A DNA stretch of 64,000 nt from an uncultured virus (IMG/VR IMGVR_UViG_3300025316_000017) (lineage: Duplodnaviria > Heunggongvirae > Uroviricota > Caudoviricetes), in IMG/VR virus record IMGVR_UViG_3300025316_000017, one strand, 5' to 3'. Within the stretch, counting starts at the first letter, position 1. Every line of letters begins with the position of its first letter. Positions 1 to 64,000 of this stretch are shown here, one piece after another. Below the pieces are notes generated by a model, which saw only the letters and a list, made by a program, of their open reading frames with translations, was not told the DNA's origin and did not search any database. The translations under genes were made by a program, and so were the position numbers.

Positions 1-17
1 GAGGCAGTTTATTAAAT

Positions 18-1115
18 ATGGGGCTAATGATAGCCGCAGGTGTTGCTGCCCCCGAATTAGCTGCTGAATTTGCTCCAGAAATAATGGCTGCTGGCGGAGC
101 TAGTGGCGCTGCTGTAGGTGCTGCTACAGGCGCTGGTTTAAGCGGTTTAACTGCTGCTGCCACTGGTCAAAACGTTTTGAAATCGGCTTTAATTGGCGGT
201 GTAGGCGGTGCGCTTACTGGCTATGCTCCTGATGTCCCTAGTGCTGCTAATGGCGCAGCCAGTGGCGCAACCAATGTATCAGGTCAAATTGGTCAAAGTA
301 TTCAGGCAATGCAACAAGCTGGAGCAAGCTCTGAACAAATTGCTCAATCTTTAATGGATAACTATGGTATGACAGGAGCGCAAGCCGCCCAAACCATGGG
401 TCAAGTCGCTGCCACAGGATCTACTGTAGGCGGTATTGGTATGCAAGGTGCAAATTTAGTAGATCAAACTGCTGGAATTTCAAGCAATATTGGATTGCCA
501 CAAACACCACCGGTAACACCTCCACCTACAGTAAATCCCACACCAAATATGTTTGGACAGGTTGCTGGACCAACAAATTCTCAGTTATATACGTCTGCCG
601 GTATTAATACCTTAGGTGGACTAAGCAAAAAACCAGTGGGTGCTTATACGCCTCCTAACGCTATTGATACTGGCGGCGGTTTATCTAAATTTAAATATGA
701 TCCAAATAACTATACGCCAGATACCGTAGTTCCACCAAAACCCCCTTATCAAGCTAATTATTCTGGAATGGCTGGTGCGGCTGAGGGTGGCATTATGAGT
801 TTGGCTTCTGGTGGTTATGCTCACGGTGGAAAAACATACAATTTAGGTGATTATTCTGATGGCGGACGTTTGCTAAAAGGTCCGGGAGATGGTATGTCAG
901 ATGACATTCCTGCCACAATTGGACATAAACAAGAAGCACGTCTTGCTGACGGAGAATTTGTAGTTCCTGCTGATGTTGTTTCTGGGTTAGGAAATGGCTC
1001 AACAGATGCTGGAGCAAAGCATTTATACAAAATGATGGACAAAGTACGCCATGCACGAACAGGGCGTAAATCCCAAGCTAAACAGATTAAAGGTGAAAAG
1101 TTCGTACCAGCATGA
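18..1115 (+). CDS. Internal virion/ejection-module protein
   Basis: Gly/Ala-rich N-terminus; C-terminal GPGDGMSDDIPA...ARLADGEFVVPADVV block typical of podophage virion proteins; position in ejection cluster. Confidence 0.65.
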   Translation: MGLMIAAGVAAPELAAEFAPEIMAAGGASGAAVGAATGAGLSGLTAAATGQNVLKSALIGGVGGALTGYAPDVPSAANGAASGATNVSGQIGQSIQAMQQAGASSEQIAQSLMDNYGMTGAQAAQTMGQVAATGSTVGGIGMQGANLVDQTAGISSNIGLPQTPPVTPPPTVNPTPNMFGQVAGPTNSQLYTSAGINTLGGLSKKPVGAYTPPNAIDTGGGLSKFKYDPNNYTPDTVVPPKPPYQANYSGMAGAAEGGIMSLASGGYAHGGKTYNLGDYSDGGRLLKGPGDGMSDDIPATIGHKQEARLADGEFVVPADVVSGLGNGSTDAGAKHLYKMMDKVRHARTGRKSQAKQIKGEKFVPA

Positions 1116-1519
1116 ACATTAAAACTGTAGGGCAACAATATATTAGCCAAACGTGGGATTTAATTGAAAAATATATTGTGGAATCTCAACAATATGGCGG
1201 CGGTGATTACAGCTCAGAACACGTTAAAGTCTATTTAACAAATGGTCAATGGGTGCTGATAGTGGCAGTAGATGAACAAAATGTAATACATGGTGCAATG
1301 ACCATAACATTTAATAATTACCCAAATCATCGGGTTGCTTTTATAACGGCAACGGGTGGTAAAGGAATTATTACAAAAAATAGTTTACAGCAGTTAAGAG
1401 AAATTCTTAAAAGTTTTGGAGCAACAAAAATCAGGGCGGCAGTAAGACCTTCAATGGAAAGATTATTACACCGAGTTGGTTTTTATAAACGATATACGAT
1501 TGCAGAGACACAAATATGA
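1112..1519 (+). CDS. GNAT-fold-like protein (T7 gp13-like position)
   Basis: 135 aa; AFITATGG...RPSMERLLHRVGF resembles an acetyltransferase fold; ATGA overlap with neighbours. Confidence 0.5.
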   Translation: MNIKTVGQQYISQTWDLIEKYIVESQQYGGGDYSSEHVKVYLTNGQWVLIVAVDEQNVIHGAMTITFNNYPNHRVAFITATGGKGIITKNSLQQLREILKSFGATKIRAAVRPSMERLLHRVGFYKRYTIAETQI

Positions 1520-2838
1520 GAATGAAAAAACCACATTTTGGAATGTTGCCTGAACGGGCTTTTCAACCACGCAATGGTCGTATGGCTTTTGCTGGCGGTG
1601 GAATGACTCTTGAAGGATGTTGTGGTGGTGGATCTCCTGCTCCTGCTCCTGCTGCTCCTACTCAAACTACTGTACAAAATACTAATATTCCTTGTTATGC
1701 CAAGCCATATGTACAAACTATGCTTGGTGCTACAACCCAACAGTTATTTAATACTACTGGTAGCGGATGTTGCATTCAAATTACTGGTGTAAAACCTTAT
1801 GTTCCATACAGCACTAATCCACAAGACTATGTAGCAGGATTTAGTCCACTACAGCAAAAGGCACAACAAGGCGCTGCTAATTTAACTACGCCCGGTCAGT
1901 TTGGTTCAGCAACATCACAGGCTCAACAGGGTTCTAACCAAGCTATGGGAGCTGGACAAGGGTTGCAAAATACTTTGACAAGCGCTCAAGGTATTGGTCA
2001 ATACATGAATCCCTATATTCAAAACGTATTGAATCCTGCTTTAGCATTATCTAATCAACAATATGGTATAAATCAAGCACAGGAGCAAGGTCAAGCTACT
2101 GGTGCTGGAGCGTTTGGCGGTAGCCGTGAAGCATTGATGTCTGGTTTAAACCAACAAAATCAAATGTTGGCTAACAATCAATTAATTGGCAATGCATATA
2201 ACACAGCGTATAACAACGCTCAAGGTCAAGCTACAAACGTTGCCAATATGAATTTACAGGGCGGTCAAGCTGGTATTCAAGGCGGACAAGCATTAGGTCA
2301 ATTAGGAACCCAGTGCCTTGCTGCCCAAATGAACGTGCTTAACACCCAAAATCAAGCTGGTTCTGCCCAACAAGCTAACCAACAACAAGTTATTAACAAC
2401 GCTATTAATAACTATGCTGTGGCGCAACAATACCCAGAACAGCAATTGGCATTTATGAACGCTCAGTTACGTGGTTTGCCATTACAGTCCTCTACTGTTC
2501 AACAGTATCAAGCCGCTCCAAGCGCTGTATCACAAGCCGCTGGAATAGGAACCGCTGGTATTGCTGGATTAGGTTTATATAACGCCATGAGCGGATCAAC
2601 ATCTTCTGATATTCGTGCTAAAGAAAACATTGAATTTGTTGGATTAATGACAAATGGTTTGGGTGTTTACGAATTTGAATATAAGCCAGAGTTTAAAGAT
2701 AAAGCAGGTCATGGACGCTATCGTGGTGTTATGGCTCATGAAGTTGATCAATTTATGCCACAAGCTGTTGTTACTGATAGCGATGGTTACAAGTATGTTA
2801 ACTACAATATGCTTGGCATCAAGATGGAGCAAGTATGA
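1516..2838 (+). CDS. Gln/Ala-rich internal virion (DNA transfer-like) protein with C-terminal peptidase S74-like chaperone domain
   Basis: YMNPY and GAFGGSR motifs; C-terminal SSDIRAKENI...GVMAHEV...VNY. Confidence 0.65.
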   Translation: MRMKKPHFGMLPERAFQPRNGRMAFAGGGMTLEGCCGGGSPAPAPAAPTQTTVQNTNIPCYAKPYVQTMLGATTQQLFNTTGSGCCIQITGVKPYVPYSTNPQDYVAGFSPLQQKAQQGAANLTTPGQFGSATSQAQQGSNQAMGAGQGLQNTLTSAQGIGQYMNPYIQNVLNPALALSNQQYGINQAQEQGQATGAGAFGGSREALMSGLNQQNQMLANNQLIGNAYNTAYNNAQGQATNVANMNLQGGQAGIQGGQALGQLGTQCLAAQMNVLNTQNQAGSAQQANQQQVINNAINNYAVAQQYPEQQLAFMNAQLRGLPLQSSTVQQYQAAPSAVSQAAGIGTAGIAGLGLYNAMSGSTSSDIRAKENIEFVGLMTNGLGVYEFEYKPEFKDKAGHGRYRGVMAHEVDQFMPQAVVTDSDGYKYVNYNMLGIKMEQV

Positions 2839-4625
2839 TTAATAGCTTAATGAGCCGTATGGGAGAAGCACAAAAGCTTTCTATCCCACAATTACAAAAA
2901 GCTATCCAAGATGGCACATTGCCTCCCTACGTAGGCATTCCTTTGTTGCAAGATAAAATGAAGCAACAACAAGCGGCTCAAGCTAGTCAACAGCAACCCC
3001 AACAACCTCCTATTGCACAACAAGTTATGCAAGAAGCCTCTATGCACGATCGTGGTGTAGAAGCTCTTCCTAGCAACTTACCAACCGAGGAAATGTATGA
3101 CGGCGGTATCGTTGCCTTTGCTGGAGGTGATTTAGTAGATGATCAAACTGTAGAAGACTATCAAGATCAAGCCGAAGAAGACGAAGATGCCCAAAATCTT
3201 CAATCTGCTTTAGAAAATTCAGCCGAAGCAAATGAAGGGATTGGCGCAATCCCTAACGCTGGCACAGGCTTAAAGTATACCGAGCCAGTTCCCGCTGGCG
3301 CATCCAAAGGCATTGATGCTGACCTATCCCGCAAACATAACGTAGGAAATCTGCGTCCCGTTGGTTTTAAATACGAAGGTCAAATTGGTACAAGCCCCGG
3401 TGGTTTTGCTATGTTTGATAGCAGAGAAAGCGGTATCAAAGCTTTGAATCATGATATTAGCGTAAAGCTTGAACGTGGTTTAAACACCCCAGAAAAATTC
3501 TTGAGCGTTTATGCACCCAAGGGCGATAAAAACGATACAGAGGCTTATATCCGTAATGTATCAAAAGCTTTAAATATTAAACCTAACCAAGAGATTCCCA
3601 ATACACCTGAAGCTAAAATGATTTTGGCTCAAGCTATTACACGTCAAGAAGGGTCTGATAAAGCCACTGCCCGTTTTGCTGAAGGAGGAATTATTGGTTT
3701 AGCCAATGGTGGTCACATTAATTATTATGGTGATCCAAAAGAAAACCCAAGTGAAAACCAAGTAACCACTTCTACTCCAAAGAGTAATGTTGGTAATATG
3801 ATGATGGAAGGTTTAGGATTAACTGGAAATTTTTCTACTCCATCATATTTGGGCGAAGGGGCTATTGATCCCGATCTGTTACAAGCACAAATGCGGCAAT
3901 TTGATCAACCAGTAAAACCCAAAATGACTTATCAAACAAAAGGTCAGATGGGTCCGACTGACGCTGAATTAAAAGGCGCTACTACTGTCAATACTTCTCC
4001 TTCAAGTTCCGCTAATAATATTCAATCAGGAACAACTAATACTCCAATAGATCCATATCAAGCTTTAATGGATAAGCTTGATGCTAAAGATGCGGATGCT
4101 AAAAAACAAAGCACTATAGATGGCTACATGGCTTTATTAACCGCTGGTCTTGGTATGATGGGCGGAAGCTCTCCTTATGCTATGGAGAATATTGGTAAAG
4201 GTGCGTTGGCTGGTGTTCAACAATACGGCGAATCTAGAAAGCTTTCTGCATCACAAGAAGCTAATCGTGATAAAACAATGGCTGCATTGTTGCGTGGTCA
4301 AACATCTGCCAATCTTGCTAATCAAACCAATCAAAGACTATCTGGTCAATATGCACAAACACAAGAAGATAAACAACAACTTTTCCATAGCAATGCTTAC
4401 AACACAATTAATAAAGAAATTGATGCCGCAGCAAAAGCAAGAATAGCCGCAAATCCATCATTGCAAAGTGATCCAGCCGCATATGACAAAATTGTTGCGC
4501 AATTACGACAACAACAATTACCAATATTAAAACAGCATTACAAAGGATTTATGGGCACTGATATGCCAGATACAGATGGAAGCGGAGCATCTGCTGCAAC
4601 TGGAAACGACTGGAAGTTAAGATAA
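2835..4625 (+). CDS. Internal virion protein with a probable lysozyme-like domain
   Basis: HNVGNLR...FAMFDSRESGIKAL...YAPKGDKNDTEAYIRNV...QEG block. Confidence 0.55.
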   Translation: MINSLMSRMGEAQKLSIPQLQKAIQDGTLPPYVGIPLLQDKMKQQQAAQASQQQPQQPPIAQQVMQEASMHDRGVEALPSNLPTEEMYDGGIVAFAGGDLVDDQTVEDYQDQAEEDEDAQNLQSALENSAEANEGIGAIPNAGTGLKYTEPVPAGASKGIDADLSRKHNVGNLRPVGFKYEGQIGTSPGGFAMFDSRESGIKALNHDISVKLERGLNTPEKFLSVYAPKGDKNDTEAYIRNVSKALNIKPNQEIPNTPEAKMILAQAITRQEGSDKATARFAEGGIIGLANGGHINYYGDPKENPSENQVTTSTPKSNVGNMMMEGLGLTGNFSTPSYLGEGAIDPDLLQAQMRQFDQPVKPKMTYQTKGQMGPTDAELKGATTVNTSPSSSANNIQSGTTNTPIDPYQALMDKLDAKDADAKKQSTIDGYMALLTAGLGMMGGSSPYAMENIGKGALAGVQQYGESRKLSASQEANRDKTMAALLRGQTSANLANQTNQRLSGQYAQTQEDKQQLFHSNAYNTINKEIDAAAKARIAANPSLQSDPAAYDKIVAQLRQQQLPILKQHYKGFMGTDMPDTDGSGASAATGNDWKLR

Positions 4626-4628
4626 TTT

Positions 4629-7600
4629 ATGGCACTCTATCAAGTAGAAGCGCCAGATGGGGAATTGCTCAAGATCGAAGGACCTGAGGGTGCTTCTGAA
4701 CAAGAGGTAATTGCTCAAGCGCAAAAGCTATACACCCCAGCCCAGAAAGACACTGGATTTACTGGGGCAGCTAAGTCTTCTTATGAGAAGATGAAAGGCG
4801 AGGGCGCTCTTGTGCTTGGCAAACTTGGTTTAATGGATACCAAAGAAGCCGAAGACTATTACAACAGTAAAAAGAAAAAATCAGAAGCCATGTTTCAGCC
4901 CACTGAAAAGGGTTGGGATGAAGCTCCATTTGAAAAGTTTAAAGAATTATTAGGCAGTTCTGCCCCCTATATGGTTGCTCCGTTGGGAGCCGCAGCCACA
5001 GTAGCTGCTGCACCTGAAGCAATTGCTGGCGCTGGGATTGGAATGATTGGCGCTCCAGCTATTGCTGGTTTTGCTGCTAACGTTGGTCAATTCACTGGAA
5101 CCAACTTAGGTCGGCAAGTTGACGAAGGAAAAAGTTTAAACGATGCAAATTTGGCAACAGCAGCCGCAGCCGCTGTTCCGCAGTCCATTTTAGATATTGC
5201 TTCTGACCATATGATTCCCGGTGTTAAAAATATATTTGGCAGAGCGGGCATTAAATTAGGAGACAAAGAAGCCGCAGCAGTAGCTAAACAACAATTAGCT
5301 AATAGCATTCCTAAAGGTAAAATTGCCACCGCTATAGAGTATGGTGGTAAAGCTGCCCAGACTGCTGCAATAGAAGGTTTAAACGAAGCTGGTCAGCAGG
5401 TATTTGAAAGATTACAAGCTGGTTTGGATTTGACTGATCCGCAAGCTCGTCAAGAATACTTTGATAACTTTATTGGCGGTGCAGTGCTTGGTGGAGCTAT
5501 ATCCGTTCCCGGTCATTATTATGACAAAAACGTAGAGCAACCACGTCAAGCTAAGTTATTAGCTTTGCAGCAACAAGCAGAAGAACGTAAAAAACAAGAA
5601 GAACAACAAGCTGCCGAACAAACTCAGTTGCAAGAAACTTATCAAAATTTAAACGTTCCACAAACAACCAATCTGTTGCCAGCTCCAGAAGCTGCCGCTC
5701 CTATTCCAGAAAAGAATATGGCTCCTGCAATTCAGCAGGATATGTTGCAAAATTACAACGGTATGTTTGATCAACAAGCTATTGATAATGTTTTTGGAAA
5801 AGGTGCGTTTGATCAGATTAACGAAAAACGGGAAATGGAACATGGCAAACCCCGTTTAAAAGAAATGTCTATCGAAGACTTGGCTCATGCTGGGGCTAAA
5901 CCAGAAGATCTAAGCCGTCTTTTAACCGTTCAACACGACTACACCAACGTAAAAGAAAAGAACTTTGCTCCTGCCCAGATTTTAAAAATGGCGGAAAAGA
6001 AAGGTATTGAAACAGGTACAGGCGGTTTTAACTCTTTCCTTATGCGTACTACGGGGACGGACAATCTACAAGATATGACTTACGCCCAGCGCCATGCTGT
6101 GGCAAAAGCTTTGAATTCAGTTCCAGTTAATGAAGGTGCTAAAACCATTCTTCCCGAAGGGCATAGCAATGCCACTCCTTGGCATCCAGCAGACTATGAT
6201 GATGCAGTAAAAGCAGTACAGGCAGACTTAGCTCAAAACAAAGAATTAAGCCAAGCGGATGTCATGAAGACTATTCACGGCTCTACATTCTTGGGTCAGG
6301 GTAATGCCCCCAGAGCTGAAGATGCTAAGTTAATGCTTGATGAAATGGTGCGTAGGGGTGATGTTAGTTTAAATGTCAGACCAGATAAATCTTCTACGCC
6401 AGATAATCCAAAGTTTTTACAGACTGTTATTCCCGCCCACCCAATGGCTAATACTCCAGCGGGCATGGACGTTCGTAGAGAAGTACTTGGCGAAGGCAGA
6501 GGCAGACGTGAAGTATTTAGCCTTTACGAAGATGGTCAACGTATGGGTAGCTTCTCTACCAAACAAGAAGCCGAAGAGCACGGCATGAGCCGTTTGCACG
6601 ATGATATTCTTAAACAAACCATTACTGCTGCACCGCATCAATTATTACCAAACGGTGAAATACATCCATTGGCAAGACGCTATGCGGAAATGGCTAAAAA
6701 CGAATTAAACGAGCGCCAAGGCATTTCCCGTGATTTTAGGGGTATAACCACATCCCAAGGATTAGAAGGCGCTAATGAGCGTTTAGCAAAGCTTGGTATC
6801 TTTAATGAAAAGGTTCAAGAGTTAGCACCTGAAATCAAAAAAGATCTTGAAAATCGTTTACGTAAATACGGATTAGCAAGCGTAGCTGTTCGTATGATGG
6901 ATTCCATAGCCAATGGTGCGGCTAATGCGGCTTACCATGCTGGTTTAATTAAGATGGCTGTAGATGCGGAAGATCCAATGGGTGAGTTAGATCATGAATC
7001 TATTCACGCATTAATTGATTTGGGTGCATTTAGACCTGATGAACTCCGTGTATTGGAGAATAAAGCCAAGTCAGAATGGCTACAGAAATATATCAAAGAT
7101 ACTGGCAAGTATGACTTGTACAAGAAACAGTACGAGTCCGAAGGTCGGGACATGAAAACCTTTGAATCGGATATGCTTGAGGAATCTGTAGCTGAAGCGT
7201 TTAAACACTTTAATAAACAGCAGCCACCAGCCGGGATGGTTGGTAGCCTGTTTAAACGCATTAGTAAGTTTTTTGAAGCGGTACGCAATGCATTTACAGG
7301 TGCTGGTTTTAAAACCGCAGATAATATTTTTGGTGGAGTAACTCGTGGTGAGTTTAAACCTACTAAAGAAGCGGCAGCAGAAACAAAATATAGTTTAGAA
7401 AATAAGTCAAAAGTTGAGCAAGCTAAGTTCTATGAAAATGAAATCCAAGACTTAGTTAAGAAAGTTGGCAATCGTATTGCTGGAATGAAGTCTGAAGAGA
7501 CTTTGGATGACGTTAAAAAGTCTGTTGAAAAATTACAACAGTACACCGCTGAAGGCATTAAAGGCAAAGATTGGTATGAGAATTCAGCTAAAGCAGTTCT

Positions 7601-10600
7601 TGATGCGTTTAATGGCGATCCAATCCTAGCTGAAAAGTTCTTTCAAATTATTGCTATTACTTCTGCAAATACCGAAGTTGCAGCAAACTTTACTAAAGCT
7701 CTAAAAGCTTGGACTCAGTTCTCTGAAGGCAAGCCTATTAAAGTTGGCACTAAAGATATCAATAAGAAAATTGATTCTCTGCTTAACTTTGGCGAAGACT
7801 GGGGCGGTCGCAAGACTAATACGTTCTATTCCAACTTAATGGAAGCGATGGAAGGCAAAGACACTGGTCGCTCTACCATTGACTTACATATGACTAGGAT
7901 GATTTTTGATAAAGATGCTCCTACTGATGCTCAGTATGAGTTGGCTGAGAATATGGTGCGTTTACTGGCTTCTAAAGTGGGGTTAGCCCCAAGGCAAGTT
8001 CAAGCCGCCTCATGGGTTACGCAAAAAGCCAAGTCTACCTATGAATACTACAAACAAAAAGGTTGGAAAAAGAATTTAACCGATGCGCAATTAAAAGAAT
8101 TTGCTTTTGAAAAAGCCATTGCAGATTATTCTCACTTGATTAAAGCTAATGTTAAAAAGCTGCCTGTTACAGAAGCTTTGCGTGAACCGTCAGAAAAAAT
8201 TAAATCCCGTACTCAAAATATTACTGGTGAAGTAATTCCATCAGTACAGACTCCTATGGGTCAAGCTGAAGAAATGGCTTACAAATATAAAGAAAAAATT
8301 ACCAAACAGATTGCTAGGTCGCCTATCGTACAAAATATTGTTAAGTCTTTAGGTATTAATAGTAAAGTGCGTGTGACTGTTGGGTCTGGAGCGTATGCTA
8401 ACAAAGTTAACCCCAACCTAATCGTTCAGATAGTTAATAGCAACCCAGAACACGCTCATCAGGATGCTTTGGATATTGCTAACGCTATGTCTTATGTGTT
8501 TAAACAAGATGCTACTCCGATGTTTAAAGCAGATGAGCGGTTTAGGGATTTAGACCAGCTTGGCTTTAAATTTAAATTTGACGCTGCTGAACTAACCCTT
8601 ACACAACAAAAGAAAATATTAAAGATCATTCAAGATAAATTTGGCGAAGATGCTGGATTTACAAAAATGCGTGGGAACGAATTGGTTATAATTAATTATC
8701 GTGGCGAGGATGGCAAACCATCTTTAGTTCCCGATGAAGATTTTGTAAAAGGTCTTGCTGAAATTGCAGATGAAATTAGCAAGGTTTCTAAAATAGATTC
8801 CAAAGTAAACTTTGGAGCACAATCGGAGTATCCAAAACATGACTGGAAAACAGAGCCTAGCGGAACTAGCATCATCTCTGGGATTCAAGGACGCAGACCC
8901 GAACGATCCAATATACAAAGAAAATTGGACAATCTCGGTAAATCCTTCACCTCAGACCTCAGAAAAATTGTCAGAGAATCAGGACAAGAGCCAAAATTCA
9001 GCTTAAAGAACGCTCCACCACAACGCTTAACTACTTTAGAAAAGCAGGAATCAGCAGGTGAGCGTTTAAACAACACAATACGTGACGTAAAAGACGCAAC
9101 ACAAAACCAAGATTTTTGGACTGGTCTACGCAACAACTGGGTAGATAAAGGATCAGGTCTTACTAGAACTCTGCAAAATCAAGAAGTCTATAAGGATGGA
9201 GTGCTCCGTGCTGACTTATTGTCTCGTGCTTACGCTCAGGTTATTAACTTGGTTAAAAATGGTTTACAAAGCGGTATTCCAATTATCAATAATGATGGTT
9301 CAATCATTATTAAAACTGATGCCGTTAATAACTTAGCCAACAGCCATCTAATTGCTGATAAATTAGATGAAAATGCGTACGTAAAAGCGTCTGGTTTATC
9401 AGGTCGTGGATTCGTAGCTGAAGTAGCCCGTGCTATGCGTGGTAAAGAAATTTTGGAAGAAGATGCACGTCTTGGTTTAAAACGTGAACTTCAAGTTACT
9501 CCTGAGCAAATTGCTTGGGCTGAACAACAAATTAAAAACGTACCAGAACTTAATCAAATTTTTAGCATTTGGAAAAACGTTAATACTGGATTAGTAAATC
9601 TGTGGGAACAAGCTGGATTACTTGATAAAACAGAAGCTGACTCTTACCGTGCTAAAAAACATTATGTATCTTTGGCGGCTTCCAAAGCCGACTTGGAAGA
9701 AATGATTAACAGTCAATATAGCGGCAATGCTCCCGGTCTTAAATCTACCAAGAAAATATTTAAACTTGAAGGATCTGAATTAGATCGTAATATTTGGGAG
9801 AACGTGGATAAACAATATGCGGCTATGTTAACTGCTGCTTATCAAAACCACATACGTAAAACTGCTGTAGATCAGCTACGTTCTATTGGTATGGCGACCA
9901 CTACCCGCATTAATCAAAAGGGTAATGAAGTACCACTATACCAAGGCGATCCTAACATTAATCTACGCTATAAAGAAAATGGAAAAATTGTCAATGCGAT
10001 TGTTCATAATCAAACTGACCTAGCCGCCTTTGAAGCGATGCATTATGAACTAAACCCAATCATGAAGTTCATGGCTGGTTCTACTAAACTGCTTCGTGCT
10101 GGCGCTTTATTAAACCCAATGTTCTGGATACGTCAGCTTATTAAAGACCCAATCCATGCTAACTTGGTAGCCAATAGCGGTATTGTTACCCCATTTCATT
10201 CCGCTGGCGAGTTCATGCGCATTTTGATGAAAGACTCCGCAGAAGCTAAATTATTGGCAGAGCGTGGTGTAATTGGTCAATACGATAGCACCATAGACAT
10301 TTATGATTATTTAAATCAAGTCGGAAAAGAAAAATCCAAACCAAGTACATTGGATAAAGCTTTGCATAAGATGATGCAAGTACACGAAGCTTCTGATGCG
10401 GCAACTCGTGTAGCCATCTTTAAGAAAGAAAAAGCCAACGGATTAGCTAAAGGAATGAGCGAAGCTGATGCTACAAACTTTGCCGTCATGAAAGCCCGTG
10501 AGTCAATTAACTTTGCTGTACATGGAAATTCTAAAACCTTGTTCTATGCTAGACACATGGTTCCATTTTTGTCGGCTTCCATCACTTCTTTGGACACTGT

Positions 10601-11624
10601 ATACCGTGCCGCTACAGGTTACGGTTTACCGCCCGCAGAGAAGGCTGCCGCACAAAAGCTGTTTAAACAACGTGCATTTATAATGGCAGCAATGTGTTTT
10701 GCTTACGCAATGCTGATGCAAAATGACGATGACTATAAAAAGTTGCCCGACTATGTTAAAGACAACAACTGGCTCATCAAAAATCCTACTGGTGATGGAT
10801 TTATTAAAGTACCGACCCCTTTCGAGGTCGCCTTCCTTTTCAAAACAATCCCCGAAGCGGCAGTACGTTATATGTACGGAACAAGCACGGGGAAAGAGGT
10901 ATTACACAGTTACTGGGAAGGTGCAACAAACAACTTACCCGGTAATGCGCTGCCAATTCCACAATTGTTTAAACCAGCTATTGAAACAGTAACTAATCAT
11001 AGCTTCTACACAGGAAACACAATTGAAAGTTTAGGCGATGCTCGTTTGCCCGTAGAAGACCGTGGGCGTAATGCTAGTGAAATTTCCAAAAAACTCAGCA
11101 AGTCTGGACTCAGCTCCCTTGGTTTATCACCAGCAAAAATTGATAATTTAATTCAAGGTTACATGGCAGAACTTGGCACGTTTACTACAAGCATGGCAGA
11201 CAAAGCCGTATATGCCGCAGAAGGTAAGACTCCACCCGCTACTAATCTTGCAAGAGACCCATTCTTCAAGTCATTCTTAACAGATCCTAATGCAGATAAA
11301 GCGGTAAGTGATTTTTATCAATTAGAGCAAAATGCTAATCAAGTGGCACAAGAATTTACACAACTTAAAGCCCAAGGCAAGGCTGAAGAAATTCAATCAT
11401 TTGTTAAAGATAAAGAAAAAATGCAACAAATTGGAGCTGCGCCAGCCCTACGCAGAATTGGTCAAAGCATGACGGCAATTAAAAAACAAATTAATTTTGT
11501 TCATGAAAATCAATCCATGTCACCCGAACAACGTAGAGATGAAATTAATCGTTTGACTGCTCAGTACAATCGGGTAGCTGAACAAGGTGTGAAACTCGCT
11601 TCTTCACTCGGACTTCCACGTTAG
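4629..11624 (+). CDS. Large polyvalent internal virion/ejection protein (zincin motif, HhH-like domain, LPD38-like C-terminus)
   Basis: 2331 aa, last gene of ejection cluster; HESIH...EESVAEAF; DDDYKKLPDYVKDNNW...IKVPTPFE...N.SFYTG resembles LPD38. Confidence 0.7.
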   Translation: MALYQVEAPDGELLKIEGPEGASEQEVIAQAQKLYTPAQKDTGFTGAAKSSYEKMKGEGALVLGKLGLMDTKEAEDYYNSKKKKSEAMFQPTEKGWDEAPFEKFKELLGSSAPYMVAPLGAAATVAAAPEAIAGAGIGMIGAPAIAGFAANVGQFTGTNLGRQVDEGKSLNDANLATAAAAAVPQSILDIASDHMIPGVKNIFGRAGIKLGDKEAAAVAKQQLANSIPKGKIATAIEYGGKAAQTAAIEGLNEAGQQVFERLQAGLDLTDPQARQEYFDNFIGGAVLGGAISVPGHYYDKNVEQPRQAKLLALQQQAEERKKQEEQQAAEQTQLQETYQNLNVPQTTNLLPAPEAAAPIPEKNMAPAIQQDMLQNYNGMFDQQAIDNVFGKGAFDQINEKREMEHGKPRLKEMSIEDLAHAGAKPEDLSRLLTVQHDYTNVKEKNFAPAQILKMAEKKGIETGTGGFNSFLMRTTGTDNLQDMTYAQRHAVAKALNSVPVNEGAKTILPEGHSNATPWHPADYDDAVKAVQADLAQNKELSQADVMKTIHGSTFLGQGNAPRAEDAKLMLDEMVRRGDVSLNVRPDKSSTPDNPKFLQTVIPAHPMANTPAGMDVRREVLGEGRGRREVFSLYEDGQRMGSFSTKQEAEEHGMSRLHDDILKQTITAAPHQLLPNGEIHPLARRYAEMAKNELNERQGISRDFRGITTSQGLEGANERLAKLGIFNEKVQELAPEIKKDLENRLRKYGLASVAVRMMDSIANGAANAAYHAGLIKMAVDAEDPMGELDHESIHALIDLGAFRPDELRVLENKAKSEWLQKYIKDTGKYDLYKKQYESEGRDMKTFESDMLEESVAEAFKHFNKQQPPAGMVGSLFKRISKFFEAVRNAFTGAGFKTADNIFGGVTRGEFKPTKEAAAETKYSLENKSKVEQAKFYENEIQDLVKKVGNRIAGMKSEETLDDVKKSVEKLQQYTAEGIKGKDWYENSAKAVLDAFNGDPILAEKFFQIIAITSANTEVAANFTKALKAWTQFSEGKPIKVGTKDINKKIDSLLNFGEDWGGRKTNTFYSNLMEAMEGKDTGRSTIDLHMTRMIFDKDAPTDAQYELAENMVRLLASKVGLAPRQVQAASWVTQKAKSTYEYYKQKGWKKNLTDAQLKEFAFEKAIADYSHLIKANVKKLPVTEALREPSEKIKSRTQNITGEVIPSVQTPMGQAEEMAYKYKEKITKQIARSPIVQNIVKSLGINSKVRVTVGSGAYANKVNPNLIVQIVNSNPEHAHQDALDIANAMSYVFKQDATPMFKADERFRDLDQLGFKFKFDAAELTLTQQKKILKIIQDKFGEDAGFTKMRGNELVIINYRGEDGKPSLVPDEDFVKGLAEIADEISKVSKIDSKVNFGAQSEYPKHDWKTEPSGTSIISGIQGRRPERSNIQRKLDNLGKSFTSDLRKIVRESGQEPKFSLKNAPPQRLTTLEKQESAGERLNNTIRDVKDATQNQDFWTGLRNNWVDKGSGLTRTLQNQEVYKDGVLRADLLSRAYAQVINLVKNGLQSGIPIINNDGSIIIKTDAVNNLANSHLIADKLDENAYVKASGLSGRGFVAEVARAMRGKEILEEDARLGLKRELQVTPEQIAWAEQQIKNVPELNQIFSIWKNVNTGLVNLWEQAGLLDKTEADSYRAKKHYVSLAASKADLEEMINSQYSGNAPGLKSTKKIFKLEGSELDRNIWENVDKQYAAMLTAAYQNHIRKTAVDQLRSIGMATTTRINQKGNEVPLYQGDPNINLRYKENGKIVNAIVHNQTDLAAFEAMHYELNPIMKFMAGSTKLLRAGALLNPMFWIRQLIKDPIHANLVANSGIVTPFHSAGEFMRILMKDSAEAKLLAERGVIGQYDSTIDIYDYLNQVGKEKSKPSTLDKALHKMMQVHEASDAATRVAIFKKEKANGLAKGMSEADATNFAVMKARESINFAVHGNSKTLFYARHMVPFLSASITSLDTVYRAATGYGLPPAEKAAAQKLFKQRAFIMAAMCFAYAMLMQNDDDYKKLPDYVKDNNWLIKNPTGDGFIKVPTPFEVAFLFKTIPEAAVRYMYGTSTGKEVLHSYWEGATNNLPGNALPIPQLFKPAIETVTNHSFYTGNTIESLGDARLPVEDRGRNASEISKKLSKSGLSSLGLSPAKIDNLIQGYMAELGTFTTSMADKAVYAAEGKTPPATNLARDPFFKSFLTDPNADKAVSDFYQLEQNANQVAQEFTQLKAQGKAEEIQSFVKDKEKMQQIGAAPALRRIGQSMTAIKKQINFVHENQSMSPEQRRDEINRLTAQYNRVAEQGVKLASSLGLPR

Positions 11625-11920
11625 AGCTGTTGAAGTTCATCATCCCCTTGTAAGCGGAATATGTCGTTGCATATCTGCAAAAGGGAGTCTTCAGATATTC
11701 CGTGTGTCCTTTCAAATCCTTTACGTCCAAGCCCGTGAATACCGGTATTTCCACGGTGGTGTTCGGGACAGAGGGGGATAACAGGCGCAGTGTCTCGCTT
11801 ACCACCTCTTCGTATATGGTGTATTTCCGCTGGCGACCCTTCGTAGCCTTTGTGCCAGCACAATATACATCCCAAGTTGGCGAGAGATGAGAATAGTTTT
11901 TTTTGCGCTTTGGTTGACAT
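11621..11920 (-). CDS. Ref-like (RecA-dependent) HNH-family nuclease
   Basis: GCILC...EIHHIR...PLCPEHHRG..GIH pattern. Confidence 0.7.
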   Translation of the reverse strand: MSTKAQKKLFSSLANLGCILCWHKGYEGSPAEIHHIRRGGKRDTAPVIPLCPEHHRGNTGIHGLGRKGFERTHGISEDSLLQICNDIFRLQGDDELQQL

Positions 11921-11921
11921 T

Positions 11922-12068
11922 TCATTTTACTTTTTGGTAAACCGCAGCAGTTACCCGTAGAACATATTCAAGGTCGTTTAAACTTATTTGACCCATAAGC
12001 TGCAAAATTTTCATTACAGCTACATCATTATCTAATGTGGTTGGTTTGACTAACGCTTCTCCGATCAT
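11922..12068 (-). CDS. Small hypothetical protein (48 aa, not in ORF track)
   Basis: Manual translation MIGEALVKPTTLDND...YQKVK*; ATGA overlap and GGAG upstream. Confidence 0.6.
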   Translation of the reverse strand: MIGEALVKPTTLDNDVAVMKILQLMGQISLNDLEYVLRVTAAVYQKVK

Positions 12069-12298
12069 TTGTCATGCTCCTCTTTTAGTTTGCGAATTGT
12101 TTCTACTTCAATTAATTTTTCTGCGTAATGAATTACTTTTTTTAGATCTTCTATCCCGCCTTTTCTGCGCCAGCGAGTAGTGTACTTAATAATGTTTCCT
12201 TCTAAATAGCCAAGTCCATTAGCAACAATGTAGTCCCAAGGTTGAATGGAATTATCAGCGTAGTGACTGCCAGCCACTTGATATTCATTTGCTTTCAT
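12065..12298 (-). CDS. DUF3310 (SaV-like / T7 gp1.7-like) protein
   Basis: QVAGSHY...IQPWDYI...GNIIKY..RW..KGGIEDLKK. Confidence 0.8.
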   Translation of the reverse strand: MKANEYQVAGSHYADNSIQPWDYIVANGLGYLEGNIIKYTTRWRRKGGIEDLKKVIHYAEKLIEVETIRKLKEEHDK

Positions 12299-12510
12299 TT
12301 AAATAAAACTCCCAATCCAATTGTGTACATTACAACAGCTACAATTTCCACTGAAAATAAAGCATAATCTTTTTGTTTAAAACCAGCAAAAGCCCACATA
12401 CAACTACCAACAAACCCACAATAAATGTTGTAAGGATAAAGATTAAAATTTGTTACAGCAGTACCAATTAAGCAAATAATTGTTCCTGACCATTTGACGA
12501 TTTCCAACAC
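12295..12510 (-). CDS. Small membrane protein
   Basis: Three hydrophobic segments; overlaps neighbours in operon fashion. Confidence 0.55.
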   Translation of the reverse strand: MLEIVKWSGTIICLIGTAVTNFNLYPYNIYCGFVGSCMWAFAGFKQKDYALFSVEIVAVVMYTIGLGVLFK

Positions 12511-12698
12511 CCTTCTTCCCCTTTGTTACCAAGCGTCCATTGATCCCATATATCTTTAATCAACTTCTCCCGCCTTGTGGCTGGTAGCTTGGGGTGATTC
12601 AACATTTTTCGCAAACCTTCTTTACCCTTTTGCGAACGTTCTCGTAAATATACCCTGACTTCGCATTGATGTCTATACTCTTGTGTATCGTTCGTCAT
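12468..12698 (-). CDS. Hypothetical phage protein
   Basis: EYRHQCEVR...QWTLGNKGEEG; operon context. Confidence 0.55.
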   Translation of the reverse strand: MTNDTQEYRHQCEVRVYLRERSQKGKEGLRKMLNHPKLPATRREKLIKDIWDQWTLGNKGEEGCWKSSNGQEQLFA

Positions 12699-12756
12699 TT
12701 ACTTTTTATTAAAATAGTGTATAAAGGGGTTCGTGTTCAAAAACCGTAAGGAAATC

Positions 12757-13716
12757 ATGACTTTACTTGTATCCGATGACGATTTTATAAAGACGTGGAA
12801 TGAATTAAAAAGTCCAGTAAAGATAGCAGAAAAACTACAATTGAGCCTAAGACCTTTGATGGCACGTAGGCGCAGACTTGAGCAATTGTATGGTATAGAA
12901 CTTAAATCAGAAAAAGATTTTGTGCCAGCTATTAGGATGATTGAGCAAACCCCAGTTAATGTACGCAGAGGGGTAGACATTGAAAAGGGCTGTGTCATTG
13001 TATTTTCTGATGCGCATTTTATGCCCGATGAAATTACACCAGCTTATAAATTTTTATTGCAATGTATTAAAGAAATGAAACCTTCCGTGGTGGTATGTAA
13101 CGGAGATGCTTTTGACGGCGGTTCGATCAGTCGATTCCCAAGAATTGGATGGGATAAGAAACCCACCGTTAAAGAGGAAATGGATGCTTGCAAAGAAATG
13201 CTGGAAGGCATCGAAAAAGCCTCCAGAGGCGCTCAATTAATATGGACAATGGGTAACCACGATGCTCGCTTTGAAACGCACCTAGCGGCTCATGCGAGCC
13301 AATACGAAGGTGTACAGGGTTTTCACCTAAAGGATCATTTTCCATTATGGAAACCTTGTTGGTCGTTTTGGATAGGCAACCATACGATTATTAAACATCG
13401 TTATAAAGGTGGTAGAAACGCTGGATATGCGAACCTTTTAGCCGCTGGTAATACAAATATCATCACAGGGCATACGCACGTTCTCGCTGTGCAACCAATA
13501 AGTAATTACCAAGGCACGTTTTATGGGGTTCAGACTGGCTGTTTAGCCAACCCAAATGGAGCGCAATTCGCTGATTATACTGAAGATTCTCCAAAAGATT
13601 GGCGCTCAGGGTTTGCGGTTCTTAACTTTGATAAAGGTCGTCTTTTGCAACCCGAACTTGCTGTTGTTACCAGTGAAACCGAGGTAGAATTCAGGGGTCA
13701 AATCCACTACGTTTAA
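12757..13716 (+). CDS. Calcineurin-like metallophosphoesterase
   Basis: SDAH, NGDAFD, GNHD, GHTH motifs; AAGGA SD before ATG 12757. Confidence 0.85.
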   Translation: MTLLVSDDDFIKTWNELKSPVKIAEKLQLSLRPLMARRRRLEQLYGIELKSEKDFVPAIRMIEQTPVNVRRGVDIEKGCVIVFSDAHFMPDEITPAYKFLLQCIKEMKPSVVVCNGDAFDGGSISRFPRIGWDKKPTVKEEMDACKEMLEGIEKASRGAQLIWTMGNHDARFETHLAAHASQYEGVQGFHLKDHFPLWKPCWSFWIGNHTIIKHRYKGGRNAGYANLLAAGNTNIITGHTHVLAVQPISNYQGTFYGVQTGCLANPNGAQFADYTEDSPKDWRSGFAVLNFDKGRLLQPELAVVTSETEVEFRGQIHYV

Positions 13717-13737
13717 ACCGCATGAAGGCATGAACGC

Positions 13738-14085
13738 ATGAAACTTACTCCCGCTATTCTTAAAAATTTGTACTCAGCAATTTATTGTATGAAGCCGTTT
13801 AATCGGTGGAATATGCCATTGCCTGAGCAGATTAACTTTGTTCCCAATGCGGACAAAGATGCGATGGGTACATATATCTATGAAGATGGCGAGGATTTTG
13901 AACACACAATTACTGTTTCAACTGAACTATGTGGGCATTTGTCTACCGTAATAAGAGTCATTTGTCATGAATGTATTCATATGAGCCGATGGGAAAGCGA
14001 CCGCTGGGCAAGCCATGACAAAGAGTTTAAACGTAGAGCTAAGGTTGTATCCCAAGAGTTGGGATTTGACCCTTTAGAACTTTAA
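13738..14085 (+). CDS. SprT-like zincin metalloprotein
   Basis: HECIH...HDKEF motif. Confidence 0.7.
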   Translation: MKLTPAILKNLYSAIYCMKPFNRWNMPLPEQINFVPNADKDAMGTYIYEDGEDFEHTITVSTELCGHLSTVIRVICHECIHMSRWESDRWASHDKEFKRRAKVVSQELGFDPLEL

Positions 14086-14291
14086 CGTGTAATCCAATAG
14101 ATTACAGCAACAGCCATACCACCCAAGAAAGCTGACCAAATCACGTGAGTTAAACAGCGCCCAATCCAATTCATAGCCACGCTAAGGTCATCTTCAAAGC
14201 GAGTGATACCACAAGCGTATTCTGCATCTTTAAACGCTTCGTTTACGCTTCTGTAAGTTTTTCCTAAATCTCTTTGCATATCCCAATTCAT
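14082..14291 (-). CDS. Hypothetical protein with C-terminal TM helix
   Basis: ORF; ATGA overlap. Confidence 0.55.
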   Translation of the reverse strand: MNWDMQRDLGKTYRSVNEAFKDAEYACGITRFEDDLSVAMNWIGRCLTHVIWSAFLGGMAVAVIYWITR

Positions 14292-14491
14292 TGTCGAATT
14301 TTCCTATTGTTAAGTATGTGCATTAGTTCTTGTTCTTCTTCGTATGTTAATGGTTCGGCTGAATCCAGAAGCTCTCCAGAGTCGTTTAAACGCTCTACTT
14401 CCTTAACAAGCTCTTCAAGTTCCGCCTGAGTACCATCAAAAAAATCAAAGCATCCTTCAGCAAAAACTACTTTTGGGTGTTTCTTTGGCAT
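14288..14491 (-). CDS. Hypothetical acidic protein
   Basis: VVFAEGCFDFFDGTQAELEEL; AAGGA SD. Confidence 0.6.
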   Translation of the reverse strand: MPKKHPKVVFAEGCFDFFDGTQAELEELVKEVERLNDSGELLDSAEPLTYEEEQELMHILNNRKIRQ

Positions 14492-14501
14492 ACCAACGTC
14501 C

Positions 14502-14783
14502 TTATTTAATGGCGCTGGCTACCTCCACGATATCCAGCAATAGTTCACGAGCTTCCTGAGCGTTCTCAAACTCATCGGCTTTTTCTAAAACTGTTTGCAG
14601 TATACGCAAATCTCCGATTAATTCTTTGAACTCCTTGGCGGACAGTTTACCCGCTTTATATTTTGATTCCAAGTCCTGAGCCTTAGTTAACAGGTCGTTC
14701 ACGTTCGTGGTTTTTTTACCAAAAATCATATCCCAATTACTTTTGTAGTTTTCTGTTACGGGTTTTTGTTTTTCGTTCATCAA
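14502..14783 (-). CDS. Hypothetical protein
   Basis: ORF with GGAGG SD. Confidence 0.55.
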   Translation of the reverse strand: MMNEKQKPVTENYKSNWDMIFGKKTTNVNDLLTKAQDLESKYKAGKLSAKEFKELIGDLRILQTVLEKADEFENAQEARELLLDIVEVASAIK

Positions 14784-14952
14784 CTGCCTCCAGTTTAACT
14801 TGTGGGTTGTAGTGTTTATTTTTAATTCCTTCTTTCAACATAGCAACAAACCCCCATTGAATTAAAAGTTCCATGCCTTCTTGGTCAAAAGTAATATTAA
14901 AGTCTGCCGAACCATCATGATTTTCTTTGACCATTTTTGCTTTAATATCCAC
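14737..14952 (-). CDS. Hypothetical phage protein
   Basis: VKENHDGSADFNI; GGAG SD. Confidence 0.55.
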   Translation of the reverse strand: MDIKAKMVKENHDGSADFNITFDQEGMELLIQWGFVAMLKEGIKNKHYNPQVKLEAVDERKTKTRNRKLQK

Positions 14953-15118
14953 GCTTCTCCCCCATTAATTTAGCAATCATAGCCATTGATTTTTCAAACA
15001 TTTCATCGGCATATTTTAATTCATCGGCTTGCTTTTTAATCAAATGCACAGCTTCTGAAATATGCACACCTTGATATAGTTCTGCTAAACGATCAGCCAG
15101 TTTATACGGATCTACCAT
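14942..15118 (-). CDS. Small hypothetical protein (58 aa, not in ORF track), distant relative of the MNAxELAD family at 19042/19851
   Basis: Manual translation MVDPYKLADRLAELY...EAVHLIKKQADEL...; AGGAGG SD. Confidence 0.6.
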   Translation of the reverse strand: MVDPYKLADRLAELYQGVHISEAVHLIKKQADELKYADEMFEKSMAMIAKLMGEKRGY

Positions 15119-15127
15119 ACATCCTCC

Positions 15128-16054
15128 TTAAAAATAATTTGCGGTTAATAATTCTTTAAAGTCAGCCATACTCATTTTAGGCAATGGGTTGTATTCTTTG
15201 CCCTTAATTTTGTTTACCCAATGTTGTAGAAACAAAGAATTAAATTCATATGTTTGATTTGCCATGTGATTAGCAAACATTTCAAAGTTTTCTTTTTTTA
15301 CTTCCGACCAATCGTTAACTTTGACCACAGGTAAATTATCATAAAGACTATCAACAAAAGAATTGCGCTTGACAATAGGTATTCCACCCAAGACCAAAGT
15401 TTCATAAGTTCGATGACATTCATATCCTATTCCTTTGGGGCTAACGGTAAACATAAACTCTGCCTGACGTTGCAACATAAATTTTCTAGCTCTTGGCAGA
15501 TTTTCAAAAAAACACGCATCACCATCTATGCTGTTTAAACACTCTTGCCTGTCGCCATGCAAGCTATGCGCCCAGTTGCAGTAATATCCCGCAAGTTTTT
15601 GCGTTGGCGCTTCAAATAAATTTTGCAAAAGCAATCTTTCCTGTGCCATAGGAGATATTTTTCTTAATCCCCATGTGCCTTGCTTTTCCCATACTGTATG
15701 AAAATCCAATCCAATTGGTAAAGCTTGTAGCTTGGGGTGCTCCATCGCCCGATTCTGAACAAACCAATTCATCAAGTGTGGATGATTCAATATCATGTCG
15801 GTTTCACGTTTATACATTGTTACATCGTGATCGCTGTCGCCTGTCACCAAAGTAAAGTAAACAAAAATATGTGATAAAAAATTATCTACAAAGTTTGGCA
15901 AAGCTTCGTAGCATACGTAAATACTATCGCCAGCTTTTAAATCGGTTAACAAATCTGCATCAATGTGACTTGAGCTAGACTGTGGATCTTTATTGTGGTG
16001 ATCGCATGATTTCAAAATGCCACGGCTTGATACAAATTTACATAAACGTTCCAT
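15128..16054 (-). CDS. Putative glycosyltransferase (exostosin/GT47-like)
   Basis: LVTGDSD; C-terminal FTVSPKGIGYECHRTYETLVLGGIPIV. Confidence 0.65.
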   Translation of the reverse strand: MERLCKFVSSRGILKSCDHHNKDPQSSSSHIDADLLTDLKAGDSIYVCYEALPNFVDNFLSHIFVYFTLVTGDSDHDVTMYKRETDMILNHPHLMNWFVQNRAMEHPKLQALPIGLDFHTVWEKQGTWGLRKISPMAQERLLLQNLFEAPTQKLAGYYCNWAHSLHGDRQECLNSIDGDACFFENLPRARKFMLQRQAEFMFTVSPKGIGYECHRTYETLVLGGIPIVKRNSFVDSLYDNLPVVKVNDWSEVKKENFEMFANHMANQTYEFNSLFLQHWVNKIKGKEYNPLPKMSMADFKELLTANYF

Positions 16055-16057
16055 TGT

Positions 16058-16222
16058 TTATCCTTTAAATAAATCTTCTGCTTTTATGCCACGCTGGGCT
16101 AAAGCTTTTTTAATTTTTTGCATGGCAGACTTTTCTAATATCTGTACTGTTCCACGATTGATACCTAATGCTTTGGCTATATCTCTGTGGGTCATTACTG
16201 TTTGTCTTTCATTTGTGTTCAT
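16058..16222 (-). CDS. Sigma-70 region-4-like HTH protein
   Basis: MTHRDIAKALGINRGTVQILEKSAMQKIK. Confidence 0.7.
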   Translation of the reverse strand: MNTNERQTVMTHRDIAKALGINRGTVQILEKSAMQKIKKALAQRGIKAEDLFKG

Positions 16223-16379
16223 ATTTTTTACAAGCCTTTTGGACGTTAATTGGATCTGTGTTTTTAACTTCTGCACAAGCATACACTTTAGGCAACAAAA
16301 GAATCTGAACTATAGTATCAGTCAAATCAAATGCTCCTATGCAAAACAGTGTAATGAATACAATTACAAAAAATTTCAT
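16209..16379 (-). CDS. Small hypothetical membrane/secreted protein (56 aa, not in ORF track)
   Basis: Manual translation MKFFVIVFITLFCIGAF...KYEHK*. Confidence 0.5.
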   Translation of the reverse strand: MKFFVIVFITLFCIGAFDLTDTIVQILLLPKVYACAEVKNTDPINVQKACKKYEHK

Positions 16380-16492
16380 GAATTTCTAATAAATTTTACC
16401 AATTCACCAACCTCTAAAACAAACCAAACCGCCCACCACCACCAGTTGGCATCGCCATAATATAAAAAGAATGCGGTAAGTAATCCAATCAT
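16376..16492 (-). CDS. Small Trp-rich membrane protein (38 aa, not in ORF track)
   Basis: Manual translation MIGLLTAFFLYYGDANWWWWAVWF...; ATGA overlaps both sides. Confidence 0.5.
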   Translation of the reverse strand: MIGLLTAFFLYYGDANWWWWAVWFVLEVGELVKFIRNS

Positions 16493-16683
16493 TTTGTAGT
16501 CCCCCCAAATAATTGCGATTGTAGATTTCTGATAATGTCATTTAAACGCATAATCTCTGAATTCATGGCGTGTATTTGATCTCGCAACAAAGCTACGGTG
16601 TCGTCCATACTGTATATCCATCCAGCAAATGGCACGGGTTCTTTCTCTGCATTTAAACGGTCTTCAGTTGTGAAGCTTGTCAT
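16489..16683 (-). CDS. Hypothetical coiled-coil protein
   Basis: MTSFTTEDR N-terminus; ATGA overlaps. Confidence 0.6.
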   Translation of the reverse strand: MTSFTTEDRLNAEKEPVPFAGWIYSMDDTVALLRDQIHAMNSEIMRLNDIIRNLQSQLFGGTTK

Positions 16684-17102
16684 TTCAATTCCTTTCCATA
16701 TTTGAATAAGTCGTCTTTCTTAACCAAAAATGCCTTTTTGCTACTTACATCACCATCACCAACAAACTCCACATACTTATACTTACCCATAAATATGCAC
16801 CGTATGATCTGCATCGGTTGCATAATCACCCATTTATGATCGTCATAAAATAGCCAATAGTCCGCCGTTGTTGTCATCAAAGCAGATAAAGCACCATTCA
16901 TTTCAATTTCAATTACTACGTTTCCTGTTTCATTGCTCATCGGGTCATACTTCACTTCAACAGATTTATGGCGCTCAGGTAGCCAAATATCGTAGCCTTT
17001 GAATGCATCAATAACCGTGGCGCATGGGTAATATTTTTGTAATATTGCTAACGCTTTGAGTTCCACCTCTTTGCCACGCTCTAAGTCGGCATAAAAATTC
17101 AT
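16680..17102 (-). CDS. PD-(D/E)XK nuclease-like protein
   Basis: YDIWL...VEVKYD...TGNVVIE. Confidence 0.6.
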   Translation of the reverse strand: MNFYADLERGKEVELKALAILQKYYPCATVIDAFKGYDIWLPERHKSVEVKYDPMSNETGNVVIEIEMNGALSALMTTTADYWLFYDDHKWVIMQPMQIIRCIFMGKYKYVEFVGDGDVSSKKAFLVKKDDLFKYGKELK

Positions 17103-17209
17103 TTCTCTTGTGCCTTTCTAGAAAATTCAAAAGCGTGTCCATAGCAATATCGCATAGCCCATAGCCTCCAAAACCTGTTATTGTTACAGCCTTTATGTTT
17201 GCACTTCAT
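17099..17209 (-). CDS. Cassette microprotein (36 aa, Cys/His-containing)
   Basis: MKCKHKGCNNNRFWRLWAMRYCYGHAFEFSRKAQEK*; starts and ends in junction repeats. Confidence 0.6.
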   Translation of the reverse strand: MKCKHKGCNNNRFWRLWAMRYCYGHAFEFSRKAQEK

Positions 17210-17408
17210 TTTTTTGTGCCTTTCTTATTTTTTCCCATACAGCATCTTCAACACGCTTTTCTAATTCATCTAAAAATTGCCGAACGGAAACAGGAGAAAG
17301 CAAATAAACATGAGCAAATATGGCATATGTTTGCGTGGTGTCTAACGCATTTTTAACATCAAGCGGAACGACTAAAGCATATTTTTTAAAAATGTCATCT
17401 ATTATCAT
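17193..17408 (-). CDS. Cassette hypothetical protein
   Basis: Starts at repeat ATG; reads through a 1-nt-shorter repeat copy (RKAQKNEVQT). Confidence 0.6.
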   Translation of the reverse strand: MIIDDIFKKYALVVPLDVKNALDTTQTYAIFAHVYLLSPVSVRQFLDELEKRVEDAVWEKIRKAQKNEVQT

Positions 17409-17770
17409 TTCTCACTTGCCTTTCTTAGTATTGCTCTAGCAAACGGCAAAATAATTTCACGGACATAAGTTAATCCCATTTTTCCAATCACTTCGTTGCT
17501 TTTTTGCCATGTTTGCTCTATTTTCTCATCTGTTAGTTCTTTTACTGGATGAGTATAAAGTGGAATAGGTGGATTCTGAATTGCGTAAGATTTATAGCGA
17601 AATGGTTTGTCGAACTCCAATACTGGGTATCCTAACTTTCCTTGTTTAATCCACGCTACTGGTTCATTGTTCATATCAATGGCTACAATTTGTTTCTCAA
17701 GCTCCGCTATTTTCTTTTCAAGTGATTCAACATAGGTTGCGGAACCATTTCTGTATTTAAAGTTGTTCAT
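17405..17770 (-). CDS. Modular EPVAW-type phage protein
   Basis: NEPVAW...IPLYT...ELTDE...FARAILRKASEK. Confidence 0.65.
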   Translation of the reverse strand: MNNFKYRNGSATYVESLEKKIAELEKQIVAIDMNNEPVAWIKQGKLGYPVLEFDKPFRYKSYAIQNPPIPLYTHPVKELTDEKIEQTWQKSNEVIGKMGLTYVREIILPFARAILRKASEK

Positions 17771-17922
17771 TGTAGTATCCATTTTTTAGTAATTTTGCTG
17801 TAACGACACATAAACTGAAAGTTTTTTACTTTAAAAACAAAACCAAAACTACCTTTATCTGATAGTGGATAGAAATTAAAGCCATATCTGACAGGCTCAC
17901 CTTCTTTGCGGATGTGTATCAT
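17767..17922 (-). CDS. Cassette microprotein (51 aa, not in ORF track)
   Basis: MIHIRKEGEPVRYGFNFYP...KKWILQ*; starts at repeat ATG. Confidence 0.6.
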   Translation of the reverse strand: MIHIRKEGEPVRYGFNFYPLSDKGSFGFVFKVKNFQFMCRYSKITKKWILQ

Positions 17923-18182
17923 TTCTCTTGTGCCTTTCTTAGTATTGCTCTAGCAAACTTAAATACTTCTTCAAGATTTAATTGGTCTTGGTCGTGTAAA
18001 CCCCATGCTTTTCGACATTCGACTTCTATTTCCTCATCTGTTAGTTCCTTAAACCCTGTATAGAGTGGAATAGCTGATTCATATAAACGATATGGCAATT
18101 TATTTCTTTCCACATCAAAATACAAGTCTGTTTTAAGACCATCGTAATCTTTGCCCATCCACGCTACTGGTTCATTTTTCAT
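17919..18182 (-). CDS. Modular EPVAW-type phage protein
   Basis: NEPVAW...IPLYT...ELTDE...FARAILRKAQEK. Confidence 0.65.
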   Translation of the reverse strand: MKNEPVAWMGKDYDGLKTDLYFDVERNKLPYRLYESAIPLYTGFKELTDEEIEVECRKAWGLHDQDQLNLEEVFKFARAILRKAQEK

Positions 18183-18364
18183 TCGCAGTTTTTCCTTAGT
18201 CGTTTAGTTTCGTTTTGATTGTCGGAAAAGTATTTACACACCTTGCCTTCTCTTGGGCTGTCCACAAAGTAAGACTGGTACTCTGGCGTTGCTCTAGCAG
18301 TAAACCGATAACACCTCTCACGCTTCTTACAAGTTTCATCCCGACACATCGTTATATCAGCCAT
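18179..18364 (-). CDS. Small Cys-rich phage protein
   Basis: MADITMC...C.KRE.CYRF...QSYF...C.YF. Confidence 0.65.
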   Translation of the reverse strand: MADITMCRDETCKKRERCYRFTARATPEYQSYFVDSPREGKVCKYFSDNQNETKRLRKNCE

Positions 18365-18566
18365 TGTTTCGTGCCTTTCTTAGTTCAATTGTTTCCTCTG
18401 TAACATATTTAGAAGCAAATTCACCTACGCAATGCCAACAAGCTGGGTAAACTTTATCATCACACCTAATCGACCAATCAGGAACAGCCCCATGTTTTTT
18501 ACAAATGTTCTTTTTTATGGTTATTGGTTCTTTTGGTTTATTAAATAAACGAGTTAAAAGATTCAT
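18357..18566 (-). CDS. Cassette protein with possible Zn finger
   Basis: CKKHG...CWHC; starts at repeat ATG. Confidence 0.6.
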   Translation of the reverse strand: MNLLTRLFNKPKEPITIKKNICKKHGAVPDWSIRCDDKVYPACWHCVGEFASKYVTEETIELRKARNNG

Positions 18567-18679
18567 TTCTCTTGTGCCTTTCTATGTTTACACCATGCTT
18601 GAATAAAACCACATAAAATAGCCCCAATAAAACCGCCCAATGAAGCACCCAAAATTTCAGCATATGTCATACAAATCAT
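18563..18679 (-). CDS. Cassette membrane microprotein (38 aa)
   Basis: MICMTYAEILGASLGGFIGAILCGFIQAWCKHRKAQEK*. Confidence 0.55.
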   Translation of the reverse strand: MICMTYAEILGASLGGFIGAILCGFIQAWCKHRKAQEK

Positions 18680-18695
18680 TTCTCTTGTGCCTTTC

Positions 18696-18872
18696 TTAAT
18701 GTTCACCAAACATTTCAAGCTGTAAATTGCCTGCCAAACCTTCTTTATCAACTATGTTATGTGTGCAGTTTGTAAATGCTTCGTACAACTTTTCACGCAA
18801 CTTTAGTATTTCTTGCTGGTTATAAGTAACTATTTGACAGGTAAATTTCAATTCTATTTCTTTAGCTTTCAT
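18696..18872 (-). CDS. Cassette protein (58 aa, not in ORF track)
   Basis: MKAKEIELKFTCQ...EMFGEH*; stop lies at the upstream edge of the next repeat. Confidence 0.55.
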   Translation of the reverse strand: MKAKEIELKFTCQIVTYNQQEILKLREKLYEAFTNCTHNIVDKEGLAGNLQLEMFGEH

Positions 18873-19045
18873 TTCTCTTGTGCCTTTCCATCAATCCATT
18901 CCCAACCTAAGAGCAACTTAGACATTTTTCTGTGTAACCAACATGGTTTCTTAGTTGCATAAACATTAAATCTTTCACAAATAATCCATCTACCAGCTTC
19001 TTCTGGTTGTTTTATATAAAAATGGTTTGTAAAGTCTGGTGTCAT
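18869..19045 (-). CDS. Cassette protein (58 aa)
   Basis: MTPDF...KKPCWLHRKMSKLLLGWEWIDGKAQEK*. Confidence 0.6.
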   Translation of the reverse strand: MTPDFTNHFYIKQPEEAGRWIICERFNVYATKKPCWLHRKMSKLLLGWEWIDGKAQEK

Positions 19046-19431
19046 TTCTCTTGTGCCTTTACTAATATCCCTAAAACTTGACCGCAACATACTTTGACTG
19101 CGTTGTATGCCTCTGGCATATTTTCATCAGCACACCAGTATGCTGCACCCATAATTGCTACACGAACTTGCTCTATAACCTCATCTGTTAGTTCACGCAT
19201 TTCTAATGCTACGGCTCTTTTATGTTGTTCTTCTGCAAAATTTTGAATGAACCGATTTGCGTTTTTTAAATCTTCTATTTCATTTTGTTGCTGGCGTAGC
19301 ATGGTGGCGGCTTCGTCTAATTGGTCGGCTAATCTGTCGTTGGCGTTTTCTTGTACGCTCTTACGGCTTGTTGCTTGCCTTCGAATTGACGCACGAATTT
19401 CCATTGCATCAGCTAGTTCATTTGCGTTCAT
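19042..19431 (-). CDS. Modular MNAxELAD-type protein
   Basis: MNANELAD...ATMLRQQQ...ELTDE...KAQEK. Confidence 0.65.
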   Translation of the reverse strand: MNANELADAMEIRASIRRQATSRKSVQENANDRLADQLDEAATMLRQQQNEIEDLKNANRFIQNFAEEQHKRAVALEMRELTDEVIEQVRVAIMGAAYWCADENMPEAYNAVKVCCGQVLGILVKAQEK

Positions 19432-19750
19432 TTAAAACCTCCTGCATTGAAATTAGTCTCATCATACCAAGCCCACTTTCTTCAAGCTGTGTCATCATAT
19501 TTTCAATGACACCCCTTGTATATGCGCTCATGCCCTGAGACTCTTTGTAGCACTTGTACACACTGCCAGAGTAGCCGTGGATGTCGTAATGCTTTTCATG
19601 CTCCTCAATGCGCTCAATGCCAGAGTTCATTCTCCATGAGTCACTGCCGCCGTAGCCACCAAACCAAGAGCCCACCACCTTGTCAATCTGTGGGTGGTCT
19701 TTGGATGTGATGCGGACAATAGTCCAGCGGTCTGGTGTGTAGTCACTCAT
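19418..19750 (-). CDS. Conserved hypothetical phage protein
   Basis: YTPDRW...GSWFGGYGGSDSWRMNSGI...GYSGSVYKC. Confidence 0.7.
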   Translation of the reverse strand: MSDYTPDRWTIVRITSKDHPQIDKVVGSWFGGYGGSDSWRMNSGIERIEEHEKHYDIHGYSGSVYKCYKESQGMSAYTRGVIENMMTQLEESGLGMMRLISMQEVLNERK

Positions 19751-19854
19751 TTGTCTTGTGCCTTTCTAAAAAGCCTTACAACTTTACTAACAAGCACCCA
19801 AACACCAATGAAAGGAATTGCAAGCAAAACTATTAAGTCCCTTATTCCGTTCAT
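19747..19854 (-). CDS. Cassette membrane microprotein (35 aa, not in ORF track)
   Basis: MNGIRDLIVLLAIPFIGVWVLVSKVVRLFRKAQDK*. Confidence 0.55.
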   Translation of the reverse strand: MNGIRDLIVLLAIPFIGVWVLVSKVVRLFRKAQDK

Positions 19855-20048
19855 TTCTCATTAACCTTTCCTGTAATTGCCTTTAAAAATGGACTCCATG
19901 TATCACGCCAATCTTCTAAAAATGCCACTTGTTGTTTCAAGTCTTTAATTTCAGCTTGTTGCTGGCGTAGCATGGTGGCTGCAATTTCCATGACACCAAC
20001 AAACGGATAAGTATTTTCTAATTCATCAGCTAGTTCAGTTGCGTTCAT
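19851..20048 (-). CDS. Modular MNAxELAD-type protein
   Basis: MNATELAD...ATMLRQQQ...GKVNEK. Confidence 0.65.
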   Translation of the reverse strand: MNATELADELENTYPFVGVMEIAATMLRQQQAEIKDLKQQVAFLEDWRDTWSPFLKAITGKVNEK

Positions 20049-20971
20049 ATCAACTCCAAAGATGGTTGTTTCAATCTTTCTTTTTGTAGCTTTTTGTATT
20101 CAGGATTAAGTTCGCAGCCAAGATAATGCCTGTTTAAACGCTCTGCTACCGCAGCGGTAGTTCCTGAACCCATAAATGGATCAAGCACGATGTCACCAAC
20201 TTTTGTGCTGGCTAAGACACAAGGCTCAATTAATTCGGGAGGATAAACAGCAAAGTGTGCGCCATGAAAAGGCTTGGTCGTTACTGTCCACACCGAACGT
20301 TTATTTGCCATGTCATAACTTTTTTCAAGCCCCGAATGAGGATTCAAGCCAGTTCCTTCATTGTGATACTTGCCTTTTGACCTATCCCTTGTACCCCAGT
20401 CTTCTTTGACTGGTTCTTGAATAGCCAAATGATCAAAGTAATACTTAGATTTTTTGCTTAGTAGGAATATGTACTCATGATTCTTTGTGCATCTATCCTT
20501 AACAGACTCAGGCATTGGATTCGGTTTATGCCAAATAATATCTTGTCGTAGATACCAGCCAAAGCTTTGCAATGCAAATGCAACCCGCCAAGGAACACCA
20601 ATAAGATCTTTAGGTTTTAAACCATCAGGAACAATCTTGGAGTGTTTACCTTCCATGTGATGCTGTTGCCCGTTTAAACTCTTTGACGGTCCTTTGCCGC
20701 TACCAGCGTAACTATCACCAAGGTTTAACCAAACAGTACCATCATCAGACAATAGATTCCAAACATCCCGAAAAACGTCCACAATATTAGAAACGTAATC
20801 CCCAACATCAGCTTCCAGCCCAATCTGTCCTTTGTGTCCATAGTCTCTCAATCCAAAGTACGGCGGGGAAGTGATGCAAGTTTGTACCTTGACACCATCC
20901 TTCCGCCATTTTTTCATAATGGCTCGGCAATCACCGAACTCAATTACGTTATGCATAACGGATGACTTCAA
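20045..20971 (-). CDS. DNA amino-methyltransferase (N4-C/N6-A, beta class)
   Basis: TSPPY catalytic motif before DPFMGSGTT SAM-binding motif. Confidence 0.9.
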   Translation of the reverse strand: MKSSVMHNVIEFGDCRAIMKKWRKDGVKVQTCITSPPYFGLRDYGHKGQIGLEADVGDYVSNIVDVFRDVWNLLSDDGTVWLNLGDSYAGSGKGPSKSLNGQQHHMEGKHSKIVPDGLKPKDLIGVPWRVAFALQSFGWYLRQDIIWHKPNPMPESVKDRCTKNHEYIFLLSKKSKYYFDHLAIQEPVKEDWGTRDRSKGKYHNEGTGLNPHSGLEKSYDMANKRSVWTVTTKPFHGAHFAVYPPELIEPCVLASTKVGDIVLDPFMGSGTTAAVAERLNRHYLGCELNPEYKKLQKERLKQPSLELI

Positions 20972-21302
20972 TACGATTTTGTTCTTTATTGATCATTGTG
21001 TTGTAAGTGTTCTTACCAAGATTGGTAGTCAACCTAGCGCACAAAGAACCACGTAAAGTTTCAAGATCATATCCTTCTGCTGGAATTACACGTACATCAC
21101 CCACTTGAATATCTTTAATGTATGGTTGTACATACGTTGAAAGAGTTCCATGTGGATAAAGCGATGGCTTTCTTTTGCTTTTTTCCACTACTTCTAATAC
21201 ACCATGTTTGCCACCCTCTTCGTCAATGATTGCAAATTGACAATTTAAAGCTTGCAACATTTTGATAGCCCGATTAAGGGTTTGAATTTTAATCTGTTCC
21301 AT
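20949..21302 (-). CDS. Hypothetical protein
   Basis: ORF in operon. Confidence 0.6.
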   Translation of the reverse strand: MEQIKIQTLNRAIKMLQALNCQFAIIDEEGGKHGVLEVVEKSKRKPSLYPHGTLSTYVQPYIKDIQVGDVRVIPAEGYDLETLRGSLCARLTTNLGKNTYNTMINKEQNRIEVIRYA

Positions 21303-21498
21303 TTTTTACCTTTCTGTTTACACGTTTTTTAATTGCTACTATTCCTTCTTCATTAACTTTGCGAGCATCAAGCATTGCATCTGCTATGCAATATGCCCTT
21401 TCTGCTAACGTAATTTCGGGATGATTATCTTTGTATGCCATTACCAAGCCAACCATCCCAAACATTGCAAAGCAATCCCGCAAGTCATTTTCGTTCAT
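21289..21498 (-). CDS. Conserved phage protein (LRD.FA...AY.IADAML family)
   Basis: Recognisable motif. Confidence 0.65.
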   Translation of the reverse strand: MNENDLRDCFAMFGMVGLVMAYKDNHPEITLAERAYCIADAMLDARKVNEEGIVAIKKRVNRKVKNGTD

Positions 21499-21794
21499 AC
21501 CATGCCTCTCATAAACTTCATGATGTCATCACATACGTTTTGAGCAAATGTTTTTCCTGATGGGAAAGCCATCTTTGCCCCTTCCGATACCTGCGTTATT
21601 TCCATTGCCTTGTTTAAACCGTCATTAAATCCACGGTTGTAAGGATCTTTATCGCCACTCATGCGCATCCGAATACCTTCTCTCGCAATTACTGTCTTTG
21701 GAGTTTGGGTAGACCTAGCATACTTTGTGAACTTCTCATCCTCTTCGGGAGACATATAGATCATGATTTGTTTTAGATTTTTAGAATGGGTCAT
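21495..21794 (-). CDS. Possible ribbon-helix-helix DNA-binding protein
   Basis: QIMIYMSPEEDEKF...KTVIAREGI. Confidence 0.45.
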   Translation of the reverse strand: MTHSKNLKQIMIYMSPEEDEKFTKYARSTQTPKTVIAREGIRMRMSGDKDPYNRGFNDGLNKAMEITQVSEGAKMAFPSGKTFAQNVCDDIMKFMRGMV

Positions 21795-22191
21795 TGTCTT
21801 TCCACTTCTCGTACTCACCAAGCACTGCATCAAATCTAGCTTTCGCTTCTGCGTTGCCATTGAGTTCGGTACGTGAGGCGATTTCGCACAGTGCATAAAG
21901 TCCTTCCACTGCATCGTCTTCACCATCAATATCAAACTGATGTACGGTTTTTAAATAATGTTGAAAAGATTTTTCTCTGCAAATCATTCCAGCCTTCTTA
22001 ACTCGATTGTCGTAATGCTTGGCGGTTTCGTTATCCTCAATCCGCACAAGCGCTACTCCATACCTCGCCCCAACAAAATCCCGCATTAGTTCTTCGGGGA
22101 TTTCATCGGGATGGATATTCAAAGTCAATACAAAGCCAGTCTTATCTTGCTTCAAAGCAATCTTGATAGCTTCAAATTGAAGTGCATTCAT
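21781..22191 (-). CDS. Conserved hypothetical phage protein
   Basis: FEAIKIALKQDKTG.VLTLNIHP...SRTELNGN. Confidence 0.6.
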   Translation of the reverse strand: MNALQFEAIKIALKQDKTGFVLTLNIHPDEIPEELMRDFVGARYGVALVRIEDNETAKHYDNRVKKAGMICREKSFQHYLKTVHQFDIDGEDDAVEGLYALCEIASRTELNGNAEAKARFDAVLGEYEKWKDNDPF

Positions 22192-22397
22192 TGGTTTAAC
22201 TTATGCTCCAAGTAAGAAATTACTGCCTGATAGCCAATTGCTTGATGTTCAAGATTGTCAATGTGTGCGTGTAAAGCATCCTTGTCTTTCTTGAGTTCAG
22301 CAATTTCGTTAAGGGCATCAAACGTTATTGTTCCTGCTTCTTCAGCAAGCTGTTTAAACGCTTTGATTGTCGGACGCTTAGAACGGGATTTCGTCAT
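22188..22397 (-). CDS. Hypothetical coiled-coil protein
   Basis: ORF in operon. Confidence 0.55.
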   Translation of the reverse strand: MTKSRSKRPTIKAFKQLAEEAGTITFDALNEIAELKKDKDALHAHIDNLEHQAIGYQAVISYLEHKLNQ

Positions 22398-22659
22398 CTT
22401 CAATCTCCACCGTTTTAGATTTAGTTTGTTGTCCATCAGGTTTCCATATGTTTACCGCAAGCGATAAGTATGTGCCACCTGATCTAGATTGCTTTTTCCA
22501 ACCCGACAATTTAAACGTAGCTTGGTTATTCTCTATTTCAACGGTGCTTAAATCAATCTTAAATTCACCAAAGTAATCAGGGGAATCGGATGACTTTTTA
22601 AACTTGCTTGCGTTTAATGTTCCAGTGTTGGGTAAAACTTCCCATTCTTTCTTTTCCAT
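22378..22659 (-). CDS. Putative single-stranded DNA-binding protein
   Basis: PDYFG...LSGWKK...YLSL; acidic DDEIPF tail. Confidence 0.7.
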   Translation of the reverse strand: MEKKEWEVLPNTGTLNASKFKKSSDSPDYFGEFKIDLSTVEIENNQATFKLSGWKKQSRSGGTYLSLAVNIWKPDGQQTKSKTVEIEDDEIPF

Positions 22660-22661
22660 TT

Positions 22662-23270
22662 TTAGTCCTTAAATTTAGATTTAAACTCTGCAAATTTTGA
22701 TTGCAGTTCTTTATATACATCAGGTACAGCTTCCTTCATCAAGTCAATTTGGGTTTGATTCTTTTTCCAAAATGAACTTAATTCTTTTATGCTTTCGGCA
22801 GATTCACCGTAAGCAATCATTGCACTAGCCAATGTTCCAAAATCAGATTGTTCAACCTTTGCTACAGGCTTAATCATCTTCTGCTCAACTGGCGCAGATC
22901 CAGTAGTGGCATCGAGTACATCATTTTCTACAATAGCTAATGCTGTTGTATATAAATATCTACGCTGATAGCTTTCAACTGCGCCAATATTTTGAACCTC
23001 ATGACAACCTTTGAGATTGGCTGAACCCATAGGTGATGTAAACACAACAGAACTGTTGTCTTCTACATCATGGATTGTCATTGTTGCAAGGTCTTCATTA
23101 AAACAAATAACATCCACCAGCCCATGCTTTTCAAACAGCATTTGGATAGCTGGCAAAAAATCTCCCAACTCAAAATACTTATAGCCAGCAAACTTGTTAT
23201 GCCCTGACTTGTTAAGTGGCATTCCAGCCAACTCATTTCTAACAGCAATTAATTTTTTAAGTACTTTCAT
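22662..23270 (-). CDS. erf: ERF-family single-strand annealing recombinase
   Basis: YKYFEL.D...QNIGAVESYQRRY. Confidence 0.8.
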   Translation of the reverse strand: MKVLKKLIAVRNELAGMPLNKSGHNKFAGYKYFELGDFLPAIQMLFEKHGLVDVICFNEDLATMTIHDVEDNSSVVFTSPMGSANLKGCHEVQNIGAVESYQRRYLYTTALAIVENDVLDATTGSAPVEQKMIKPVAKVEQSDFGTLASAMIAYGESAESIKELSSFWKKNQTQIDLMKEAVPDVYKELQSKFAEFKSKFKD

Positions 23271-23440
23271 TGTGCATTCTCCAAAAATTGATCAGCCAAT
23301 TTATTAGCAACCACATAAATAGCTTCATGCGCTTCATAATTATTCAATACTAAATCTGATGGCAAAAGTTCATATACACCATCTGCATTACTTGCCAATG
23401 CAACCATAAAATCGTAAATCATTTCTTGACGTGTTTTCAT
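23267..23440 (-). CDS. Small hypothetical protein (57 aa, not in ORF track)
   Basis: MKTRQEMIYDFMVALASN...; AGGAG SD; ATGA overlaps. Confidence 0.6.
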   Translation of the reverse strand: MKTRQEMIYDFMVALASNADGVYELLPSDLVLNNYEAHEAIYVVANKLADQFLENAQ

Positions 23441-23691
23441 ATTTTCTCCTTTGGAATAAATCGGTTTTTATTGGGCACTACAAAACTCTTGTAATCAAAT
23501 GCGTGTAACTCCGCTGGCTCATCGTAAAAATTACGTTGCTTTAATTCGTTTTCTTGCCAAAATAAATGCGGACTTTCCTCTTGAATTTTCCTAATTGCAT
23601 CATCCAAGATGGGATTAATTTTTCCAAAATTCGGATCGGTTTTTTTTCTTGATGCAATTTTCAGCATCATCTGTTGCTCTTTGTTTAGCAC
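23437..23691 (-). CDS. Hypothetical protein
   Basis: AGGAG SD before GTG. Confidence 0.5.
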   Translation of the reverse strand: MLNKEQQMMLKIASRKKTDPNFGKINPILDDAIRKIQEESPHLFWQENELKQRNFYDEPAELHAFDYKSFVVPNKNRFIPKEKI

Positions 23692-24572
23692 GACTGCTCC
23701 TTTAAATAAGATTGATATTGACTGCACCATTTGTTAACACCGCAATAGTTACCAGTACACCGCACTGGCTCACCTTTACGCACTTCAATTGACAACTTCT
23801 TTTTGTCTTCTGATTCTTCAATCAGCTTAACTGCATCCTCTTGTGCATCAAACACACGCACCGCAGATTTACGTCCTTCCTTCTTTACTGCGTACGTTGT
23901 GGTGCGCATCCAACGTTCTTCTTCTGTGCACTCAGGCAACTCCTCATCCCAGTCCGCTTGAACCTTGGATTCTTTGTGCAACTCGATACGTTCGTGAACA
24001 TACTTCTCGGTCTTATCAAAAGACCATATTGGTATGTCAACCATTTGGATTTGGGCTTGGGGATAGCCTGATTCAGTTTGTGCTTTGCGGGTAGACCAAT
24101 CACGCAATATGGCGCAGATTTGCAAGCCTTTGATATCTACCCCTTTGATCTTATGAACCATCCAGCCATAGACGTTTAATTGCTGTTCCCATTCGGGTTT
24201 ATCGTTCATCACCGCCCATACGGATGTGAACTTATAGTCTTTGAGCGCAACCCCGCCCTTAACGTGCTGTTGCAAATCAATCGAACCTGATAACGTGACC
24301 CCATCAATCTCCATAAATAATCGTTCCTCGTTTAAATGGTCGATCACCTCACTACGTTCAGCTACTACGTGTAGTGCCGAACCGAGCATTGACCACAACA
24401 TATCGGTTACATCCTGTTCCATGTCATCCCAGTGCTTTCTTTTTAAGCGCTGAATGCGTGGGGGTGACATGATCTCCGTAACGGAATAATCAGCCTTTCC
24501 TTTTGAATAGTATTCTTTACGTGCCAGCGCCACTAATGGCTCAGGTACATTAAAATGATTAGTAATCTTCAC
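23685..24572 (-). CDS. PD-(D/E)XK (Cas4/RecB-like) exonuclease
   Basis: LGSALH...SGSID...DYKFTS...QLNVY; C-terminal Cys cluster; next to erf/ssb. Confidence 0.8.
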   Translation of the reverse strand: MKITNHFNVPEPLVALARKEYYSKGKADYSVTEIMSPPRIQRLKRKHWDDMEQDVTDMLWSMLGSALHVVAERSEVIDHLNEERLFMEIDGVTLSGSIDLQQHVKGGVALKDYKFTSVWAVMNDKPEWEQQLNVYGWMVHKIKGVDIKGLQICAILRDWSTRKAQTESGYPQAQIQMVDIPIWSFDKTEKYVHERIELHKESKVQADWDEELPECTEEERWMRTTTYAVKKEGRKSAVRVFDAQEDAVKLIEESEDKKKLSIEVRKGEPVRCTGNYCGVNKWCSQYQSYLKEQSC

Positions 24573-24598
24573 GTGTCCTCCTATGCGAACGTCCCTAC

Positions 24599-24627
24599 AT
24601 ACTAATACTACTTTTTTCTAAATGCAA
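24599..24627 (-). promoter_or_regulatory. Sigma70-like promoter for leftward recombination operon
   Basis: TTGCAT-17bp-TAGTAT on minus strand. Confidence 0.5.
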
Positions 24628-24990
24628 ACACTATTTTTAAAAATATTTGGCGAACCAGCAAGCAAAGCAAATTCACGTAGACAAGTGTTTGTGAAAGGAC
24701 GCTCAATGTTTATCAAGTCGGCGAAGGCATTAACATATGCATCAGCGTTTAAACTTCAAGCAAAAAACCAGATTTCTGAAATGTTGTCTGGGGATGTGGT
24801 GGTAACGATTCGCATTTGGTATGCATCACGTAGACCTGATTTGGATGAAAGTTTAATTTTAGATTTGCTACAGGATGTTACGTATGCCAACGATAGACAA
24901 GTAAAAGAAAAGCATATTTATTGGATGGGTGTAGATAAATTGAATCCTCGGTGCGAAATTGAAGTTCGTTCTCTTGCACAAGAAAAATAA
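24622..24990 (+). CDS. rusA: RusA-like Holliday junction resolvase
   Basis: P.SKAN...RRPDLD...DLLQ...NDRQV. Confidence 0.8.
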   Translation: MQTLFLKIFGEPASKANSRRQVFVKGRSMFIKSAKALTYASAFKLQAKNQISEMLSGDVVVTIRIWYASRRPDLDESLILDLLQDVTYANDRQVKEKHIYWMGVDKLNPRCEIEVRSLAQEK

Positions 24991-25001
24991 TTTGGTATGA
25001 T
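24974..25001 (+). promoter_or_regulatory. Sigma70-like promoter (extended -10)
   Basis: TTGCAC-16bp-TATGAT with TG upstream of -10. Confidence 0.5.
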
Positions 25002-25038
25002 CGTATCTGTATTTGTAGTCCTCACGTGGTAGTACTTT

Positions 25039-25073
25039 TGGAGAGCGCCTGTTTAAACGCTCTCCATTTTTTT
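25039..25073 (+). terminator. Intrinsic terminator
   Basis: TGGAGAGCG/CGCTCTCCA stem followed by T7. Confidence 0.8.
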
Positions 25074-25128
25074 CACGGCAGCCGGGTAAGAACAACAAAG
25101 TTTAAACATCCACTAGCATCGAAAGTGC

Positions 25129-25158
25129 TTGCAAAGTATTTCATGTTTTAAGTAAGAT
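25129..25158 (+). promoter_or_regulatory. Sigma70-like promoter
   Basis: TTGCAA-18bp-TAAGAT. Confidence 0.5.
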
Positions 25159-25165
25159 TAAATTC

Positions 25166-25365
25166 TGTTCAGATTGTCGATGAAAAACGGTAGGGTCTGA
25201 ACGTGTATTGCCGATACTATGGTTAGTGCGTTAGAGATCGGGAGGGGATGGCGAAGACAGAATCCCTCGCACGAAAAGTCTGTCGGGTCAATCGAAGCAT
25301 GGGGCACGATTGTGAAGGCAACCTAGTTTAGGCTAGGTCTGCCCTCCCAAAGGGCAAGACCGAGA
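25166..25365 (+). ncRNA. Candidate structured ncRNA with pseudoknots
   Basis: Six or more complementary segment pairs, several needing G-U pairs on the + strand; no long ORF. Confidence 0.55.
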
Positions 25366-25447
25366 GTTAACTAATAGTTATTAGACAAATTTATTTTTTG
25401 TGTAATATGTTGCACATTTTTGTGTGAACAAATTGAAAGAAGTTTTT

Positions 25448-25723
25448 ATGCCATACGTCAACAAAGCAAGACCTTATAAAAAAGAATACCAACAACAAAA
25501 AGAACGTGGCGAACAACCAGCACGTAACGCAAGAGCAAGAGCACGTTATGACATGGATAAAAAAGGTGTTGACAGATCAGGAAAAGATATTGATCATGTA
25601 ACTCCTTTATCAAAGGGAGGAACAAATTCTCCAAAAAATTTAAAATTAAAAACACCAACAAATAACAGATCGTTTTCCCGCAATAGCGATCACACTGTGA
25701 AGACTAACAAAAGCAAGAAGTAG
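25448..25723 (+). CDS. Small HNH-family endonuclease
   Basis: Arg-rich helix then DIDHVTPLSKGG.N...NL.....NNRS. Confidence 0.75.
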   Translation: MPYVNKARPYKKEYQQQKERGEQPARNARARARYDMDKKGVDRSGKDIDHVTPLSKGGTNSPKNLKLKTPTNNRSFSRNSDHTVKTNKSKK

Positions 25724-25732
25724 GAGAAGTAA

Positions 25733-27427
25733 TTGAGCGCATTAAAACAGCTAGTGGAGACACTGCACGTTGATAAGAGAACACGTGTCGCTTGTCCTGA
25801 TTGCTCGCACGAAAGAAAAAAACCAAACGAAAAAGATTTAGAGATTACACCGAAGGACGATGCTTGGGTGTACTACTGTCATCATTGTCAGGCTACTGGC
25901 AATGTGTTATTTAAAAACTATTCAAATAAACCTAACTACATGGAGCGCAATGTGATTCCACTCAGAAGCTACGAGCCAACCAGCCTTGAAACGCAACACT
26001 ACGACTTTTTAAAATCACGTGGTATCAGCCCACAAACAGCAGATGCAATGAAACTGTTTTCTGCAAAAAAATATTTTTCAAAGCTTGGCAAAAATTCTGA
26101 TGCAATTGGTTTTCCATATTTTCGCAACGGTCAATTCGTCTCCGCAAAATATCGTAGTATCGAATCAAAAGACTTCACACAAGACAACGGCGGGGCGCAT
26201 GACTTCTTTGGTATTGACCAAATCGATGCTACGTTACCAGTCATTATTGTTGAGGGTGAAATTGATGCGCTCACACTGATTGAATGTGGTTTACGTAATG
26301 TGCTTTCAGTTCCCGCTGGCGCTCCTATGAAAGTATCTGATGGCAAGATCGATGCTTCCGAAGACAAGAAGTTTTCATTCGTGTGGAACGCTTTCGAGAC
26401 ATTAAACAAAGTGCCCTACGTAACGATCGCAGTCGATACCGACTCGGCGGGTCAGGCTCTTGCTGAGGAACTGGCTCGAAGAATTGGTAAAGATAAATGC
26501 CGAATCGCCAAGCATGACAAAAAGGACTTGAATGAAGTCTTCTTGGCTGATGGTGCAGATCAAGTGCGTAGTATTGTAGAAAATGCAGAACCTTATCCTG
26601 TTGCTGGATTGTCTTCCGCCTCAAAGTTCTTTGACCGTTTAAACGAGCTATGGGACAAAGGAAATGGCAAAGGTGTTTCTACTGGCTACTCAAACGTAGA
26701 TCAGATTTACACCGTAGCGCAAGGTCAACTGACAATCGTTACTGGATATCCATCAAGCGGTAAGTCCAACTTTGTAGATCAAATGATGGTCAACTTAGCA
26801 AAGGCGCATGACTGGAAGTTTGCATTGTGTTCATTCGAGAATCAGCCCGAAGTTCATATCTCCCGCTTGATCGAAATTTACAAAGAAAAAAGATTCTTTG
26901 AAGGAACACAGCGGATGTCGCAAGAAGACAAGGAAGAAGGTTTAAACTGGGTACAGGATCATTTTTTATTTCTTGATGCTGAAGGATCTGAGCCATCAAC
27001 CATTGATTCTATTTTGGAAAGAGCAAAGATTGCGGTAGTTCGCATGGGTATTCGTGGGCTAGTGATTGATCCATACAACTACATTGAGAACAAGAGCGGG
27101 CTGGCAGAACATGAGTTCATTAGTTCAATGCTCACACGTATGCAAGCATTCGCTAAGTCATCAGGTGTTCACGTTTGGTTTGTGGCTCATCCATCAAAGA
27201 TCACACGCTCAGGCATGGATTTACCACGTCCTGATGGCATGGCGATCTCAGGCTCGATGGCTTGGTGGGCGAAGGCTGACTGCGGTTTAACTGTGCACAG
27301 AACTAAAGATCATGGGGTAGAGATTGCGGTTTGGAAGTGTCGTTTCCGTTGGGTTGGAACACAGGGTGAAACAACGCTTGGATATAACAAGGTGACTGGA
27401 ACGTATTACGAGCAAGAAGCATTTTGA
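25733..27427 (+). CDS. Primase-helicase (T7 gp4/Twinkle-like)
   Basis: CPDC/CHHC Zn finger, TOPRIM EGEID/DTD, Walker A GYPSSGKS, VIDPYN, VAHP. Confidence 0.9.
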   Translation: MSALKQLVETLHVDKRTRVACPDCSHERKKPNEKDLEITPKDDAWVYYCHHCQATGNVLFKNYSNKPNYMERNVIPLRSYEPTSLETQHYDFLKSRGISPQTADAMKLFSAKKYFSKLGKNSDAIGFPYFRNGQFVSAKYRSIESKDFTQDNGGAHDFFGIDQIDATLPVIIVEGEIDALTLIECGLRNVLSVPAGAPMKVSDGKIDASEDKKFSFVWNAFETLNKVPYVTIAVDTDSAGQALAEELARRIGKDKCRIAKHDKKDLNEVFLADGADQVRSIVENAEPYPVAGLSSASKFFDRLNELWDKGNGKGVSTGYSNVDQIYTVAQGQLTIVTGYPSSGKSNFVDQMMVNLAKAHDWKFALCSFENQPEVHISRLIEIYKEKRFFEGTQRMSQEDKEEGLNWVQDHFLFLDAEGSEPSTIDSILERAKIAVVRMGIRGLVIDPYNYIENKSGLAEHEFISSMLTRMQAFAKSSGVHVWFVAHPSKITRSGMDLPRPDGMAISGSMAWWAKADCGLTVHRTKDHGVEIAVWKCRFRWVGTQGETTLGYNKVTGTYYEQEAF

Positions 27428-27486
27428 TCAACCTGCAATTTCCTAATTGCATCCTCGTTTAAACGTTCTATCTGGATACGGGATTT

Positions 27487-27645
27487 ATGGATTATTCACA
27501 AGATTTTTTGGATTTAAAAAAGGCATTAACGGATTATCAAAATGCTATGAACACAAGGCGCTATGCCGATGCATTTGAAATTGGATTGCAATTAGTAATC
27601 CATGCACGAATGTTGAAGATCGTGGCGCAAGATTTGGCAGAATAG
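27487..27645 (+). CDS. Small hypothetical protein (52 aa, not in ORF track)
   Basis: MDYSQDFLDLKKAL...AQDLAE*. Confidence 0.55.
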   Translation: MDYSQDFLDLKKALTDYQNAMNTRRYADAFEIGLQLVIHARMLKIVAQDLAE

Positions 27646-27677
27646 AAAAAGCCCCCAAGGATTTCTCCAAGGGGGCT
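27646..27677 (-). terminator. Intrinsic terminator at convergent junction
   Basis: Minus strand AGCCCCC-TT-GGA GAAA TCC-TT-GGGGGCT followed by T-run. Confidence 0.75.
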
Positions 27678-27683
27678 ACCAGC

Positions 27684-27983
27684 TTAATAAGAATGATCGT
27701 AAGCCCACTCGGTGGCAGTGGCGATCTCTTTTGCATAACATTGTTTTAATAGATCCAGCAGATCAGCATCCAAGCCGTTGGCTAGGCAAAACAGGATGTG
27801 CTTCTGATGATGCACCACGTTCTCGGTAATGAAGTCACTACCAGCGGGATCGTAGTGATCGCAAGGCTCACCAGTCTCACAGGCATGAATGATTTCCCAT
27901 TCGATTTCATTCCATTGGTCTGCACGATTACACTCATCCTCCATGTAATCATCAGCCAAGCTTTGTAAATATCTATCACTCAT
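27684..27983 (-). CDS. Hypothetical early protein
   Basis: ORF with GGAG SD. Confidence 0.55.
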   Translation of the reverse strand: MSDRYLQSLADDYMEDECNRADQWNEIEWEIIHACETGEPCDHYDPAGSDFITENVVHHQKHILFCLANGLDADLLDLLKQCYAKEIATATEWAYDHSY

Positions 27984-28161
27984 CATCTTCTCCTTCTTCA
28001 TCATCACCATAGTCATCATCGTTGTAGCGCTCTTCCCAGTAATCCGAGAATTGCTCTATAGCATCGCTGACATACGTTGGCACATAATTACTAACGTCAT
28101 TTTCAGTGCCATCATCCCAAACTAACTTCAATTCCCATCTAACAATTTTGCTCATCTTCAC
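27976..28161 (-). CDS. Hypothetical acidic early protein
   Basis: ORF with AGGAG SD. Confidence 0.55.
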   Translation of the reverse strand: MKMSKIVRWELKLVWDDGTENDVSNYVPTYVSDAIEQFSDYWEERYNDDDYGDDEEGEDDE

Positions 28162-28345
28162 GCTCCTTTAGTAATTTGAAAACTTCATTGGACAACTGCA
28201 CTTGCACTGCTTGCTTGGTACTGCGTTTAAACTTCTCAGGCGTATGCCGTCCACCATGCTTTGGCGTATACGCTAACGTCTTCACAACTGGGTTGATTGG
28301 TTTAATTTTCACGTGCGCCTTTCTTTGGGAACTGGCTCGAATCAA
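28139..28345 (-). CDS. Hypothetical basic protein
   Basis: NPVVK...GGRH motif; overlaps neighbours. Confidence 0.5.
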   Translation of the reverse strand: MIRASSQRKAHVKIKPINPVVKTLAYTPKHGGRHTPEKFKRSTKQAVQVQLSNEVFKLLKEREDEQNC

Positions 28346-28569
28346 TGAATGATCTCGCCATCATCAGGCAACTGCTCTTTGTAAAGACCAGTAATCATGA
28401 TGGATATATTGCGAATAAGGGATTGCTCTTGAAAAGAAAAGAACAATCCCACCTTGGCTATAGTCAACCCCAAGGCGGGGAGGATTGTCTCGACTGGCAT
28501 ACCATCGATTAACTCACCTATCCCCGCCATCAGGTTATCTACTTCATCTGCTTGATCTTCAATGCTCAT
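28342..28569 (-). CDS. Hypothetical protein
   Basis: ORF with AGGAG SD. Confidence 0.55.
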   Translation of the reverse strand: MSIEDQADEVDNLMAGIGELIDGMPVETILPALGLTIAKVGLFFSFQEQSLIRNISIMITGLYKEQLPDDGEIIH

Positions 28570-29375
28570 TACCGTAACTCCTTGAGTAGTTTGTTGAATG
28601 ATGCTGATGCCAAGCCACTGACATTCTCAACATTCTCACCACTCGTGAAGCATTGGTCAACCGTAGTGCGACCGATACCGATTGCCACGATCTTGACACC
28701 GAGCTTGTCTGCTACTGATTGCAAGTGTTTCATATGCGCCTTGCAGTAGCCATCCGCATCAGTGATCAAGAACAAGATCTTGCGCTGTGCATCCTGACGA
28801 TACAGATCCTCAATCGCTAGGCTCAGTGCTGAGTAGTCAGGTGTTGATGACTGCGCCCACTGGCGAATCGATCCAAGCTTTGCCGATGCCTTGGCTAGAT
28901 TTTCTTTCCATGTTTTGAATGGAATGAATCTCACGTGCTCAGTACGAAACGCATCGCCACGCTTAGTCGCACCGCTCTCGTCTAAAGCTTTGAGACTGGT
29001 GTTGCCATGAAAGCCTGTGACGTTGAACTCGACACCAGCCTTGTCTAAGATGCGTGACAACTGGATCGTAATGGATTCAGCGATGACGATCTTGTTATCC
29101 TCCTCCATCGATCCTGAGCAATCGATCAAGACTGACACCGAAGACTTAACAGCATCAACGTGTTGGCGCTTACTAAACACCGCTGTGCTACCGCAAGCAA
29201 ATCGTGTAAACGCTTTACGATCAACCTTGCCTGATTCCTCGTGCGTTGACCAACCAACCAAGTCAACTGAACGTAGCAAGCGTAGGATGTTTGCACGTGT
29301 TGCACCAAGCCCGCTGGTCTGCGTATTGAACTGGGCTGAGAAGTTAGTCTCGCATTCTGCTTTGTTGAGAATCAT
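28569..29375 (-). CDS. VWA-domain protein (CobT C-terminal-like)
   Basis: MIDAS DCSGSM, T and LITDAD; GGAGG SD before ATG 29375. Confidence 0.8.
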   Translation of the reverse strand: MILNKAECETNFSAQFNTQTSGLGATRANILRLLRSVDLVGWSTHEESGKVDRKAFTRFACGSTAVFSKRQHVDAVKSSVSVLIDCSGSMEEDNKIVIAESITIQLSRILDKAGVEFNVTGFHGNTSLKALDESGATKRGDAFRTEHVRFIPFKTWKENLAKASAKLGSIRQWAQSSTPDYSALSLAIEDLYRQDAQRKILFLITDADGYCKAHMKHLQSVADKLGVKIVAIGIGRTTVDQCFTSGENVENVSGLASASFNKLLKELR

Positions 29376-29376
29376 A

Positions 29377-30414
29377 TTACCTCCATGAGAAATGTGAATA
29401 CTGTGGCTTACCAACAGCGGGGATCGGTCTAACCTGATCAGCTTGTGAACGATGTTGCTTTAGTTCTTCACGAATGAAATCATTAGGCTCAACCTCACGA
29501 CCACCATCATACGACTTACCACCACCACGCTTAGGATCTTTGCTTGGCTCGTCACCTTGCTCATCACCTTGGTTACCATCTTGATCGCCGTCCTGATCAC
29601 CAGCCTGATCACCACCCTGATCACTAGGCTCATCACCCTTGTCACCAGCCTGATCGCCTTGCTCACCCTTGTCACCGTCTTGCTTAGGTGCTGGATTAGA
29701 GTTATCAGGTTGACCATCATCACCACTGGGCTGACCCTCCTGATCGCCCTCGCCTTGACCAGCATCCTCGTCTTGCTGTTTGATGCGCTTGAATAATTCA
29801 ACAGCAATCTTGACGATCTCGCTTGTGTCGCTGGCTTTGTTTGCACGACCGAGCGCCCAGTGAATATGCTTGGCATAGATCGAATCATCAATGATGTTTG
29901 GAACGTCAATCACATAACCGTTTAAACGTCTACCCTCAACAGCAAGCACAAACGGAATGTTCTTTGCATCATTGGGATCAACGTAGCCATCACGATCCAG
30001 TACCGAGTTAATCAGATTGCCAAACAGTGCACGTGCGTTAGGCGCATGACCTGATTCGATTACCAACTTTTCGATGCGTGGATCTTCAAGACCGTTGATC
30101 AGGTTACCAACGAACGCACCGTAGCGCTTACGTGCCAAGTCCCAAGGCTTATTCGTTGTGAACCATGCGTGACCCAACTCATGCAACGCATACCCGATCA
30201 GGTTATTAAACGTGGTCTGAGGGATCTCAGCGCTCTCGTCAACCGATGGGAAGATCACCGTTGCATCTAAGTGATCATCACCATAGCGATTGAATTGAAT
30301 GCCAGCAGTTTGACCAGTCCATAACACGTTAAGACTACCGAATTTAAACGTGCTGTTATGGAACACACGCTCAAGGGTTGTAGCGACCCCACGCTTTACA
30401 TTTAGTCCGAGCAT
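29377..30414 (-). CDS. Zincin-motif protein (CobT N-terminal-like) with acidic linker
   Basis: HELGH...NGLEDPRIE; Gly/Asp/Gln-rich linker. Confidence 0.75.
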   Translation of the reverse strand: MLGLNVKRGVATTLERVFHNSTFKFGSLNVLWTGQTAGIQFNRYGDDHLDATVIFPSVDESAEIPQTTFNNLIGYALHELGHAWFTTNKPWDLARKRYGAFVGNLINGLEDPRIEKLVIESGHAPNARALFGNLINSVLDRDGYVDPNDAKNIPFVLAVEGRRLNGYVIDVPNIIDDSIYAKHIHWALGRANKASDTSEIVKIAVELFKRIKQQDEDAGQGEGDQEGQPSGDDGQPDNSNPAPKQDGDKGEQGDQAGDKGDEPSDQGGDQAGDQDGDQDGNQGDEQGDEPSKDPKRGGGKSYDGGREVEPNDFIREELKQHRSQADQVRPIPAVGKPQYSHFSWR

Positions 30415-30423
30415 AAAGCCCTC

Positions 30424-31854
30424 CTATTTGGTTAAGAATGATTTCAGATTAGCGATGTCAATCGTTGCACTGAATACACCACGCAATTCGCTTTCACAAT
30501 CAGCGGGGAACTTATTCACGATTGCATTCTCGAATGCAACTGCGACTGGTGCGCCCTTTTGAATTGCTCTAGCCCATGCGAACAACTGACGTAAGCTTGG
30601 GGGCTGTGTCAGGATTCCCGCTCTCGCTTTCTCACGTGCTACGTTGGCAAACTTGATGAGGATTTCACCAGCATCACGATTCAAGCCAGTTCTGTTGCAA
30701 ACGAGATTGATCTCATCATCGGCTGGCAGATACTCGAAGCGCAACGTGTAAGAGAAGCGATCCAAGAACGCAGTATTCTGATCACGCACACCAGCGAAAT
30801 TGCCTGACGTATCTCCATGACCGTTACTGTTATCAGCACCAAAGAACACCACGTGTGATGCAACTGGAATGCGCTTGCCTGTCTCAGCGATCACAATCGA
30901 ACGGTGTGGGCTACGCTCACACAGTGCGTGTAATACAGCCAAGTTCTGTGCACGTGCGAAACCGATCTCATCGAGCAACACGATAGCGCCTGTGTGCTGT
31001 ATCGCTTGGGTAATGACACCAGCTTTCCAAACCACGTTACTGTTCTCGATCGTATTGCCACCGATAAACTCAGCACGTTCTAAAGCTTCATCAAAGTTCA
31101 CACGAAACAGCTTGCGACCAAGACGTGATGCCAACTGCGCTACGAACTCAGTCTTGCCTGTGCCACGCTCACCAGCCAGCCACACGTTGTCAGGCAATGG
31201 ATCATCGAGAGCGATCAAAGCTTGATGCAAGTGCTGAGGATTAAACACGTAGTCATCGACACGAGCGGGAGCATCAGGATCATTCCACACACCGACCTCG
31301 AAGTCTGAGAAGTCAACGACCTCACCAGCGTATTCATACGAGAGCACACCATCGAACACGTCACGTGCTTTCTTGATTTGAAACACTGGCAATGCATTGG
31401 CAATCTCAGTGATCCGCTGTGCGGGTTCTGTCTTGCGGAACTTCTCGAACACCTTGGAAACTTCTTGCGCAATGTCCACCGATGCAGTCTGCCCAACGCT
31501 TGAAAGCTTTGCGTTTAAACGGTCAGTCAACTTGGCAAAGTCCTTGTCGATCTTGGTTTGAATCTGCAAGGCATTGTCCAGCGCATTGTTGGCAGTCGTA
31601 CGAATTGCATCAACGTCTGACAGCGCTCTGTTGATGTCCTTGCGAACGTCATCAGATACAGCGCCAGTGCGATTGATTGCGCTAGGCTTGGTCGCCTTGA
31701 CCTGATCCAAGGTGACGATGCCAGCATCGATTAACTGCTCGATCTTGGCAACGGCGATAGCCTTGTCAGGCTCTACATCATGGTGACCCTGTACCAGTAC
31801 TTCATTGAGAACTGACAGCGGGATAAGGGATAAAGTTTTTGTAATTGTACTCAC
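30424..31854 (-). CDS. MoxR/CbbQ/CobS-type AAA+ ATPase
   Basis: GERGTGKT, LLDEI, N..G.GD...AFLDRF, SLRQL. Confidence 0.85.
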   Translation of the reverse strand: MSTITKTLSLIPLSVLNEVLVQGHHDVEPDKAIAVAKIEQLIDAGIVTLDQVKATKPSAINRTGAVSDDVRKDINRALSDVDAIRTTANNALDNALQIQTKIDKDFAKLTDRLNAKLSSVGQTASVDIAQEVSKVFEKFRKTEPAQRITEIANALPVFQIKKARDVFDGVLSYEYAGEVVDFSDFEVGVWNDPDAPARVDDYVFNPQHLHQALIALDDPLPDNVWLAGERGTGKTEFVAQLASRLGRKLFRVNFDEALERAEFIGGNTIENSNVVWKAGVITQAIQHTGAIVLLDEIGFARAQNLAVLHALCERSPHRSIVIAETGKRIPVASHVVFFGADNSNGHGDTSGNFAGVRDQNTAFLDRFSYTLRFEYLPADDEINLVCNRTGLNRDAGEILIKFANVAREKARAGILTQPPSLRQLFAWARAIQKGAPVAVAFENAIVNKFPADCESELRGVFSATIDIANLKSFLTK

Positions 31855-31864
31855 GTGATTCTCC

Positions 31865-32431
31865 TTAAACTAAAGCAAAGTTATGTGAATCGATTGGGCA
31901 TAAAGGCAAGCCCTGATCAGCCCACGTCTTGGTGATACGAATGGTGTAGCCACACTTAGAGCACTGCGCCTTGAGCATACGTGTTGACTGCTTCTTGCGA
32001 TCGTGTCCAACGTTTAAACGAGCATGAGGATATTCACCGAGCGAAGCAATCAAGCCACCGAAGTTATCTCGGAAAGCTTGACCGATTTGCGTACTGCTTG
32101 GCTTACCCTCAAGCCACACCGAACGAACTGCATGGGGAAACCGTCCACGATGACCATCCCCATCGGTTGCTGAATGGCACAACTCGTGAACGAGAATGCC
32201 GAACACTTCAAACGGATCAGATACAACTGGAGAGATCAAGATCTCGTGGGTTGCATCCTCACTGGCACTACTGCTCCAGTGCTCACCGATTGCCCGATTG
32301 AGTGATCGTGCGTGTTTACTGGGAAACCCGCAAGTGACACGAATGTTTTGCGGGAGCGGATAGCCGTTCGCATCAAAGATGGAACGCAACTCATTGACGG
32401 CTGAGTTAAGCCATTCTTCACGTGTAGTCAA
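31865..32431 (-). CDS. SprT-like metalloprotein with C-terminal Zn ribbon
   Basis: HELCH...GHRGRF; CSKC...CP. Confidence 0.75.
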   Translation of the reverse strand: MTTREEWLNSAVNELRSIFDANGYPLPQNIRVTCGFPSKHARSLNRAIGEHWSSSASEDATHEILISPVVSDPFEVFGILVHELCHSATDGDGHRGRFPHAVRSVWLEGKPSSTQIGQAFRDNFGGLIASLGEYPHARLNVGHDRKKQSTRMLKAQCSKCGYTIRITKTWADQGLPLCPIDSHNFALV

Positions 32432-32443
32432 TTTGACCTCCGA

Positions 32444-32536
32444 TTAAATGTGAAAATGATTAAGCAATGCGAACGCAAGATTACCGAACACGATTGCCAC
32501 GAGTACTGCAACTGCAAGATGAAAAAGTTCACGCAT
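32444..32536 (-). CDS. Single-TM microprotein (30 aa, not in ORF track)
   Basis: MRELFHLAVAVLVAIVFGNLAFALLNHFHI*; AGGAG SD. Confidence 0.55.
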   Translation of the reverse strand: MRELFHLAVAVLVAIVFGNLAFALLNHFHI

Positions 32537-32544
32537 AAATTCTC

Positions 32545-32826
32545 CTACTCGTAATGAGGTTTGGTTGATGGAAATGGTTTAGGAAAGCCCTCGTCAATCC
32601 TAAATTGATACTGACCTTGGGATAGAACAGAGTCGATGCTTGGCAGATTCTCATTCAACTCCTCTTCATAATCTTGAAGAGAAATTAAATAATCCTCCGC
32701 ATCCTCACGATGCTCGAACACACGATTGGACGAATCCAATTGAGGTTCTCCGCAAACGTAATACCAACCACCCTCTTCACGACCGCCACAAGCCTTGTCG
32801 ATTAAATACAAAGTTACTGAGAACAT
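32545..32826 (-). CDS. Conserved early phage protein (GG.EEGGWYY family)
   Basis: Motif plus P..KPHYE end; GGAGG SD. Confidence 0.7.
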   Translation of the reverse strand: MFSVTLYLIDKACGGREEGGWYYVCGEPQLDSSNRVFEHREDAEDYLISLQDYEEELNENLPSIDSVLSQGQYQFRIDEGFPKPFPSTKPHYE

Positions 32827-32835
32827 AAAGCCTCC

Positions 32836-33027
32836 TTAGTTTGAATGAGCGGGAGCAGAGCAAATGCCCTGTTCGATTAACTGTGATGCAGTACGACCAA
32901 AGAACCCTTGCAACTGCCACGCAAGACCTGAGTCAATCAAGAACTGCCAAGCTTGAATCACTTCATCCTGAGAACCCTCTTCAAAGCCCTCAGCCAAAGC
33001 CACTGCACGATATGAATTTAAAGCCAT
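32836..33027 (-). CDS. Conserved early phage protein (LAWQLQGFFGR family)
   Basis: QFLIDSGLAWQLQGFFGRTA; GGAGG SD. Confidence 0.7.
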   Translation of the reverse strand: MALNSYRAVALAEGFEEGSQDEVIQAWQFLIDSGLAWQLQGFFGRTASQLIEQGICSAPAHSN

Positions 33028-33046
33028 GTTGAATCCTCCGTTGTAG

Positions 33047-33106
33047 TGATGCAAGATCGCATCCTCGTTCGCACTGGTATGCAATGCGAACTGAGATTAA
33101 ATCTCT
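33047..33106 (-). repeat. Structured leader repeat copy 1
   Basis: 60 nt, 50/60 identical to 33266-33325. Confidence 0.85.
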
Positions 33107-33251
33107 AAGGTGAAAAGAAAAAGTTTGCTGGTACTGCACCTACCTCGGTTTCGATAGGTGTTTCGTACTTGAGAAATACTGGCTCATTGTTTTTGTCATT
33201 GCCTACCCAGTATTGGGTTGGATATTGAGTTACTGGTAATTGATTTTGCAT
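33105..33251 (-). CDS. Small early protein (48 aa)
   Basis: MQNQLPVTQY...; AGGAGG SD. Confidence 0.6.
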   Translation of the reverse strand: MQNQLPVTQYPTQYWVGNDKNNEPVFLKYETPIETEVGAVPANFFFSP

Positions 33252-33265
33252 AAAACCTCCTGTAA

Positions 33266-33325
33266 TGATGCGAGATTGCATCCTCTGCCCCACTGGTATG
33301 CAATGGGGCATGAGATTAAATCTCT
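33266..33325 (-). repeat. Structured leader repeat copy 2
   Basis: 60 nt with compensatory stem changes relative to copy 1. Confidence 0.85.
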
Positions 33326-33329
33326 TTTG

Positions 33330-33670
33330 AGAGCCACTTGTTTTTCTACGCTCTGCTATCGCACGTATATCCGCATTTATTTATTGACGCTCTCGGATCG
33401 CACGTCATAAAGAACCGTATCGCTACGGAGCATAGTCAACTCGCTAGGGGCGCTCATCGCCTAGGTCACAGTTCTCGTCTCGCATCTCGTTCGGTTGCCT
33501 GATCCCATCAGGGGGCAGAGCCTACTAGCCTTTGACGTACAGTTTTAAGTCCTGATATTGACTACCCTCGTTTTAGATCTGACTGGTATCAGCGATCAAC
33601 CCTTTACTTTATCCACGCACTGGTCTCTGACGTGTCGCTGGTTACTCAGCGTTTTTAAATCTACTACTAA
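33330..33670 (-). ncRNA. Candidate long structured leader/ncRNA
   Basis: Multiple hairpins including a GNRA-capped one and a long-range 7-bp stem; no credible ORF. Confidence 0.4.
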
Positions 33671-33966
33671 TGCAACAGACTCAATACTAGTACATTTGTT
33701 TAAACACGTACGACTTTTTTTTCACCAACCCCAAAACCTGCATTTTTAGCTATCAGGAGCGTGGTTTAAACCCTACAACTTAGTCAAGTATTTCCACGAG
33801 CGGGCAAAAAGCGAAGCGAACCAGCGTTTAAATTAATGTAGTGGCTCACCTGATGAGCTAGTAGGAGAGAATAAAAATATTTTGATGATCACCAGTGCAC
33901 ACTGCGAACACACTGCGAACCTCATTGACTTACAGGGTTTAAACAGTCAACATATGCGATGGTCGT

Positions 33967-34632
33967 GTGACCGTTCACAAAATGGAGATTGAATTGAAAA
34001 AGACACGAGATGAATTGATAACGATGCTGGAGGACGATGCTATTACTGTTGACGATGTTCGCACTAGCACAACGCAAGCGGGCACGAATAGCGAAGCGAT
34101 ACAGTCGGCTGTAGATAGAGTAGTAGTAAAGAAAAAGAAGAATGGATTACCAGTAGGAGTAAAGACAGATAGAACTGGAAGAAAGCCTAATAAACCAACT
34201 GCCAAGATGTTGGCATTCGCATCCTACGTGCTCAATGGTGATGCTCCGAGAGAAGCTTATAGAAAGGCTTATGACTGTAGCGGTAGTGCTGATGCCACGA
34301 TCATTGCACGTGCGAACGAACTGATGCGACACAGCTCGATCACTTTACTTCTTGAACCTTTGATCACTGCCAAAAAAGAATTGGTACTTGCGAACGAGAT
34401 AGCTACACGCAAACACATCATGGAAGAACTGTTTAAACACAGTGACAACGAAGAGACGAACGTAGGCGCAAGACTGCGAGCACTGGAGCTGATGGGCAAG
34501 GCTGTTGGTATGTTTATCGATAAGGTCGAGACCAAGGTCGAAGAGATCAACGCAGAGCAACTCAAGCAAGAACTCGAATCACACTTAACACTGCTCGACA
34601 ACGTAACGTCAATCAAAAAGAAATCAGCGTGA
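33967..34632 (+). CDS. Probable terminase small subunit
   Basis: AF...V..G....EAYRKAY...A.EL; ARLRALELMGKAVGMF; upstream of terL. Confidence 0.7.
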   Translation: MTVHKMEIELKKTRDELITMLEDDAITVDDVRTSTTQAGTNSEAIQSAVDRVVVKKKKNGLPVGVKTDRTGRKPNKPTAKMLAFASYVLNGDAPREAYRKAYDCSGSADATIIARANELMRHSSITLLLEPLITAKKELVLANEIATRKHIMEELFKHSDNEETNVGARLRALELMGKAVGMFIDKVETKVEEINAEQLKQELESHLTLLDNVTSIKKKSA

Positions 34633-34765
34633 CGTGGGCTTGTGCGTTTGCGCTGGCGCACACCCACGATACCCCTATGCCCCCTTTTGGACGGTATGGT
34701 CGCCATTGGACTCTACACTCTGAAATACACATTTAAATATATACTTTATATATATAGGAACGTTC

Positions 34766-34781
34766 TGTTTCACGTGAAACA
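34766..34781. promoter_or_regulatory. parS: parS-consensus palindrome (ParB binding site)
   Basis: Perfect 16-bp TGTTTCACGTGAAACA, matching the widespread chromosomal parS consensus. Confidence 0.7.
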
Positions 34782-34910
34782 ATAAAAATTAACCATACCA
34801 CCCCCTGTTGTTTTTTTGCCATGCAAAGTTTAAACGTTCGTGTAGAATACCCCCTATGAACGTTTCTGTTTAAAAATGGGGGGGGTATATATTTTGAAAG
34901 AAAAAATACT

Positions 34911-35156
34911 ATGGATTACGTTAGTGTTAGTGATCGTGTTGGCAATGATCCTATGAGCGATCAAAACTTTTTATTGCGTAGCACCATCATTGATCTGGAA
35001 ACAATGAGGACACCATATGAACCAACATCTCGTGGCTACATGGCACTTACAACTGCCATCAGTATCTTGCGGCAAATGCAAGTTGTTTATGACGTGGGGA
35101 ACTCTTGCTCGCCAGCAAGACCTAAATTGAAAATAGTAAAGGAATGCAATGACTGA
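34911..35156 (+). CDS. Hypothetical protein
   Basis: ORF; start uncertain. Confidence 0.45.
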   Translation: MDYVSVSDRVGNDPMSDQNFLLRSTIIDLETMRTPYEPTSRGYMALTTAISILRQMQVVYDVGNSCSPARPKLKIVKECND

Positions 35157-35379
35157 AAAACAAAAGCGGGTATATGATTTTATTCAAGCGTTTATTCGTA
35201 CTCATGGGTTTGCACCTAGCTATACGGAAATTGCTAAAGGATTAGAACTACGTAGCAAATCCAATATTCATCGTTTGGTGCACAATTTAAAAGACAAGGG
35301 TTTAATTAAAATTAATCCCCATATGGTAAGAAGTATCAAAATGATTGATGCAACCGTTCGTGAGATGGCTGCCCTTTGA
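35149..35379 (+). CDS. LexA-type winged-helix DNA-binding domain protein (no peptidase domain)
   Basis: TEKQKRVYDFI...GFAPSYTEIA...SKSNIHR...L..KGLI. Confidence 0.8.
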   Translation: MTEKQKRVYDFIQAFIRTHGFAPSYTEIAKGLELRSKSNIHRLVHNLKDKGLIKINPHMVRSIKMIDATVREMAAL

Positions 35380-36887
35380 GTCTTCTTACTAAGGCGGAAA
35401 TTAAGAAGTATTTAGCGTTACTTGAAACGCTTCCTAAAGATTCGCCACAAATTCCCAAAATACATCAACTGCTAAAGCAGGACAAAATTGAGCGTTGCAG
35501 GGAAAACTTTCTACCTTTTGTAAAGGAGATGTGGAGTGCATTCATTCCCGGTAAACACCATGCTGTCATGGCTGATGCATTTGAAAGGGTAGCCAATGGA
35601 ACTCTTAAACGGCTTATTATTAATATGCCTCCTCGTCATACTAAGTCTGAGTTTGCTTCTTATCTGTTCCCAGCTTGGTACTTGGGTAAATATCCCCAAA
35701 AGAAAATCATTCAAACAGCCCATACAGCAGAGCTTGCAGTTGGGTTTGGGCGAAAAGTGCGAAATGTCGTTAACACTCCCGATTACCAAGCAGTATTCCC
35801 CACCAAGCTATCTTCTGACAGTAAAGCCGCAGGGCGCTGGAACACCGACAAAGGGGGAGATTATTTCGCTATCGGTGTAGGCGGTGCAGTAACAGGTAAA
35901 GGTGCGGACGTACTGATTATTGATGACCCGCATTCGGAACAAGAAGCCATGCAAGGCAACCCCGAAGTCTATGATCGGGTATTTGAATGGTATGGATCAG
36001 GTCCACGTCAGCGTTTACAACCGGGTGGTTCCATCATTATTGTGATGACACGCTGGTCTAAGCGAGATTTGACTGGTCAAATTTTAGATAACTCAATGAA
36101 AAGGGATGGAGATGAATGGGAAATCATCGAATTACCTGCGCTATTACCCTCTGGTAAACCTTTATGGTCTGAGTTCTGGTCGCAAAAAGAACTTGAAGCG
36201 ATCAAGGCGGAAATTCCTGTTAGCAAGTGGGAAGCCCAGTATCAGCAAAATCCAACATCTGAGGAAGGCGCAATTATTAAAAGGGAGTATTGGCGCATAT
36301 GGGAATCGGATGTCGCTCCCTATTGCGATTACATCATTCAGTCGTGGGATACTGCCTTTGAAAAGACGAATCGTGCTGACTATTCCGCTTGCACCACGTG
36401 GGGTATCTTCTATAAAACGAATACTGAAGGCTTGGAAGTGCCCAACATCATTCTTTTAGATGCGTATAAAGGGCGTTTGGAATTTCCAGAACTGAAGAAA
36501 AAAGCCCTTGAATACTACAAACACTGGAATCCAGATAGTTTGATTGTCGAAAAAAAGGCTGCTGGTGCGCCATTAATCTATGAAATGCGGGCAATGGGTA
36601 TACCGGTGTCGGAGTATACACCAAGCAAGGGTAATGATAAAATAGCCCGTGTAAACGCTATATCTGATCTTTTTGCGTCTGGATATGTCTGGTGTCCAGA
36701 AGCACGATGGGCGGAAGAAGTAATGGAGGAGTGCGCTTCCTTCCCTAACGGAGACCACGATGACATGGTTGACTCAACGTCACAAGCCTTGTTACGGTTC
36801 CGTCAGGGAGGATTTATCCGTTTAAACAGCGATGAGCCAGATGAAGTAAAAGAATTTAGATCCAACCGACACAAAGGTTACTACTAA
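35376..36887 (+). CDS. terL: Terminase large subunit
   Basis: MPPRHTKSE, IIDDP, MTRW, QSWDTA, FPNGDHDDMVD. Confidence 0.95.
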   Translation: MSLLTKAEIKKYLALLETLPKDSPQIPKIHQLLKQDKIERCRENFLPFVKEMWSAFIPGKHHAVMADAFERVANGTLKRLIINMPPRHTKSEFASYLFPAWYLGKYPQKKIIQTAHTAELAVGFGRKVRNVVNTPDYQAVFPTKLSSDSKAAGRWNTDKGGDYFAIGVGGAVTGKGADVLIIDDPHSEQEAMQGNPEVYDRVFEWYGSGPRQRLQPGGSIIIVMTRWSKRDLTGQILDNSMKRDGDEWEIIELPALLPSGKPLWSEFWSQKELEAIKAEIPVSKWEAQYQQNPTSEEGAIIKREYWRIWESDVAPYCDYIIQSWDTAFEKTNRADYSACTTWGIFYKTNTEGLEVPNIILLDAYKGRLEFPELKKKALEYYKHWNPDSLIVEKKAAGAPLIYEMRAMGIPVSEYTPSKGNDKIARVNAISDLFASGYVWCPEARWAEEVMEECASFPNGDHDDMVDSTSQALLRFRQGGFIRLNSDEPDEVKEFRSNRHKGYY

Positions 36888-36895
36888 GGAATACT

Positions 36896-39421
36896 ATGGC
36901 AATTGATAAAGCCCTCTACCAAGCCCCCAAAGGGATCGATGCTCTCGCTGCTGAAGAAGAGCCATTGGAAATTGAAATTGAACCAGATCACATTAATATA
37001 TCAGACGATGAAATAGAAATTGATATTCAAGCAGTTGATCCAGAATTTGGCGAAAACCTTGCAGAAAATTTAGATGACTCATTGCTTGCTTTAATTGCTC
37101 AAGAGTTAACGTCCGATTATGACTCTGACGTTGCCAGCCGCAAAGATTGGTTGCAAACCTACGTAGATGGTTTGGAATTATTGGGATTGAAGATTGAAGA
37201 AAGAAGTGAGCCTTGGGAAGGGGCTTGCGGTATTTACCATCCTATTTTGGCTGAAGCTCTTGTAAAGTTTCAATCGGAAACCATTATGAGTTTGTTCCCC
37301 GCTCAAGGTCCGGTTAGAACCAAAATTATTGGCAAAGAAACTAAAGATAAAATTGATGCAGCGCATCGTGTTGAAACGGATATGAATCACCGTTTAACAG
37401 ATAGAATGCCTGAGTACAGACCTGAGACTGAGCGCACCATTTGGGGGTTAGGTCTTGCTGGTAATGCTTTTAAAAAGGTTTACTTTGATCCAAATTTAAA
37501 TCGCCCAATGGCGCTATTTGTGCCAGCGGAAGACGTTGTTGTTCCTTATGGCGCAGCCAATCTGGAATCGGCTGATCGTGTAACGCACGTCATGCGTAAA
37601 ACAGAAAATGAACTACGCAAATTGCAAGTCATGGGTTTTTACCGTGATATTGATCTTGGAACCCCAATTAACTTTTTAGATGAAGTAGAAAAGAAAATTG
37701 CGGAGAAGCAAGGCTTTAGAGCTTCTTCTGATGACCGCTATAAACTTTTAGAAATGCACGTCAATCTTGATTTAGAAGGTTACGAGCATACGGATGAACA
37801 AGGCAAAGCTACAGGGATTGCTTTACCTTATGTAGTTACCATTGAAAAAGGCACAAGTGCCATTCTTTCAATTCGTAGAAATTGGAGACCAGATGATGAA
37901 ACTTTCCAAAAACGTGCTCACTTTGTTCACTACGGCTATATTCCGGGTTTTGGTTTTTATCACTTCGGTCTTATCCATCTTATTGGTGCTTACGCTAAGT
38001 CTGGTACTTCTATCGTCAGGCAGTTGGTTGATGCTGGCTCACTTGCCAATTTGCCGGGTGGTTTTAAGACCCGTGGGTTGCGAGTAAAAGGTGACGATAC
38101 ACCAATAGCACCGGGTGAGTTTAGGGATGTTGATGTCCCAAGCGGGGCAATGAAAGACAACATTATGCCGCTCCCCTACAAGGAGCCAAGCCAAACATTG
38201 TTGACTTTACTGAATGGCATTATTGAAGAAGCCCGCAGATTTGCTAATACGGCTGATTTGTCAGTATCTGATATGTCGGCTGCCGCCCCTGTTGGAACTA
38301 CGTTTGCTATTTTAGAACGTACGCTCAAAGTAATGAGTGCGGTTCAAGCACGTATTCACTTTGCTTTAAAGCAAGAATTAAAGTTACTTAAAGAGATTAT
38401 TGCTGAAGATACACCAGAAGACTACGATTTTGATCCAGATAGCGGCAATCGTCACGCTAAAAAATCAGATTACGATTCCGTAGATTTGATTCCAGTTAGC
38501 GATCCAAATGCTTCTACGATGGCGCAAAAAATTGTGCAATGGCAAGCAGTTCAGCAATTAGCACAAGCCAACCCACAGTTTTTTAATATGCAATTATTAA
38601 ATCGCCAAATGGTTGAGATTATGGGTATATCAAATGCTAATAAACTTGTACCTATGGCAGATGATATTAAACCTACTGATCCCGTTTCTGAAAATCAAAA
38701 CATTTTGATGCAAAAACCAGTTAAGGCTTTTGAATATCAAGATCATGAAGCGCACATTACCGTGCATATGATGGCAATGAAAGATCCTAAGATTTTGCAA
38801 GTATTAGGACAAGGACCACAAGCAATCCAATTGCAAGCAGCAATGCAAGCTCATATTAATGAGCATTTAGGATTTGCTTATAGAGTAGAGATTGAAAAAC
38901 AATTGGGTATGTCATTGCCTCCTAAGAGTGATGAAATGGGCGATGACGTAGGCATGAACCCAGAAGTTGAAGCAAGATTGGCTCCCATGTTGGCACAAGC
39001 TGCACAGCGTTTATTGCAAAATAATCAACAGCAAGCCGCACAGCAACAAGCACAGCAACAAGCTCAAGATCCATTAGTGCAAATGCAGCAACAAGAGTTA
39101 CAGCTTAAACAAGCCGAACTTGAGCGTAAGAAACAAAAAGATATGGTTGACGCTCAATTAAAAGCAAGTCAGCAACAAATTGAAAAAAGCCGTATCCAAG
39201 CACAAACGGTATTGGAAGCGGCTAAAACTCAAGCAGGATTACAGTCACAAGAAACACGGGACAAGATCCAAATTGGAGCAGACTTGGTTAAGCATATTTC
39301 TCAGAAAAACCAAGATCATCAAATCCAAAACAAACAGCTATTTACACAAGGATTGAGAGACGCTCACCAAGTGGCAGAAGCTGAACAAGCTCGTTTAAAC
39401 GCTAAAAAGGGTAATAAATGA
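36896..39421 (+). CDS. Portal protein
   Basis: 841 aa after terL; AFKKVYFD, GFGFY.FGL, Gln-rich C-terminal helix. Confidence 0.85.
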   Translation: MAIDKALYQAPKGIDALAAEEEPLEIEIEPDHINISDDEIEIDIQAVDPEFGENLAENLDDSLLALIAQELTSDYDSDVASRKDWLQTYVDGLELLGLKIEERSEPWEGACGIYHPILAEALVKFQSETIMSLFPAQGPVRTKIIGKETKDKIDAAHRVETDMNHRLTDRMPEYRPETERTIWGLGLAGNAFKKVYFDPNLNRPMALFVPAEDVVVPYGAANLESADRVTHVMRKTENELRKLQVMGFYRDIDLGTPINFLDEVEKKIAEKQGFRASSDDRYKLLEMHVNLDLEGYEHTDEQGKATGIALPYVVTIEKGTSAILSIRRNWRPDDETFQKRAHFVHYGYIPGFGFYHFGLIHLIGAYAKSGTSIVRQLVDAGSLANLPGGFKTRGLRVKGDDTPIAPGEFRDVDVPSGAMKDNIMPLPYKEPSQTLLTLLNGIIEEARRFANTADLSVSDMSAAAPVGTTFAILERTLKVMSAVQARIHFALKQELKLLKEIIAEDTPEDYDFDPDSGNRHAKKSDYDSVDLIPVSDPNASTMAQKIVQWQAVQQLAQANPQFFNMQLLNRQMVEIMGISNANKLVPMADDIKPTDPVSENQNILMQKPVKAFEYQDHEAHITVHMMAMKDPKILQVLGQGPQAIQLQAAMQAHINEHLGFAYRVEIEKQLGMSLPPKSDEMGDDVGMNPEVEARLAPMLAQAAQRLLQNNQQQAAQQQAQQQAQDPLVQMQQQELQLKQAELERKKQKDMVDAQLKASQQQIEKSRIQAQTVLEAAKTQAGLQSQETRDKIQIGADLVKHISQKNQDHQIQNKQLFTQGLRDAHQVAEAEQARLNAKKGNK

Positions 39422-39606
39422 CAGAACTTGAAGTAGCAATTAGCAAAATTGATGAACGTGTATCAATGATGCAAAACCAATTAGGTAGTGGCGATGCGGT
39501 CGAATACAACCAATACCTAACTATATGCGGGATTATTAAAGGTCTGTTGACCGCACGTAGAGAAATAACCGACCTTAAACACAATTTGGAGATCTCGGAT
39601 GAGTGA
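39418..39606 (+). CDS. Conserved small head-module protein
   Basis: Y...CGIIKGL motif. Confidence 0.6.
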   Translation: MTELEVAISKIDERVSMMQNQLGSGDAVEYNQYLTICGIIKGLLTARREITDLKHNLEISDE

Positions 39607-40003
39607 AACAATTGATTTGTCACAAGCGGTCGATCTATCAGCGCTAATGGACAAATCCCAAGAAGAAAAAGCAAGCCAATTACCGAAGCCGTCAGGCTAT
39701 CGGATCCTCTGTGCAATACCTGATATTGAAGATGCGTACGAAAGCGGACTTTTAAAAGCAGAATCAACCATTAACTTTGAAGAAAAGCTGGCAACAGTTT
39801 TATTTGTAGTTGCGTTGGGACCAGACTGCTATAAAGATCCAACAAGGTTCCCTTCAGGACCTTGGTGCAAAGTCGGTGACTTCATTGTTGTTCGACCAAA
39901 TTCAGGAAGTCGTTTAAACATTCATGGAAAAGAGTTCAGAATGATTAACGATGATACCGTAGAAGCTATTGTGGATGATCCACGTGGCATTAAACGCTCA
40001 TAA
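39599..40003 (+). CDS. groES: GroES-like co-chaperonin
   Basis: P.GYRIL...VVALGP...KVGD...G.EFRMINDD.V.AIV. Confidence 0.8.
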   Translation: MSETIDLSQAVDLSALMDKSQEEKASQLPKPSGYRILCAIPDIEDAYESGLLKAESTINFEEKLATVLFVVALGPDCYKDPTRFPSGPWCKVGDFIVVRPNSGSRLNIHGKEFRMINDDTVEAIVDDPRGIKRS

Positions 40004-40014
40004 AGGAGAAAATT

Positions 40015-40959
40015 ATGGCAGAAGCATTTCAATTTCCCGATGAAATCGAACCAACAGCAGATTTGCCTGAAGTAAAAGCAGAAATTGAAGCAAAACCCGC
40101 TGATTTTGAGATTGAAATCGAAGACGATACCCCAAAAGAGGATCGTAGACGTAGAAATTTACCCGAAGAAGTAGTGCAAGATCTTGAAAAAGACGAGATG
40201 GAGCAGTATGACGACAACGTAAAAGACCGTTTAAAGCAGTTAAAAAAGGTTTGGCACGATGAGCGTAGGGCAAAAGAGCAAGCTTTGCGGGAACAGCAAG
40301 AAGCAATTGTTGCAACGCAAAAACTCTATGAAGAAAACAAGAAAATGAAAGCCTTGTTGTCTACTGGAGAGCAAGAATACGTTGCTGCCGTTAAAAATTC
40401 AGTGGAATTAGAGCTGGATAAAGCAAAACGGATGTATCGTGAAGCTTATGAGTCTGGCGACACTGATCGCATCATTGAAGCCCAAGAAAATATGGTTTCT
40501 GCGATGCAAAAACAGGAGCGCATCAACAATTTTAAGATGCCCCCTTTACAAACGGAAGAAAATGAGGTAAAAACACAGTATCAAGCCCCTCCTAAACCCG
40601 ATCAAAGGGCGCAGAGGTGGCAAGAGCAAAATTCTTGGTTCGGTCAAGATGAAGAAATGACAGCAGCAGCGCTGGGTTTACACGAAAAACTCAAACGCAA
40701 TGGTGTTCATATCGGCTCTGATGAATATTATGCGACCCTCGATCGAACGATTCGCAAACGTTTCCCCGAAAATTTCGAGGAAGAAGTAGTAGAAGTCAAA
40801 GAAACTCCTAAAGCAAAATCTCCAACGGTTGTTGCGCCAGCGAGTCGCAGTACGAATGCGAAACCCGTCAAGCTAAAAACGAGCCAAGTGGCATTAGCCA
40901 AAAAACTTGGTATTACCCCAGAGCAATATGCTAAAGAAGTACTTAAATTAGGAGAATAA
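40015..40959 (+). CDS. Capsid scaffolding protein
   Basis: Acidic coiled coil; N.WFG; C-terminal LAKKLGITPEQYAK. Confidence 0.75.
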   Translation: MAEAFQFPDEIEPTADLPEVKAEIEAKPADFEIEIEDDTPKEDRRRRNLPEEVVQDLEKDEMEQYDDNVKDRLKQLKKVWHDERRAKEQALREQQEAIVATQKLYEENKKMKALLSTGEQEYVAAVKNSVELELDKAKRMYREAYESGDTDRIIEAQENMVSAMQKQERINNFKMPPLQTEENEVKTQYQAPPKPDQRAQRWQEQNSWFGQDEEMTAAALGLHEKLKRNGVHIGSDEYYATLDRTIRKRFPENFEEEVVEVKETPKAKSPTVVAPASRSTNAKPVKLKTSQVALAKKLGITPEQYAKEVLKLGE

Positions 40960-40960
40960 A

Positions 40961-41404
40961 ATGGCTGAAAAAAGAAATAACCGTGATACCGAAGTTCGTG
41001 AAATGGCGGAACGCCCAAAGCAGTGGCGACCACCAGAGTTACTCCCAGAACCCGATAAGGAAGAAGGATATGAGTATCGTTGGATTCGTGTATCTATGTT
41101 GAATACCCCAGACCCTCGGAATTTATCGTCCAAGTTAAGGGAAGGTTGGGAACCCGTACGTGTCGAAGAACAACCAAAGTTTAAACTGCTAGTCGATCCA
41201 GATGGACGTTTTAAAGACAACATCGAAATTGGCGGATTGTTACTTTGCAAAACCCCAAAAGAGTTCGTAGAACAACAGCAAGCTTATTACGCTGAACAGA
41301 CACGAGCACAGACGGATGCTGTGGATAACAATTTAATGCGTCAATCGGATGCTCGTATGCCTATTTTCAAAGAAAGTAAGTCTACAGTTACGGTTGGCAG
41401 ATAA
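40961..41404 (+). CDS. Conserved head-module protein
   Basis: YEYRWIR...LREGWEPV...IGGLLLCK. Confidence 0.65.
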   Translation: MAEKRNNRDTEVREMAERPKQWRPPELLPEPDKEEGYEYRWIRVSMLNTPDPRNLSSKLREGWEPVRVEEQPKFKLLVDPDGRFKDNIEIGGLLLCKTPKEFVEQQQAYYAEQTRAQTDAVDNNLMRQSDARMPIFKESKSTVTVGR

Positions 41405-41426
41405 CTTTAATTTTAAGGAGATTTAA

Positions 41427-42311
41427 ATGGCATATCCAATCGTACCCGCTCCATACGGGTTCAAGCCAGTAAATCTTATTGGTGGTCAAGTTTTCTCTGG
41501 ATCGACACGTCAGTTGCCAATTCAGTATAACTTTGGAACCAATATTTTTTACGGTGACGTAGTAGGTATTGCACGTGGTTTCATTACTCGTGAAACTGTA
41601 ACTACTGGTGCTGGTGCAACTACCGGTTCTGTAGGTTCAGTTGGTATTTTCTTAGGTTGTAACTACACAGATCCAGTTACCAAGCAAAAGCGTTACAGCC
41701 AATATTGGCCCGCAAACACTTTAGCTGGTGATGCATTTGCCGTTGTTACTGATGATCCAGATACATTATTCCAAGTTGCTGCTGTTACAACCCAAGGCTC
41801 TACAGCTATTGGTTCTGTAGCTACTGCAATGATTGGTTTAAACATTGCTGGCTCTGATTTAGCTGGTAACATCAATACTGGTGATTCATCAAACGCTATT
41901 TTATGCGCTACCGTTGCTAATACAGCATCATTGCCATTACGTATTGTTGATTTGAAGCGTGACTCAGCTATTGCTACTACAGCTACTTATACTAGCGGTA
42001 CTGGTACTTTGACAGTTTCAGCTTTGCCTTCTAACTTGCTAGTTGGTACTGAAGTTGGTTATATCGCTGCAAACGGTCAGTATGTTGGTACAGGTTCATG
42101 GGTTTCTACATTTGCTGCTGCTGGTTCTACTTCAGTTATTCTGAATAGCGCTCAAGTAACAGTAAACAGCCCAACTGGAACTGCATCTACTGCAATGACA
42201 ATCCCTGCATCAAGCACATTGGTATTTACTCAATATCCTGAAGCTTACGTTAAGTTTAACTTCGGTATCCATGAGTACTATGCTAATACTGCTGGCGCAG
42301 CAACACTTTAA
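41427..42311 (+). CDS. Head decoration/minor capsid protein
   Basis: APYGFKPV...IFYGD.V...VTDDPD; directly before MCP. Confidence 0.6.
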   Translation: MAYPIVPAPYGFKPVNLIGGQVFSGSTRQLPIQYNFGTNIFYGDVVGIARGFITRETVTTGAGATTGSVGSVGIFLGCNYTDPVTKQKRYSQYWPANTLAGDAFAVVTDDPDTLFQVAAVTTQGSTAIGSVATAMIGLNIAGSDLAGNINTGDSSNAILCATVANTASLPLRIVDLKRDSAIATTATYTSGTGTLTVSALPSNLLVGTEVGYIAANGQYVGTGSWVSTFAAAGSTSVILNSAQVTVNSPTGTASTAMTIPASSTLVFTQYPEAYVKFNFGIHEYYANTAGAATL

Positions 42312-42326
42312 TCTAAGGAGCATTAA

Positions 42327-43229
42327 ATGGCTATTTCTCGTGCACAACTACTGAAAGAGTTGCTCCCCGGATTGAATGCATTGTTCGGTTTGGAGTATGC
42401 TCGTTATGGTGAAGAACACAAAGAGATCTATGAAACAGAGACCTCTGAGCGTTCTTTTGAAGAAGAAACAAAACTGTCAGGCTTTAGCGCTGCACCAGTC
42501 AAACCCGAAGGCAATGCCATCGCTTATGACAATGCGCAAGAAGCATGGACAGCTCGCTACAACCACGAAACTATTGCCCTTGGCTTTAGCTTGACTGAAG
42601 AAGCAATCGAAGATAACCTCTACGATTCTTTGTCAGCTCGCTACACCAAAGGCTTGGCTCGTGCTATGGCTTATACCAAACAGGTAAAAGCTGCTGCTGT
42701 ATTGAATAACGGTTTTAATTCTGCCTACACTTATGGTGATAGTCAGCCTTTGTTCAGCACTGCACACCCATTGGTTAACGGTGGTACTAACGCTAACACT
42801 CCTTCAACTCCTGCTGACTTGAATGAAACCGCATTGGAAAATGCTGTTATCGGTATCGCTGCTTGGACAGATGAGCGTGGCTTATTGATCGCTGCTAAAC
42901 CACGTAAATTGGTTGTTCCACCTGCATTACAATTCGTTGCAACTCGTTTGTTAGAAACCGAACTCCGTGTTGGTACTAACAACAACGACATCAACGCAAT
43001 CAAGAACAATGGTTCTGTTCCAGAAGGTTATACAATTAACCACTTCTTGACAGCTACCAATGCATGGTTCCTGACAACTGATGTACCTAATGGTTTGAAA
43101 CACTTTGTACGTACACCACTCCAGAATTCTATGGACGGTGACTTCGATACTGGTAACGTTCGTTACAAGTCTCGTGAGCGTTACAGCTTTGGTGTTTCCG
43201 ATCCTCTCGGTGTATACGGTTCTTACTAA
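42327..43229 (+). CDS. Major capsid protein (Mu gpT-like family)
   Basis: MAISRAQLLKELLPGLNALFG...DFDTGNVRYKSRERYSFG; strong codon bias; followed by terminator. Confidence 0.9.
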   Translation: MAISRAQLLKELLPGLNALFGLEYARYGEEHKEIYETETSERSFEEETKLSGFSAAPVKPEGNAIAYDNAQEAWTARYNHETIALGFSLTEEAIEDNLYDSLSARYTKGLARAMAYTKQVKAAAVLNNGFNSAYTYGDSQPLFSTAHPLVNGGTNANTPSTPADLNETALENAVIGIAAWTDERGLLIAAKPRKLVVPPALQFVATRLLETELRVGTNNNDINAIKNNGSVPEGYTINHFLTATNAWFLTTDVPNGLKHFVRTPLQNSMDGDFDTGNVRYKSRERYSFGVSDPLGVYGSY

Positions 43230-43255
43230 GAATCAATCAAACGTAAATCAGTTTG

Positions 43256-43281
43256 AACCCCGCTCAAAAGGCGGGGTTTTT
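43256..43281 (+). terminator. Intrinsic terminator after MCP
   Basis: AACCCCGC/GCGGGGTT stem plus T-run. Confidence 0.8.
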
Positions 43282-43284
43282 CAT

Positions 43285-44001
43285 TTATAGATCCATGCCG
43301 GGCGGGATACAGATAAGATCGTGTTGTTGATCTGGTACTGAATAGCCCATATCTTTAAAGAATGCAATAATATTATTAGCATTGGATTTATGTTGCTCAA
43401 CCATAAATATGGGCTTATAAGCATCAATCCAATCTTCTGCCGCTTTTAATGCAGATTCTTCCATTCCTTCAATATCCATTTTGATGATATCAACGTGTTC
43501 ATTAAACCAATACAATGGATATACATCTACTCTTTCAATATGGTTTTTAACCATATCACCATTGTCAGATTTTTCAATTGGAAGTAACTCAAAACCACCA
43601 AAGTTTTGGTATGCATCATAATCTGGTAAATTTACTTCAATATATCTATCATCATCGCCGCCAATGGCATAGTTATGGCAACTTACATTTCGTAAACCGT
43701 TTAAAGCTATTGTGCCACACAGCATATAAAATATTTGACGCTGGGCTTCAAAAGAACGAATGGATATCTTATCCCCAAAAGTTTGCGCCATAGCCAAAGT
43801 ATGGGTTCCAATATTAGCACCCACATCATAAAAAACGATATGATCTTTCTTTTCTAATAGTTTTTGTGCAAACCCTTTAAGAATATTAATTTGGTCTCTT
43901 TCAAAGTACCCAGTGCTGCGAATATCATTGCCAACACCTTTGTCATTCATACTCAGAATAATCATCCCGTACTCTGTGTTGTATATAGCGTTTGGGTTCA
44001 T
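43285..44001 (-). CDS. FkbM-family methyltransferase
   Basis: DVGANIGTH, FEAQ, IKMDIEGME. Confidence 0.85.
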   Translation of the reverse strand: MNPNAIYNTEYGMIILSMNDKGVGNDIRSTGYFERDQINILKGFAQKLLEKKDHIVFYDVGANIGTHTLAMAQTFGDKISIRSFEAQRQIFYMLCGTIALNGLRNVSCHNYAIGGDDDRYIEVNLPDYDAYQNFGGFELLPIEKSDNGDMVKNHIERVDVYPLYWFNEHVDIIKMDIEGMEESALKAAEDWIDAYKPIFMVEQHKSNANNIIAFFKDMGYSVPDQQHDLICIPPGMDL

Positions 44002-44762
44002 AAAACATCCTTTAAAAATTGTTTGGTCATTTCTATGCCACGATCAAATTGTGATTCCACATCTTTATAACGAAATACTTTCATTACGCCATCTTTAACA
44101 TACGGATCAATAAAACCTTGATCACGAGGAGGATCAGAATAGTCTCCCAACCATACGAACGTAGGAATACGATTCATCGCACTCATTGTTTTAAAACCGC
44201 TATCAGAACCCACCATAGCGTTGCATTGAGATACATATGCTAGGCTTTTAGCAGGGTTGTTGTTACTTATAAGTACTAAATTGTCGGACTCTTTGATACC
44301 CATTAATTCACTTTTTAATCCAAAAACCATCAGGTTATAGTCATCTGACTTTAAGCTTTCAATGGTTTGTGCTGGAATGGATTTTAAAATCATCCCAAAT
44401 TTCTTTTGGGTATCAATTGAAAAAGCACTGCCATTGACGTGTATTCCAACTACGGGTTTACCATTAGTAAATACAGGTTTTACTAGATCAAAAGGAAATT
44501 CAGCAAAATATTGTGCACGAGGGCAATGAACCCACTGTATAGACCTGTTTAAACTGTTTAAAAAATGGTTTTGACCATCCAAAGTTTCAAAAATATGAAT
44601 TGGATCAACCGCAATGCCAATAGTTTCAAAAAATTCTTTAGCACCCTGCAAATGCGTTACGGCTGCATATTTATAAGGTTTATCCTTTCGGTTAGCATCG
44701 ATAAATGGTAAGCATTGCAAAAAATCGCCAATTCCGCCCATCAGTAAAATTATTTGCTCCAT
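43998..44762 (-). CDS. GT9-like (heptosyltransferase-like) glycosyltransferase
   Basis: GGIGDFLQ...VGSDSG...IPT. Confidence 0.7.
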   Translation of the reverse strand: MEQIILLMGGIGDFLQCLPFIDANRKDKPYKYAAVTHLQGAKEFFETIGIAVDPIHIFETLDGQNHFLNSLNRSIQWVHCPRAQYFAEFPFDLVKPVFTNGKPVVGIHVNGSAFSIDTQKKFGMILKSIPAQTIESLKSDDYNLMVFGLKSELMGIKESDNLVLISNNNPAKSLAYVSQCNAMVGSDSGFKTMSAMNRIPTFVWLGDYSDPPRDQGFIDPYVKDGVMKVFRYKDVESQFDRGIEMTKQFLKDVL

Positions 44763-46363
44763 TCAATTAAGTCCTTTTTAATGTTTTGAACTACAGATTC
44801 CCAGTCGCCTAATTTTGGCTGTCGGTAAAGTTTAATTGTTGGATACCAAGGGCTATCGGTTCTATTCATAAACCAGCGCCAGCAGGTATCAAATCGGTTC
44901 ATCATCCACACTTCCTTGCCCATAGCCGCCGCTAAGTGAGCCGTAGACGTGTCAACGGCAATTACTAGGTCTAGGCTCCAGATATAAGCTGCGGTGTCTG
45001 CAAAGTCCTTAAAATGGGCTGTATGGTTGATCATATCTTTCCACCCCAAACAATTGTCAAGTTCTTGCTCTGGTTCTTTGCCTTTTTGTAAAGAATAGAA
45101 GTTAACATTGTCAAGTTTTAGCGGAAGTAAACGTTCTAAAGATATATTTCTGCGTTCATTAACAGCCCAAACCTCAGGCTGATCAGGTCTAAAACCACCA
45201 GACCATACCAATCCAACATTCTTTTTACCATTTTTCAAGATTTTTCTTGAAAATTCTTGAACCAATTCAGGATCAGGTTTTAAATAAATGCCATACGGAA
45301 TGTTATCCATACGAGTTTTAAACGCATAAGGAAGGCTCATAAGGGGAATATGGAGATCAAAAGGCGGAATAGCTTCGCCAGTAGTTACAATTTGATCTAT
45401 TCCGTCAAGCGTAGTTAGCAGTTTAACCAAAGGTTTTTCTGTGCCAAGAATCACTTTAGCTCCATTTTCTTTAGCTAATTTGGCATAGCGACAAAATTGA
45501 ATCATATCCCCAAGACCCTGTTCACCATGAATAAACAGAGTCTTTCCATTTAAATCTTGGGAACCATCGTAGCAAATACCGGGTAAATCACGCCTTGGAT
45601 AGGTTTTTCTATTCCAACGCCATTCATGTTCATCCCACGCAGTGTCATATTCGCCACGCAAAAGTAAGCATAAAGACCGATTAAAACGAGCATCAGCAAG
45701 TTTTGGATCAATTTCTACCGCTCGGTTATAGTCTTCCAAAGCTTCGTCTGGTCTTCCTAAGTTTTGATAAACCAAACCACGATTATTGTAAAAAGCCTCC
45801 ACTCCTTTGGGTTTTAACTTGATTCCAGCTTCATAATTTGCTAAAGTTTCTTCCATGCGATGCAATTTTTGCAGGGCTATCCCTTTGTTGTTATAAGCCT
45901 CTGGGAAGTTTGGTTTGTATTTAAGGGCTAAATCATAAAGCGCAATTTCTTCTTCAGTTCTATGAAGACTACCGACTACAATCCCTTTGTTGTAATAGGC
46001 TTCAGCATAATTTGGCATTAATTTTATGGCACTGTCAAAGTCCATAATAGCCAATTCTGGCTGTTTTAAAGCTTGAAATACATTAGCTCGGTTATTTAAA
46101 GCTATGGGATTATGCGGGTGTCTTTCTATGGAAAGATTAAAGAAATTTAATGCCGCCAAATAATTCTGAACACTACCTAAAATGCACCCAATTAAATGAT
46201 AAGCATCAGGATGATCTGGGTTTTGAGCAATAATTTGATCACATAATATGATTGCTTTTTGATTGTCTCCGTTGGCATGGCTTTGTTGAGCTTGAACAAG
46301 TCTAGCCACATTTTGGTCGGATAATGGTTTTAATTTTATCTTGGGAACGTTCTTCTTTTTCAT
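44750..46363 (-). CDS. TPR-repeat protein with C-terminal GT9-like glycosyltransferase domain
   Basis: About six TPRs; EQGLGDMIQF.RY; DLVIAVDTSTAHLAAAMGK; SPWYP. Confidence 0.85.
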   Translation of the reverse strand: MKKKNVPKIKLKPLSDQNVARLVQAQQSHANGDNQKAIILCDQIIAQNPDHPDAYHLIGCILGSVQNYLAALNFFNLSIERHPHNPIALNNRANVFQALKQPELAIMDFDSAIKLMPNYAEAYYNKGIVVGSLHRTEEEIALYDLALKYKPNFPEAYNNKGIALQKLHRMEETLANYEAGIKLKPKGVEAFYNNRGLVYQNLGRPDEALEDYNRAVEIDPKLADARFNRSLCLLLRGEYDTAWDEHEWRWNRKTYPRRDLPGICYDGSQDLNGKTLFIHGEQGLGDMIQFCRYAKLAKENGAKVILGTEKPLVKLLTTLDGIDQIVTTGEAIPPFDLHIPLMSLPYAFKTRMDNIPYGIYLKPDPELVQEFSRKILKNGKKNVGLVWSGGFRPDQPEVWAVNERRNISLERLLPLKLDNVNFYSLQKGKEPEQELDNCLGWKDMINHTAHFKDFADTAAYIWSLDLVIAVDTSTAHLAAAMGKEVWMMNRFDTCWRWFMNRTDSPWYPTIKLYRQPKLGDWESVVQNIKKDLIEWSK

Positions 46364-46408
46364 GAAAGAATTCTAACACTAAAAAATAAAAAATAACCAA
46401 GTTTAAAC

Positions 46409-46437
46409 TTGCAAGATGTTTAAACTTAGTGTATAAA
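46409..46437 (+). promoter_or_regulatory. Sigma70-like promoter
   Basis: TTGCAA-17bp-TATAAA with TG before -10. Confidence 0.55.
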
Positions 46438-46444
46438 TACAACT

Positions 46445-46519
46445 ATCTGGGAGATTGCTTAAACCACCACTGCCCCAGCAGACGATGCAACGATCGGTTT
46501 AAGCCTTTTGCATAAGGAG
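46445..46519 (+). ncRNA. Structured leader RNA with kissing loops, probably Mu-gpT-DE motif
   Basis: CTGGG/CCCAG and ATGCAA/TTGCAT stems; loops GCTTAAACC and GGTTTAAGC are complementary; downstream of a gpT-like capsid gene. Confidence 0.55.
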
Positions 46520-46525
46520 TCCATT

Positions 46526-47239
46526 ATGGGACGTAGTACATTTGAAGGTCCGATTCTGTCGGGTGATAATCGTTTTGGTCAACAACGTGACGTTGGTCCA
46601 GTTCTTTTAACTCAATACGCATTTTTAGATTTTTCTAAAACCACTCCCGGCACCGCTGGTTATGCTGGTTCTTCAGGCGTGTTTGTTTCTCCAAATAACA
46701 TTCCTAACAATACAGGTACTATTTGGACACCACAAGCTGGCTCATATAGCGCAAATGGTCCTACTGTAGCAACTGCCCCTACCGCTGATGCCGCTGGTAC
46801 TATTTACCGTGGTGTTGTAATGTTATTGCCACAGGCTTCTTATTTAAAATCTGTAGAACTTGACTATATTGTTCAACCAACTGACGGTACAAATGCCGCT
46901 ACAGTAACTTCTGTATTTATTTCTAATCAATTTGTAACTTCTTCTACTGGCGCTGTATATGGTAGCCTTGCCGCTAACACAACTACAGCAGTTGGTCGTA
47001 CCTCTGCTACTTTTACAGCAACTCAATACGCAAACTGCCAATCTACTTTGCAAGATGTTCAAAACATCCAACCGGGTCAACAGCCAACTTGGTTTAGCCA
47101 AGTAGTATTTACCATTCAAATGCTTGGTTCAACTATGAATGCCCCTACGTCTGGCAAACTTGGAATTACTTTAAGTTATGTTCAATCAGATCCTAATATT
47201 GGTAATAGTTCAACATATCCATACGGTAACTTTGACTAA
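46526..47239 (+). CDS. Virion structural protein (MxxxTFxGP N-terminus)
   Basis: MGRSTFEGPILSG; AAGGAG SD. Confidence 0.65.
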   Translation: MGRSTFEGPILSGDNRFGQQRDVGPVLLTQYAFLDFSKTTPGTAGYAGSSGVFVSPNNIPNNTGTIWTPQAGSYSANGPTVATAPTADAAGTIYRGVVMLLPQASYLKSVELDYIVQPTDGTNAATVTSVFISNQFVTSSTGAVYGSLAANTTTAVGRTSATFTATQYANCQSTLQDVQNIQPGQQPTWFSQVVFTIQMLGSTMNAPTSGKLGITLSYVQSDPNIGNSSTYPYGNFD

Positions 47240-47248
47240 TAATCCGAT

Positions 47249-47271
47249 GGGGAACTTCGGTTCCCCTATTT
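47249..47271 (+). terminator. UUCG-capped hairpin (weak terminator or stabiliser)
   Basis: GGGGAAC-TTCG-GTTCCCC then TATTT. Confidence 0.55.
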
Positions 47272-47289
47272 AAAATTTAAGGAGATATT

Positions 47290-49818
47290 ATGTCAGGTGC
47301 ATGGTCGTTATTGAATTTCTTTTCACCCAACACTCAAACGGGTGCTATGGGTGTGCAAACCGCTTCTACCCCTTTAACAGGTATTGATGGCGCAGCGCAA
47401 TTTATTGCTCCTCAGCGTTTACGTGATGTTGTAGGTAAATTGAAAGTTTCACAATCGCAAAATATTTATGATGCCGACTTTGAGTATGGTGTTCAACCAT
47501 TGCGCTGGGAACAATTTATTCAAAATACATCGGGTCAAGCTTACATTGTTCAAAACCCCGGTTTAGGTGGTGTATCAATGAACATTGGTGGTGGCAACAC
47601 TCCCGGTGACATTACTATTCGCCAGTCACGTCCTTATCATCGTTATCAGCCCGGCAAAACAATGTATATGGCTTCTAACGTGAATTTTGGTGCATCTGTT
47701 AGCGGTCAAACGCAACGTGTTGGTATTTTTGATGATTCTAACGGTATTTTCTTTTTGCAAAATGGTGCTGGATATGCACAAAACCCATACTCAATGTATG
47801 TGGTAATTCGTTCTGATTCTGGTGGTTTGCCAACAGATCAAGTATTCCCAATGGAATCTTGGAACGGCAACAAAAATATTATCAATTCAATTGATTGGAC
47901 TAAGGTTCAAATGATTTGGATGGAGTATGCTTGGTACGGAGCTGGCGCATTGCGTTGGGGTGTAGTTATCAATGGCGAACCTTGGGTTATTCATCAAGTT
48001 GGTACAGGTAATGGAACAGTTTTAGGTACTGCACAAGTTAAACCTTGGAGCCGTACAGGTAACCTTCCTGTTCGCTATGAACAACGTGATAATGGAAGTT
48101 CTGCACAGTCTTTGATGACTCACTATGGTGTATCAGTATTGATTGAGGGCGGAATAGATAAACAGCGTGGTTTTACTTATTCATATGGTAATTACGCAGC
48201 TTCTCAACAACGTAGTTTAACTGGTGCAGTAACCCGTTATCCAGCTATGTCATTTCGTATGAGAGCAGTTGGTTCTGATATTTTTGATAACACTAATGCC
48301 GCAGCAACAGGTGGGTCGCCACAAACTTTAACTATTAGTGCAGCTACTCCAGCAATTAACTCAGTTGTTGGTCAAGCTAATGGTGGTCAAGCTTTATTTA
48401 CTTTTAACTCTGCTCATGGTTATGCGGTCACCAACCCAGCCAATGCTAATAACCCCGCACAATATGTTACTTTAAGTTCATTTACGCAAACAGCATCTAT
48501 TACTGGATATACAATTGCTTCTGCAACATTGACAGTTACCACTATTACTGCTGGTGCAATTCAATCTGGCATGACATTGACTGGTACTGGAATTTCTTCT
48601 GGCACATCAATTACCGCACAATTAACTTCAACAGGATCTGCCGTAGGATCACAAGCTTTTGCAAGTGGTGGTGCAATTGGTTCAAGTATTGTTGTTTTAG
48701 CGGCTGGTACAAGTTTTGCAGTAGGTCAATTGTTTGCTGGAACAGGCGTACCTACAAACACATTTATCACTGCGGTTAACGGTGCAACTATTACCCTTAA
48801 CAAAGCGTTTACGGCTCAAGCTGCTGGTACATATACATCTTATGCTGTAGGTGGTGTTGGTACTTATCAATTAAGTTCTGCGCAAACAGGTGTATCAGGC
48901 ACTATTACTGCTACAACTACTTATGCTGCTCAAACTTGGTTGATCCAATCTGTTCCAAGCACAACAACTATGGTTTTACCAATTTTATTGGTAAACGGTG
49001 CAACATTGACCTCTACCCCAACAGCAACATATTGGGGTACAAACCAATGGGTTGGTAAATCTGTTTACTATCAAGCGGCACTTCCAAGCCTTACAGGTGC
49101 AGCAATTGGTGCAGCAACGGTTATTGGTGGTGTGACTCAATTCCCCGTAACCTTAACTTTTGCAGCAATTACTAGCTTGGCAACAGGTAACGTCATCACT
49201 ATTTCTGGCGCTACTCCAACTCAATATAATGGTATTTTTAATACCACCGTATTGACTGCAAGCCAAGCATTAATTTATATGCCATCTAGCCCCGGTGCAA
49301 TTACATTAGCGGCACAAGTCATTACATCGCCATATACAGGTCGTATTACAAGTAATACAACTTCAACTATTACATTTGGCGATATAGTCACTGGAGGAGC
49401 TTTAGCTAACGCTCCAACTTCTGGATGCACATATCAAATTGGTTTGATTGACCGTGGACAATTATTGCCACAAACATTGTTGACCAATACTAGCCAAACA
49501 GCTTTGATTGAATTGATTGCTAGTACACCAACTAACCAATTGTCGTTGCAAAACGCATCGTTTAAACCTTTAAATACGCTTGGTTCATTTAACTCATTTG
49601 CGGAAGTAGATTTATCTGCTACCGGATTGAGCGGCGGTGAAGTAGTTTATGCATTCTCAACTCCAAATAATGCACTACAACAATTGGATTTGACAAACTT
49701 CTTCCCAGTGTTGACCAACATTAAGGGTAACGTAGCCGATATCTTGACGGTAGCAATTACCACTACAACTGGTACAGTAGTTCAGGTTAACGTAGTTTGT
49801 CAGGAGGCAATGGCTTAA
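47290..49818 (+). CDS. Large Thr/Ser/Gly-rich virion structural protein
   Basis: RQSRPYHRYQPGK...RVGIFDDSNGIFF...WYGAG.LRWG; beta-rich inserts. Confidence 0.6.
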   Translation: MSGAWSLLNFFSPNTQTGAMGVQTASTPLTGIDGAAQFIAPQRLRDVVGKLKVSQSQNIYDADFEYGVQPLRWEQFIQNTSGQAYIVQNPGLGGVSMNIGGGNTPGDITIRQSRPYHRYQPGKTMYMASNVNFGASVSGQTQRVGIFDDSNGIFFLQNGAGYAQNPYSMYVVIRSDSGGLPTDQVFPMESWNGNKNIINSIDWTKVQMIWMEYAWYGAGALRWGVVINGEPWVIHQVGTGNGTVLGTAQVKPWSRTGNLPVRYEQRDNGSSAQSLMTHYGVSVLIEGGIDKQRGFTYSYGNYAASQQRSLTGAVTRYPAMSFRMRAVGSDIFDNTNAAATGGSPQTLTISAATPAINSVVGQANGGQALFTFNSAHGYAVTNPANANNPAQYVTLSSFTQTASITGYTIASATLTVTTITAGAIQSGMTLTGTGISSGTSITAQLTSTGSAVGSQAFASGGAIGSSIVVLAAGTSFAVGQLFAGTGVPTNTFITAVNGATITLNKAFTAQAAGTYTSYAVGGVGTYQLSSAQTGVSGTITATTTYAAQTWLIQSVPSTTTMVLPILLVNGATLTSTPTATYWGTNQWVGKSVYYQAALPSLTGAAIGAATVIGGVTQFPVTLTFAAITSLATGNVITISGATPTQYNGIFNTTVLTASQALIYMPSSPGAITLAAQVITSPYTGRITSNTTSTITFGDIVTGGALANAPTSGCTYQIGLIDRGQLLPQTLLTNTSQTALIELIASTPTNQLSLQNASFKPLNTLGSFNSFAEVDLSATGLSGGEVVYAFSTPNNALQQLDLTNFFPVLTNIKGNVADILTVAITTTTGTVVQVNVVCQEAMA

Positions 49819-49819
49819 T

Positions 49820-50065
49820 ATGGCTAAGACTCCAGCTTGGCAACGCAAGGAGGGGAAGTCTCCCTCCGGCGGTTTAAACGCCAAAGGTAGAGCGTCTGCA
49901 AAAAAAGAAGGCATGAATCTAAAAGCACCCCAACCAGAAGGCGGATCACGCAAAAAGTCGTTCTGCGCCCGCATGGAAGGGATGAAAAAGAAACTAACTT
50001 CTTCTAAAACAGCCAGCGATCCTGATAGCAGAATTAATAAATCTTTAAAGAAGTGGAAATGCTGA
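49820..50065 (+). CDS. Small basic protein (DUF6321-like)
   Basis: GGLNAKGRAS...RKKSFCARM...SLKKWKC. Confidence 0.7.
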   Translation: MAKTPAWQRKEGKSPSGGLNAKGRASAKKEGMNLKAPQPEGGSRKKSFCARMEGMKKKLTSSKTASDPDSRINKSLKKWKC

Positions 50066-50307
50066 TGGATGGATTAATGCAATTTTGGAACGCTGCTTTA
50101 ACGCTATTTGTTGCGGCTATTGGATACTTTGTTAAAGAAAAGTTTAATGACTTGGATCGTACTAAAGTTCTTTTAAATAAAACACGTGAAGAAATGGCTC
50201 GTGATTATATTACTAAGACGGAAGTACGTAGCGACATGGAACAAATTATTTCAAGATTTGATAAGCTAGAAGCTAAACTGGATCGTTTTATTGAAGGACA
50301 TAAATAA
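50053..50307 (+). CDS. Small TM/coiled-coil protein
   Basis: N-terminal TM; LLNKTREE...KLEAKLD. Confidence 0.55.
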   Translation: MEMLMDGLMQFWNAALTLFVAAIGYFVKEKFNDLDRTKVLLNKTREEMARDYITKTEVRSDMEQIISRFDKLEAKLDRFIEGHK

Positions 50308-50762
50308 TGCCAAGCACTAGCAAAAAACAACATAATTTAATGGAAGCGGTTGCTCATAATCCGAGCTTCGCTAAAAAAGTAGGTATCCCTCGCTCTGTTG
50401 GCGAGGATTTTAGTAAAGCCGACAAGGGCAAAACTTTTAAAAAGGGTGGAGAAATGAAAAAGAAAATGGCAAGCGGTGGCGAGACTATGGGTCCTCGTTC
50501 CATGAAGGAAGACGTAGAAGCTGGTTCTAACAAACATGGCAAATTTGGCGAAAGCAAGCTTCAGAAAAAAGGTCACACCAAAGGTAAAAATTTAGGTGAT
50601 ACTGGTAAAAAAGAGCCAATTGAATCTGAAAAAAATATGCCTTCATTTATGAAAGAAATGAAAAAAGGCGGCAAAGTTAAGAAGATGGCTGCTGGCGGCA
50701 CTGCTTCTAGCCGTGCTGATGGTATTGCACAACGTGGTAAAACAGTTGGTAAATATTGCTAA
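50307..50762 (+). CDS. Basic low-complexity virion-associated protein
   Basis: MPSTSKKQHNLM.AVAHNP; repeated xxxGG motifs; RADGIAQRGKT. Confidence 0.65.
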   Translation: MPSTSKKQHNLMEAVAHNPSFAKKVGIPRSVGEDFSKADKGKTFKKGGEMKKKMASGGETMGPRSMKEDVEAGSNKHGKFGESKLQKKGHTKGKNLGDTGKKEPIESEKNMPSFMKEMKKGGKVKKMAAGGTASSRADGIAQRGKTVGKYC

Positions 50763-50771
50763 GGATAAATT

Positions 50772-50975
50772 ATGAAAAATGATCACCCACCAATCTCTAT
50801 GGATATGGCTGCTGAAGAGCATATGATCCACCCAGAGCATATTGAAAAGCATCATGGCGGAGACGGACACGTACAACACCACGAGCATTTTAAGAAACAC
50901 GCCGCTGGTCACAAACTGCACCATGAACACGTTAAAGCAATGTGTGGTGGCGGTTATGCTAAGGGCAAAAAGTAA
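50772..50975 (+). CDS. His-rich small protein
   Basis: 15 His in 67 aa. Confidence 0.6.
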   Translation: MKNDHPPISMDMAAEEHMIHPEHIEKHHGGDGHVQHHEHFKKHAAGHKLHHEHVKAMCGGGYAKGKK

Positions 50976-51235
50976 TGATGGCAAGTCGTGGAATGGGTGA
51001 TATTAACCCTTCCAAAATGCCTAGCAAAAAGGTCATTCAACGAAAGGATGATCCAAATGCTGTTGATATGTATGCAAAAGGTGGTGAAGTTTGGGATAAA
51101 CCACGTCCAAAAAAATTAGGTAAACCCAAAAAAATGTCCGCAAGTAAAAAAGCTAGCGCTAAAGCAATGGCTAAAGCGGCGGGTAGACCATATCCTAATT
51201 TGGTTGACAATATGAGAGCCGCAAAAGGCAAATAA
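50975..51235 (+). CDS. Small basic protein
   Basis: ASRGMGDINPSK; GRPYPNLVDNM. Confidence 0.6.
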   Translation: MMASRGMGDINPSKMPSKKVIQRKDDPNAVDMYAKGGEVWDKPRPKKLGKPKKMSASKKASAKAMAKAAGRPYPNLVDNMRAAKGK

Positions 51236-52167
51236 TGGCGTATACCAGTGGCAGTTCTACTTTTAACCTTGACCTCACTGAGCTTGTAGAAGAAGCCTTT
51301 GAGCGTTGTGGCTCGCAGTTACGTACTGGATATGACCTTAGGACTGCCAAGCGGTCAATAAACCTATTGACCATTGAATGGGCTAATAGGGGCATTAACC
51401 TTTGGACGGTGGAAGAGGTATCCGTTCCGTTGGTATATGGTCAAGCTATATACCCAGTAGATGCTAATACAATTGATATTTTAGATTTGGTCACACGCAC
51501 CAATAATGCTAGTTCTAGCAACCAACAAGATATTAATTTAAACCGTATTTCAGAATCTACGTATTCGACTATTCCGAATAAATTGACCTATGGTCGCCCA
51601 ATTCAGACTTATTACAGCCGTGAAACAGGCAATTCAAACGTTTATTCTGGAGTTACTTTAGCCGCCACTCTTACAGCTTCTGCTACAGCTATTACCCTCA
51701 GCTCTACAGCCAATATGCGATCTACTGGATTTATCCAAATAGATAACGAAATCATTGGTTACGTCAATATATCTGGTAATCAGCTTTTAAATTGCTACCG
51801 TGGGCAATACAATACTACTGCTGCGGCTCATAGCATTGGAGCGCAAATTTATAACCAACAACTACCGTTTTTGGCTGTTTGGCCCACACCAGACAATTCA
51901 ACCCCATATACGATGGTTTATTGGCGTATGAGACGTATTCAAGATTCTGGAACAGGTGTATTTATTCAAGATATTCCATTCCGTTGGATTACTTGTATGG
52001 TAGCTGGATTAGCTTATTATTTGTCCATGAAATTACCAAACATGGATATTCAACGTGCTGCTGGTCTTAAAGCGGAGTACATGGAACAGCTTGAACAGGC
52101 TTGTGAAGAAGATCGGGAAATGGTATCAATTCGTTTTGTTCCTCGTAATATGTTTTATTCGAGGTAA
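51235..52167 (+). CDS. Head-tail adaptor / tail tubular-type protein
   Basis: EEAFERCG...WANRGINLW...GRP...WPTPD...GLAYYL. Confidence 0.65.
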   Translation: MAYTSGSSTFNLDLTELVEEAFERCGSQLRTGYDLRTAKRSINLLTIEWANRGINLWTVEEVSVPLVYGQAIYPVDANTIDILDLVTRTNNASSSNQQDINLNRISESTYSTIPNKLTYGRPIQTYYSRETGNSNVYSGVTLAATLTASATAITLSSTANMRSTGFIQIDNEIIGYVNISGNQLLNCYRGQYNTTAAAHSIGAQIYNQQLPFLAVWPTPDNSTPYTMVYWRMRRIQDSGTGVFIQDIPFRWITCMVAGLAYYLSMKLPNMDIQRAAGLKAEYMEQLEQACEEDREMVSIRFVPRNMFYSR

Positions 52168-52169
52168 AA

Positions 52170-52598
52170 ATGCCAACTAAGTATGCAAGTGGCAAACACA
52201 GTATTGCGGAATGTGATAGATGTGGTCAAAGATATAAGCTGCATGAATTAAAAAAGCTAACCATCAAGACCAAGTTGGTAAGTATTAAGGTTTGCCCTGA
52301 GTGTTGGGATCCAGATCATCCCCAGTTAAGACTGGGTATGTATCCAGTGAATGATCCACAGGCTGTTATTGAACCAAGACCAGATATTAGTTACTATGCT
52401 TCTGGTCCAAGTGGTTTGCAGATTAATCAGGGAGGCGGTACTTCCCAAAGCCAAGCTGGTTTTCCAGAGGGCGGTAGTAGGGTAATTCAGTGGGGATGGT
52501 ATCCAGTGGGTGGATCTAGCGGTACGGATAGAGGTTTAACACCAAACTATCTAGTAGGAAATGGCAATATTAATTCAGTAACAATTACGACAACGTAG
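52170..52598 (+). CDS. Conserved Zn-finger virion-module protein
   Basis: CDRCG...CPECWDPDHPQL...DPQAV..PRPD. Confidence 0.65.
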   Translation: MPTKYASGKHSIAECDRCGQRYKLHELKKLTIKTKLVSIKVCPECWDPDHPQLRLGMYPVNDPQAVIEPRPDISYYASGPSGLQINQGGGTSQSQAGFPEGGSRVIQWGWYPVGGSSGTDRGLTPNYLVGNGNINSVTITTT

Positions 52599-52607
52599 GA
52601 GTAAAAA

Positions 52608-52880
52608 ATGGCAAAGATGGAAAAAGAATCAAAAGCAGAAATGCGCAAAGAAGAAAAAGCTGACAAAAAGCAAGATGTAGCTATGATCAAAAAAGCTTTT
52701 AAAGAACACGATGCCCAAGAACACAAAGGTGGCAAAGGCACAAAAATTGTTCTTAAAAAAGGCGGAATGGACAATGTTAAAAAAATGGCTAAGGGTGGTG
52801 TAACCCAGTCTAACCTACGCAGCATGGGTCGTAATATGGCTCGTGTAGCTAATCAGAAGTCTTCTTCAAGAGGTCGTTAA
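52608..52880 (+). CDS. Small basic protein
   Basis: LKKGG, MAKGG, MGRNMAR. Confidence 0.6.
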   Translation: MAKMEKESKAEMRKEEKADKKQDVAMIKKAFKEHDAQEHKGGKGTKIVLKKGGMDNVKKMAKGGVTQSNLRSMGRNMARVANQKSSSRGR

Positions 52881-52881
52881 T

Positions 52882-53196
52882 ATGGCAATCGCAAAGAATG
52901 TAAAACCAACCAAGAAAAATAGCCCCGCTATTAAGACTGGTAAGGCTCCTTATGACAAACCTGCAAGTGATTATGCTCGTCCACATACTATGGATGGCAA
53001 AATAATTAATGGCAATGAAGTTATGGAAATGGGCGATTTTGCAACTGAAAAGTCTGCCAAAGAAGCTAACATTAAAGATCCATTGCCAGCAAGCGCTGTA
53101 GGATGGGGTAAAGGCACAACGAAGGAAGATGGTCAAGAAACTCGTGGAAATGGCGCTGCTACTAAGGGTCGTATTGCTCGTGGACCAATGGCGTAA
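52882..53196 (+). CDS. Small virion-module protein
   Basis: C-terminal RGNGAATKG...GPMA. Confidence 0.6.
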   Translation: MAIAKNVKPTKKNSPAIKTGKAPYDKPASDYARPHTMDGKIINGNEVMEMGDFATEKSAKEANIKDPLPASAVGWGKGTTKEDGQETRGNGAATKGRIARGPMA

Positions 53197-53199
53197 TAA

Positions 53200-54129
53200 A
53201 TGAACTACGAAACGTTATATAACAATATTCAGACTTACGCTCAAACGACTGAAACAGCGTTTGTAGCTAATATCCCGTTCTTTGTAGAACAGGCTGAAAC
53301 ACGTATATATAACGCAGTTCAAATACCATCATTGCGCAAAAACGTAACAGGTAATTTTACGGCTGGAAACCAGTATTTAACTTTGCCGTTTGACTGGTTG
53401 GCAACCTATTCAATTGCTGTTATTGATAGCAGCGGTAACTACACCTATTTACTTAACAAAGATGTTAACTTTATTCGTGAAGCATACCCCAACAATGGTT
53501 CAACATATTGGACTATGCCTAAGTATTACGGTATTTTTGGCAGCTCTACCAATAATGTTAATGAATTAACTGTAATTGTTGGACCAACTCCAGATTCATC
53601 GTATAGCACCGAGTTACATTATTTTTACTATCCAGTATCTATTGTTCAAGGCGTAGTAGCTACTTTAAATGCTACTTTTGCAGCTGGCACTTTATATAGC
53701 GCAAGTTTATATCAAAATATTCCTATGACTGGCGGCTCTGGTTCGGGCGCTACTTGCGATATAGTAGTTAATAGCTCAGGCAATGTGTCATCCGTGACAT
53801 TACAAAATGGCGGCAGCTTCTATCAAGTCGGTGATGTTTTAAGCGTTGCTTCATCTTCTATTGGCGGTACAGGCTCAGGGTTTACCATTAGTATAGCTAC
53901 TGTAAACAACGCACAAGGTCAAAGCTGGCTTGGCGATAACTATGATCCAGTACTATTTTATGGTGCTATGCGTGAAGCTATGCTATTCCAAAAACAGGAA
54001 CAGGACATTATTAAATATTACGAAGATAAGTTCCAAGAAGCGCTTGGTGAAATGAAACGTCTTGGTGATGGTCTGGAGCGTGGTGATGCATATCGTGATG
54101 GTCAAACCAAGCTAAAGGTTAATACATAA
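53200..54129 (+). CDS. Tail tubular/adaptor protein
   Basis: FVEQAETRIYN...PKYY...GPTPD...ELHYFYYP. Confidence 0.65.
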   Translation: MNYETLYNNIQTYAQTTETAFVANIPFFVEQAETRIYNAVQIPSLRKNVTGNFTAGNQYLTLPFDWLATYSIAVIDSSGNYTYLLNKDVNFIREAYPNNGSTYWTMPKYYGIFGSSTNNVNELTVIVGPTPDSSYSTELHYFYYPVSIVQGVVATLNATFAAGTLYSASLYQNIPMTGGSGSGATCDIVVNSSGNVSSVTLQNGGSFYQVGDVLSVASSSIGGTGSGFTISIATVNNAQGQSWLGDNYDPVLFYGAMREAMLFQKQEQDIIKYYEDKFQEALGEMKRLGDGLERGDAYRDGQTKLKVNT

Positions 54130-54557
54130 TGGCAATCGTTCAGACTCAAACAACGCTATTTAAAGCCAATATTTTGTCTGGTTTGGAAAACTTCACTTCG
54201 ACTTCTCCATATACCTACAAAATTGCTTTGTATAACGGTAATGCAAACCTTGATAATACAACTACAGCTTATACAAATACGAACGAAATTACTGGAGCTG
54301 GCTATACTGCTGGCGGTCAAATTTTAACTATATCAAATCCACCAACCCAAGATACGATTAATAACATAGCTTATATTTCGTTTAACAACGTAACATGGTC
54401 TGGGGGTATTTCCGCAAATGGAGCGCTAGTTTATAATAGCACCACAGGAGCGGCTTGTTTTATATTGAATTTTGGTAGCACGATTACCAGCTCAAGCACG
54501 TTTACCGTTACGTTCCCAACGGCAACATCAACAACAGCAGTACTGACAATTAGTTAA
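54129..54557 (+). CDS. Tail-module structural protein
   Basis: YKIALY...TTAYT..NE..G.GYTAGG..L. Confidence 0.6.
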   Translation: MAIVQTQTTLFKANILSGLENFTSTSPYTYKIALYNGNANLDNTTTAYTNTNEITGAGYTAGGQILTISNPPTQDTINNIAYISFNNVTWSGGISANGALVYNSTTGAACFILNFGSTITSSSTFTVTFPTATSTTAVLTIS

Positions 54558-54567
54558 GGAGTTTTAC

Positions 54568-55194
54568 ATGGAAAAAGCAAAATTTGGAGACATCAGTACC
54601 GCTGCGGTAATTCGTAATGCTGCGTCTGATAACTCCGTTGGTTTCGAGGGCTACTACGATGTTGTTTGCTACGATGCAAATGGCAATATTAAATGGGAAG
54701 ACAGAGCGCCTAACTTGGTGACTGCTGTTGGAAAAAATGCTTTATTTGATTATTATTTTGGCTCAACTGGTACTGGTGGCGGCACTTCTTCTGGCGCTAA
54801 CTATCTTGGATTAGTAGGAAGCGCATCTGCTACTGCTAACTATTTTCCATCAGATACAATGACATCTCATGCTGGTTGGCAAGAAGTTGGAGGTTCAAAT
54901 GCTCCTGCATATACAGGTAACCGTCAATCACCAAACTGGACAGCCGCTTCTAACAATGGATCTGCTGCTGGCAACAACATTAGCTCAAAAGCTGCATCGG
55001 CTTTGACATTTACATTTACTAGCGGTGGAACTGTATTTGGTTGCTTCATTAACTCTGGTGCAAGCGCATCAGCTACTAAGGATACTGGTACTACTGGTGT
55101 TTTATATAGCGGCGGTAGCTTTACTGGAGGCAGCAAAATTGTAGCAAGTGGTGACTCTTTAGCAGTTACATATACAACTACCGCAACGTCTTAA
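54568..55194 (+). CDS. Tail-module structural protein
   Basis: KWED..PNLVT..G; GD.L.VTY. Confidence 0.6.
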   Translation: MEKAKFGDISTAAVIRNAASDNSVGFEGYYDVVCYDANGNIKWEDRAPNLVTAVGKNALFDYYFGSTGTGGGTSSGANYLGLVGSASATANYFPSDTMTSHAGWQEVGGSNAPAYTGNRQSPNWTAASNNGSAAGNNISSKAASALTFTFTSGGTVFGCFINSGASASATKDTGTTGVLYSGGSFTGGSKIVASGDSLAVTYTTTATS

Positions 55195-55208
55195 TTTAGG
55201 AGCCAATT

Positions 55209-56813
55209 ATGGCTTTAGTATTAGCTGATAGAGTACAGGAAACAACAACCAGTACAGGAACTGCCTCGGTTTTATTATCTGGGGCAGTTAATGGTTATCA
55301 AACATTTACTGCTGGTGTTGGTAATGGCAATACTTGCTATTACACCATTTATGACAATACATCCTTTGCATGGGAAGTAGGCATTGGCACGTACACAACA
55401 TCACCTAATACTTTAACCCGTAATACGATTTTATCTTCAAGCAATAGCGGTTCAGCAATTAATCTTGCTGGCAATACTGCGGCGGTCTGGGTAGATTATC
55501 CATCAGGAAAATCTGTTTATAAAGATGCAAACGGAAATGTATCAGCAAACAGTTTTATTCCCGGATGGACTTCAAATACAACTGCATCGGCTACAACAAC
55601 TTTAACCGTAATAAGCTCATATTACCAAAGATTTGTTGGTACATTAACGCAAACCGTTATTCTTCCTGATGCCACTACAGTATCTTTAAGTCAAGGATTT
55701 ATTATTGATAATGATTCAACGGGCAACGTAACGTTATTAGCAAGCGGTGGTGGTGCTTTGGGAGCGGTTGTACCGGGCATGGCAGCATTTATTTTTTGCG
55801 AAAACAATAGCACAGCGGCTGGTAGCTGGTCTGGTTATATGTTTGTGCCGGGCGCAGGACCGAGTGGAGCTGTAACTTGGGGTACGTCTGGTTTAAATAT
55901 GGGCGGAGGAACTCTTAGTGGGGCTACATGGGCTGGCAGTACTGTTTCCATGACTTATGGCGGTACTGGAGCTTCTTTGTTGCCTACTGCTGGAGCATCA
56001 GTATATTCAACGGGTACAAACCTAGCCCTTACCGCCGCTGGTACATCTGGTCAAGTATTGGTATCAGGTGGATCGGGATCTCCAACATGGAATACTACAT
56101 TAACTAGCATTTCTTTAGTAACTCCAGCGCTTGGTACTCCATCCTCTGGTGTGTTAACTAATACCACTGGATATCCAGCAAGTACATTATCGGGATCAAC
56201 GTTAGCTTCTAACGTAATTGCATCTAGTTTAACTTCAGTAGGAACACTTTCTACTTTAGCGGTAACAGCAATTATTTCTGGTTCAATTACAGGCAGTGCA
56301 GCTAGTGTCGCTGGTGGTTATGTATCTTCTAATGTAGCTGGAACAGGTGTTTCTGTATCTGGTGCTACAGGAGCTGTAACAATTAGTATTGGTCAAGCAG
56401 TAGGAACTTCAGCGAATGTCCAATTTGGTTCTTTTGGTGTTGGCACTGCCGCATCAGGAACAACTGGCGAAATTCGAGCAACTAATAACGTTACCGCATA
56501 CTACTCATCAGACCGAAATTTAAAAGAAAATATCAAACCTATTGATGCTGCATTACAAAAAGTAGAATACATTGGTGGTAAAACATTTAGTTGGACACAG
56601 GACTATATTACTGCTCACGGCGGGGAAGATGAGTATTTCTTGCAAAAAAATGATTTTGGTGTAATAGCTCAAGATGTTCAATCAGTATTTCCAATGGCTG
56701 TTAAAACCCGTACAGATGGTACTTTGGCAGTAGATTATGCAAAATTAGTAGCACTGGCATTTCAAGCTATTGCAGAATTAAAGGCGGAAGTAGACGCACT
56801 AAAGGGTAAATGA
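55209..56813 (+). CDS. Tail fibre with C-terminal peptidase S74 chaperone domain
   Basis: MALVLADRVQET...WEVGIGTY; SSDRNLKENI...GVIAQDV...VDY.KL. Confidence 0.8.
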   Translation: MALVLADRVQETTTSTGTASVLLSGAVNGYQTFTAGVGNGNTCYYTIYDNTSFAWEVGIGTYTTSPNTLTRNTILSSSNSGSAINLAGNTAAVWVDYPSGKSVYKDANGNVSANSFIPGWTSNTTASATTTLTVISSYYQRFVGTLTQTVILPDATTVSLSQGFIIDNDSTGNVTLLASGGGALGAVVPGMAAFIFCENNSTAAGSWSGYMFVPGAGPSGAVTWGTSGLNMGGGTLSGATWAGSTVSMTYGGTGASLLPTAGASVYSTGTNLALTAAGTSGQVLVSGGSGSPTWNTTLTSISLVTPALGTPSSGVLTNTTGYPASTLSGSTLASNVIASSLTSVGTLSTLAVTAIISGSITGSAASVAGGYVSSNVAGTGVSVSGATGAVTISIGQAVGTSANVQFGSFGVGTAASGTTGEIRATNNVTAYYSSDRNLKENIKPIDAALQKVEYIGGKTFSWTQDYITAHGGEDEYFLQKNDFGVIAQDVQSVFPMAVKTRTDGTLAVDYAKLVALAFQAIAELKAEVDALKGK

Positions 56814-57487
56814 TGTTTGGTTTAAACCCATTTGCCGCCGCTCCGTTTAATGCTTTTGTTTCCAATATCTATGGTAAAAGCATTACAGAAGCTATTTCTT
56901 CGGATGCAGACAGTGAATCGGTAATTGCCACATTTAATAGCGCTATTACTGAAGCTATAGCCAATTTTGTTGATTCCACAATTGTACAACCAATATATGC
57001 TGTACAAATAACTGAACCAATTAATAGTTTTGCAGACTCTTACCCAACGCCAATACAAACATTTGCAGTTGTTGTAAATGAACAAATTACAACAGAGTCG
57101 GATACAGAAACAAGCGTTCTTGTATTTGTTGTAAGTATTAATGAAAATATTAGCGCTGATGCAGATATAGAATCTGTTATTGCAAATTTTAATACAGTTA
57201 TTACTGAAAACTTTACTGCCGCAGATGCACCAACTGCCATTAAAATTTTTAACACTGTTATTACTGAAAACATTACCGCAGCAGAAAAAGAAACTGTAGT
57301 AGCTGCATTTATTAGCGCAGTAACAGAAAACTTTAGCCCAGCAGATGCTCCATCAGTTATTGCTACATTTAGATCAGCTATTAGCGAAAATACAACACTT
57401 TCAGATGGAAAAACTACTATTTCTGATTGGATTAAAATTATTGATTCGCAAACACCAAATTGGGTTGTAATTAACAACTCACAATAA
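56810..57487 (+). CDS. Repeat-rich tail-module protein
   Basis: MFG..PFA..PF start; about nine 20-22 aa repeats. Confidence 0.65.
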   Translation: MMFGLNPFAAAPFNAFVSNIYGKSITEAISSDADSESVIATFNSAITEAIANFVDSTIVQPIYAVQITEPINSFADSYPTPIQTFAVVVNEQITTESDTETSVLVFVVSINENISADADIESVIANFNTVITENFTAADAPTAIKIFNTVITENITAAEKETVVAAFISAVTENFSPADAPSVIATFRSAISENTTLSDGKTTISDWIKIIDSQTPNWVVINNSQ

Positions 57488-57495
57488 GGATTAAC

Positions 57496-58236
57496 ATGAC
57501 AACGACATATTCACCATCGCTTAAATTAGCCCTTATTGGTACTGGAGATCAGTCTGGTACATGGGGTCAAACAACCAATACCAATTTGGGTACTTTGCTT
57601 GAACAAGCGATTACTGGCGTTACTGCTATTTCACTATCTGGTATAAGCTCTTATACGCTAACAAACTACAATGGCACGTCTGATGATGCCCGTAATGCTG
57701 TTCTTATTTTTAGCGGAACCCCAAGCGCTAACCCAACCATTACAGCTCCAGCACAAAATAAAGTATATGTGGTAGTTAATAACACCACAGCACCACTAAC
57801 AATGGTCGCTTCTGGTGGCGTTACTTCATTGGTTATCCCAGCGCTATCAACTGGTCAAGCATATTGCGATGCATCAAATGTTAGCGGGAATGGTATTGGG
57901 TTTTATTCTGCTCAAACTACTGCTGCTGGAAATTGGAATGTAGGCGGAAATTTAGCGGTTACAGGAACAAGCTCATTTACTGGTTCAGCAATTATGAGTA
58001 CCTTAACAGCTACAGCAATTAGCTCTACGTTTTATGGCGCTGGCACAGGCTTGACAGGAACCGCCGCAAGCCTTACAGTGGGCGTATCTCAAAGTATAGC
58101 CAATGCTGGTGGTTGGAATATAACTCCAAATGGCAATAAGTTATACTTTAATTATAATGGAACCAATGTAGCTTCATTGGATTCTTCTGGTAACTTTATT
58201 ACGCTTGGCAATAATGTTGCTGGCGGCACACCTTAA
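57496..58236 (+). CDS. Tail fibre-type protein
   Basis: GDQSGTWGQTTNTNL..LLEQAITG. Confidence 0.65.
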   Translation: MTTTYSPSLKLALIGTGDQSGTWGQTTNTNLGTLLEQAITGVTAISLSGISSYTLTNYNGTSDDARNAVLIFSGTPSANPTITAPAQNKVYVVVNNTTAPLTMVASGGVTSLVIPALSTGQAYCDASNVSGNGIGFYSAQTTAAGNWNVGGNLAVTGTSSFTGSAIMSTLTATAISSTFYGAGTGLTGTAASLTVGVSQSIANAGGWNITPNGNKLYFNYNGTNVASLDSSGNFITLGNNVAGGTP

Positions 58237-58252
58237 TTTTAGGAGTTAATTT

Positions 58253-58705
58253 ATGTCAACATCAATCGGCAGTGCAGGGATAACATTCCCTGATGCTACT
58301 ACACAAGCTAGTGCTGGTTTAGCAGCTGGTGGCACTATTGCTACTGGTACAGTAACTACTTTAACAACTACCACTATTTCAGACGGCACTAATAGCACTT
58401 CTTCTACTAACTGTATTAGGGGTTCTGCAAAAGCTTGGGTAAACTTTGCGGCATCTAACCCTTGTACTATTTATGCTTCATATAATGTTAGTTCAGTTAC
58501 TTATGTTTCTACAGGACAATATACAGTTAATTTTACTAATGCTTTTGTAGATGCAAATTATTCTATTTCTATGGGTTTAAGAACTGCTGGTGTTAGCACT
58601 TATTATACTGGTCAAGCACTTGACGGAAGTCAAACAACAACTTCTAGTCGCATTATGATTTTTGGAACAGACGCATCAGGTATGTATGCTTCTTATTTTA
58701 GATAA
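58253..58705 (+). CDS. Tail fibre-tip-type protein
   Basis: AKAWVNF...YNVSSV....G.Y.VNF. Confidence 0.6.
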   Translation: MSTSIGSAGITFPDATTQASAGLAAGGTIATGTVTTLTTTTISDGTNSTSSTNCIRGSAKAWVNFAASNPCTIYASYNVSSVTYVSTGQYTVNFTNAFVDANYSISMGLRTAGVSTYYTGQALDGSQTTTSSRIMIFGTDASGMYASYFR

Positions 58706-58720
58706 TTAAAGGAAATAAAA

Positions 58721-59044
58721 ATGACACAATGTATCGTATTTGCAAATGACGCTGGTGGCGTTTCTGTAACAATCCCTTCTGGCGAAATTTCAATCGAAGC
58801 TGTATTAGCTAAAGACTGTCCTGCTGGCGCAATTATTGTTGATGATTCTATTCTTCCACAAGGCGCAGATGCTCAATTCTTTGATGCTTGGGAACTTGCA
58901 GATGGCAAGGTAGTAGTTAATGAAGCTAAAAAACAAGCCATTATTGATGCACAACAAGCACCAATTTTAGCTAAACAATCAGCACTAGCTAAACTAGCCG
59001 CATTAGGTTTAACCCAAGATGAAGTAACAGCATTAATAGGATAA
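58721..59044 (+). CDS. Tail fibre assembly-type protein
   Basis: KDCP.G...LP.....FFDAW; ALAKLAALGLT. Confidence 0.55.
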   Translation: MTQCIVFANDAGGVSVTIPSGEISIEAVLAKDCPAGAIIVDDSILPQGADAQFFDAWELADGKVVVNEAKKQAIIDAQQAPILAKQSALAKLAALGLTQDEVTALIG

Positions 59045-59054
59045 ATATCAAAAA

Positions 59055-59699
59055 GTGGAAATATTCAATCCAGTCTATCTTTTTGCTGCACCCGTTTATT
59101 TAATAGAAAAACCAGAATACTTAACTGCTGCTCGGCAAGTATCCAAAAGATTTATTGAAAAACGAAAAGAAGAAGTTGAGTTAAATCCAGCTTTTCCAGT
59201 GTATATGACGGAAAGCATTTACATTGACCCTGAAATATCAGGTCTTGCCAAGTTTATATCCCAAACAGCGTGGAGCATTCTAAGCGCCCAAGGATATGCA
59301 ATGGACTATTTGCAAACTTACTATACCGAAATGTGGTGTCAGGAACACCATAGCGGTTCATTTGTAGAACGTCATATTCATAATAACGGCGCTATTTTAA
59401 GTGGTTTTTATTTTATGGATTGCCCAAAAGACTCCTGTAAAGTCATCGTATTTGATCCAAGAGATTCTAAAGTGATAACTAGCCTTCCAGAAAGAGATCC
59501 CAATATTGCCAGCCATGCCAGCAATTTGGTTAGTTTTGATCCCAAAGAAGGTCAATTAATGTTTACTAATTCTTGGCTACCCCATTCTTTTACCAAAAAC
59601 CTTTCTAAAGGTCCTATGCGCTTTATTCACTTTAATATTGCCGTTGCGCCCTTTCAGCAAACCAATTCAATATGCCGACCCAGCGTAGAGGTGGTATGA
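59055..59699 (+). CDS. Putative 2OG-Fe(II) oxygenase
   Basis: HIH...LSGFYF...DPR...SWLPH...FN. Confidence 0.75.
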   Translation: MEIFNPVYLFAAPVYLIEKPEYLTAARQVSKRFIEKRKEEVELNPAFPVYMTESIYIDPEISGLAKFISQTAWSILSAQGYAMDYLQTYYTEMWCQEHHSGSFVERHIHNNGAILSGFYFMDCPKDSCKVIVFDPRDSKVITSLPERDPNIASHASNLVSFDPKEGQLMFTNSWLPHSFTKNLSKGPMRFIHFNIAVAPFQQTNSICRPSVEVV

Positions 59700-59929
59700 A
59701 CAAATACCGCATCCGTTTTAATAAAAGTAGGGGTACGAACGGAAGGGGAACGTTCGACCATGTTTGGCGGGTATTTGAAGGAAATAAAGAATATTTGGTC
59801 AAAAACTTTCGTTTAAACGTTCCATCTTTTGCCGAAAAAGAGGATAATAGCGAAGACTGGAATGTTTGCTGTTACGGTAACTTGACATTAGATCGAGTAA
59901 CGTCAACAGCCATTATTAATGGAGACTAA
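59696..59929 (+). CDS. Conserved hypothetical protein
   Basis: RFNKSRG..GRGT.DHVWRVFE. Confidence 0.6.
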   Translation: MNKYRIRFNKSRGTNGRGTFDHVWRVFEGNKEYLVKNFRLNVPSFAEKEDNSEDWNVCCYGNLTLDRVTSTAIINGD

Positions 59930-59931
59930 TT

Positions 59932-60120
59932 ATGAATTTCACATTTACGTGGATTATGGACAAACTTGGCTATATGCCAAAGATTGACATGGAAATTGGT
60001 AAGGTTGTTGAACCTTGGTCTTTTCCTGCGCCCGCAGCAAAAAAGAAGCCTACTGTTCAAAAAGCTACCACTCGCATTAAAAAACCTGCCGTCAAAAAAC
60101 CTAAGGCTAAAAAGGCATGA
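59932..60120 (+). CDS. Small Lys/Pro-rich protein
   Basis: GGAG SD; histone-like tail. Confidence 0.5.
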   Translation: MNFTFTWIMDKLGYMPKIDMEIGKVVEPWSFPAPAAKKKPTVQKATTRIKKPAVKKPKAKKA

Positions 60121-60121
60121 T

Positions 60122-60409
60122 ATGGCAGAACAAAATGAAAAGGCAGTCTTTGTTGAAAAGATAGCCTTTGCTTTAATTCCTATTTTTGTACTTTCAATTG
60201 GTTGGTTAGTAAACCAAGTCAATGGCTTTGATGAGCGCATCATTAAATTAGAAAGTCAAACCCATCAGCTTTTTTTACCTGACGGCAGGATTCGTTCATC
60301 GGATGAATCACGAGATGCTCGATATGCATTGCAGGAACATATTGCGGAAAAATTTGCAGATGTTAATGTTCGTTTAAAACTACTTGAAGAACGAGCAAAG
60401 GCTAAATAA
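60122..60409 (+). CDS. Single-TM protein (lysis region)
   Basis: TM helix plus coiled coil. Confidence 0.5.
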   Translation: MAEQNEKAVFVEKIAFALIPIFVLSIGWLVNQVNGFDERIIKLESQTHQLFLPDGRIRSSDESRDARYALQEHIAEKFADVNVRLKLLEERAKAK

Positions 60410-60630
60410 TGAATTGGTTAATACATTTAGTAACAGGAAAAGATAATGAAACCCATGATGTAGCTCGTTGGTCTTGGGTAACTACAACTGTAGCCACGAT
60501 TATTGGCGCTGGTTGGAATGCTATGCATGGCGGAGCCATGAATCTAATGGATTTTGCTCAAGCCATTGGAATTATCTCTGGCGCACATGGAGCAGCAGTT
60601 ATGATGAAAAAAGACACGGAGCCACAGTAA
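60409..60630 (+). CDS. Putative holin
   Basis: 73 aa, two hydrophobic segments, upstream of endolysin. Confidence 0.5.
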   Translation: MNWLIHLVTGKDNETHDVARWSWVTTTVATIIGAGWNAMHGGAMNLMDFAQAIGIISGAHGAAVMMKKDTEPQ

Positions 60631-61037
60631 TGTTATATGGAAACTACGTCAAAATTATATTACTTATTGGTCTTGTATGCGGCATCTTTTTCGCTGGCTG
60701 GCATACTAGGGATCGGGATTTTACTATTTACAAAGATCAAGTCCGTATTGAAGCTGAAAAAGCTCAAGCGCACACGGAGTCAATCCAAAAGCAACAGGAA
60801 ATAACTACTAAAGGAATCCAAAATGAATATGATGCGAAGCTTGCTCTTTTGCGCCAGTATTATGCTAACGGGGTGCGGAACAACAATGGTAGCAACCCAA
60901 TGTCCAGCATTTCCACAACCTCCAAGCTCTCTGATGCAATCGCCGCCTACAATCAACTTGCTTCAGACTGCGCAGCCACAACCCTCCAAGTAGTAACGCT
61001 TCAGCAATGGATTAACGAACAAATAGCAATTAAATGA
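60630..61037 (+). CDS. Putative Rz-like spanin
   Basis: N-terminal TM, coiled coil, C-terminal C.....LQQW. Confidence 0.55.
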   Translation: MLYGNYVKIILLIGLVCGIFFAGWHTRDRDFTIYKDQVRIEAEKAQAHTESIQKQQEITTKGIQNEYDAKLALLRQYYANGVRNNNGSNPMSSISTTSKLSDAIAAYNQLASDCAATTLQVVTLQQWINEQIAIK

Positions 61038-61624
61038 AACCAGAACAATTAACACAACTTGGTATTGATGCAACAAAATGGTATACCTTATTAATTGATA
61101 TGTTTGCTAGGTATAACATTAATACAATTCAGCGCCAAGCTTCTTTTATAGGACAGTGCCAACATGAGTCAAACAACTTCAGAACTTTGGAAGAGAACCT
61201 TCATTACTCTGCCGATGGACTTATGCGTACATGGTCCTCAAGATTTCCTAGTAGAGATGTGGCTGAACAATTTGCACAAAATCCAGAAAAAATCGCTAAC
61301 AAAGTTTATGCAGGACGCATGGGCAATACCCAAGATGGCGATGGCTGGGCATATCATGGGAGAGGGCTTATCCAACTTACTGGACGAGACGATTACAAAA
61401 ACTGTGGAGCAGCCTTGGGCATGGATTTAATTAATCACCCAGAGCTCTTGGTGCAACCCAATGGTGCATCTTTGTCGGCGGGCTGGTTTTGGAACAAACA
61501 TGGTTTAAACGACTTGGCTGATGCCCGTGATTATGAGACAATGACCAAGCGAATCAATGGTGGAACATTGGGTCTGGACGATCGTATTGCCAAAATTAAC
61601 AAAGCCTTGGAAATATTAGGGTAA
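61034..61624 (+). CDS. Endolysin, glycoside hydrolase family 19
   Basis: HES...EENL...GRGLIQLTGR...INGG..GL.DR. Confidence 0.9.
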   Translation: MKPEQLTQLGIDATKWYTLLIDMFARYNINTIQRQASFIGQCQHESNNFRTLEENLHYSADGLMRTWSSRFPSRDVAEQFAQNPEKIANKVYAGRMGNTQDGDGWAYHGRGLIQLTGRDDYKNCGAALGMDLINHPELLVQPNGASLSAGWFWNKHGLNDLADARDYETMTKRINGGTLGLDDRIAKINKALEILG

Positions 61625-61629
61625 ACCCC

Positions 61630-64000
61630 ATGCCATTACAAAAGCTTGCTTTTCGTCCCGGTTTGTATCGTGAAGGTACAGCTTACTCCAATGAAGGAGG
61701 ATGGTATGACGGGGATAAAGTTCGCTTTCGTTCAGCTCTTCCAGAAAAAATTGGCGGATGGACTCAAGTAAGCAATTCCACGTTTAATGGTATTTGCCGT
61801 TCACTATGGACTTGGGTAGACCTTTCAAGTAACGTGTTTATTGGTCTTGGGACTACATCAAAATATTATATTTACTCTGGTGGTACATATAATGACATTA
61901 CGCCGATTACGTATACCAGCACGTTAACTGCAACAGCAATTGCTACTACTGCAAGCTCAACTTCTGTAACGATCACTGATACTGCCTATAACCCATCTGT
62001 TGGGGACTATGTAATTTTTAGTGCTGCTACAGTTGGCGGAGTAGTAATTAGTGGGGAATATGTAGTAACTGGAGTTACATCTTCAACAACATATACCATT
62101 ACCACATCTGTAGCATCTTCAACTACAACAGGTGGACCTAGTACAGTACAGTATGAAGTACCAACTGGCGCTGCAACTTATTTTTCAAGCAATGGCTGGG
62201 GTACTGGACCATGGGGCGGTATTTCTCCACCTTTAACTGCAACATTAGGCACAAATCCTTTTAAAACTACTAGCGGAAGTGGCGTTGTAATTGTTTCTCA
62301 AGCATCTACACCATATACATTAACTGGTCAGTATGTTTACTTTTCTGGCGCTTCTAGCATAACTGGAACAGGAATAGCAGCTTCTATGTTGACTAACACA
62401 TTTAGTGTTACCCCCATTAGTGCTAGTTCATATAGTATTAGTATGCCAAGTGGGTTTACCGCTACCGCTACTACAACTGGTGGCGGAACATTAGTAGTTG
62501 CTACAGAGCAATCTGGTACTCGTGGTTGGGGAACTGCATTTACTGGAACTGGAACAGGAAATCAATTACGACTTTGGAGTAATGATAATTTTGGTCAAGA
62601 TTTAGTATTTGCACCACGTGGTGGAAATATTTATTATTGGGTTGATGCCAACGGCGTTGGAACAAGGGGCGTAACGCTTTCTTCTTTGGCTAATTCCAAT
62701 GCTAGTACTATTACGTCTTTAACTTTTGCTAGTGGTTCTTCTACAGCGATTGCTTCTGTTCCCACTGGTATTTATCCTTATTCCTATATCACTGGAACGG
62801 GAATAACTTCTGGCACTTATGTATCGTCAAATTATGTTATTGGATCAACATCAGTTCCTCTTTCTATACCGTCAACGGCGGCTAGTAGCGGTAATTACAC
62901 CATTTCTTATGCGGGGGCTTATGTACCGACCCAAGTTCTTCAAGTTATTACTTCATCCATTCAAGAATTTGTTATTGCATTTGGTGCAAATTCCTACAAT
63001 GGCGGTTCTTTATCAAATGATCCGTTTAACCCGATGCTTGTCAGATGGTCAGACCAAGCAAATGCTTATCAATGGGTTCCGCAAGTTACAAACCAATCTG
63101 GTGAGTTTCCATTAAGTAATGGTTCTTTTATTGTAGGAGCAAGAGCAACTCGTCAAGAAATATTAATTTGGACAAATACCGCTCTTTATACTATGCAGTA
63201 TGTTGGTTATCCATATGTTTGGTCTTTTAATATTTTGATGGACAACATATCAACAATGTCACCAAATTGCATGGTAACTATTAATAACGTTACCTACTGG
63301 ATGGGGACTTCAAAATTCTACAAATATGATGGTACGGTTCATACTTTGCCATCAGCTCTACGTCAATATGTATTTGATGATTTAAATATTAATCAATCAT
63401 TTCAAACTTTTTGCGGTGCAAACGAAGGATTTAATGAGGTTTGGTGGTTCTACGTTAGCAATGAAAGTATTAATAATTCAATTGACAAGTATGTTATTTA
63501 TAACTATGTAGAAAATGCTTGGTCATATGGCACTTTTGAAACCATTCAAATAACTGCTGGTAATTTTGTTGTTGGACAACAATATGTCATTGCAACCCAA
63601 GGAAATACTAATTTTACTCAGGCGGGGGCAGTAAATAATAATGTTGGGACATATTTTATTGCTACAGCTACAGGCTCTGGAACTGGAACGGCTTGGGCTT
63701 TAAATGGTAGAAGCGCTTGGTTGCAAGACAATATTCAATCTAATCCAGTAGCTGCCGACTATAACAACCGTCTTTTGTATCATGAAAGCGGTGTGGATGA
63801 TGCAGCAACATCTAATGTACAGCCTATTTATGCATATATACAGTCCTCTGACTTTGGAATTATGGCTTCAGACCAAAATAATTCTGGTCAGCATTTTGGT
63901 TTTGTATGGCGCTTATTGCCAGACGTAAATTTCAATGGCTCTAACGTAGCCAATCCACAGGTAACTATGGCTTTATATCCCCGTTTAAACAGCGGAGCAG
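61630..64000 (+). CDS. Tail tubular B / packaged-DNA-stabilisation protein (runs off window end; absent from ORF track)
   Basis: Manual translation MPLQKLAFRPG...VRFR..LPEKIGGW...VRWSDQ...FNEVWWFY. Confidence 0.75.
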   Translation, partial: MPLQKLAFRPGLYREGTAYSNEGGWYDGDKVRFRSALPEKIGGWTQVSNSTFNGICRSLWTWVDLSSNVFIGLGTTSKYYIYSGGTYNDITPITYTSTLTATAIATTASSTSVTITDTAYNPSVGDYVIFSAATVGGVVISGEYVVTGVTSSTTYTITTSVASSTTTGGPSTVQYEVPTGAATYFSSNGWGTGPWGGISPPLTATLGTNPFKTTSGSGVVIVSQASTPYTLTGQYVYFSGASSITGTGIAASMLTNTFSVTPISASSYSISMPSGFTATATTTGGGTLVVATEQSGTRGWGTAFTGTGTGNQLRLWSNDNFGQDLVFAPRGGNIYYWVDANGVGTRGVTLSSLANSNASTITSLTFASGSSTAIASVPTGIYPYSYITGTGITSGTYVSSNYVIGSTSVPLSIPSTAASSGNYTISYAGAYVPTQVLQVITSSIQEFVIAFGANSYNGGSLSNDPFNPMLVRWSDQANAYQWVPQVTNQSGEFPLSNGSFIVGARATRQEILIWTNTALYTMQYVGYPYVWSFNILMDNISTMSPNCMVTINNVTYWMGTSKFYKYDGTVHTLPSALRQYVFDDLNINQSFQTFCGANEGFNEVWWFYVSNESINNSIDKYVIYNYVENAWSYGTFETIQITAGNFVVGQQYVIATQGNTNFTQAGAVNNNVGTYFIATATGSGTGTAWALNGRSAWLQDNIQSNPVAADYNNRLLYHESGVDDAATSNVQPIYAYIQSSDFGIMASDQNNSGQHFGFVWRLLPDVNFNGSNVANPQVTMALYPRLNSGA

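Follow-up and report, generated by a model that had tools for sequence, protein, structure and literature searches.

A stop/start junction repeat as a probable linker and crossover site between small genes of lake-water phages

Our analysis of the window, i.e., the whole 64-kb stretch of an uncultured virus (IMG/VR IMGVR_UViG_3300025316_000017), indicates that a short repeat at the junctions between small early genes is probably both a translational-coupling linker and a short-homology crossover site. Comparison of phage contigs identified the element as a preferred point where homology between them breaks. The element was also found to be the conserved 3' end of a large gene family.

The junction element and its gene array

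The copies lie in a hyperplastic array (16680..20048, minus strand, as are all features below), consisting of 15 small co-directional ORFs of 35-129 aa and the conserved anchor F78. A conserved N6/N4 DNA methylase gene (20045..20971) opens the array, and F78 (140 aa, phrog_13596; 16680..17102), likewise a backbone gene, closes it. The array forms one early operon, read from 20048 to 16680, that is located 3' of a recombination module (22378..24572) transcribed in the same direction. This module comprises a PD-(D/E)XK exonuclease (23685-24572), an Erf annealase (22662-23270) and an SSB-like ORF (22378-22659), the three neighbors that a previous sequence-only reading had named. Within the array we found no promoter-like or terminator-like excess and no Rfam match. 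The nearest relative of the phage by TerL is pelagiphage HTVC027P, at 57% identity.

The core of the element is 21-24 nt long, (CT)AAGAAAGGCACAAGAGAAATGA, while a long form of 39 nt begins with TTTGCTAGAGCAATACTA. Within it lie the ATG that starts the next small ORF, a weak ribosome-binding tract (AAAGG) 10 nt away from this ATG, and a TGA that overlaps it; an alternative stop, TAA, stands at the 5' edge. The element is asymmetric, purine-rich and unstructured, with folding z-scores of -0.24 to +1.23 and no inverted repeat found in it; it occurs in one orientation only and, in the window, is confined to the non-structural early operon. The sequence-only reading had counted 11 copies of about 21 nt, and this number holds. 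Eight minus-strand copies differ from AGAAAGGCACAAGAGAAATGA at no more than 3 positions (17099, 17405, 17919, 18563, 18676, 18869, 19042, and 19747), with no other match at this threshold across the 64 kb and an expectation of 0, as none occurred in 100 dinucleotide-preserving shuffles. Three further, decayed copies with 5-6 mismatches are located at ORF junctions (19851-19871, 18360-18380, and 17205-17225), the last two resembling 1-nt indels; at up to 7 mismatches the window-wide match count is within chance, so these three were accepted solely on their junction position and intact AGAAAGGCAC half. The array junctions at 19431, 18182, and 17782 have no copy.

The ORFs confirmed that the copies encode the C-terminal tail of one protein (RKAQEK, RKAQDK, VKAQEK, GKAQEK, or RKASEK, each followed by the stop) and the overlapping ATGA start of the next. 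In the direction of transcription, the decayed copy GGAAAGGTTAATGAGAAATGA (19851..19871, 5 mismatches) gives the tail GKVNEK and the ATGA start of a 35-aa ORF, and is followed by copies at 19747..19767 (1 mismatch, RKAQDK, starting the ORF 19418-19750), 19042..19062 (2 mismatches, VKAQEK, starting cassette F31) and 18869..18889 (1 mismatch, GKAQEK, starting cassette F136). The exact copy at 18676..18696, which starts a 38-aa ORF, follows the TAA of F136 (18696-18698, abutting) and is therefore not translated as a tail, in agreement with the earlier observation that it is intact although the upstream ORF stops at its edge. Another exact copy (18563..18583, RKAQEK) starts a 69-aa ORF. Two of the decayed copies had been described as read through out of register, and this is what the ORFs display: at 18360..18381 (AGAAAGGCACGAAACAATGG..) the ATG is retained and the stop has moved (RKARNNG), and at 17205..17226 an apparent 1-nt deletion is read through as RKAQKNEVQT, the ATG starting a 36-aa ORF. 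The remaining copies are the long forms at 17919..17957 (exact; FARAILRKAQEK and stop; family D3) and 17405..17443 (the 'S allele', FARAILRKASEK and stop, with 3 mismatches in the 21-mer), both 3' ends of genes of the family described below, and the exact copy at 17099..17119 (RKAQEK), which starts F78.

At least 129 IMG/VR stretches contain the exact 19-mer, as do 22 MAG contigs. Since the comparison loci were picked by this 19-mer, conservation of the core is partly built in; among 113 copies outside the ascertainment set, 69 are exact 19-mers. Part of the window's stretch is contained in 20 freshwater, lake-water or freshwater-sediment runs from 11 studies, and 10 runs contain at least half of its sampled words. 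Nearly all copies stand at the start of a small ORF, and most also encode the RKAQEK tail of the protein before it. Among the matches listed, the start codon is ATG in 229/235 copies, the downstream ATG opens at least 30 codons in 212/220 (median 65 aa), and the tail of an upstream ORF of at least 30 codons is supplied by the element in 175/205. The other 30 copies stand outside a long RKAQEK-frame ORF, the upstream open frame being under 10 codons in 12 of them and 10-29 codons in 18. One and the same gene family may occur with or without the element, with it in 6/11 members of F10, 4/7 of F26, and 3/7 of F21.

Genes of an uncharacterized family, named F0 in this analysis and counting 1695 clusters (E <= 0.001), end in the 39-nt long form. 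Sequence comparison revealed F0 as a large, internally mosaic phage gene family with the element as its conserved 3' end, a relationship that the sequence-only reading had overlooked together with the long form itself. The 87-aa F0 gene of the window (17919..18182) has the constant blocks MKNEPVAW, PLYT..ELTDEEI and FARAILRKAQEK with two variable segments between them; it has no Pfam or PHROG match, and its AF2 model (pLDDT 77) no significant fold match. The 125-aa gene (17405..17782) bears an extra N-terminal coiled-coil module, the F0-type gene of 129 aa (19042..19431; D7-D9) is composed of the modules MNANELAD..AATMLRQQQ..ELTDE.., and that of 65 aa (19851..20048; D8, D9) consists of the N-terminal module only. 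Among the best 120 F0 homologues, about 100 end with an RKAxEK-like tail, and the S allele, RKASEK, occurs in 21. Across 90 copies of the long form, pairwise identity at -18..-1 is 0.94/0.93/0.95 at codon positions 1/2/3 and falls to 0.31-0.33 at -60..-19. Judging from these silent positions and from the 30 copies outside a long frame, conservation operates at the DNA level and not at the protein level, as had been proposed.

Homology breakpoints and cassette exchange

Flanks of 90 nt on both sides of the element were compared between contigs, with at least 65% identity counted as common. Among the matches listed, 92 pairs had only the upstream flank in common, 44 only the downstream flank, and 1 had both; a replicate on MAG contigs gave 12, 4, and 0. 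The alignments are 84-99% identical on one side as opposed to ~25-45% on the other, with the switch at the element edges. Accordingly placed ends were also obtained for the HSPs: of 556 internal right ends, 219 fall within -5..+10 of the element end (134 coincide with it), and of 552 left ends, 87 fall at the element start. One or both ends lie at an element in 108 of the 243 HSPs that are fully internal, and nine are single cassettes bounded on both sides; these HSP and pair counts are not independent, as a cassette common to several contigs is counted several times. On the left, common blocks frequently end within an F0 gene instead of at the element (86 right-only versus 13 left-only). Homology crosses 10/225 and 10/97 element junctions, compared with 49/123 and 55/168 other tight junctions nearby, which are also often breakpoints (~60-67%) and which come from a crude ORF caller, so that spurious ORFs may be among them. 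When the upstream gene was at least 80% identical, the downstream gene belonged to the same family at 4/36 element junctions versus 126/223 others.

Individual cases suggest how cassettes move. F136 (58 aa; 18696..18872) has the element on each side and is 96% identical in nucleotides to its counterpart in locus L031, whose backbone is otherwise not alignable; the HSP (219 nt) begins at the copy at 18869 and ends at the copy at 18676. F31 (18869..19045), bounded by the element in 5/6 complete family members, precedes F136 here but follows it in L031. L057 and L071 are collinear along their backbones (72-81% identity) apart from a replaced array, the alignment picking up again at the element; L071 and L073, with backbones at 74-79% identity, have 191 nt in common at 99.5%, ending at the element. 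Among loci that have this backbone in common, the number of ORFs between the methylase and F78 is 0 in L027, 4 in L039, and 15 in the window, with L039 homology beginning exactly at the copy at 17099. Taken from these alignments, single genes between two linkers are common to, permuted, inserted or replaced among contigs whose backbones are collinear or unrelated. Cassette order therefore varies among relatives and the breakpoints coincide with the repeat, and the proposal that recombination at junctions inserts, deletes and swaps coupled cassettes is supported by the IMG/VR stretches and MAG contigs.

All comparison sequences are metagenome contigs, in which chimeric joins may occur at a common repeat, and assemblers could have joined unrelated phage genomes at the repeat to produce apparent shuffling. 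The summed depth of F0 3' ends (~145-3140) against the backbone (~5-30) shows that they are highly repeated in the samples, and unitigs break at the elements, which shows merely that the element is multi-copy there. However, the exact repeat spans only 21-39 nt, and the final k-mers of the usual assemblers are longer than this. Furthermore, the linkages at 17099, 18869, 19042, and 19747 are bridged by unitigs from independent runs of different studies, runs of four studies contain a 0.86-0.94 share of the stretch's words, and the one-sided pattern recurs between IMG/VR contigs and MAG contigs, the latter being separate entries of genome collections; we regard such an artefact as very improbable. 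When Logan contigs were mapped onto the stretch, no direct recombination product was seen, all joints having sides of 21-32 nt, which are unreliable.

A proposed exchange mechanism and what keeps the repeat constant

During co-infection or replication, short-homology recombination would pair two linker copies and swap the adjoining DNA, either by single-strand annealing, with phage annealases of the Erf, Sak or RecT type and their exonucleases, or by template switching. Because the crossover would fall inside the stop/start junction of one polycistronic early operon, any incoming ORF would immediately be placed for coupled translation in the correct register, the price being a hydrophilic tail that does no harm. 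The linkers would stay identical because cassettes carry them along, and copies no longer exchanged would decay, as the three decayed copies in the window may have done. The homology length of the element fits the minimal efficient pairing segments given in the part of the source that we drew on, 23-27 bp for Red-beta and 31-34 bp for RecA, where Erf/Exo of phage D3 is also stated to recombine as efficiently as Red (PMC3945230). Some contigs bearing the element encode an Erf, Sak-like or RecT-like annealase; others are of the PolA/primase-helicase type and show none over the part retrieved. Of 44 loci with 3 kb or more of upstream sequence, 18 contain an annealase family, and in the other 26 none was found over the part retrieved. 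The case for a role of Erf in cassette exchange is thus circumstantial.

What holds the sequence constant may also be its function at the start codon. The element could be a translation or regulatory element comparable to SAS or to a RegA-type operator, its identity kept by a feature of the ribosome or by a phage or host RNA-binding factor, with exchange as a by-product of identical sequence at many starts. Maintenance of this kind would produce the same pattern, and it would suit an unstructured, purine-rich element, like a good initiation region, that always sits on a start codon and has a single orientation, its copies in the window being confined to the non-structural early operon. SAS elements are placed likewise, according to the portion of the paper used here (PMC3203893), and the partial occurrence in F10, F26, and F21 is compatible with a modulatory signal. 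Nevertheless, AAAGG at 10 nt is weaker than the AAGGAG at 6-8 nt of the phage's structural genes and than the GGAG/AGGAGG of the array junctions that lack the element, 20048 and 19431. The extra 18 nt of the long form, identical at silent sites and found solely behind F0 genes, are not needed by a start signal, and no candidate regulator co-occurs in all backbones. We consider this explanation unlikely, though with some claim to attention; it is compatible with the linker and crossover reading, as it concerns solely what holds the sequence constant.

Selection for the encoded peptide, RKAQEK or FARAILRKAQEK, as a C-terminal tag for degradation, localization or partner binding, for example, would agree with the in-frame fraction of 175/205 and with the tails of the F0 homologues. 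The equally conserved third codon positions, the copies with few open codons upstream, and the F136 cassettes, whose ORF stops at TAA before the element, argue against it, as does the presence of the same tail on unrelated membrane-like, zinc-finger-like and coiled-coil ORFs, and we find such a tag hard to believe. A true integron-like system, in which a dedicated recombinase recognizes the repeat as its core site, would explain promoterless co-directional cassettes with one repeat between them. An integrase was absent from the 60 window ORFs searched against Pfam, as the sequence-only reading had stated, and so were resolvase and transposase families, none of the three being detected in 73 upstream ORF representatives of other loci either. 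With the element lacking symmetry and structure and the backbones that bear it being heterogeneous, such a system appears extremely improbable.

Relation to known systems

Integron cassettes are promoterless, co-directional small genes with a repeated recombination site between them and a content that varies among relatives. The present array is similar in these three respects, but it has no IntI-type recombinase, attI, structured attC or sign of site-specific chemistry; 'integron-like', as the array had been called, therefore stands as an analogy only. In lambdoid phages, the exo-xis or 'ea' region contains Ead/Ea22-like coiled-coil mosaic proteins and variable small accessory ORFs. Here, too, an accessory block lies directly 3' of recombination genes in an early operon and encodes coiled-coil mosaic proteins; the link consists of a weak BFVD match (E = 0.1), with no significant sequence or fold match to proteins of that region found here. 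We know of no repeated linker in the lambdoid region.

The best reading of these comparisons is that the linker would be analogous to the PeSLs and to lambdoid boundary sequences, and not to the integron. PeSLs are promoter-early stem-loop cassettes of the hyperplastic regions of T4-type phages (Arbiol et al. 2010, PMC2839356; Comeau et al. 2014, PMC4122927). Based on the portions of these papers considered here, in both systems small non-essential genes of a hyperplastic region, mostly ORFans, are separated by copies of a short conserved expression signal, and relatives differ by insertions, deletions and replacements at the repeats, attributed to homologous recombination. PeSLs, however, are intergenic and combine a sigma-70 promoter with a terminator stem-loop, neither of which the present element has; it is instead a translational stop/start junction within coding sequence, giving a common protein tail, in non-T4 phages. 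Mini-circles are a feature described for PeSLs, while the present system is known from contig comparison. The modular theory of phage evolution regards short conserved boundary (linker) sequences at gene boundaries as sites of homologous recombination between unrelated modules (cited in PMC3029335). As far as this citing source describes them, such sites likewise join otherwise unrelated modules; here one defined sequence occupies hundreds of junctions in contigs that differ in their replication and recombination modules, and the breakpoint excess at it is measurable. SAS/ESAS of Cluster K mycobacteriophages, in the sections drawn on, are 13 bp long, lie 3-7 bp upstream of the start, have a strong AGGAG core, and are of unknown function, possibly in translation initiation (Pope et al. 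2011, PMC3203893). Like SAS, the element is asymmetric and stands in one orientation just before the starts of many unrelated non-structural genes, sometimes with an upstream stop codon. In contrast to SAS, to which it has no sequence likeness, it includes the start codon, carries only AAAGG and is 21-39 nt long; the sections drawn on make no mention of cassette shuffling at SAS (PMC3203893).

With these published relatives, 'undescribed system' was an overstatement, and the earlier interpretation as a whole is partly supported. In lake-water phage, the element resembles a naturally standardized joint at which genes are shuffled.

The repeat array and its genomic setting

The window is a metagenomic tailed-phage genome, whose genes include a capsid protein, SU10-type adaptors and a terminase (35376-36887) with its nearest cultured relatives in the pelagiphages HTVC027P and HTVC023P (52–57% identity). 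Among its tail genes lies a 2331-aa protein (4629-11624, plus strand) with LPD38 and DUF7178 domains, of the polyvalent-protein type. The early operon runs leftward through a PD-(D/E)XK exonuclease (23685-24572), an Erf annealase (22662-23270), an SSB-like ORF (22378-22659), small ORFs, an N6/N4 methylase (20045-20971), the array of small ORFs (20048 to 17102), the backbone gene F78 that closes it (16680-17102) and a sigma-70 region-4-like protein of 74 aa with little else in it (16058-16282, minus strand; Pfam PF04545, phrog_351). The family of this last protein (16 members) also adjoins arrays in other contigs, sometimes twice. A reading made from the sequence alone had placed an ERF annealase, an exonuclease and an SSB near the array and had seen no integrase; the three genes are where it put them, and Pfam found no integrase-type family among 60 window ORFs. 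With RusA (24622-24990) and an ORF having a RecA-dependent nuclease domain (11621-11920, minus strand; PF16786), they make up an unusually complete recombination gene set. Two other stretches stand out in the genome. A CobT-like VWA protein, a family-less ORF and an AAA_5/CbbQ-type ATPase (28569-31854, minus strand) have a G+C content of 0.45–0.49 against ~0.40, and a TPR-repeat protein (537 aa), an unknown ORF and an FkbM-type methyltransferase (43285-46363, minus strand) lie on the opposite strand inside the structural gene block.

The minus-strand 21-mer AGAAAGGCACAAGAGAAATGA, allowing up to 3 mismatches, matched the 64-kb window eight times (17099, 17405, 17919, 18563, 18676, 18869, 19042 and 19747, all on the minus strand), compared with none in 100 shuffles; at this threshold the rest of the window outside the array holds no further match. 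The sequence-only reading had counted 11 copies, of which these eight hold firmly. The remaining three, at 19851-19871 (5 mismatches), 18360-18380 (6 mismatches and an apparent 1-nt indel) and 17205-17225 (5 mismatches and an apparent 1-nt deletion), are decayed minus-strand copies at ORF junctions. They were found by reading the strand and by a looser scan, whose window-wide count at up to 7 mismatches is within chance, and were accepted only because of their junction position in the same operon and the kept AGAAAGGCAC half. The junction between F78 and the next ORF (16663-16686, minus strand) reads GGAAAGGAATTGAAATGA, which resembles the linker minus one codon and may be an older decayed copy.

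The array ORFs (35–129 aa) are unrelated, all co-directional and tightly coupled. The ORF list bears out the description of a shared tail on unrelated proteins: the C-termini read RKAQEK, RKAQDK, VKAQEK, GKAQEK or RKASEK, and at element junctions the overlapping ATGA is the start of the next ORF. The copy at 18676 is indeed intact with the TAA of the upstream ORF abutting it, and the upstream ORF is read through at two decayed copies, as had been described of two copies read out of register. Among the array junctions, those at 19431, 18182 and 17782 are without the element. Cassette proteins matched nothing in Pfam and PHROGs except phrog_20586 (a 61-aa ORF) and phrog_13596 (F78).

Spread and DNA-level conservation of the element

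The exact 19-mer core of the element occurs in at least 129 IMG/VR stretches, often in 2–6 copies per contig. In the listed loci the median spacing is 212 nt and all copies within a locus lie on one strand. The exact 19-mer was also found in 22 stretches of MAG contigs, labelled Micrarchaeota, Nitrosotalea, Bacteroidetes and cyanobacterium, with five labelled as beta-proteobacterium, Burkholderiales or Polynucleobacter. Because these labels are mutually incompatible, they were rejected as an indication of the host and the contigs were treated as mis-binned phage DNA; the archaeal-labelled and similar contigs are probably phage contigs binned into wrong genomes. Arrays under archaeal and other unrelated taxa carry up to seven exact linker copies; L129, L142 and L143 are one 138,666-nt contig labelled Micrarchaeota, and L144 and L145 are labelled Nitrosotalea. 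Part of the window stretch is present in 20 freshwater, lake-water or freshwater-sediment runs from 11 studies, none of them on record as RNA. Among GenBank phages, Megablast of the array gave one trivial 39-nt match and tblastn of a protein of the F0 family, described below, gave none; therefore no cultured relative is at hand.

Copy statistics were based on 235 non-identical copies in 128 listed loci and the window. The ATG of the element opens an ORF of at least 30 codons in 212 of 220 complete copies (median 65 aa; 3–29 codons in the other eight). The overlapping TGA ends an upstream ORF, in the RKAQEK frame, of at least 30 codons in 175 of 205, with 10–29 open codons in 18 and fewer than 10 in 12. 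The start of a small ORF is thus the constant property of the element, and the tail is usual, not obligatory. Since the loci were found through one exact copy each, conservation of the core is partly ascertainment; of 113 further copies, 69 are exact 19-mers.

A sequence logo showed that about 190 of 224 copies have TA at -2/-1, that a large subset has the block TTTGCTAGAGCAATACTA before the core, and that nothing is conserved downstream of ATGA. Where the tail is FARAIL-like (90 copies, the 39-nt long form), the 18 nt before the core have pairwise identities of 0.94, 0.93 and 0.95 at first, second and third codon positions, and the 42 nt further upstream have 0.31–0.33; the remaining 130 copies are conserved in a core of 21–24 nt and nowhere else. 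Conservation spans 21–39 nt only, with flanks at background identity. Silent sites are equally conserved, the edge is sharp and copies stay intact outside a long RKAQEK-frame ORF, which together argue against a cause at the protein level. A check on whether every array opens with the long form led to that rule being rejected, since this form makes up 16 of 33 first, 21 of 71 later and 22 of 34 solitary elements.

For 44 loci the sequence reaches at least 3 kb upstream of the first element. An annealase family was identified in 18 of them (Erf in 13, Sak-like in 3, RecT-like in 2), and a family-A DNA polymerase or primase-helicase in ten more, which show no annealase in the stretch covered. Since both kinds of loci carry it, the element crosses backbone types. 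This spread fits exchange in a shared host pool, and it makes the association with Erf specifically no more than circumstantial.

The long form of the element is the 3' end of the large uncharacterised F0 gene family. Clustering of the listed loci gave 154 F0 members, and 102 of 134 complete ones end in the element; four F0 genes lie inside the window array, in the regions 17405-18182 and 19042-20048 (minus strand). With a 125-aa member as query, 1695 clusters were retrieved at E ≤ 0.001, all metagenomic and without a Pfam domain, and all named hypothetical except two with odd source labels. Among the best 120 matches the C-terminus is RKAQEK in 56 and, as in the allele at 17405, RKASEK in 21. 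The proteins consist of the constant blocks MNNEPVAW, IPLYTHPVKELTDEEI and FARAILRKAQEK with two variable segments between them in varying combinations. The 58 of 120 proteins that could be parsed gave 28 V1 and 46 V2 clusters, with 10 V1 clusters paired with 2–7 V2 clusters each. The blocks are also near-identical DNA repeats, always on the same strand as the element: one 18-mer has 82 matches in 65 of 127 sequences, and a 21-mer has 88 matches in 72 of 127. F0 looks like a case of in-frame cassette swapping inside a protein of unassigned role. An AF2 model of an F0 protein (pLDDT 77, pTM 0.42) had no match in PDB or BFVD at E ≤ 0.001, and its match to Ead/Ea22-like proteins (E = 0.1) was too weak to use.

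Homology breakpoints and shared cassettes

We compared element-copy pairs from different loci over 90 ungapped nt on each side, at 65% identity or more. The shared flank was upstream only in 92 pairs, downstream only in 44, and on both sides in a single pair; at 80% identity, the MAG contigs as a replicate gave 12, 4 and 0. In 16 alignments representing 13 distinct pairs, identity changes at the edges of the element, from 84–99% on one side to about 25–45% on the opposite one. All-against-all blastn, in which L003 and L042 were omitted for overlap and the window was restricted to 14000-26000, was filtered for HSPs of 100 nt or longer with 80% identity or higher. It placed 219 of 556 internal right HSP ends within -5..+10 of the element end, 134 of them exactly there, and 87 of 552 left ends within -30..+5 of the element start. 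Among 243 fully internal HSPs of unique pairs, 9 are bounded by the element at both ends, 86 at the right only, 13 at the left only and 135 at neither; the nine are single cassettes of 129–249 nt at 88–97% identity.

Element-free tight junctions (gap -45..+20) within 2.5 kb of the arrays served as the control, continuity being defined as at least 80% homology over at least 60 nt across the junction. Homology continued across element junctions in 10 of 225 cases from upstream and 10 of 97 from downstream (4–10%), in contrast to 49 of 123 and 55 of 168 at the other tight junctions (33–40%). Where upstream proteins were at least 80% identical, the downstream family was the same at 4 of 36 element junctions compared with 126 of 223 others (ordered pairs). 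What these breakpoint counts tally are pairs and HSPs, which do not each stand for a separate event, and ORFs were called crudely; all the measures agree in the direction and size of the effect. The sequence-only reading had proposed recombination at the junctions, under which variation breakpoints should coincide with the repeat; in flank comparison, HSP ends, junction continuity and downstream families they do. With high confidence, breakpoints concentrate at the element.

Individual contigs illustrate the pattern. L057 and L071 have a collinear backbone (72–81% identity on both sides) with an unalignable array between, and in each contig homology returns 2 nt ahead of the element. L071 and L073, whose backbones are 74–79% identical, share 191 nt at 99.5% identity ending on the last base of the element; a block so similar points to a recent transfer. 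Cassette F136 of the window (18696-18872) and the elements on either side of it match L031 at 96% identity; the module of this contig has a Sak-like annealase and is otherwise unalignable to the window. Cassette F31 (18869-19045) precedes F136 in the window and follows it in L031, so the order of cassettes does differ, a comparison that had been suggested beforehand. F31 is element-bounded in five of six complete members, has a different downstream neighbour in each of five mapped copies, and recurs in the MAG contig L130. L027, L039 and the window share the backbone of Erf, SSB-like ORF, small ORFs and methylase; the exonuclease was seen in two of the three, the L039 stretch beginning after it. 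In L027 the methylase directly overlaps F78 and there is no element. Between these genes L039 has 4 ORFs (869 nt) and the window 15 ORFs (about 2.9 kb), and the element precedes F78 in both.

The comparison with metagenomes used Logan contigs. These are long over both flanks of the array and fall into pieces of at most 600 nt inside it, many ending at elements, with loose ends of low consensus just past the elements at 17405, 17919 and 18676. Such breaks and loose ends reflect many contexts per sample, not recombination as such. Junctions 17099, 18869, 19042 and 19747 are bridged by unitigs in runs of different studies, so these linkages are not the chimeras of one assembly. All joints listed, including 17941>18676 and 18585>18676, were rejected as junction-to-junction deletions, their sides (21–32 nt) being essentially the repeat itself, and the gaps in cover of one run (X12) over 17170-17386 and 18906-19122 were set aside as evidence. 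Summed contig depth is about 145–3140 on conserved F0 blocks versus about 5–30 on the backbone. The blocks are therefore far more abundant than the window phage and common to a large part of the local phage community. In four lake metagenomes F0-block depth reached tens to a hundred times that of the flanking backbone (17387-18037, 19123-19556 and 19774-20207).

Known systems and the proposed role of the linker

The array is not an integron. Integrons have an IntI-type tyrosine recombinase beside the array, and none was found among the 60 window ORFs or, with PHROGs, among 73 upstream ORF representatives of the other loci. Integron attC sites are imperfect inverted repeats that fold into a hairpin, whereas the element is asymmetric and purine-rich: in five copies taken with their flanks, folding was no stronger than in shuffles (z -0.24 to +1.23), and Rfam had no match on 14000-25000. 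Integron cassettes are promoterless, co-directional and expressed from an upstream promoter; the array ORFs all run in one direction, and promoter-like sites in the array number 19 versus 31.8 expected. PeSLs of T4-type phages combine a sigma-70-like early promoter with a terminator stem-loop (PMC2839356, PMC4122927). The element has neither: no promoter match or stem-loop was found at its copies, and no minus-strand terminator-like site in the array. As reported for PeSLs, indels and replacements between relatives are bounded by the repeats (PMC2839356, PMC4122927), and the same is seen at the element. Exchange between neighbouring PeSLs also gives mini-circles; at the element, every joint listed from the contigs had sides of 21–32 nt. 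The SAS of Cluster K mycobacteriophages is described as lying 3–7 bp upstream of the start with the consensus GGGATAGGAGCCC (PMC3203893); the element differs in sequence and includes the start codon, and shares with the SAS a single orientation and a place at the starts of non-structural genes. The element is also like boundary or linker sequences, short conserved sequences between unrelated modules (PMC3029335). According to the account in PMC3029335, linkers are not findable at most mosaic boundaries, and one boundary case of ~50 bp had a shared 18-residue C-terminus. The linker model holds that breakpoints are commoner at the linker than at other boundaries, which is what we observe, in counts that are not independent events. 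It also has homologous recombination enzymes carry out the exchange, for which the observation here is an association, an annealase in 18 of 44 long loci, and a homology length compatible with published pairing minima (PMC3945230). In the literature searched, mostly non-subscription and main texts, no description of the element, its peptide or such a stop/start linker was found.

The placement, anatomy, DNA-level identity and spread of the element, and the breaks in homology at it, are established by these comparisons. With moderate confidence, we propose that annealase-type short-homology recombination causes the breakpoints: recombination between linker copies would exchange cassettes, and a crossover in the stop/start overlap of a polycistronic operon would leave the recombinants in register for coupled translation. 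An element at a junction no longer exchanged would decay, and the three decayed window copies are as expected. Published minimal efficient pairing segments are 23–27 bp for Red-beta and 31–34 bp for RecA, and Erf/Exo of phage D3 is reported to equal Red in efficiency, whether the substrates are identical or diverged (PMC3945230); the 21–24-nt core is at the lower edge of that range and the 39-nt form above it. The element may instead be kept identical by a translational or regulatory role. Its ribosome-binding tract is AAAGG only, 10 nt from the ATG, against AAGGAG 6–8 nt from the start in structural genes of the window phage and GGAG or AGGAGG at 5–6 nt at the array junctions 20048 and 19431; it is not the best ribosome-binding site available to this phage. 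Upkeep by exchange and upkeep by such a role are compatible, and the data here do not separate them.

A further-reaching reading, which we consider rather unlikely, is that unrelated lake-phage lineages trade ready-to-express ORFan genes through one 21/39-nt stop/start plug, a community-wide standard connector that would need no dedicated recombinase and would span lineages with Erf, Sak-like or RecT-like annealases or T7-like replication genes. The abundant F0 genes would then be mainly adaptors, whose DNA blocks (the MNNEPVAW start, PLYTHPVKELTDEEI and FARAILRKAQEK*ATGA) would seed recombination; inside F0 this would swap the two variable segments in frame, and behind F0 it would dock new genes. 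Second-order selection for exchangeability, not protein or translation function, would keep the linker.

Phage mosaicism has long had two rival explanations: recombination at short linker sequences that are conserved, or illegitimate joining at random with selection acting afterwards. The element is genuine and widespread, a linker at the level of DNA where small early genes appear to be exchanged among lake phages, and it is an unusually clean, quantifiable case. In uncultured freshwater phages of different backbone types, hundreds of gene junctions carry this one defined linker, and the breakpoint excess at it can be measured against neighbouring junctions, so that the linker model becomes directly testable. 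As a design rule taken from nature, the linker could also serve scarless gene swapping with coupled translation, and it points to the very large uncharacterised F0 family of constant and variable blocks.

Follow-up and report, generated by a model that had tools for sequence, protein, structure and literature searches.

The window analysed here, a 64,000-nucleotide stretch of DNA from an uncultured tailed virus, encodes on its + strand a putative conserved phage non-coding RNA of about 200 nt, the pseudoknotted fold of which is supported by covariation among its homologues. Across the family this RNA displays a variable word of about nine nucleotides in an internal hairpin (X1) and repeats it (X2) at its own 3' end, immediately before AT-rich DNA. 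With somewhat less than even confidence, and on comparative sequence evidence, we propose that the RNA might act in cis to open a replication origin in the phage's own DNA in a manner resembling ColE1 RNA II.

A pseudoknotted RNA that extends beyond its Rfam model

The full structured RNA spans positions 25166 to 25360 (~195 nt, + strand) and comprises an Rfam-catalogued 5' domain and a 3' domain, with the 3' end placed at the limit of conservation. Its first 123 nt (25166..25288) match the whole of RF02932 (Betaproteobacteria-1; model positions 1-120 of 120) at 68 bits against a gathering threshold of 49.4 (E 2.2e-10), which is the sole gathering-level Rfam match across the 64-kb window and overturns an initial sequence-only reading that could assign the RNA to no known family. 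Rfam types RF02932 as Gene; sRNA. We take RF02932 to be a motif from a 224-motif survey; its fold combines three nested stems with pseudoknots, which presumably number three. The family was found in all 20 homologous loci tested, with every match stopping at the same core position, and conservation extends about 75 nt past the model through a hairpin (P5), a near-invariant junction, a second hairpin (P6) and a tail. The model is short of the window's RNA by this length, lacking P5, P6 and the paired word, and no Rfam family covers any part of 25289-25450.

Within the RF02932 domain, assigned from the Rfam score and covariation, lie P1 (25166-75/25194-203), pseudoknot 1 (25188-93/25217-22), P2 (25211-15/25237-41), pseudoknot 2 (25226-30/25268-72), a T-loop-like motif (25231-35), pseudoknot 3 (25245-49/25262-66) and P4 (25256-61/25279-84). 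Beyond it, on the same strand, P5 occupies 25289..25312 (25289-94/25307-12; 89% of its cells pair, and compensation is seen at two of the three pairs counted) and is followed by the junction and P6 at 25313..25340, identified from conservation and pair counts; the outer pairs of P6 are 90% paired yet nearly invariant, while three of its inner pairs are compensated. X1 lies at 25302..25309 (exact core 25302-25306), and X2, recognized by its match to X1 at seven of eight bases, is the last conserved element at 25352..25359. All helices named in the sequence-only reading were located (25167/25196, 25211/25237, 25242/25262, 25256/25279, 25226/25268, 25289/25307, 25321/25333 and a rival fold at 25336-25345/25351-25362); the helix at 25242/25262 joins eight bases to seven with one G bulged, and pseudoknot 1 (25188-25193 with 25217-25222) had been overlooked. 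Model R1, the training set of which includes the window, matches 25155-25364 at 112 bits. A weak second R1 match in the window (50385-50552, 11.8 bits) is probably due to chance.

Covariation supports the fold among homologues

The folding energy of the region departs only slightly from that of shuffled sequence (z -1.87; 4 of 100 shuffles equal it), so the case for a structured RNA depends on comparative evidence. Pattern scans of viral and genome contigs yielded at least 152 profile matches, representing at least 126 distinct members among 453 sequences; once seven truncated members had been removed, filtering for redundancy at 93% left 98. The alignment core contains 22 invariant columns, of which the scan pattern fixes twelve or more, so that core invariance is partly built in. 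One looser scan pattern was discarded, with just 6 of 120 loci real among the matches listed. Tandem matches in L486 (1488-1645) and L499 (240-400) were likewise rejected as an unrelated 53-nt repeat with internal hairpins, present in these two metagenome contigs and matched by chance. A blastn search of the window's RNA against phage records returned no match.

Across the 98 homologues, the 38 pairs of P1, P2, P4, P5, P6 and the three pseudoknots are paired in 88.2% of cells, and 28 of the 38 have changed on both sides, values attained by none of 500 shuffles and compared with 34-43% in slid controls; the alignment was not fitted to the structure, and the pairs were picked after viewing that alignment together with its covariation scores. 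P1, P2, P4 and all three pseudoknots covary, which bears out the pseudoknot-rich RNA of ~200 nt originally suggested from the window alone. P1 (74%) and the inner part of P6 (72%) are the poorest-aligned stems, and RNAalifold recovers just 12 pairs from the raw alignment. Coding potential does not account for the conservation: the 35-codon open reading frame that had been named as a possible source is itself not conserved, its ATG occurring in 3 of 98 members and its frames relative to the core dividing 38/30/30, and this explanation was rejected. The alignment holds 413 G-U cells versus 154 A-C cells, and the ends of the five-base T-loop-like motif covary by switching U/A to G/G; together these features favour an RNA transcribed from the + strand over folded single-stranded DNA.

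Two copies of a variable word covary by identity

X1 and X2 share at least six exact bases in 78 of 98 members compared with 8.9% of non-own pairs. The match recurs among held-out metagenome members (61 members in 122 loci, of which 25 were new and non-redundant, about four of these mis-parsed), with 16 of the 25 sharing at least six exact bases versus 4.3%. The two copies covary by identity rather than by complementarity. The word is 72% purine and takes many forms (76 distinct X2 cores in 123 members), and in five members X2 reproduces even invariant letters of the junction. The remaining 20 of 98 members fall below six exact bases, including the window (five exact, seven of eight overall), and in L316, L089, L537, L640, L643, L639, L593, L646 and L649 X1 is missing or the tail has become a hairpin.

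The match has a sharp outline. Aligned from two conserved C's that serve as anchors, both of which occur in 81 of 167 members and yield 67 in-register pairs in the register that maximises the match, identity starts at 27% (position 0), rises to 72-78% over positions 1-3 and to 90-100% over positions 4-8, and falls back to 36% by position 9. Mismatches are directional: among 57 distinct pairs, a G of X1 stands opposite an A of X2 in 32 of 206 cases and the reverse occurs in 1 of 143, the members counted being related and not independent. This is the direction that G-T wobble of an X1 RNA with the strand complementary to X2 would tolerate. T in X1, however, faces A in 11 of 46 cases and C in four; as T-to-A is common and T-to-C rare, wobble would account for the largest class of mismatch but not for all, and part of the asymmetry could stem simply from A being favoured where X2 begins.

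X differs in 70 of 94 pairs of members whose 5' domains are at least 85% alike, and matching to the own copy is kept in 58 of these 70; by such comparisons X evolves faster than the 5' domain. Nor does X track primase identity (rho 0.015 across 36 primases). Between L084 and L229 the primases are 87% identical and the paired word is held in common, with 5' domains that are 61% alike, and in this pair the 5' and 3' domains seem to have been swapped as modules.

A partner for X was sought in six segments of the RNA, where it paired no better within its own RNA than within that of another member, and own and shuffled duplex energies were the same. No complement or third copy of X was found over control within 2 kb, and none of its complement in the upstream 200 nt or in the hairpin RNA that precedes many members; the upstream search gave z -2.6 in one of five windows of the cousin family type C described below. 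Identical words the complement of which is absent from the RNA imply either that the complement is met elsewhere or that a protein reads them.

The RNA accompanies primases rather than the HNH nuclease

The neighbourhood of the window's RNA is a phage replication module. Its slot is bounded upstream by a RusA resolvase gene (24622..24990, +; PF05866, E 9.8e-09) and downstream by an HNH-type nuclease gene (25448..25723, +; phrog_4590 with a weak Pfam HNH match), followed by a gene for a T7-like Toprim primase/DnaB-type helicase (25733..27427, +; phrog_239, E 2.3e-91; Toprim and DnaB_C). The HNH product has the 91 residues and basic helix that the initial reading ascribed to it and gave no match under E 0.4 against solved structures. 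Nearby on the opposite strand are a nuclease gene and an Erf gene, and the module is adjoined on the minus strand (28569-31854) by a cluster in which one gene lies between those for a MoxR-type AAA ATPase and a VWA (CobT-like) protein. Base skew in the window shows nothing beyond what gene direction accounts for.

A candidate sigma-70-like promoter (25129..25158, +; -35 at 25129-25134, 18-nt spacer, -10 at 25153-25158) ends 7 nt ahead of the first helix and matches 8 of 12 consensus positions, which is under the threshold of the promoter scan. Among the 13 members sharing the window's gene context, nine have a promoter-like site 5-9 nt ahead of P1 versus 2.0% of control windows. None of 42 members associated with Toprim_3 primases has such a site just before P1, and some members begin immediately downstream of a U-tract and show no evident promoter. 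Downstream of RusA, a perfect hairpin (loop >8) with a T run at 25039-25074 is likely a terminator insulating the promoter of the RNA. After the RNA comes an AT-rich tract (25363..25447, +; 77% AT versus 59% for the whole window), a candidate unwinding element that also holds a promoter-like site detected by the scan (25382-25411); across the family, AT content is 0.58-0.62 at 20-60 nt past P6 versus ~0.45 in the flanks. An imperfect inverted repeat at 25400-25432 overlaps the promoter-like site and is a possible operator.

On the RNA side, the count covers 89 loci with flanking sequence. In 41 of them a Toprim_3 primase lies upstream; it usually stops 10-20 nt short of P1 and itself follows a DEAD-type helicase. 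A T7-like primase-helicase lies downstream in 19. In the cultured temperate phage AP1 (OM049504.1), the full element with its paired word is located at about 11850-12065, directly behind helicase and primase. Some members, L288 for example, sit amid capsid genes. Counted from the primase side, the RNA is present in 48 of 72 T7-like primase-helicase loci (eight of 80 having been omitted for lack of upstream DNA, with two of the remaining 72 also short) and in 13 of 31 Toprim_3 loci, leaving 24 and 18 loci, respectively, without it. The HNH behaves differently: it lies near the RNA in 18 of 89 RNA loci, yet only one of the 80 closest HNH loci contains the RNA (73 of the other 79 had at least 400 nt upstream), and it occurs in all 72 primase-helicase loci whether the RNA is present (48) or absent (24). 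In a quick, weakly resolved tree, the HNHs that adjoin the RNA are varied and fall among those that lack it. The RNA thus goes with primases and not with the HNH, which here goes with the primase-helicase; of the two associations that the sequence-only reading had raised, that with the primase stands and that with the HNH falls, and a dedicated HNH partner was rejected from all three sides of the count. Between RusA and the RNA in L046 (2350-2750) lies a second, different HNH-like open reading frame.

Cousin RNAs occupy the same slot

Primase loci without the RNA often hold other structured-looking elements, and 20 of the 24 tested gave no Rfam match. Two uncatalogued kinds, each ~230 nt, were followed further alongside the window's own family, type A; the helices of both covary, and inspection by eye suggests that they share its pseudoknot-3/P4 core. 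Type B (59 non-redundant of 120 matches; L604, L608, L611, L612, L618, L653, L665, L675, L686 and L688-L807) has a G-rich end, carries a paired word of its own, occupies the primase slot in both phage groups and has a primase nearby in 24 of 40 loci. Its word is less variable, with two variable letters agreeing in 52 of 57 members, 43 of those in the majority form. Type C (57 non-redundant of 112 matches in IMG/VR; L591, L595, L602 and L808-L919), which model R1 fails to detect, terminates in the same anchored paired word: at least seven of nine positions match in 26 of 41 members versus 3.8%, and G-to-A differences number 10 versus two in reverse. It is near a primase in just 2 of 42 loci and most often lies by terminase genes, usually preceded by a promoter, a hairpin RNA and a U-tract terminator.

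At least five further structured-looking elements occur in the slot, in the RusA-HNH gap or after the primase (L599/L651/L652; L588/L600; L587/L601; L668/L669; L671/L676), with no Rfam match where scanned. A promoter, a 90-100-nt hairpin RNA and a U-tract terminator directly upstream are found with types A, B and C alike (L256, L319, L591, L665, L675, L809, L817 and L823, ~100 nt upstream); this hairpin RNA, which has no Rfam match and no complement to X, may be an attenuator or a copy-number control. Beside the RNA in 3 of 105 type A loci (one of the three proteins being longer and on the opposite strand), 4 of 42 type B loci and 8 of 43 type C loci lie short proteins whose match to phage initiator profiles is confined to the C-terminal part; those lacking the N-terminal part of the profile include L231:2114-2452, L714, L808, L816, L820, L828, L837, L867 and L869.

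A candidate origin-opening RNA

The complement that lies closest to X2 is the template strand of its own DNA, which together with the precedent of ColE1 leads us to view the element as an RNA that would open an origin by means of a variable guide. In ColE1, according to PMC4412123, the rG stretch of the RNA must pair with the dC stretch of the template, and the hybrid persists, priming synthesis or displacing a strand for helicase and primase (PMC4412123, PMC5043065 and PMC6317783). By analogy, the window's RNA would be transcribed from its own promoter in this phage group, or elsewhere as the tail of a helicase-primase operon, and its triple-pseudoknot domain and P5/P6 would fold as the covariation predicts. 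X1, displayed by P5, could then pair with the template strand at X2 as the polymerase passes, giving a hybrid of ~9 bp. Were the hybrid to persist into the AT-rich tract as an R-loop, it might furnish a primer, or the displaced strand might load the primase-helicase. As X1 and X2 would need to match only each other, the word could drift freely and each RNA would be specific to its own genome.

The own-copy match, the covariation by identity, the lack of a nearby complement, the boundary of the match, the G/A bias, the change of X irrespective of primase identity, the primase context, the AT-rich DNA and the cousins with their own paired words and occasional initiator-like neighbours all point towards this origin-opening role. 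The partial wobble logic, the members without X1, those amid capsid genes or lacking an evident promoter, the primase loci without the RNA and the packaging context of type C weigh against it, and on balance we consider the proposal plausible but somewhat short of an even chance. Among the three roles initially guessed for the RNA, that of a replication-origin or primer RNA fits best, as a candidate. More speculatively, RF02932 and at least two cousins might belong to one widespread superfamily of phage origin RNAs, mutually interchangeable and equipped with a reprogrammable guide of ~9 nt directed at their own DNA, in which an R-loop would replace the DNA-binding head of a protein initiator; we regard this wider scheme as possible rather than probable.

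Alternative explanations

If the words are instead read by a phage or host protein, X1 and X2 would be twin binding sites in RNA or DNA, the RNA a scaffold or regulator, and the copies would change with protein specificity. Identity without a complement is expected from such sites too, the spacing from the conserved anchors is fixed, and the two phages with 87% identical primases hold X in common despite their dissimilar 5' domains. The sheer number of X2 cores and the lack of an overall link to primase identity speak against it, however, and a one-way G/A bias and the copying of junction letters by X2 would be hard to obtain by protein recognition; we judge this explanation unlikely. Unlikely to the same degree is a catalytic or template-jumping RNA, the core of which would cleave or join RNA, or on which a polymerase would hop from X1 to X2 and skip P6. 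The core is compact, with three pseudoknots and its 22 invariant columns (at least 12 of them fixed by the scan pattern), and the match ends sharply after nine bases, close to the ~10 nt of a transcription hybrid given in PMC5043065. Yet no internal guide complementary to X was found, the self-cleaving ribozyme and self-splicing intron covariance models in Rfam gave no match to the window's RNA, and no reverse transcriptase occurs in the neighbour clusters scanned (13 representatives).

A cis switch, such as an attenuator, antiterminator or translation switch controlling the downstream genes through alternative 3' folds, is rather improbable. The window's RNA does head an HNH-primase-helicase operon behind a candidate promoter, and its X word has a second possible partner in the strand that follows P6, giving the alternative 3' fold noted at the outset; the two folds are of near-equal energy (-25.2 versus -24.0 kcal/mol, within 1.2 kcal/mol). 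This mutual exclusivity does not extend across the family, as a tail hairpin of at least five Watson-Crick pairs can form in 15 of 98 members only, and a family-wide two-state switch was rejected. Moreover, downstream genes and distances vary, with the primase upstream in nearly half of the loci, a terminator follows X2 in some members (L246, L250 and L282), no U-tract terminator follows the window's fold, and the identity of X1 and X2 is left unexplained.

Twin direct repeats and rapid change of specificity are typical of antisense immunity circuits such as those of P4 CI and P1 C4. The RNA might accordingly be a trans-acting sRNA or part of such a circuit, with X1 and X2 as twin targets of an RNA encoded elsewhere, a possibility in keeping with the sRNA type given by Rfam and with the many members that follow a promoter, a hairpin RNA and a terminator. 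We hold it to be improbable: an RNA complementary to the twin repeats, as in P4 CI or P1 C4, was found neither across 2 kb nor in the hairpin RNA upstream (the one deviating type C window apart), and a common RNA partner would not produce a one-way G/A bias. HEARO and OMEGA RNAs are structured RNAs that adjoin HNH genes, and a comparable guide or scaffold for the small HNH nuclease is very improbable here, because the adjacency in the window and in 18 loci and the basic helix of the protein are outweighed by its small size (91 aa), the absence of strict RNA-HNH co-occurrence, the presence of the HNH in all 24 RNA-less primase loci, the diversity of RNA-adjoining HNHs and the lack of an Rfam match to those families.

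Relation to known systems and significance

With ColE1 RNA II (PMC4412123, PMC5043065, PMC6317783 and PMC11012335) the window's RNA shares a predicted non-coding fold ending at a candidate origin and a purine-rich RNA word identical to a word of the non-template strand near that origin (X1 = X2, an identity weaker in the window). It differs in length (~200 nt versus 550 nt), in having a variable word rather than a fixed G run, in its two word copies 50-60 nt apart and in the phage-encoded primase nearby. There is no Rfam match to that family, and blastn of one member against plasmids found none; the likeness claimed is of working, not of membership. On the minus strand, from which an antisense control RNA such as RNA I would have to come, the window has one weak promoter-like site between 24900 and 25800, within the HNH gene. 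The T4 R-loop origins oriF and oriG are similarly arranged: each joins a promoter to an unwinding element, and T4 too encodes a primase and a helicase (PMC4412123). The description there names neither a structured RNA nor a paired word. ARRPOF, GEBRO and PAGEV, structured orphan motifs 220-350 nt long, are linked to the replication of plasmids (PMC5737381), but they are separate Rfam families, none of which matches the window's RNA.

The name Betaproteobacteria-1 is absent from the main text of PMC5737381, and the main text of PMC10690425 has no primase, helicase or HNH passage. Our literature search found no study of RF02932 or Betaproteobacteria-1, the supplement of the likely source survey, which may cover gene context, having lain outside it. 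What is already catalogued is the RF02932 5' domain of ~120 nt; what is new is the missing complement of X, the one-way mismatch bias, the sharp boundary of the match, the rejection of the HNH link, a testable mechanism and a paired word that recurs in two cousin scaffolds of the same slot. If the origin-opening role is correct, an orphan Rfam family would gain a function and its catalogue entry would prove to lack the working end. It would also explain how numerous uncultured phages of fresh water, whether they carry helicase-primase modules or headless initiators, choose their origins and, should matched arbitrary words work, the RNA would constitute a small programmable device for RNA-DNA recognition without a Cas-like protein.

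What the first reader, a model, noticed from the sequence alone, without database searches (positions are those of the whole stretch)
33042..33325. Two 60-nt leader repeats with fully compensatory stem changes
Seen (minus strand): AGAGATTTAATCTCA-[stem]-TTGCATACCAG-[stem]-GAGGATGCRATCTYGCATC, each just upstream of a GGAGG SD of consecutive early genes. The stem is GTTCGCA/TGCGAAC in one copy and TGCCCCA/TGGGGCA in the other: eight of the ten differences form four compensatory pairs while the loop is invariant. Loop UUGCAU can pair with downstream AUGCRA (pseudoknot), competing with a GAUGC/GCAUC hairpin. Inference: a functional RNA or ssDNA structure such as an RNase III-type processing site, protein-binding antiterminator, small ribozyme or hairpin promoter.
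Basis: partly seen in the sequence, partly recalled or inferred. Interest (0 to 1): 0.75.

Follow-up and report, generated by a model that had tools for sequence, protein, structure and literature searches.

The report
RNase III-type sites before early genes
The two repeats are long RNA hairpins of the kind that the host enzyme RNase III cuts in phage T7 early messages, so they are most likely an ordinary way of splitting and stabilising this uncultured phage's early transcript; the more unusual thing is the string of small RNA pseudoknots just upstream.

Summary
The repeats are real: 10 differences in 60 nt, 8 forming four compensatory pairs. Relatives give 40 distinct versions. They show one 24-bp hairpin with two 2x2 internal loops (94.8% of cells paired, 14 of 20 pairs with double changes). 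The loop is not invariant, and the proposed pseudoknot has no compensatory change. Length, distal-box pairs, register and position before a Shine-Dalgarno match T7 early RNase III sites. A model built only from these phages ranks T7 R1.1 first in T7's first 8 kb, though weakly (E 0.029). A relative has hammerhead ribozymes in equivalent slots. Predicted nicks: 33283/33282 and 33064/33063. The GAUGC/GCAUC hairpin would then cap the new 5' end. Cleavage was not shown and the host is unknown. Copies A and B look like two older alleles brought together by recombination. Upstream lies a roughly 360-nt leader of shuffled, covarying H-type pseudoknots with no Rfam match; it is the more interesting lead. 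Verdict: new member of a known kind.

The parts
33683..33705 (-). Promoter-like site of the early operon: GTTTAAAC palindrome followed by a -10-like TAGTAT (relatives have TG-C before the hexamer). Start site inferred near 33677.
   Evidence: Conserved block in 9 aligned leaders; coordinates. Not flagged by the sigma-70 scan, so this is inference.
33326..33680 (-). Non-coding leader of about 360 nt made of short structured modules that are shuffled between related phages
   Evidence: no Rfam match
33598..33634 (-). Leader pseudoknot, type 1, first copy (4-bp stem, 13-nt loop, A-rich linker, 3-4 bp second stem)
33563..33597 (-). Leader pseudoknot-like module, type 2
   Evidence: 5 variants; second stem swaps TACC/GGTA and TGCC/GGCA
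33540..33563 (-). Leader pseudoknot-like module, type 3
   Evidence: Both stems paired in 10 of 12 regex variants; CAG/CTG and GAG/CTC swap
33486..33531 (-). Leader module with conserved AGUAG / CGAACGAG flanks around a variable hairpin
   Evidence: 13 variants; most conserved block of the leader alignment
33370..33406 (-). Leader pseudoknot, type 1, second copy
33331..33367 (-). Leader pseudoknot, type 1, third copy, ending 6 nt before element A
33267..33324 (-). Element A: 24-bp hairpin (5' arm 33324-33301, loop 33300-33296, 3' arm 33295-33272). Predicted RNase III nick between 33283 and 33282; alternative 5'-capping hairpin 33282-33267.
33256..33260 (-). Shine-Dalgarno GGAGG after element A
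33105..33251 (-). 48-aa ORF of unknown function; its stop codon ends on the first base of element B
   Evidence: No Pfam or PHROG hit; relatives in 7 of the early regions compared, counting the window and its near-identical relative (family f5)
33048..33105 (-). Element B: same fold (5' arm 33105-33082, loop 33081-33077, 3' arm 33076-33053). Predicted nick between 33064 and 33063; capping hairpin 33063-33048.
33035..33039 (-). Shine-Dalgarno GGAGG after element B
32836..33027 (-). 63-aa DUF7417 gene, followed by further small genes, a phrog_6361 protein, a MoxR-type AAA ATPase and a VWA protein
   Evidence: PF24192 E 2.9e-10 and neighbours

Best explanation
Each repeat is a host RNase III processing signal of the T7 early type. 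The transcript folds into a 24-bp hairpin with two 2x2 internal loops (shown by covariation). Host RNase III binds it and most likely nicks only the 3' strand, at GAG|GAU (inferred from register with T7 R1.1; one of the two positions between the canonical cuts is a mismatch). The upstream piece keeps a 3'-terminal stem-loop that would resist 3' exonucleases. The downstream piece refolds GAUGC with GCAUC into a hairpin starting at its first nucleotide, which would hide the 5' monophosphate from RNase E and leave the Shine-Dalgarno free (inferred). Element A separates the structured leader from the first gene; element B separates the first gene from the second. As a side effect the repeats serve as joints at which small early genes are swapped between phages.
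For: Fold: 20-pair structure on 32 sequences, 94.8% of 618 cells paired, 14 pairs with two-sided change, covariation score 0.562 against 0.181 shuffled (0 of 500) and at most 0.092 when slid. RNAalifold finds 18 of these pairs unaided. The lower stem was not used to select members and has two-sided changes in 5 of 6 pairs. Anchor-only search: 21 of 39 distinct viral matches have 8 of 8 upper-stem pairs, 20 of these with an SD; the rest look like chance. Loop indifference (0-33 nt) fits the finding that loop sequence and position do not set the cut (PMC1540722, Results). Modal pairs at +4 G-C (22 of 40), +3 A-U/U-A (33 of 40), +9 U.G (22 of 40) and +10 U-A (23 of 35) are the E. coli proximal and distal box preferences (box numbering is my inference from that paper). 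T7 hairpins before genes 0.3, 0.5 and 1.1 share CUCA on the 5' arm and N|GAU on the 3' arm; two of the three also have AGUG at -12 to -9. The published R1.1 cut is at nt 5887 (PMC8708148), and the model's best T7 hit, 5848-5905, aligns that cut with GAG|GAU. Position: always ahead of an SD-like motif (40 of 40), in front of 17 different gene-family labels. In 5 of 8 two-copy loci the internal copy begins within the upstream stop codon. In relative L100 two type II hammerheads fill stop-codon-to-SD slots downstream of the element. The cut product pairs its first nucleotides with probability 0.80-0.99 in both window copies, and a complementary CAUC follows in 33 of 40.
Against: No cleavage or 5'-end data. 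The host and its RNase III preferences are unknown. The T7 hit is weak (13.7 bits, rough E 0.029), and the four other T7 early hairpins were not among the 10 hits at E up to 10. RNase III sites lack a strong consensus (PMC8708148), so sequence likeness cannot prove membership. Both window copies match only 3 of 5 box preferences; the family ranges from 2 to 5 in 33 elements, with no background computed. Copy A has G-C at proximal-box position 2, an E. coli binding antideterminant. On full-length RNA the long hairpin barely wins in copy B (-23.2 against -22.8 kcal/mol), and its central pair has probability above 0.5 in only 23 of 40 members, while the capping hairpin dominates in 15. The anchors and 8 upper-stem pairs were selection criteria, and the sequences are related, so counts are not independent events. 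7 of 40 members lack the capping hairpin.
Confidence: 0.75

Rival explanations
1. A two-state cis switch or protein-binding site that is not cut. The long hairpin forms first during transcription and relaxes into three short hairpins, which tunes translation or antitermination of the next gene, possibly through a bound protein or RNase III binding without cutting.
For: The two folds are nearly equal in energy in copy B, and the capping hairpin dominates in 15 of 40. The long hairpin is the best fold at the 53-nt prefix, before the last strand exists. The unpaired C.A and A.G positions are strongly conserved.
Against: Neither fold covers the SD. The first short hairpin is fully paired in only 22 of 40 with no two-sided change. 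No RNA-binding regulator stood out among 67 ORFs scanned in Pfam (small ORFs were mostly not scanned). Hammerheads in equivalent slots of a relative point to cleavage.
Confidence: 0.13
2. The repeats are kept mainly as DNA recombination joints for swapping early genes, as PeSL cassettes are in T4-type phages, and the hairpin acts in DNA.
For: Close relatives differ by whole element-plus-gene units: the window has A, 48-aa ORF, B, DUF7417, while L014 and L017 have a B-type element then DUF7417, L072 has B then the 93-aa gene, and L016 has a B-type element then the 30-aa gene. PeSL precedent: PMC2839356, abstract.
Against: 29 of 37 loci with an element have a single copy upstream of the marker gene. 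Homologous exchange does not need compensatory pairing. Wobble pairs favour the transcribed strand (lower stem: 21 G.U against 3 A.C cells). The position before an SD is fixed.
Confidence: 0.06
3. A small pseudoknotted ribozyme or ligand-binding RNA built on the invariant loop.
For: The loop hexamer can pair with AUGCRA in both window copies.
Against: Fully paired in 5 of 40; 61% of cells; no two-sided change. The loop tolerates replacement by 31-33-nt inserts in 8 of 40. No Rfam match.
Confidence: 0.02
4. A hairpin promoter or an intrinsic terminator.
For: Hairpin directly upstream of early genes.
Against: No RNA polymerase family among 67 ORFs scanned. A conserved promoter-like block lies about 360 nt upstream. 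There is no U-tract, and neither copy was called by the terminator scan.
Confidence: 0.02

Closest known systems
Phage T7 early RNase III processing signals (R1.1 cut at nt 5887; the hairpins before genes 0.3, 0.5, 1 and 1.3)
   Same: Long imperfect hairpin between early genes just upstream of the ribosome-binding site; about 11 bp from cut to loop; U.G/U-A distal box; CUCA on the 5' arm and N|GAU on the 3' arm in the same register; free loop. The R1.1 product is also predicted to fold a near-terminal 5' hairpin.
   Different: Symmetric 2x2 loops here; T7's 5' arm is one base shorter in the model alignment. A conserved capping hairpin competes with the lower stem. One or two copies per phage were found, not five. 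Unrelated phage group (terminase closest to HTVC027P-type phages, 57-59%) with no RNA polymerase found. Cleavage not shown.
PeSL cassettes of T4-type phages (PMC2839356, abstract read)
   Same: Repeated small regulatory cassettes flanking non-essential genes, at which genes are gained and lost.
   Different: PeSLs are sigma-70 promoters plus terminator stem-loops; this element has neither a promoter nor a U-tract.
Type II hammerhead ribozymes between phage early genes (Rfam RF02276)
   Same: Occupy stop-codon-to-SD slots in a relative that also carries this element (L100).
   Different: Self-cleaving; the element has no hammerhead core and no Rfam match.
Type III antitoxin RNAs (ToxI, antiQ, CptI) and phage pseudo-ToxI, for the upstream leader only (PMC5086642, passages read)
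   Same: Tandem H-type pseudoknots of about 34-40 nt with A-rich linkers; a phage precedent for decoy use exists.
   Different: No Rfam hit to any antitoxin family; modules are of several different types, not near-identical repeats; no toxin family found among the ORFs scanned.

Membership tests
T7-type RNase III processing site | Helix of about two turns (about 22 bp) with at least 11 bp between cut and loop | tested here: met
   24-position duplex, 20 pairs, 94.8% paired; 11 positions from the canonical 5'-arm cut to the loop, the first being the A.G mismatch; criterion from PMC1540722
T7-type RNase III processing site | Distal box U.G / U-A at +9, +10 | tested here: met
   Both window copies; U.G 22 of 40, U-A 23 of 35 in the family. 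7 of 40 members have stems too short for a full box.
T7-type RNase III processing site | Proximal box preferences (G-C, W-W, A-U, W-W) without antideterminants | tested here: inconclusive
   Modal family pairs fit at +2 to +4, but copy A has G-C at position 2, +1 is a mismatch in 36 of 40, and each window copy meets 3 of 5 preferences. The rules are for E. coli; the host is unknown.
T7-type RNase III processing site | Internal loop at the cleavage centre, limiting the cut to one strand | tested here: met
   Position -1 is unpaired in 40 of 40 (38 C.A, 2 G.A). Double-cut targets are paired there in about 90% (PMC6212723); internal loops limit cleavage to one bond (PMC1540722).
T7-type RNase III processing site | Loop sequence and length free | tested here: met
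   29 different loop regions in 40 elements, 0-33 nt beyond a 10-bp stem
T7-type RNase III processing site | Intercistronic or leader position just upstream of an early gene's ribosome-binding site | tested here: met
   SD-like motif after 40 of 40; 20 of 21 in the anchor-only set
T7-type RNase III processing site | Actual cleavage by host RNase III | not testable with these tools
   No RNA holder listed; only contigs could be laid
Any Rfam 15 family (ribozyme, riboswitch, leader) | Covariance-model score at or above gathering threshold | tested here: not met
   None over the element or leader in the window; only chance-level hits at E up to 10; none over the elements in 18 related loci
PeSL cassette | Contains a sigma-70 promoter and a terminator stem-loop | tested here: not met
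   Neither called over the elements
PeSL cassette | Gene gain and loss bounded by the repeats | tested here: met
   Gene order in close relatives; excised circles were not tested
Type III antitoxin RNA (leader) | Tandem H-type pseudoknots of 34-40 nt | tested here: met
   Both stems paired in 28 of 33 distinct anchor-only matches
Type III antitoxin RNA (leader) | Near-identical repeats upstream of a terminator and a cognate toxin gene, or match to an antitoxin family | tested here: not met
   Mixed module types; no Rfam hit; no toxin family among scanned ORFs

The most novel reading that the evidence does not exclude
The cut at element A exists to release the roughly 395-nt leader as a stable RNA with a protected 3' end. 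That RNA is a mix-and-match array of small pseudoknots and other folded modules which related phages shuffle as they shuffle early genes. It would act in trans in the first minutes of infection as a panel of decoys for host RNA-binding defence or decay proteins (for example type III toxins), an RNA counterpart of a host-takeover gene cluster. That the leader is structured is shown by covariation; release, stability and decoy function are not shown.
Probability: 0.12. Interest if true: 0.8.

Novelty: new member of a known kind. Interest (0 to 1): 0.33.

Why it matters
The repeats themselves add an uncatalogued sequence family to a mechanism long known from T7, and earlier notes in this scan report the same kind in other phages, so a specialist would not be surprised. 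Two things give some value. The 40 natural variants with a predicted single cut make a ready test set for RNase III specificity outside E. coli and for a cut-then-cap design. And the element marks the 3' end of a covarying pseudoknot-array leader that matches no Rfam family; if that RNA is released and acts on host defence it would be a new kind of early phage RNA.

Tried and rejected
Rfam: nothing over the element at gathering threshold or at E up to 10. blastn against 50,697 phage records: one 41-nt match inside a coding region, not the element. Pattern GCATACCAG..GATGC: 115 stretches, almost all chance. Genome collection: the element pattern gave 0 matches, and the marker protein gave one 4.6-kb MAG contig, which I do not take as a host assignment. 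No whole genome is held for the window. Sequencing runs: no RNA holder listed; two runs laid were contigs, probably DNA, and show no ends. The model found no credible copy around the terminase genes of three cultured relatives (one partial hit, E 0.61). Of 63 loci chosen by the marker protein, 26 had no element by descriptor; the model found hits at E below 0.001 in 6 of these, two of them training members; I did not check how many of the rest are truncated. Rows dropped before the family counts: 39 of 82 descriptor rows, mostly 3-mismatch rows at shuffle level, removed by eye; 43 kept, 40 unique; 32 of the 40 were aligned, the 8 with long loop inserts left out; L023, a clear member with two stem mismatches, was missed by the descriptor. 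An early idea of boxA-like antitermination motifs was dropped for the GGCTCT class, which is the 3' strand of a pseudoknot stem; the GTTCTTT class was not tested. The idea that the capping hairpin is unique was weakened: T7 R1.1's product also folds a near-terminal hairpin. Literature: 9 searches showed no paper on this element. Six short motifs were absent from 6 supplementary files of PMC10690425, but 3 files were not searched and the supplement of PMC5737381 could not be read, so prior description in those catalogues is not excluded. Earlier-findings look-ups by place and by sequence, and by words for a pseudoknot-array leader, were empty.

Full report
Setting. The window is a tailed-phage genome. 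A terminase small subunit (33967, PHROG 51), terminase large subunit and capsid genes run on the plus strand; a block of small genes, a MoxR-type AAA ATPase and a VWA protein run the other way from about 33250. Calling this block 'early' is inference from its small genes and its layout. The closest cultured terminases are from HTVC027P-type phages at 57-59% identity. The host is unknown; an Rfam Betaproteobacteria-1 RNA at 25166-25288 hints at a betaproteobacterium.

Observation. Both copies are present as described. They differ at 10 of 60 positions, 8 of them in four compensatory pairs. Each folds far better than shuffles (z -3.6 to -4.4), and each precedes GGAGG and a start codon. No Rfam family matches. 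There is no third copy in the window.

Family. Pattern and protein searches of IMG/VR followed by a descriptor gave 84 exact-anchor hits in 588 kb of partly redundant loci against 0 in shuffles. After dropping 39 of 82 rows at background level, 43 rows and 40 unique elements remained. Among 63 loci chosen only by a neighbouring protein (window included), 29 had one copy upstream of it, 8 had two and 26 had none by descriptor. An anchor-only scan with no pairing requirement split cleanly: 21 of 39 distinct viral matches had 8 of 8 upper-stem pairs and 20 of those an SD; in metagenome contigs 8 of 109 had 8 of 8, the rest being chance.

Structure. The conserved fold is one long hairpin: a 6-bp lower stem, a 2x2 loop, 4 bp, a second 2x2 loop (C.A, A.G), a 10-bp upper stem and a free loop. 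On 32 aligned members it has 94.8% of cells paired and two-sided changes at 14 of 20 pairs, well above shuffled and slid controls, and RNAalifold recovers 18 pairs without guidance. The lower stem was not selected for and covaries at 5 of 6 pairs. The loop runs from 0 to 33 nt and in 8 members holds an inserted 31-33-nt module. G.U outnumbers A.C 21 to 3 in the lower stem, pointing to the transcribed strand. Members are related, so these counts are not independent events.

Comparison with RNase III substrates. From PMC1540722 (abstract, passages, first parts of Results and Discussion read): an 11-bp helix from cut to loop is the minimum, the loop is not read, the distal box prefers U-A and U.G, the proximal box prefers G-C, W-W, A-U, W-W, and internal loops can limit the cut to one strand and leave protective 3' hairpins. 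Numbering the boxes from that paper's minimal substrate (my inference), the family's modal pairs are U.G at +9, U-A at +10, G-C at +4 and W-W at +3 and +2. The fit is imperfect: each window copy meets 3 of 5 preferences, and copy A has an E. coli antideterminant at proximal position 2. T7's early hairpins, fetched from V01146, share CUCA and N|GAU in the same register. The R1.1 cut is at nt 5887 (PMC8708148, passages); the cut positions I used for the hairpins before genes 0.3 and 0.5 (890, 1468) are recalled. A covariance model built only from the phage elements ranks T7 5848-5905 first in T7's first 8 kb and aligns the known cut with GAG|GAU, but weakly (13.7 bits, rough E 0.029), and misses the other four early hairpins. 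In double-cut E. coli targets the two positions between the cuts are paired in about 90% (PMC6212723, passages); here one is unpaired in 40 of 40, which suggests a single nick. T7's polycistronic transcripts are processed by host RNase III (PMC6938266, passages).

Mechanism. Shown: fold, position and covariation. Inferred: RNase III nicks the 3' arm between 33283/33282 and 33064/33063. The downstream product would begin with GAUG and pair it at once (probability 0.80-0.99 for the first three bases in the window copies); a matching CAUC follows in 33 of 40 members, in four of them around an extra inner hairpin. A base-paired 5' monophosphate end is a poor RNase E substrate (PMC3997798, section 6 read). 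The long hairpin is the best fold until the last strand is made, and afterwards the two folds are close in energy, which leaves room for a timed window or a switch (first rival). Independent support that these slots are cleavage points: relative L100 carries the element first and then two type II hammerheads, each running from a stop codon to an SD.

Why two copies with four compensatory pairs. Both stem types exist singly elsewhere directly behind the leader: A-type in L001, L003-L010, B-type in L002 and L014-L017. The window's leader is closest to those of B-type carriers L014 (95%) and L002 (94%), and an A-type element in front of a homologue of the 48-aa ORF occurs in the more distant L042. 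So the window most likely gained 'A plus ORF' by recombination. The compensatory changes then record divergence between lineages, not change after a recent duplication (inference). The element precedes 17 different gene-family labels across loci (a few labels are spurious short frames), much as PeSL cassettes bound variable genes in T4-type phages (PMC2839356, abstract).

The leader. Between a conserved promoter-like block (33705-33683) and element A lie about 360 non-coding nucleotides built from modules that differ in number and order between phages. One module, present three times in the window, is an H-type pseudoknot: 43 variants and 186 hits against 0 shuffled, and in an anchor-only scan both stems pair in 28 of 33 distinct matches with six different second-stem pairings. 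Two more pseudoknot-like modules and two other conserved modules also recur. None matches Rfam. Size and fold recall type III antitoxin repeats (PMC5086642, passages; PMC3475682 seen in a listing only), but family criteria are not met. Its function is open; a cut at element A would release it.

Novelty and verdict. The element is in no Rfam family, and I found no paper on it in nine searches; two large catalogues could be checked only in part. The kind is long known, and earlier unchecked notes of this scan describe similar modules in other phages. It works like a T7 RNase III site (confidence 0.75); membership awaits a cleavage test. Interest 0.33, most of it owed to the adjacent leader.

Noticed in passing
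window 33680-33326 (minus strand): Leader made of shuffled structured modules, including three copies of a covarying H-type pseudoknot and two further pseudoknot-like modules; no Rfam match. Deserves its own follow-up.
   Followed up: partly
whole window: The palindrome GTTTAAAC occurs 49 times against about 1.8 expected from base composition alone, three times between 33698 and 33944 and at the promoter-like site of most relatives; possibly a binding or uptake/packaging signal.
   Followed up: no
L100 2271-2330 and 2577-2636: Two type II hammerhead ribozymes in stop-codon-to-SD slots of the early operon of a relative that also has the element.
   Followed up: partly
L021, L026, L029, L033, L035, L052, L076, L080 (element loops); also free in leaders of L018, L022, L027: A C-rich-loop hairpin module of 31-33 nt sits inside the loop of the element in 8 of 40 variants and elsewhere in other leaders, showing that leader modules move.
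   Followed up: no
L396 800-8500 (OL906435.1, Planktothrix phage Pag-Yong1): A cultured phage with the same gene layout has its own repeated spacers (stop codon, long hairpin, SD) and a repeated GGTTCAG-N-CTGAACC palindrome between early genes; a different sequence family, not hit by the model.
   Followed up: partly
window 25166-25288 (+): Rfam Betaproteobacteria-1 RNA (68 bits) upstream of the HNH and primase-helicase genes.
   Followed up: no
window 35149-35379 (+): LexA-type DNA-binding domain protein directly upstream of the terminase large subunit; a candidate binder for the GTTTAAAC palindrome, untested.
   Followed up: no
window 33428-33415 and several relatives: A GCGA-tetraloop hairpin followed by GTTCTTT recurs in leaders, sometimes directly before the element; an antitermination role was not tested.
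   Followed up: no
window 4629-11624 (+): 2331-aa protein with LPD38 and DUF7178 domains, probably an internal virion protein.
   Followed up: no
L034 2093-2154, L078, L081, L040, L041, L047, L048: More divergent versions of the element (24-32 bits) with altered central pairs, not included in the family counts.
   Followed up: no
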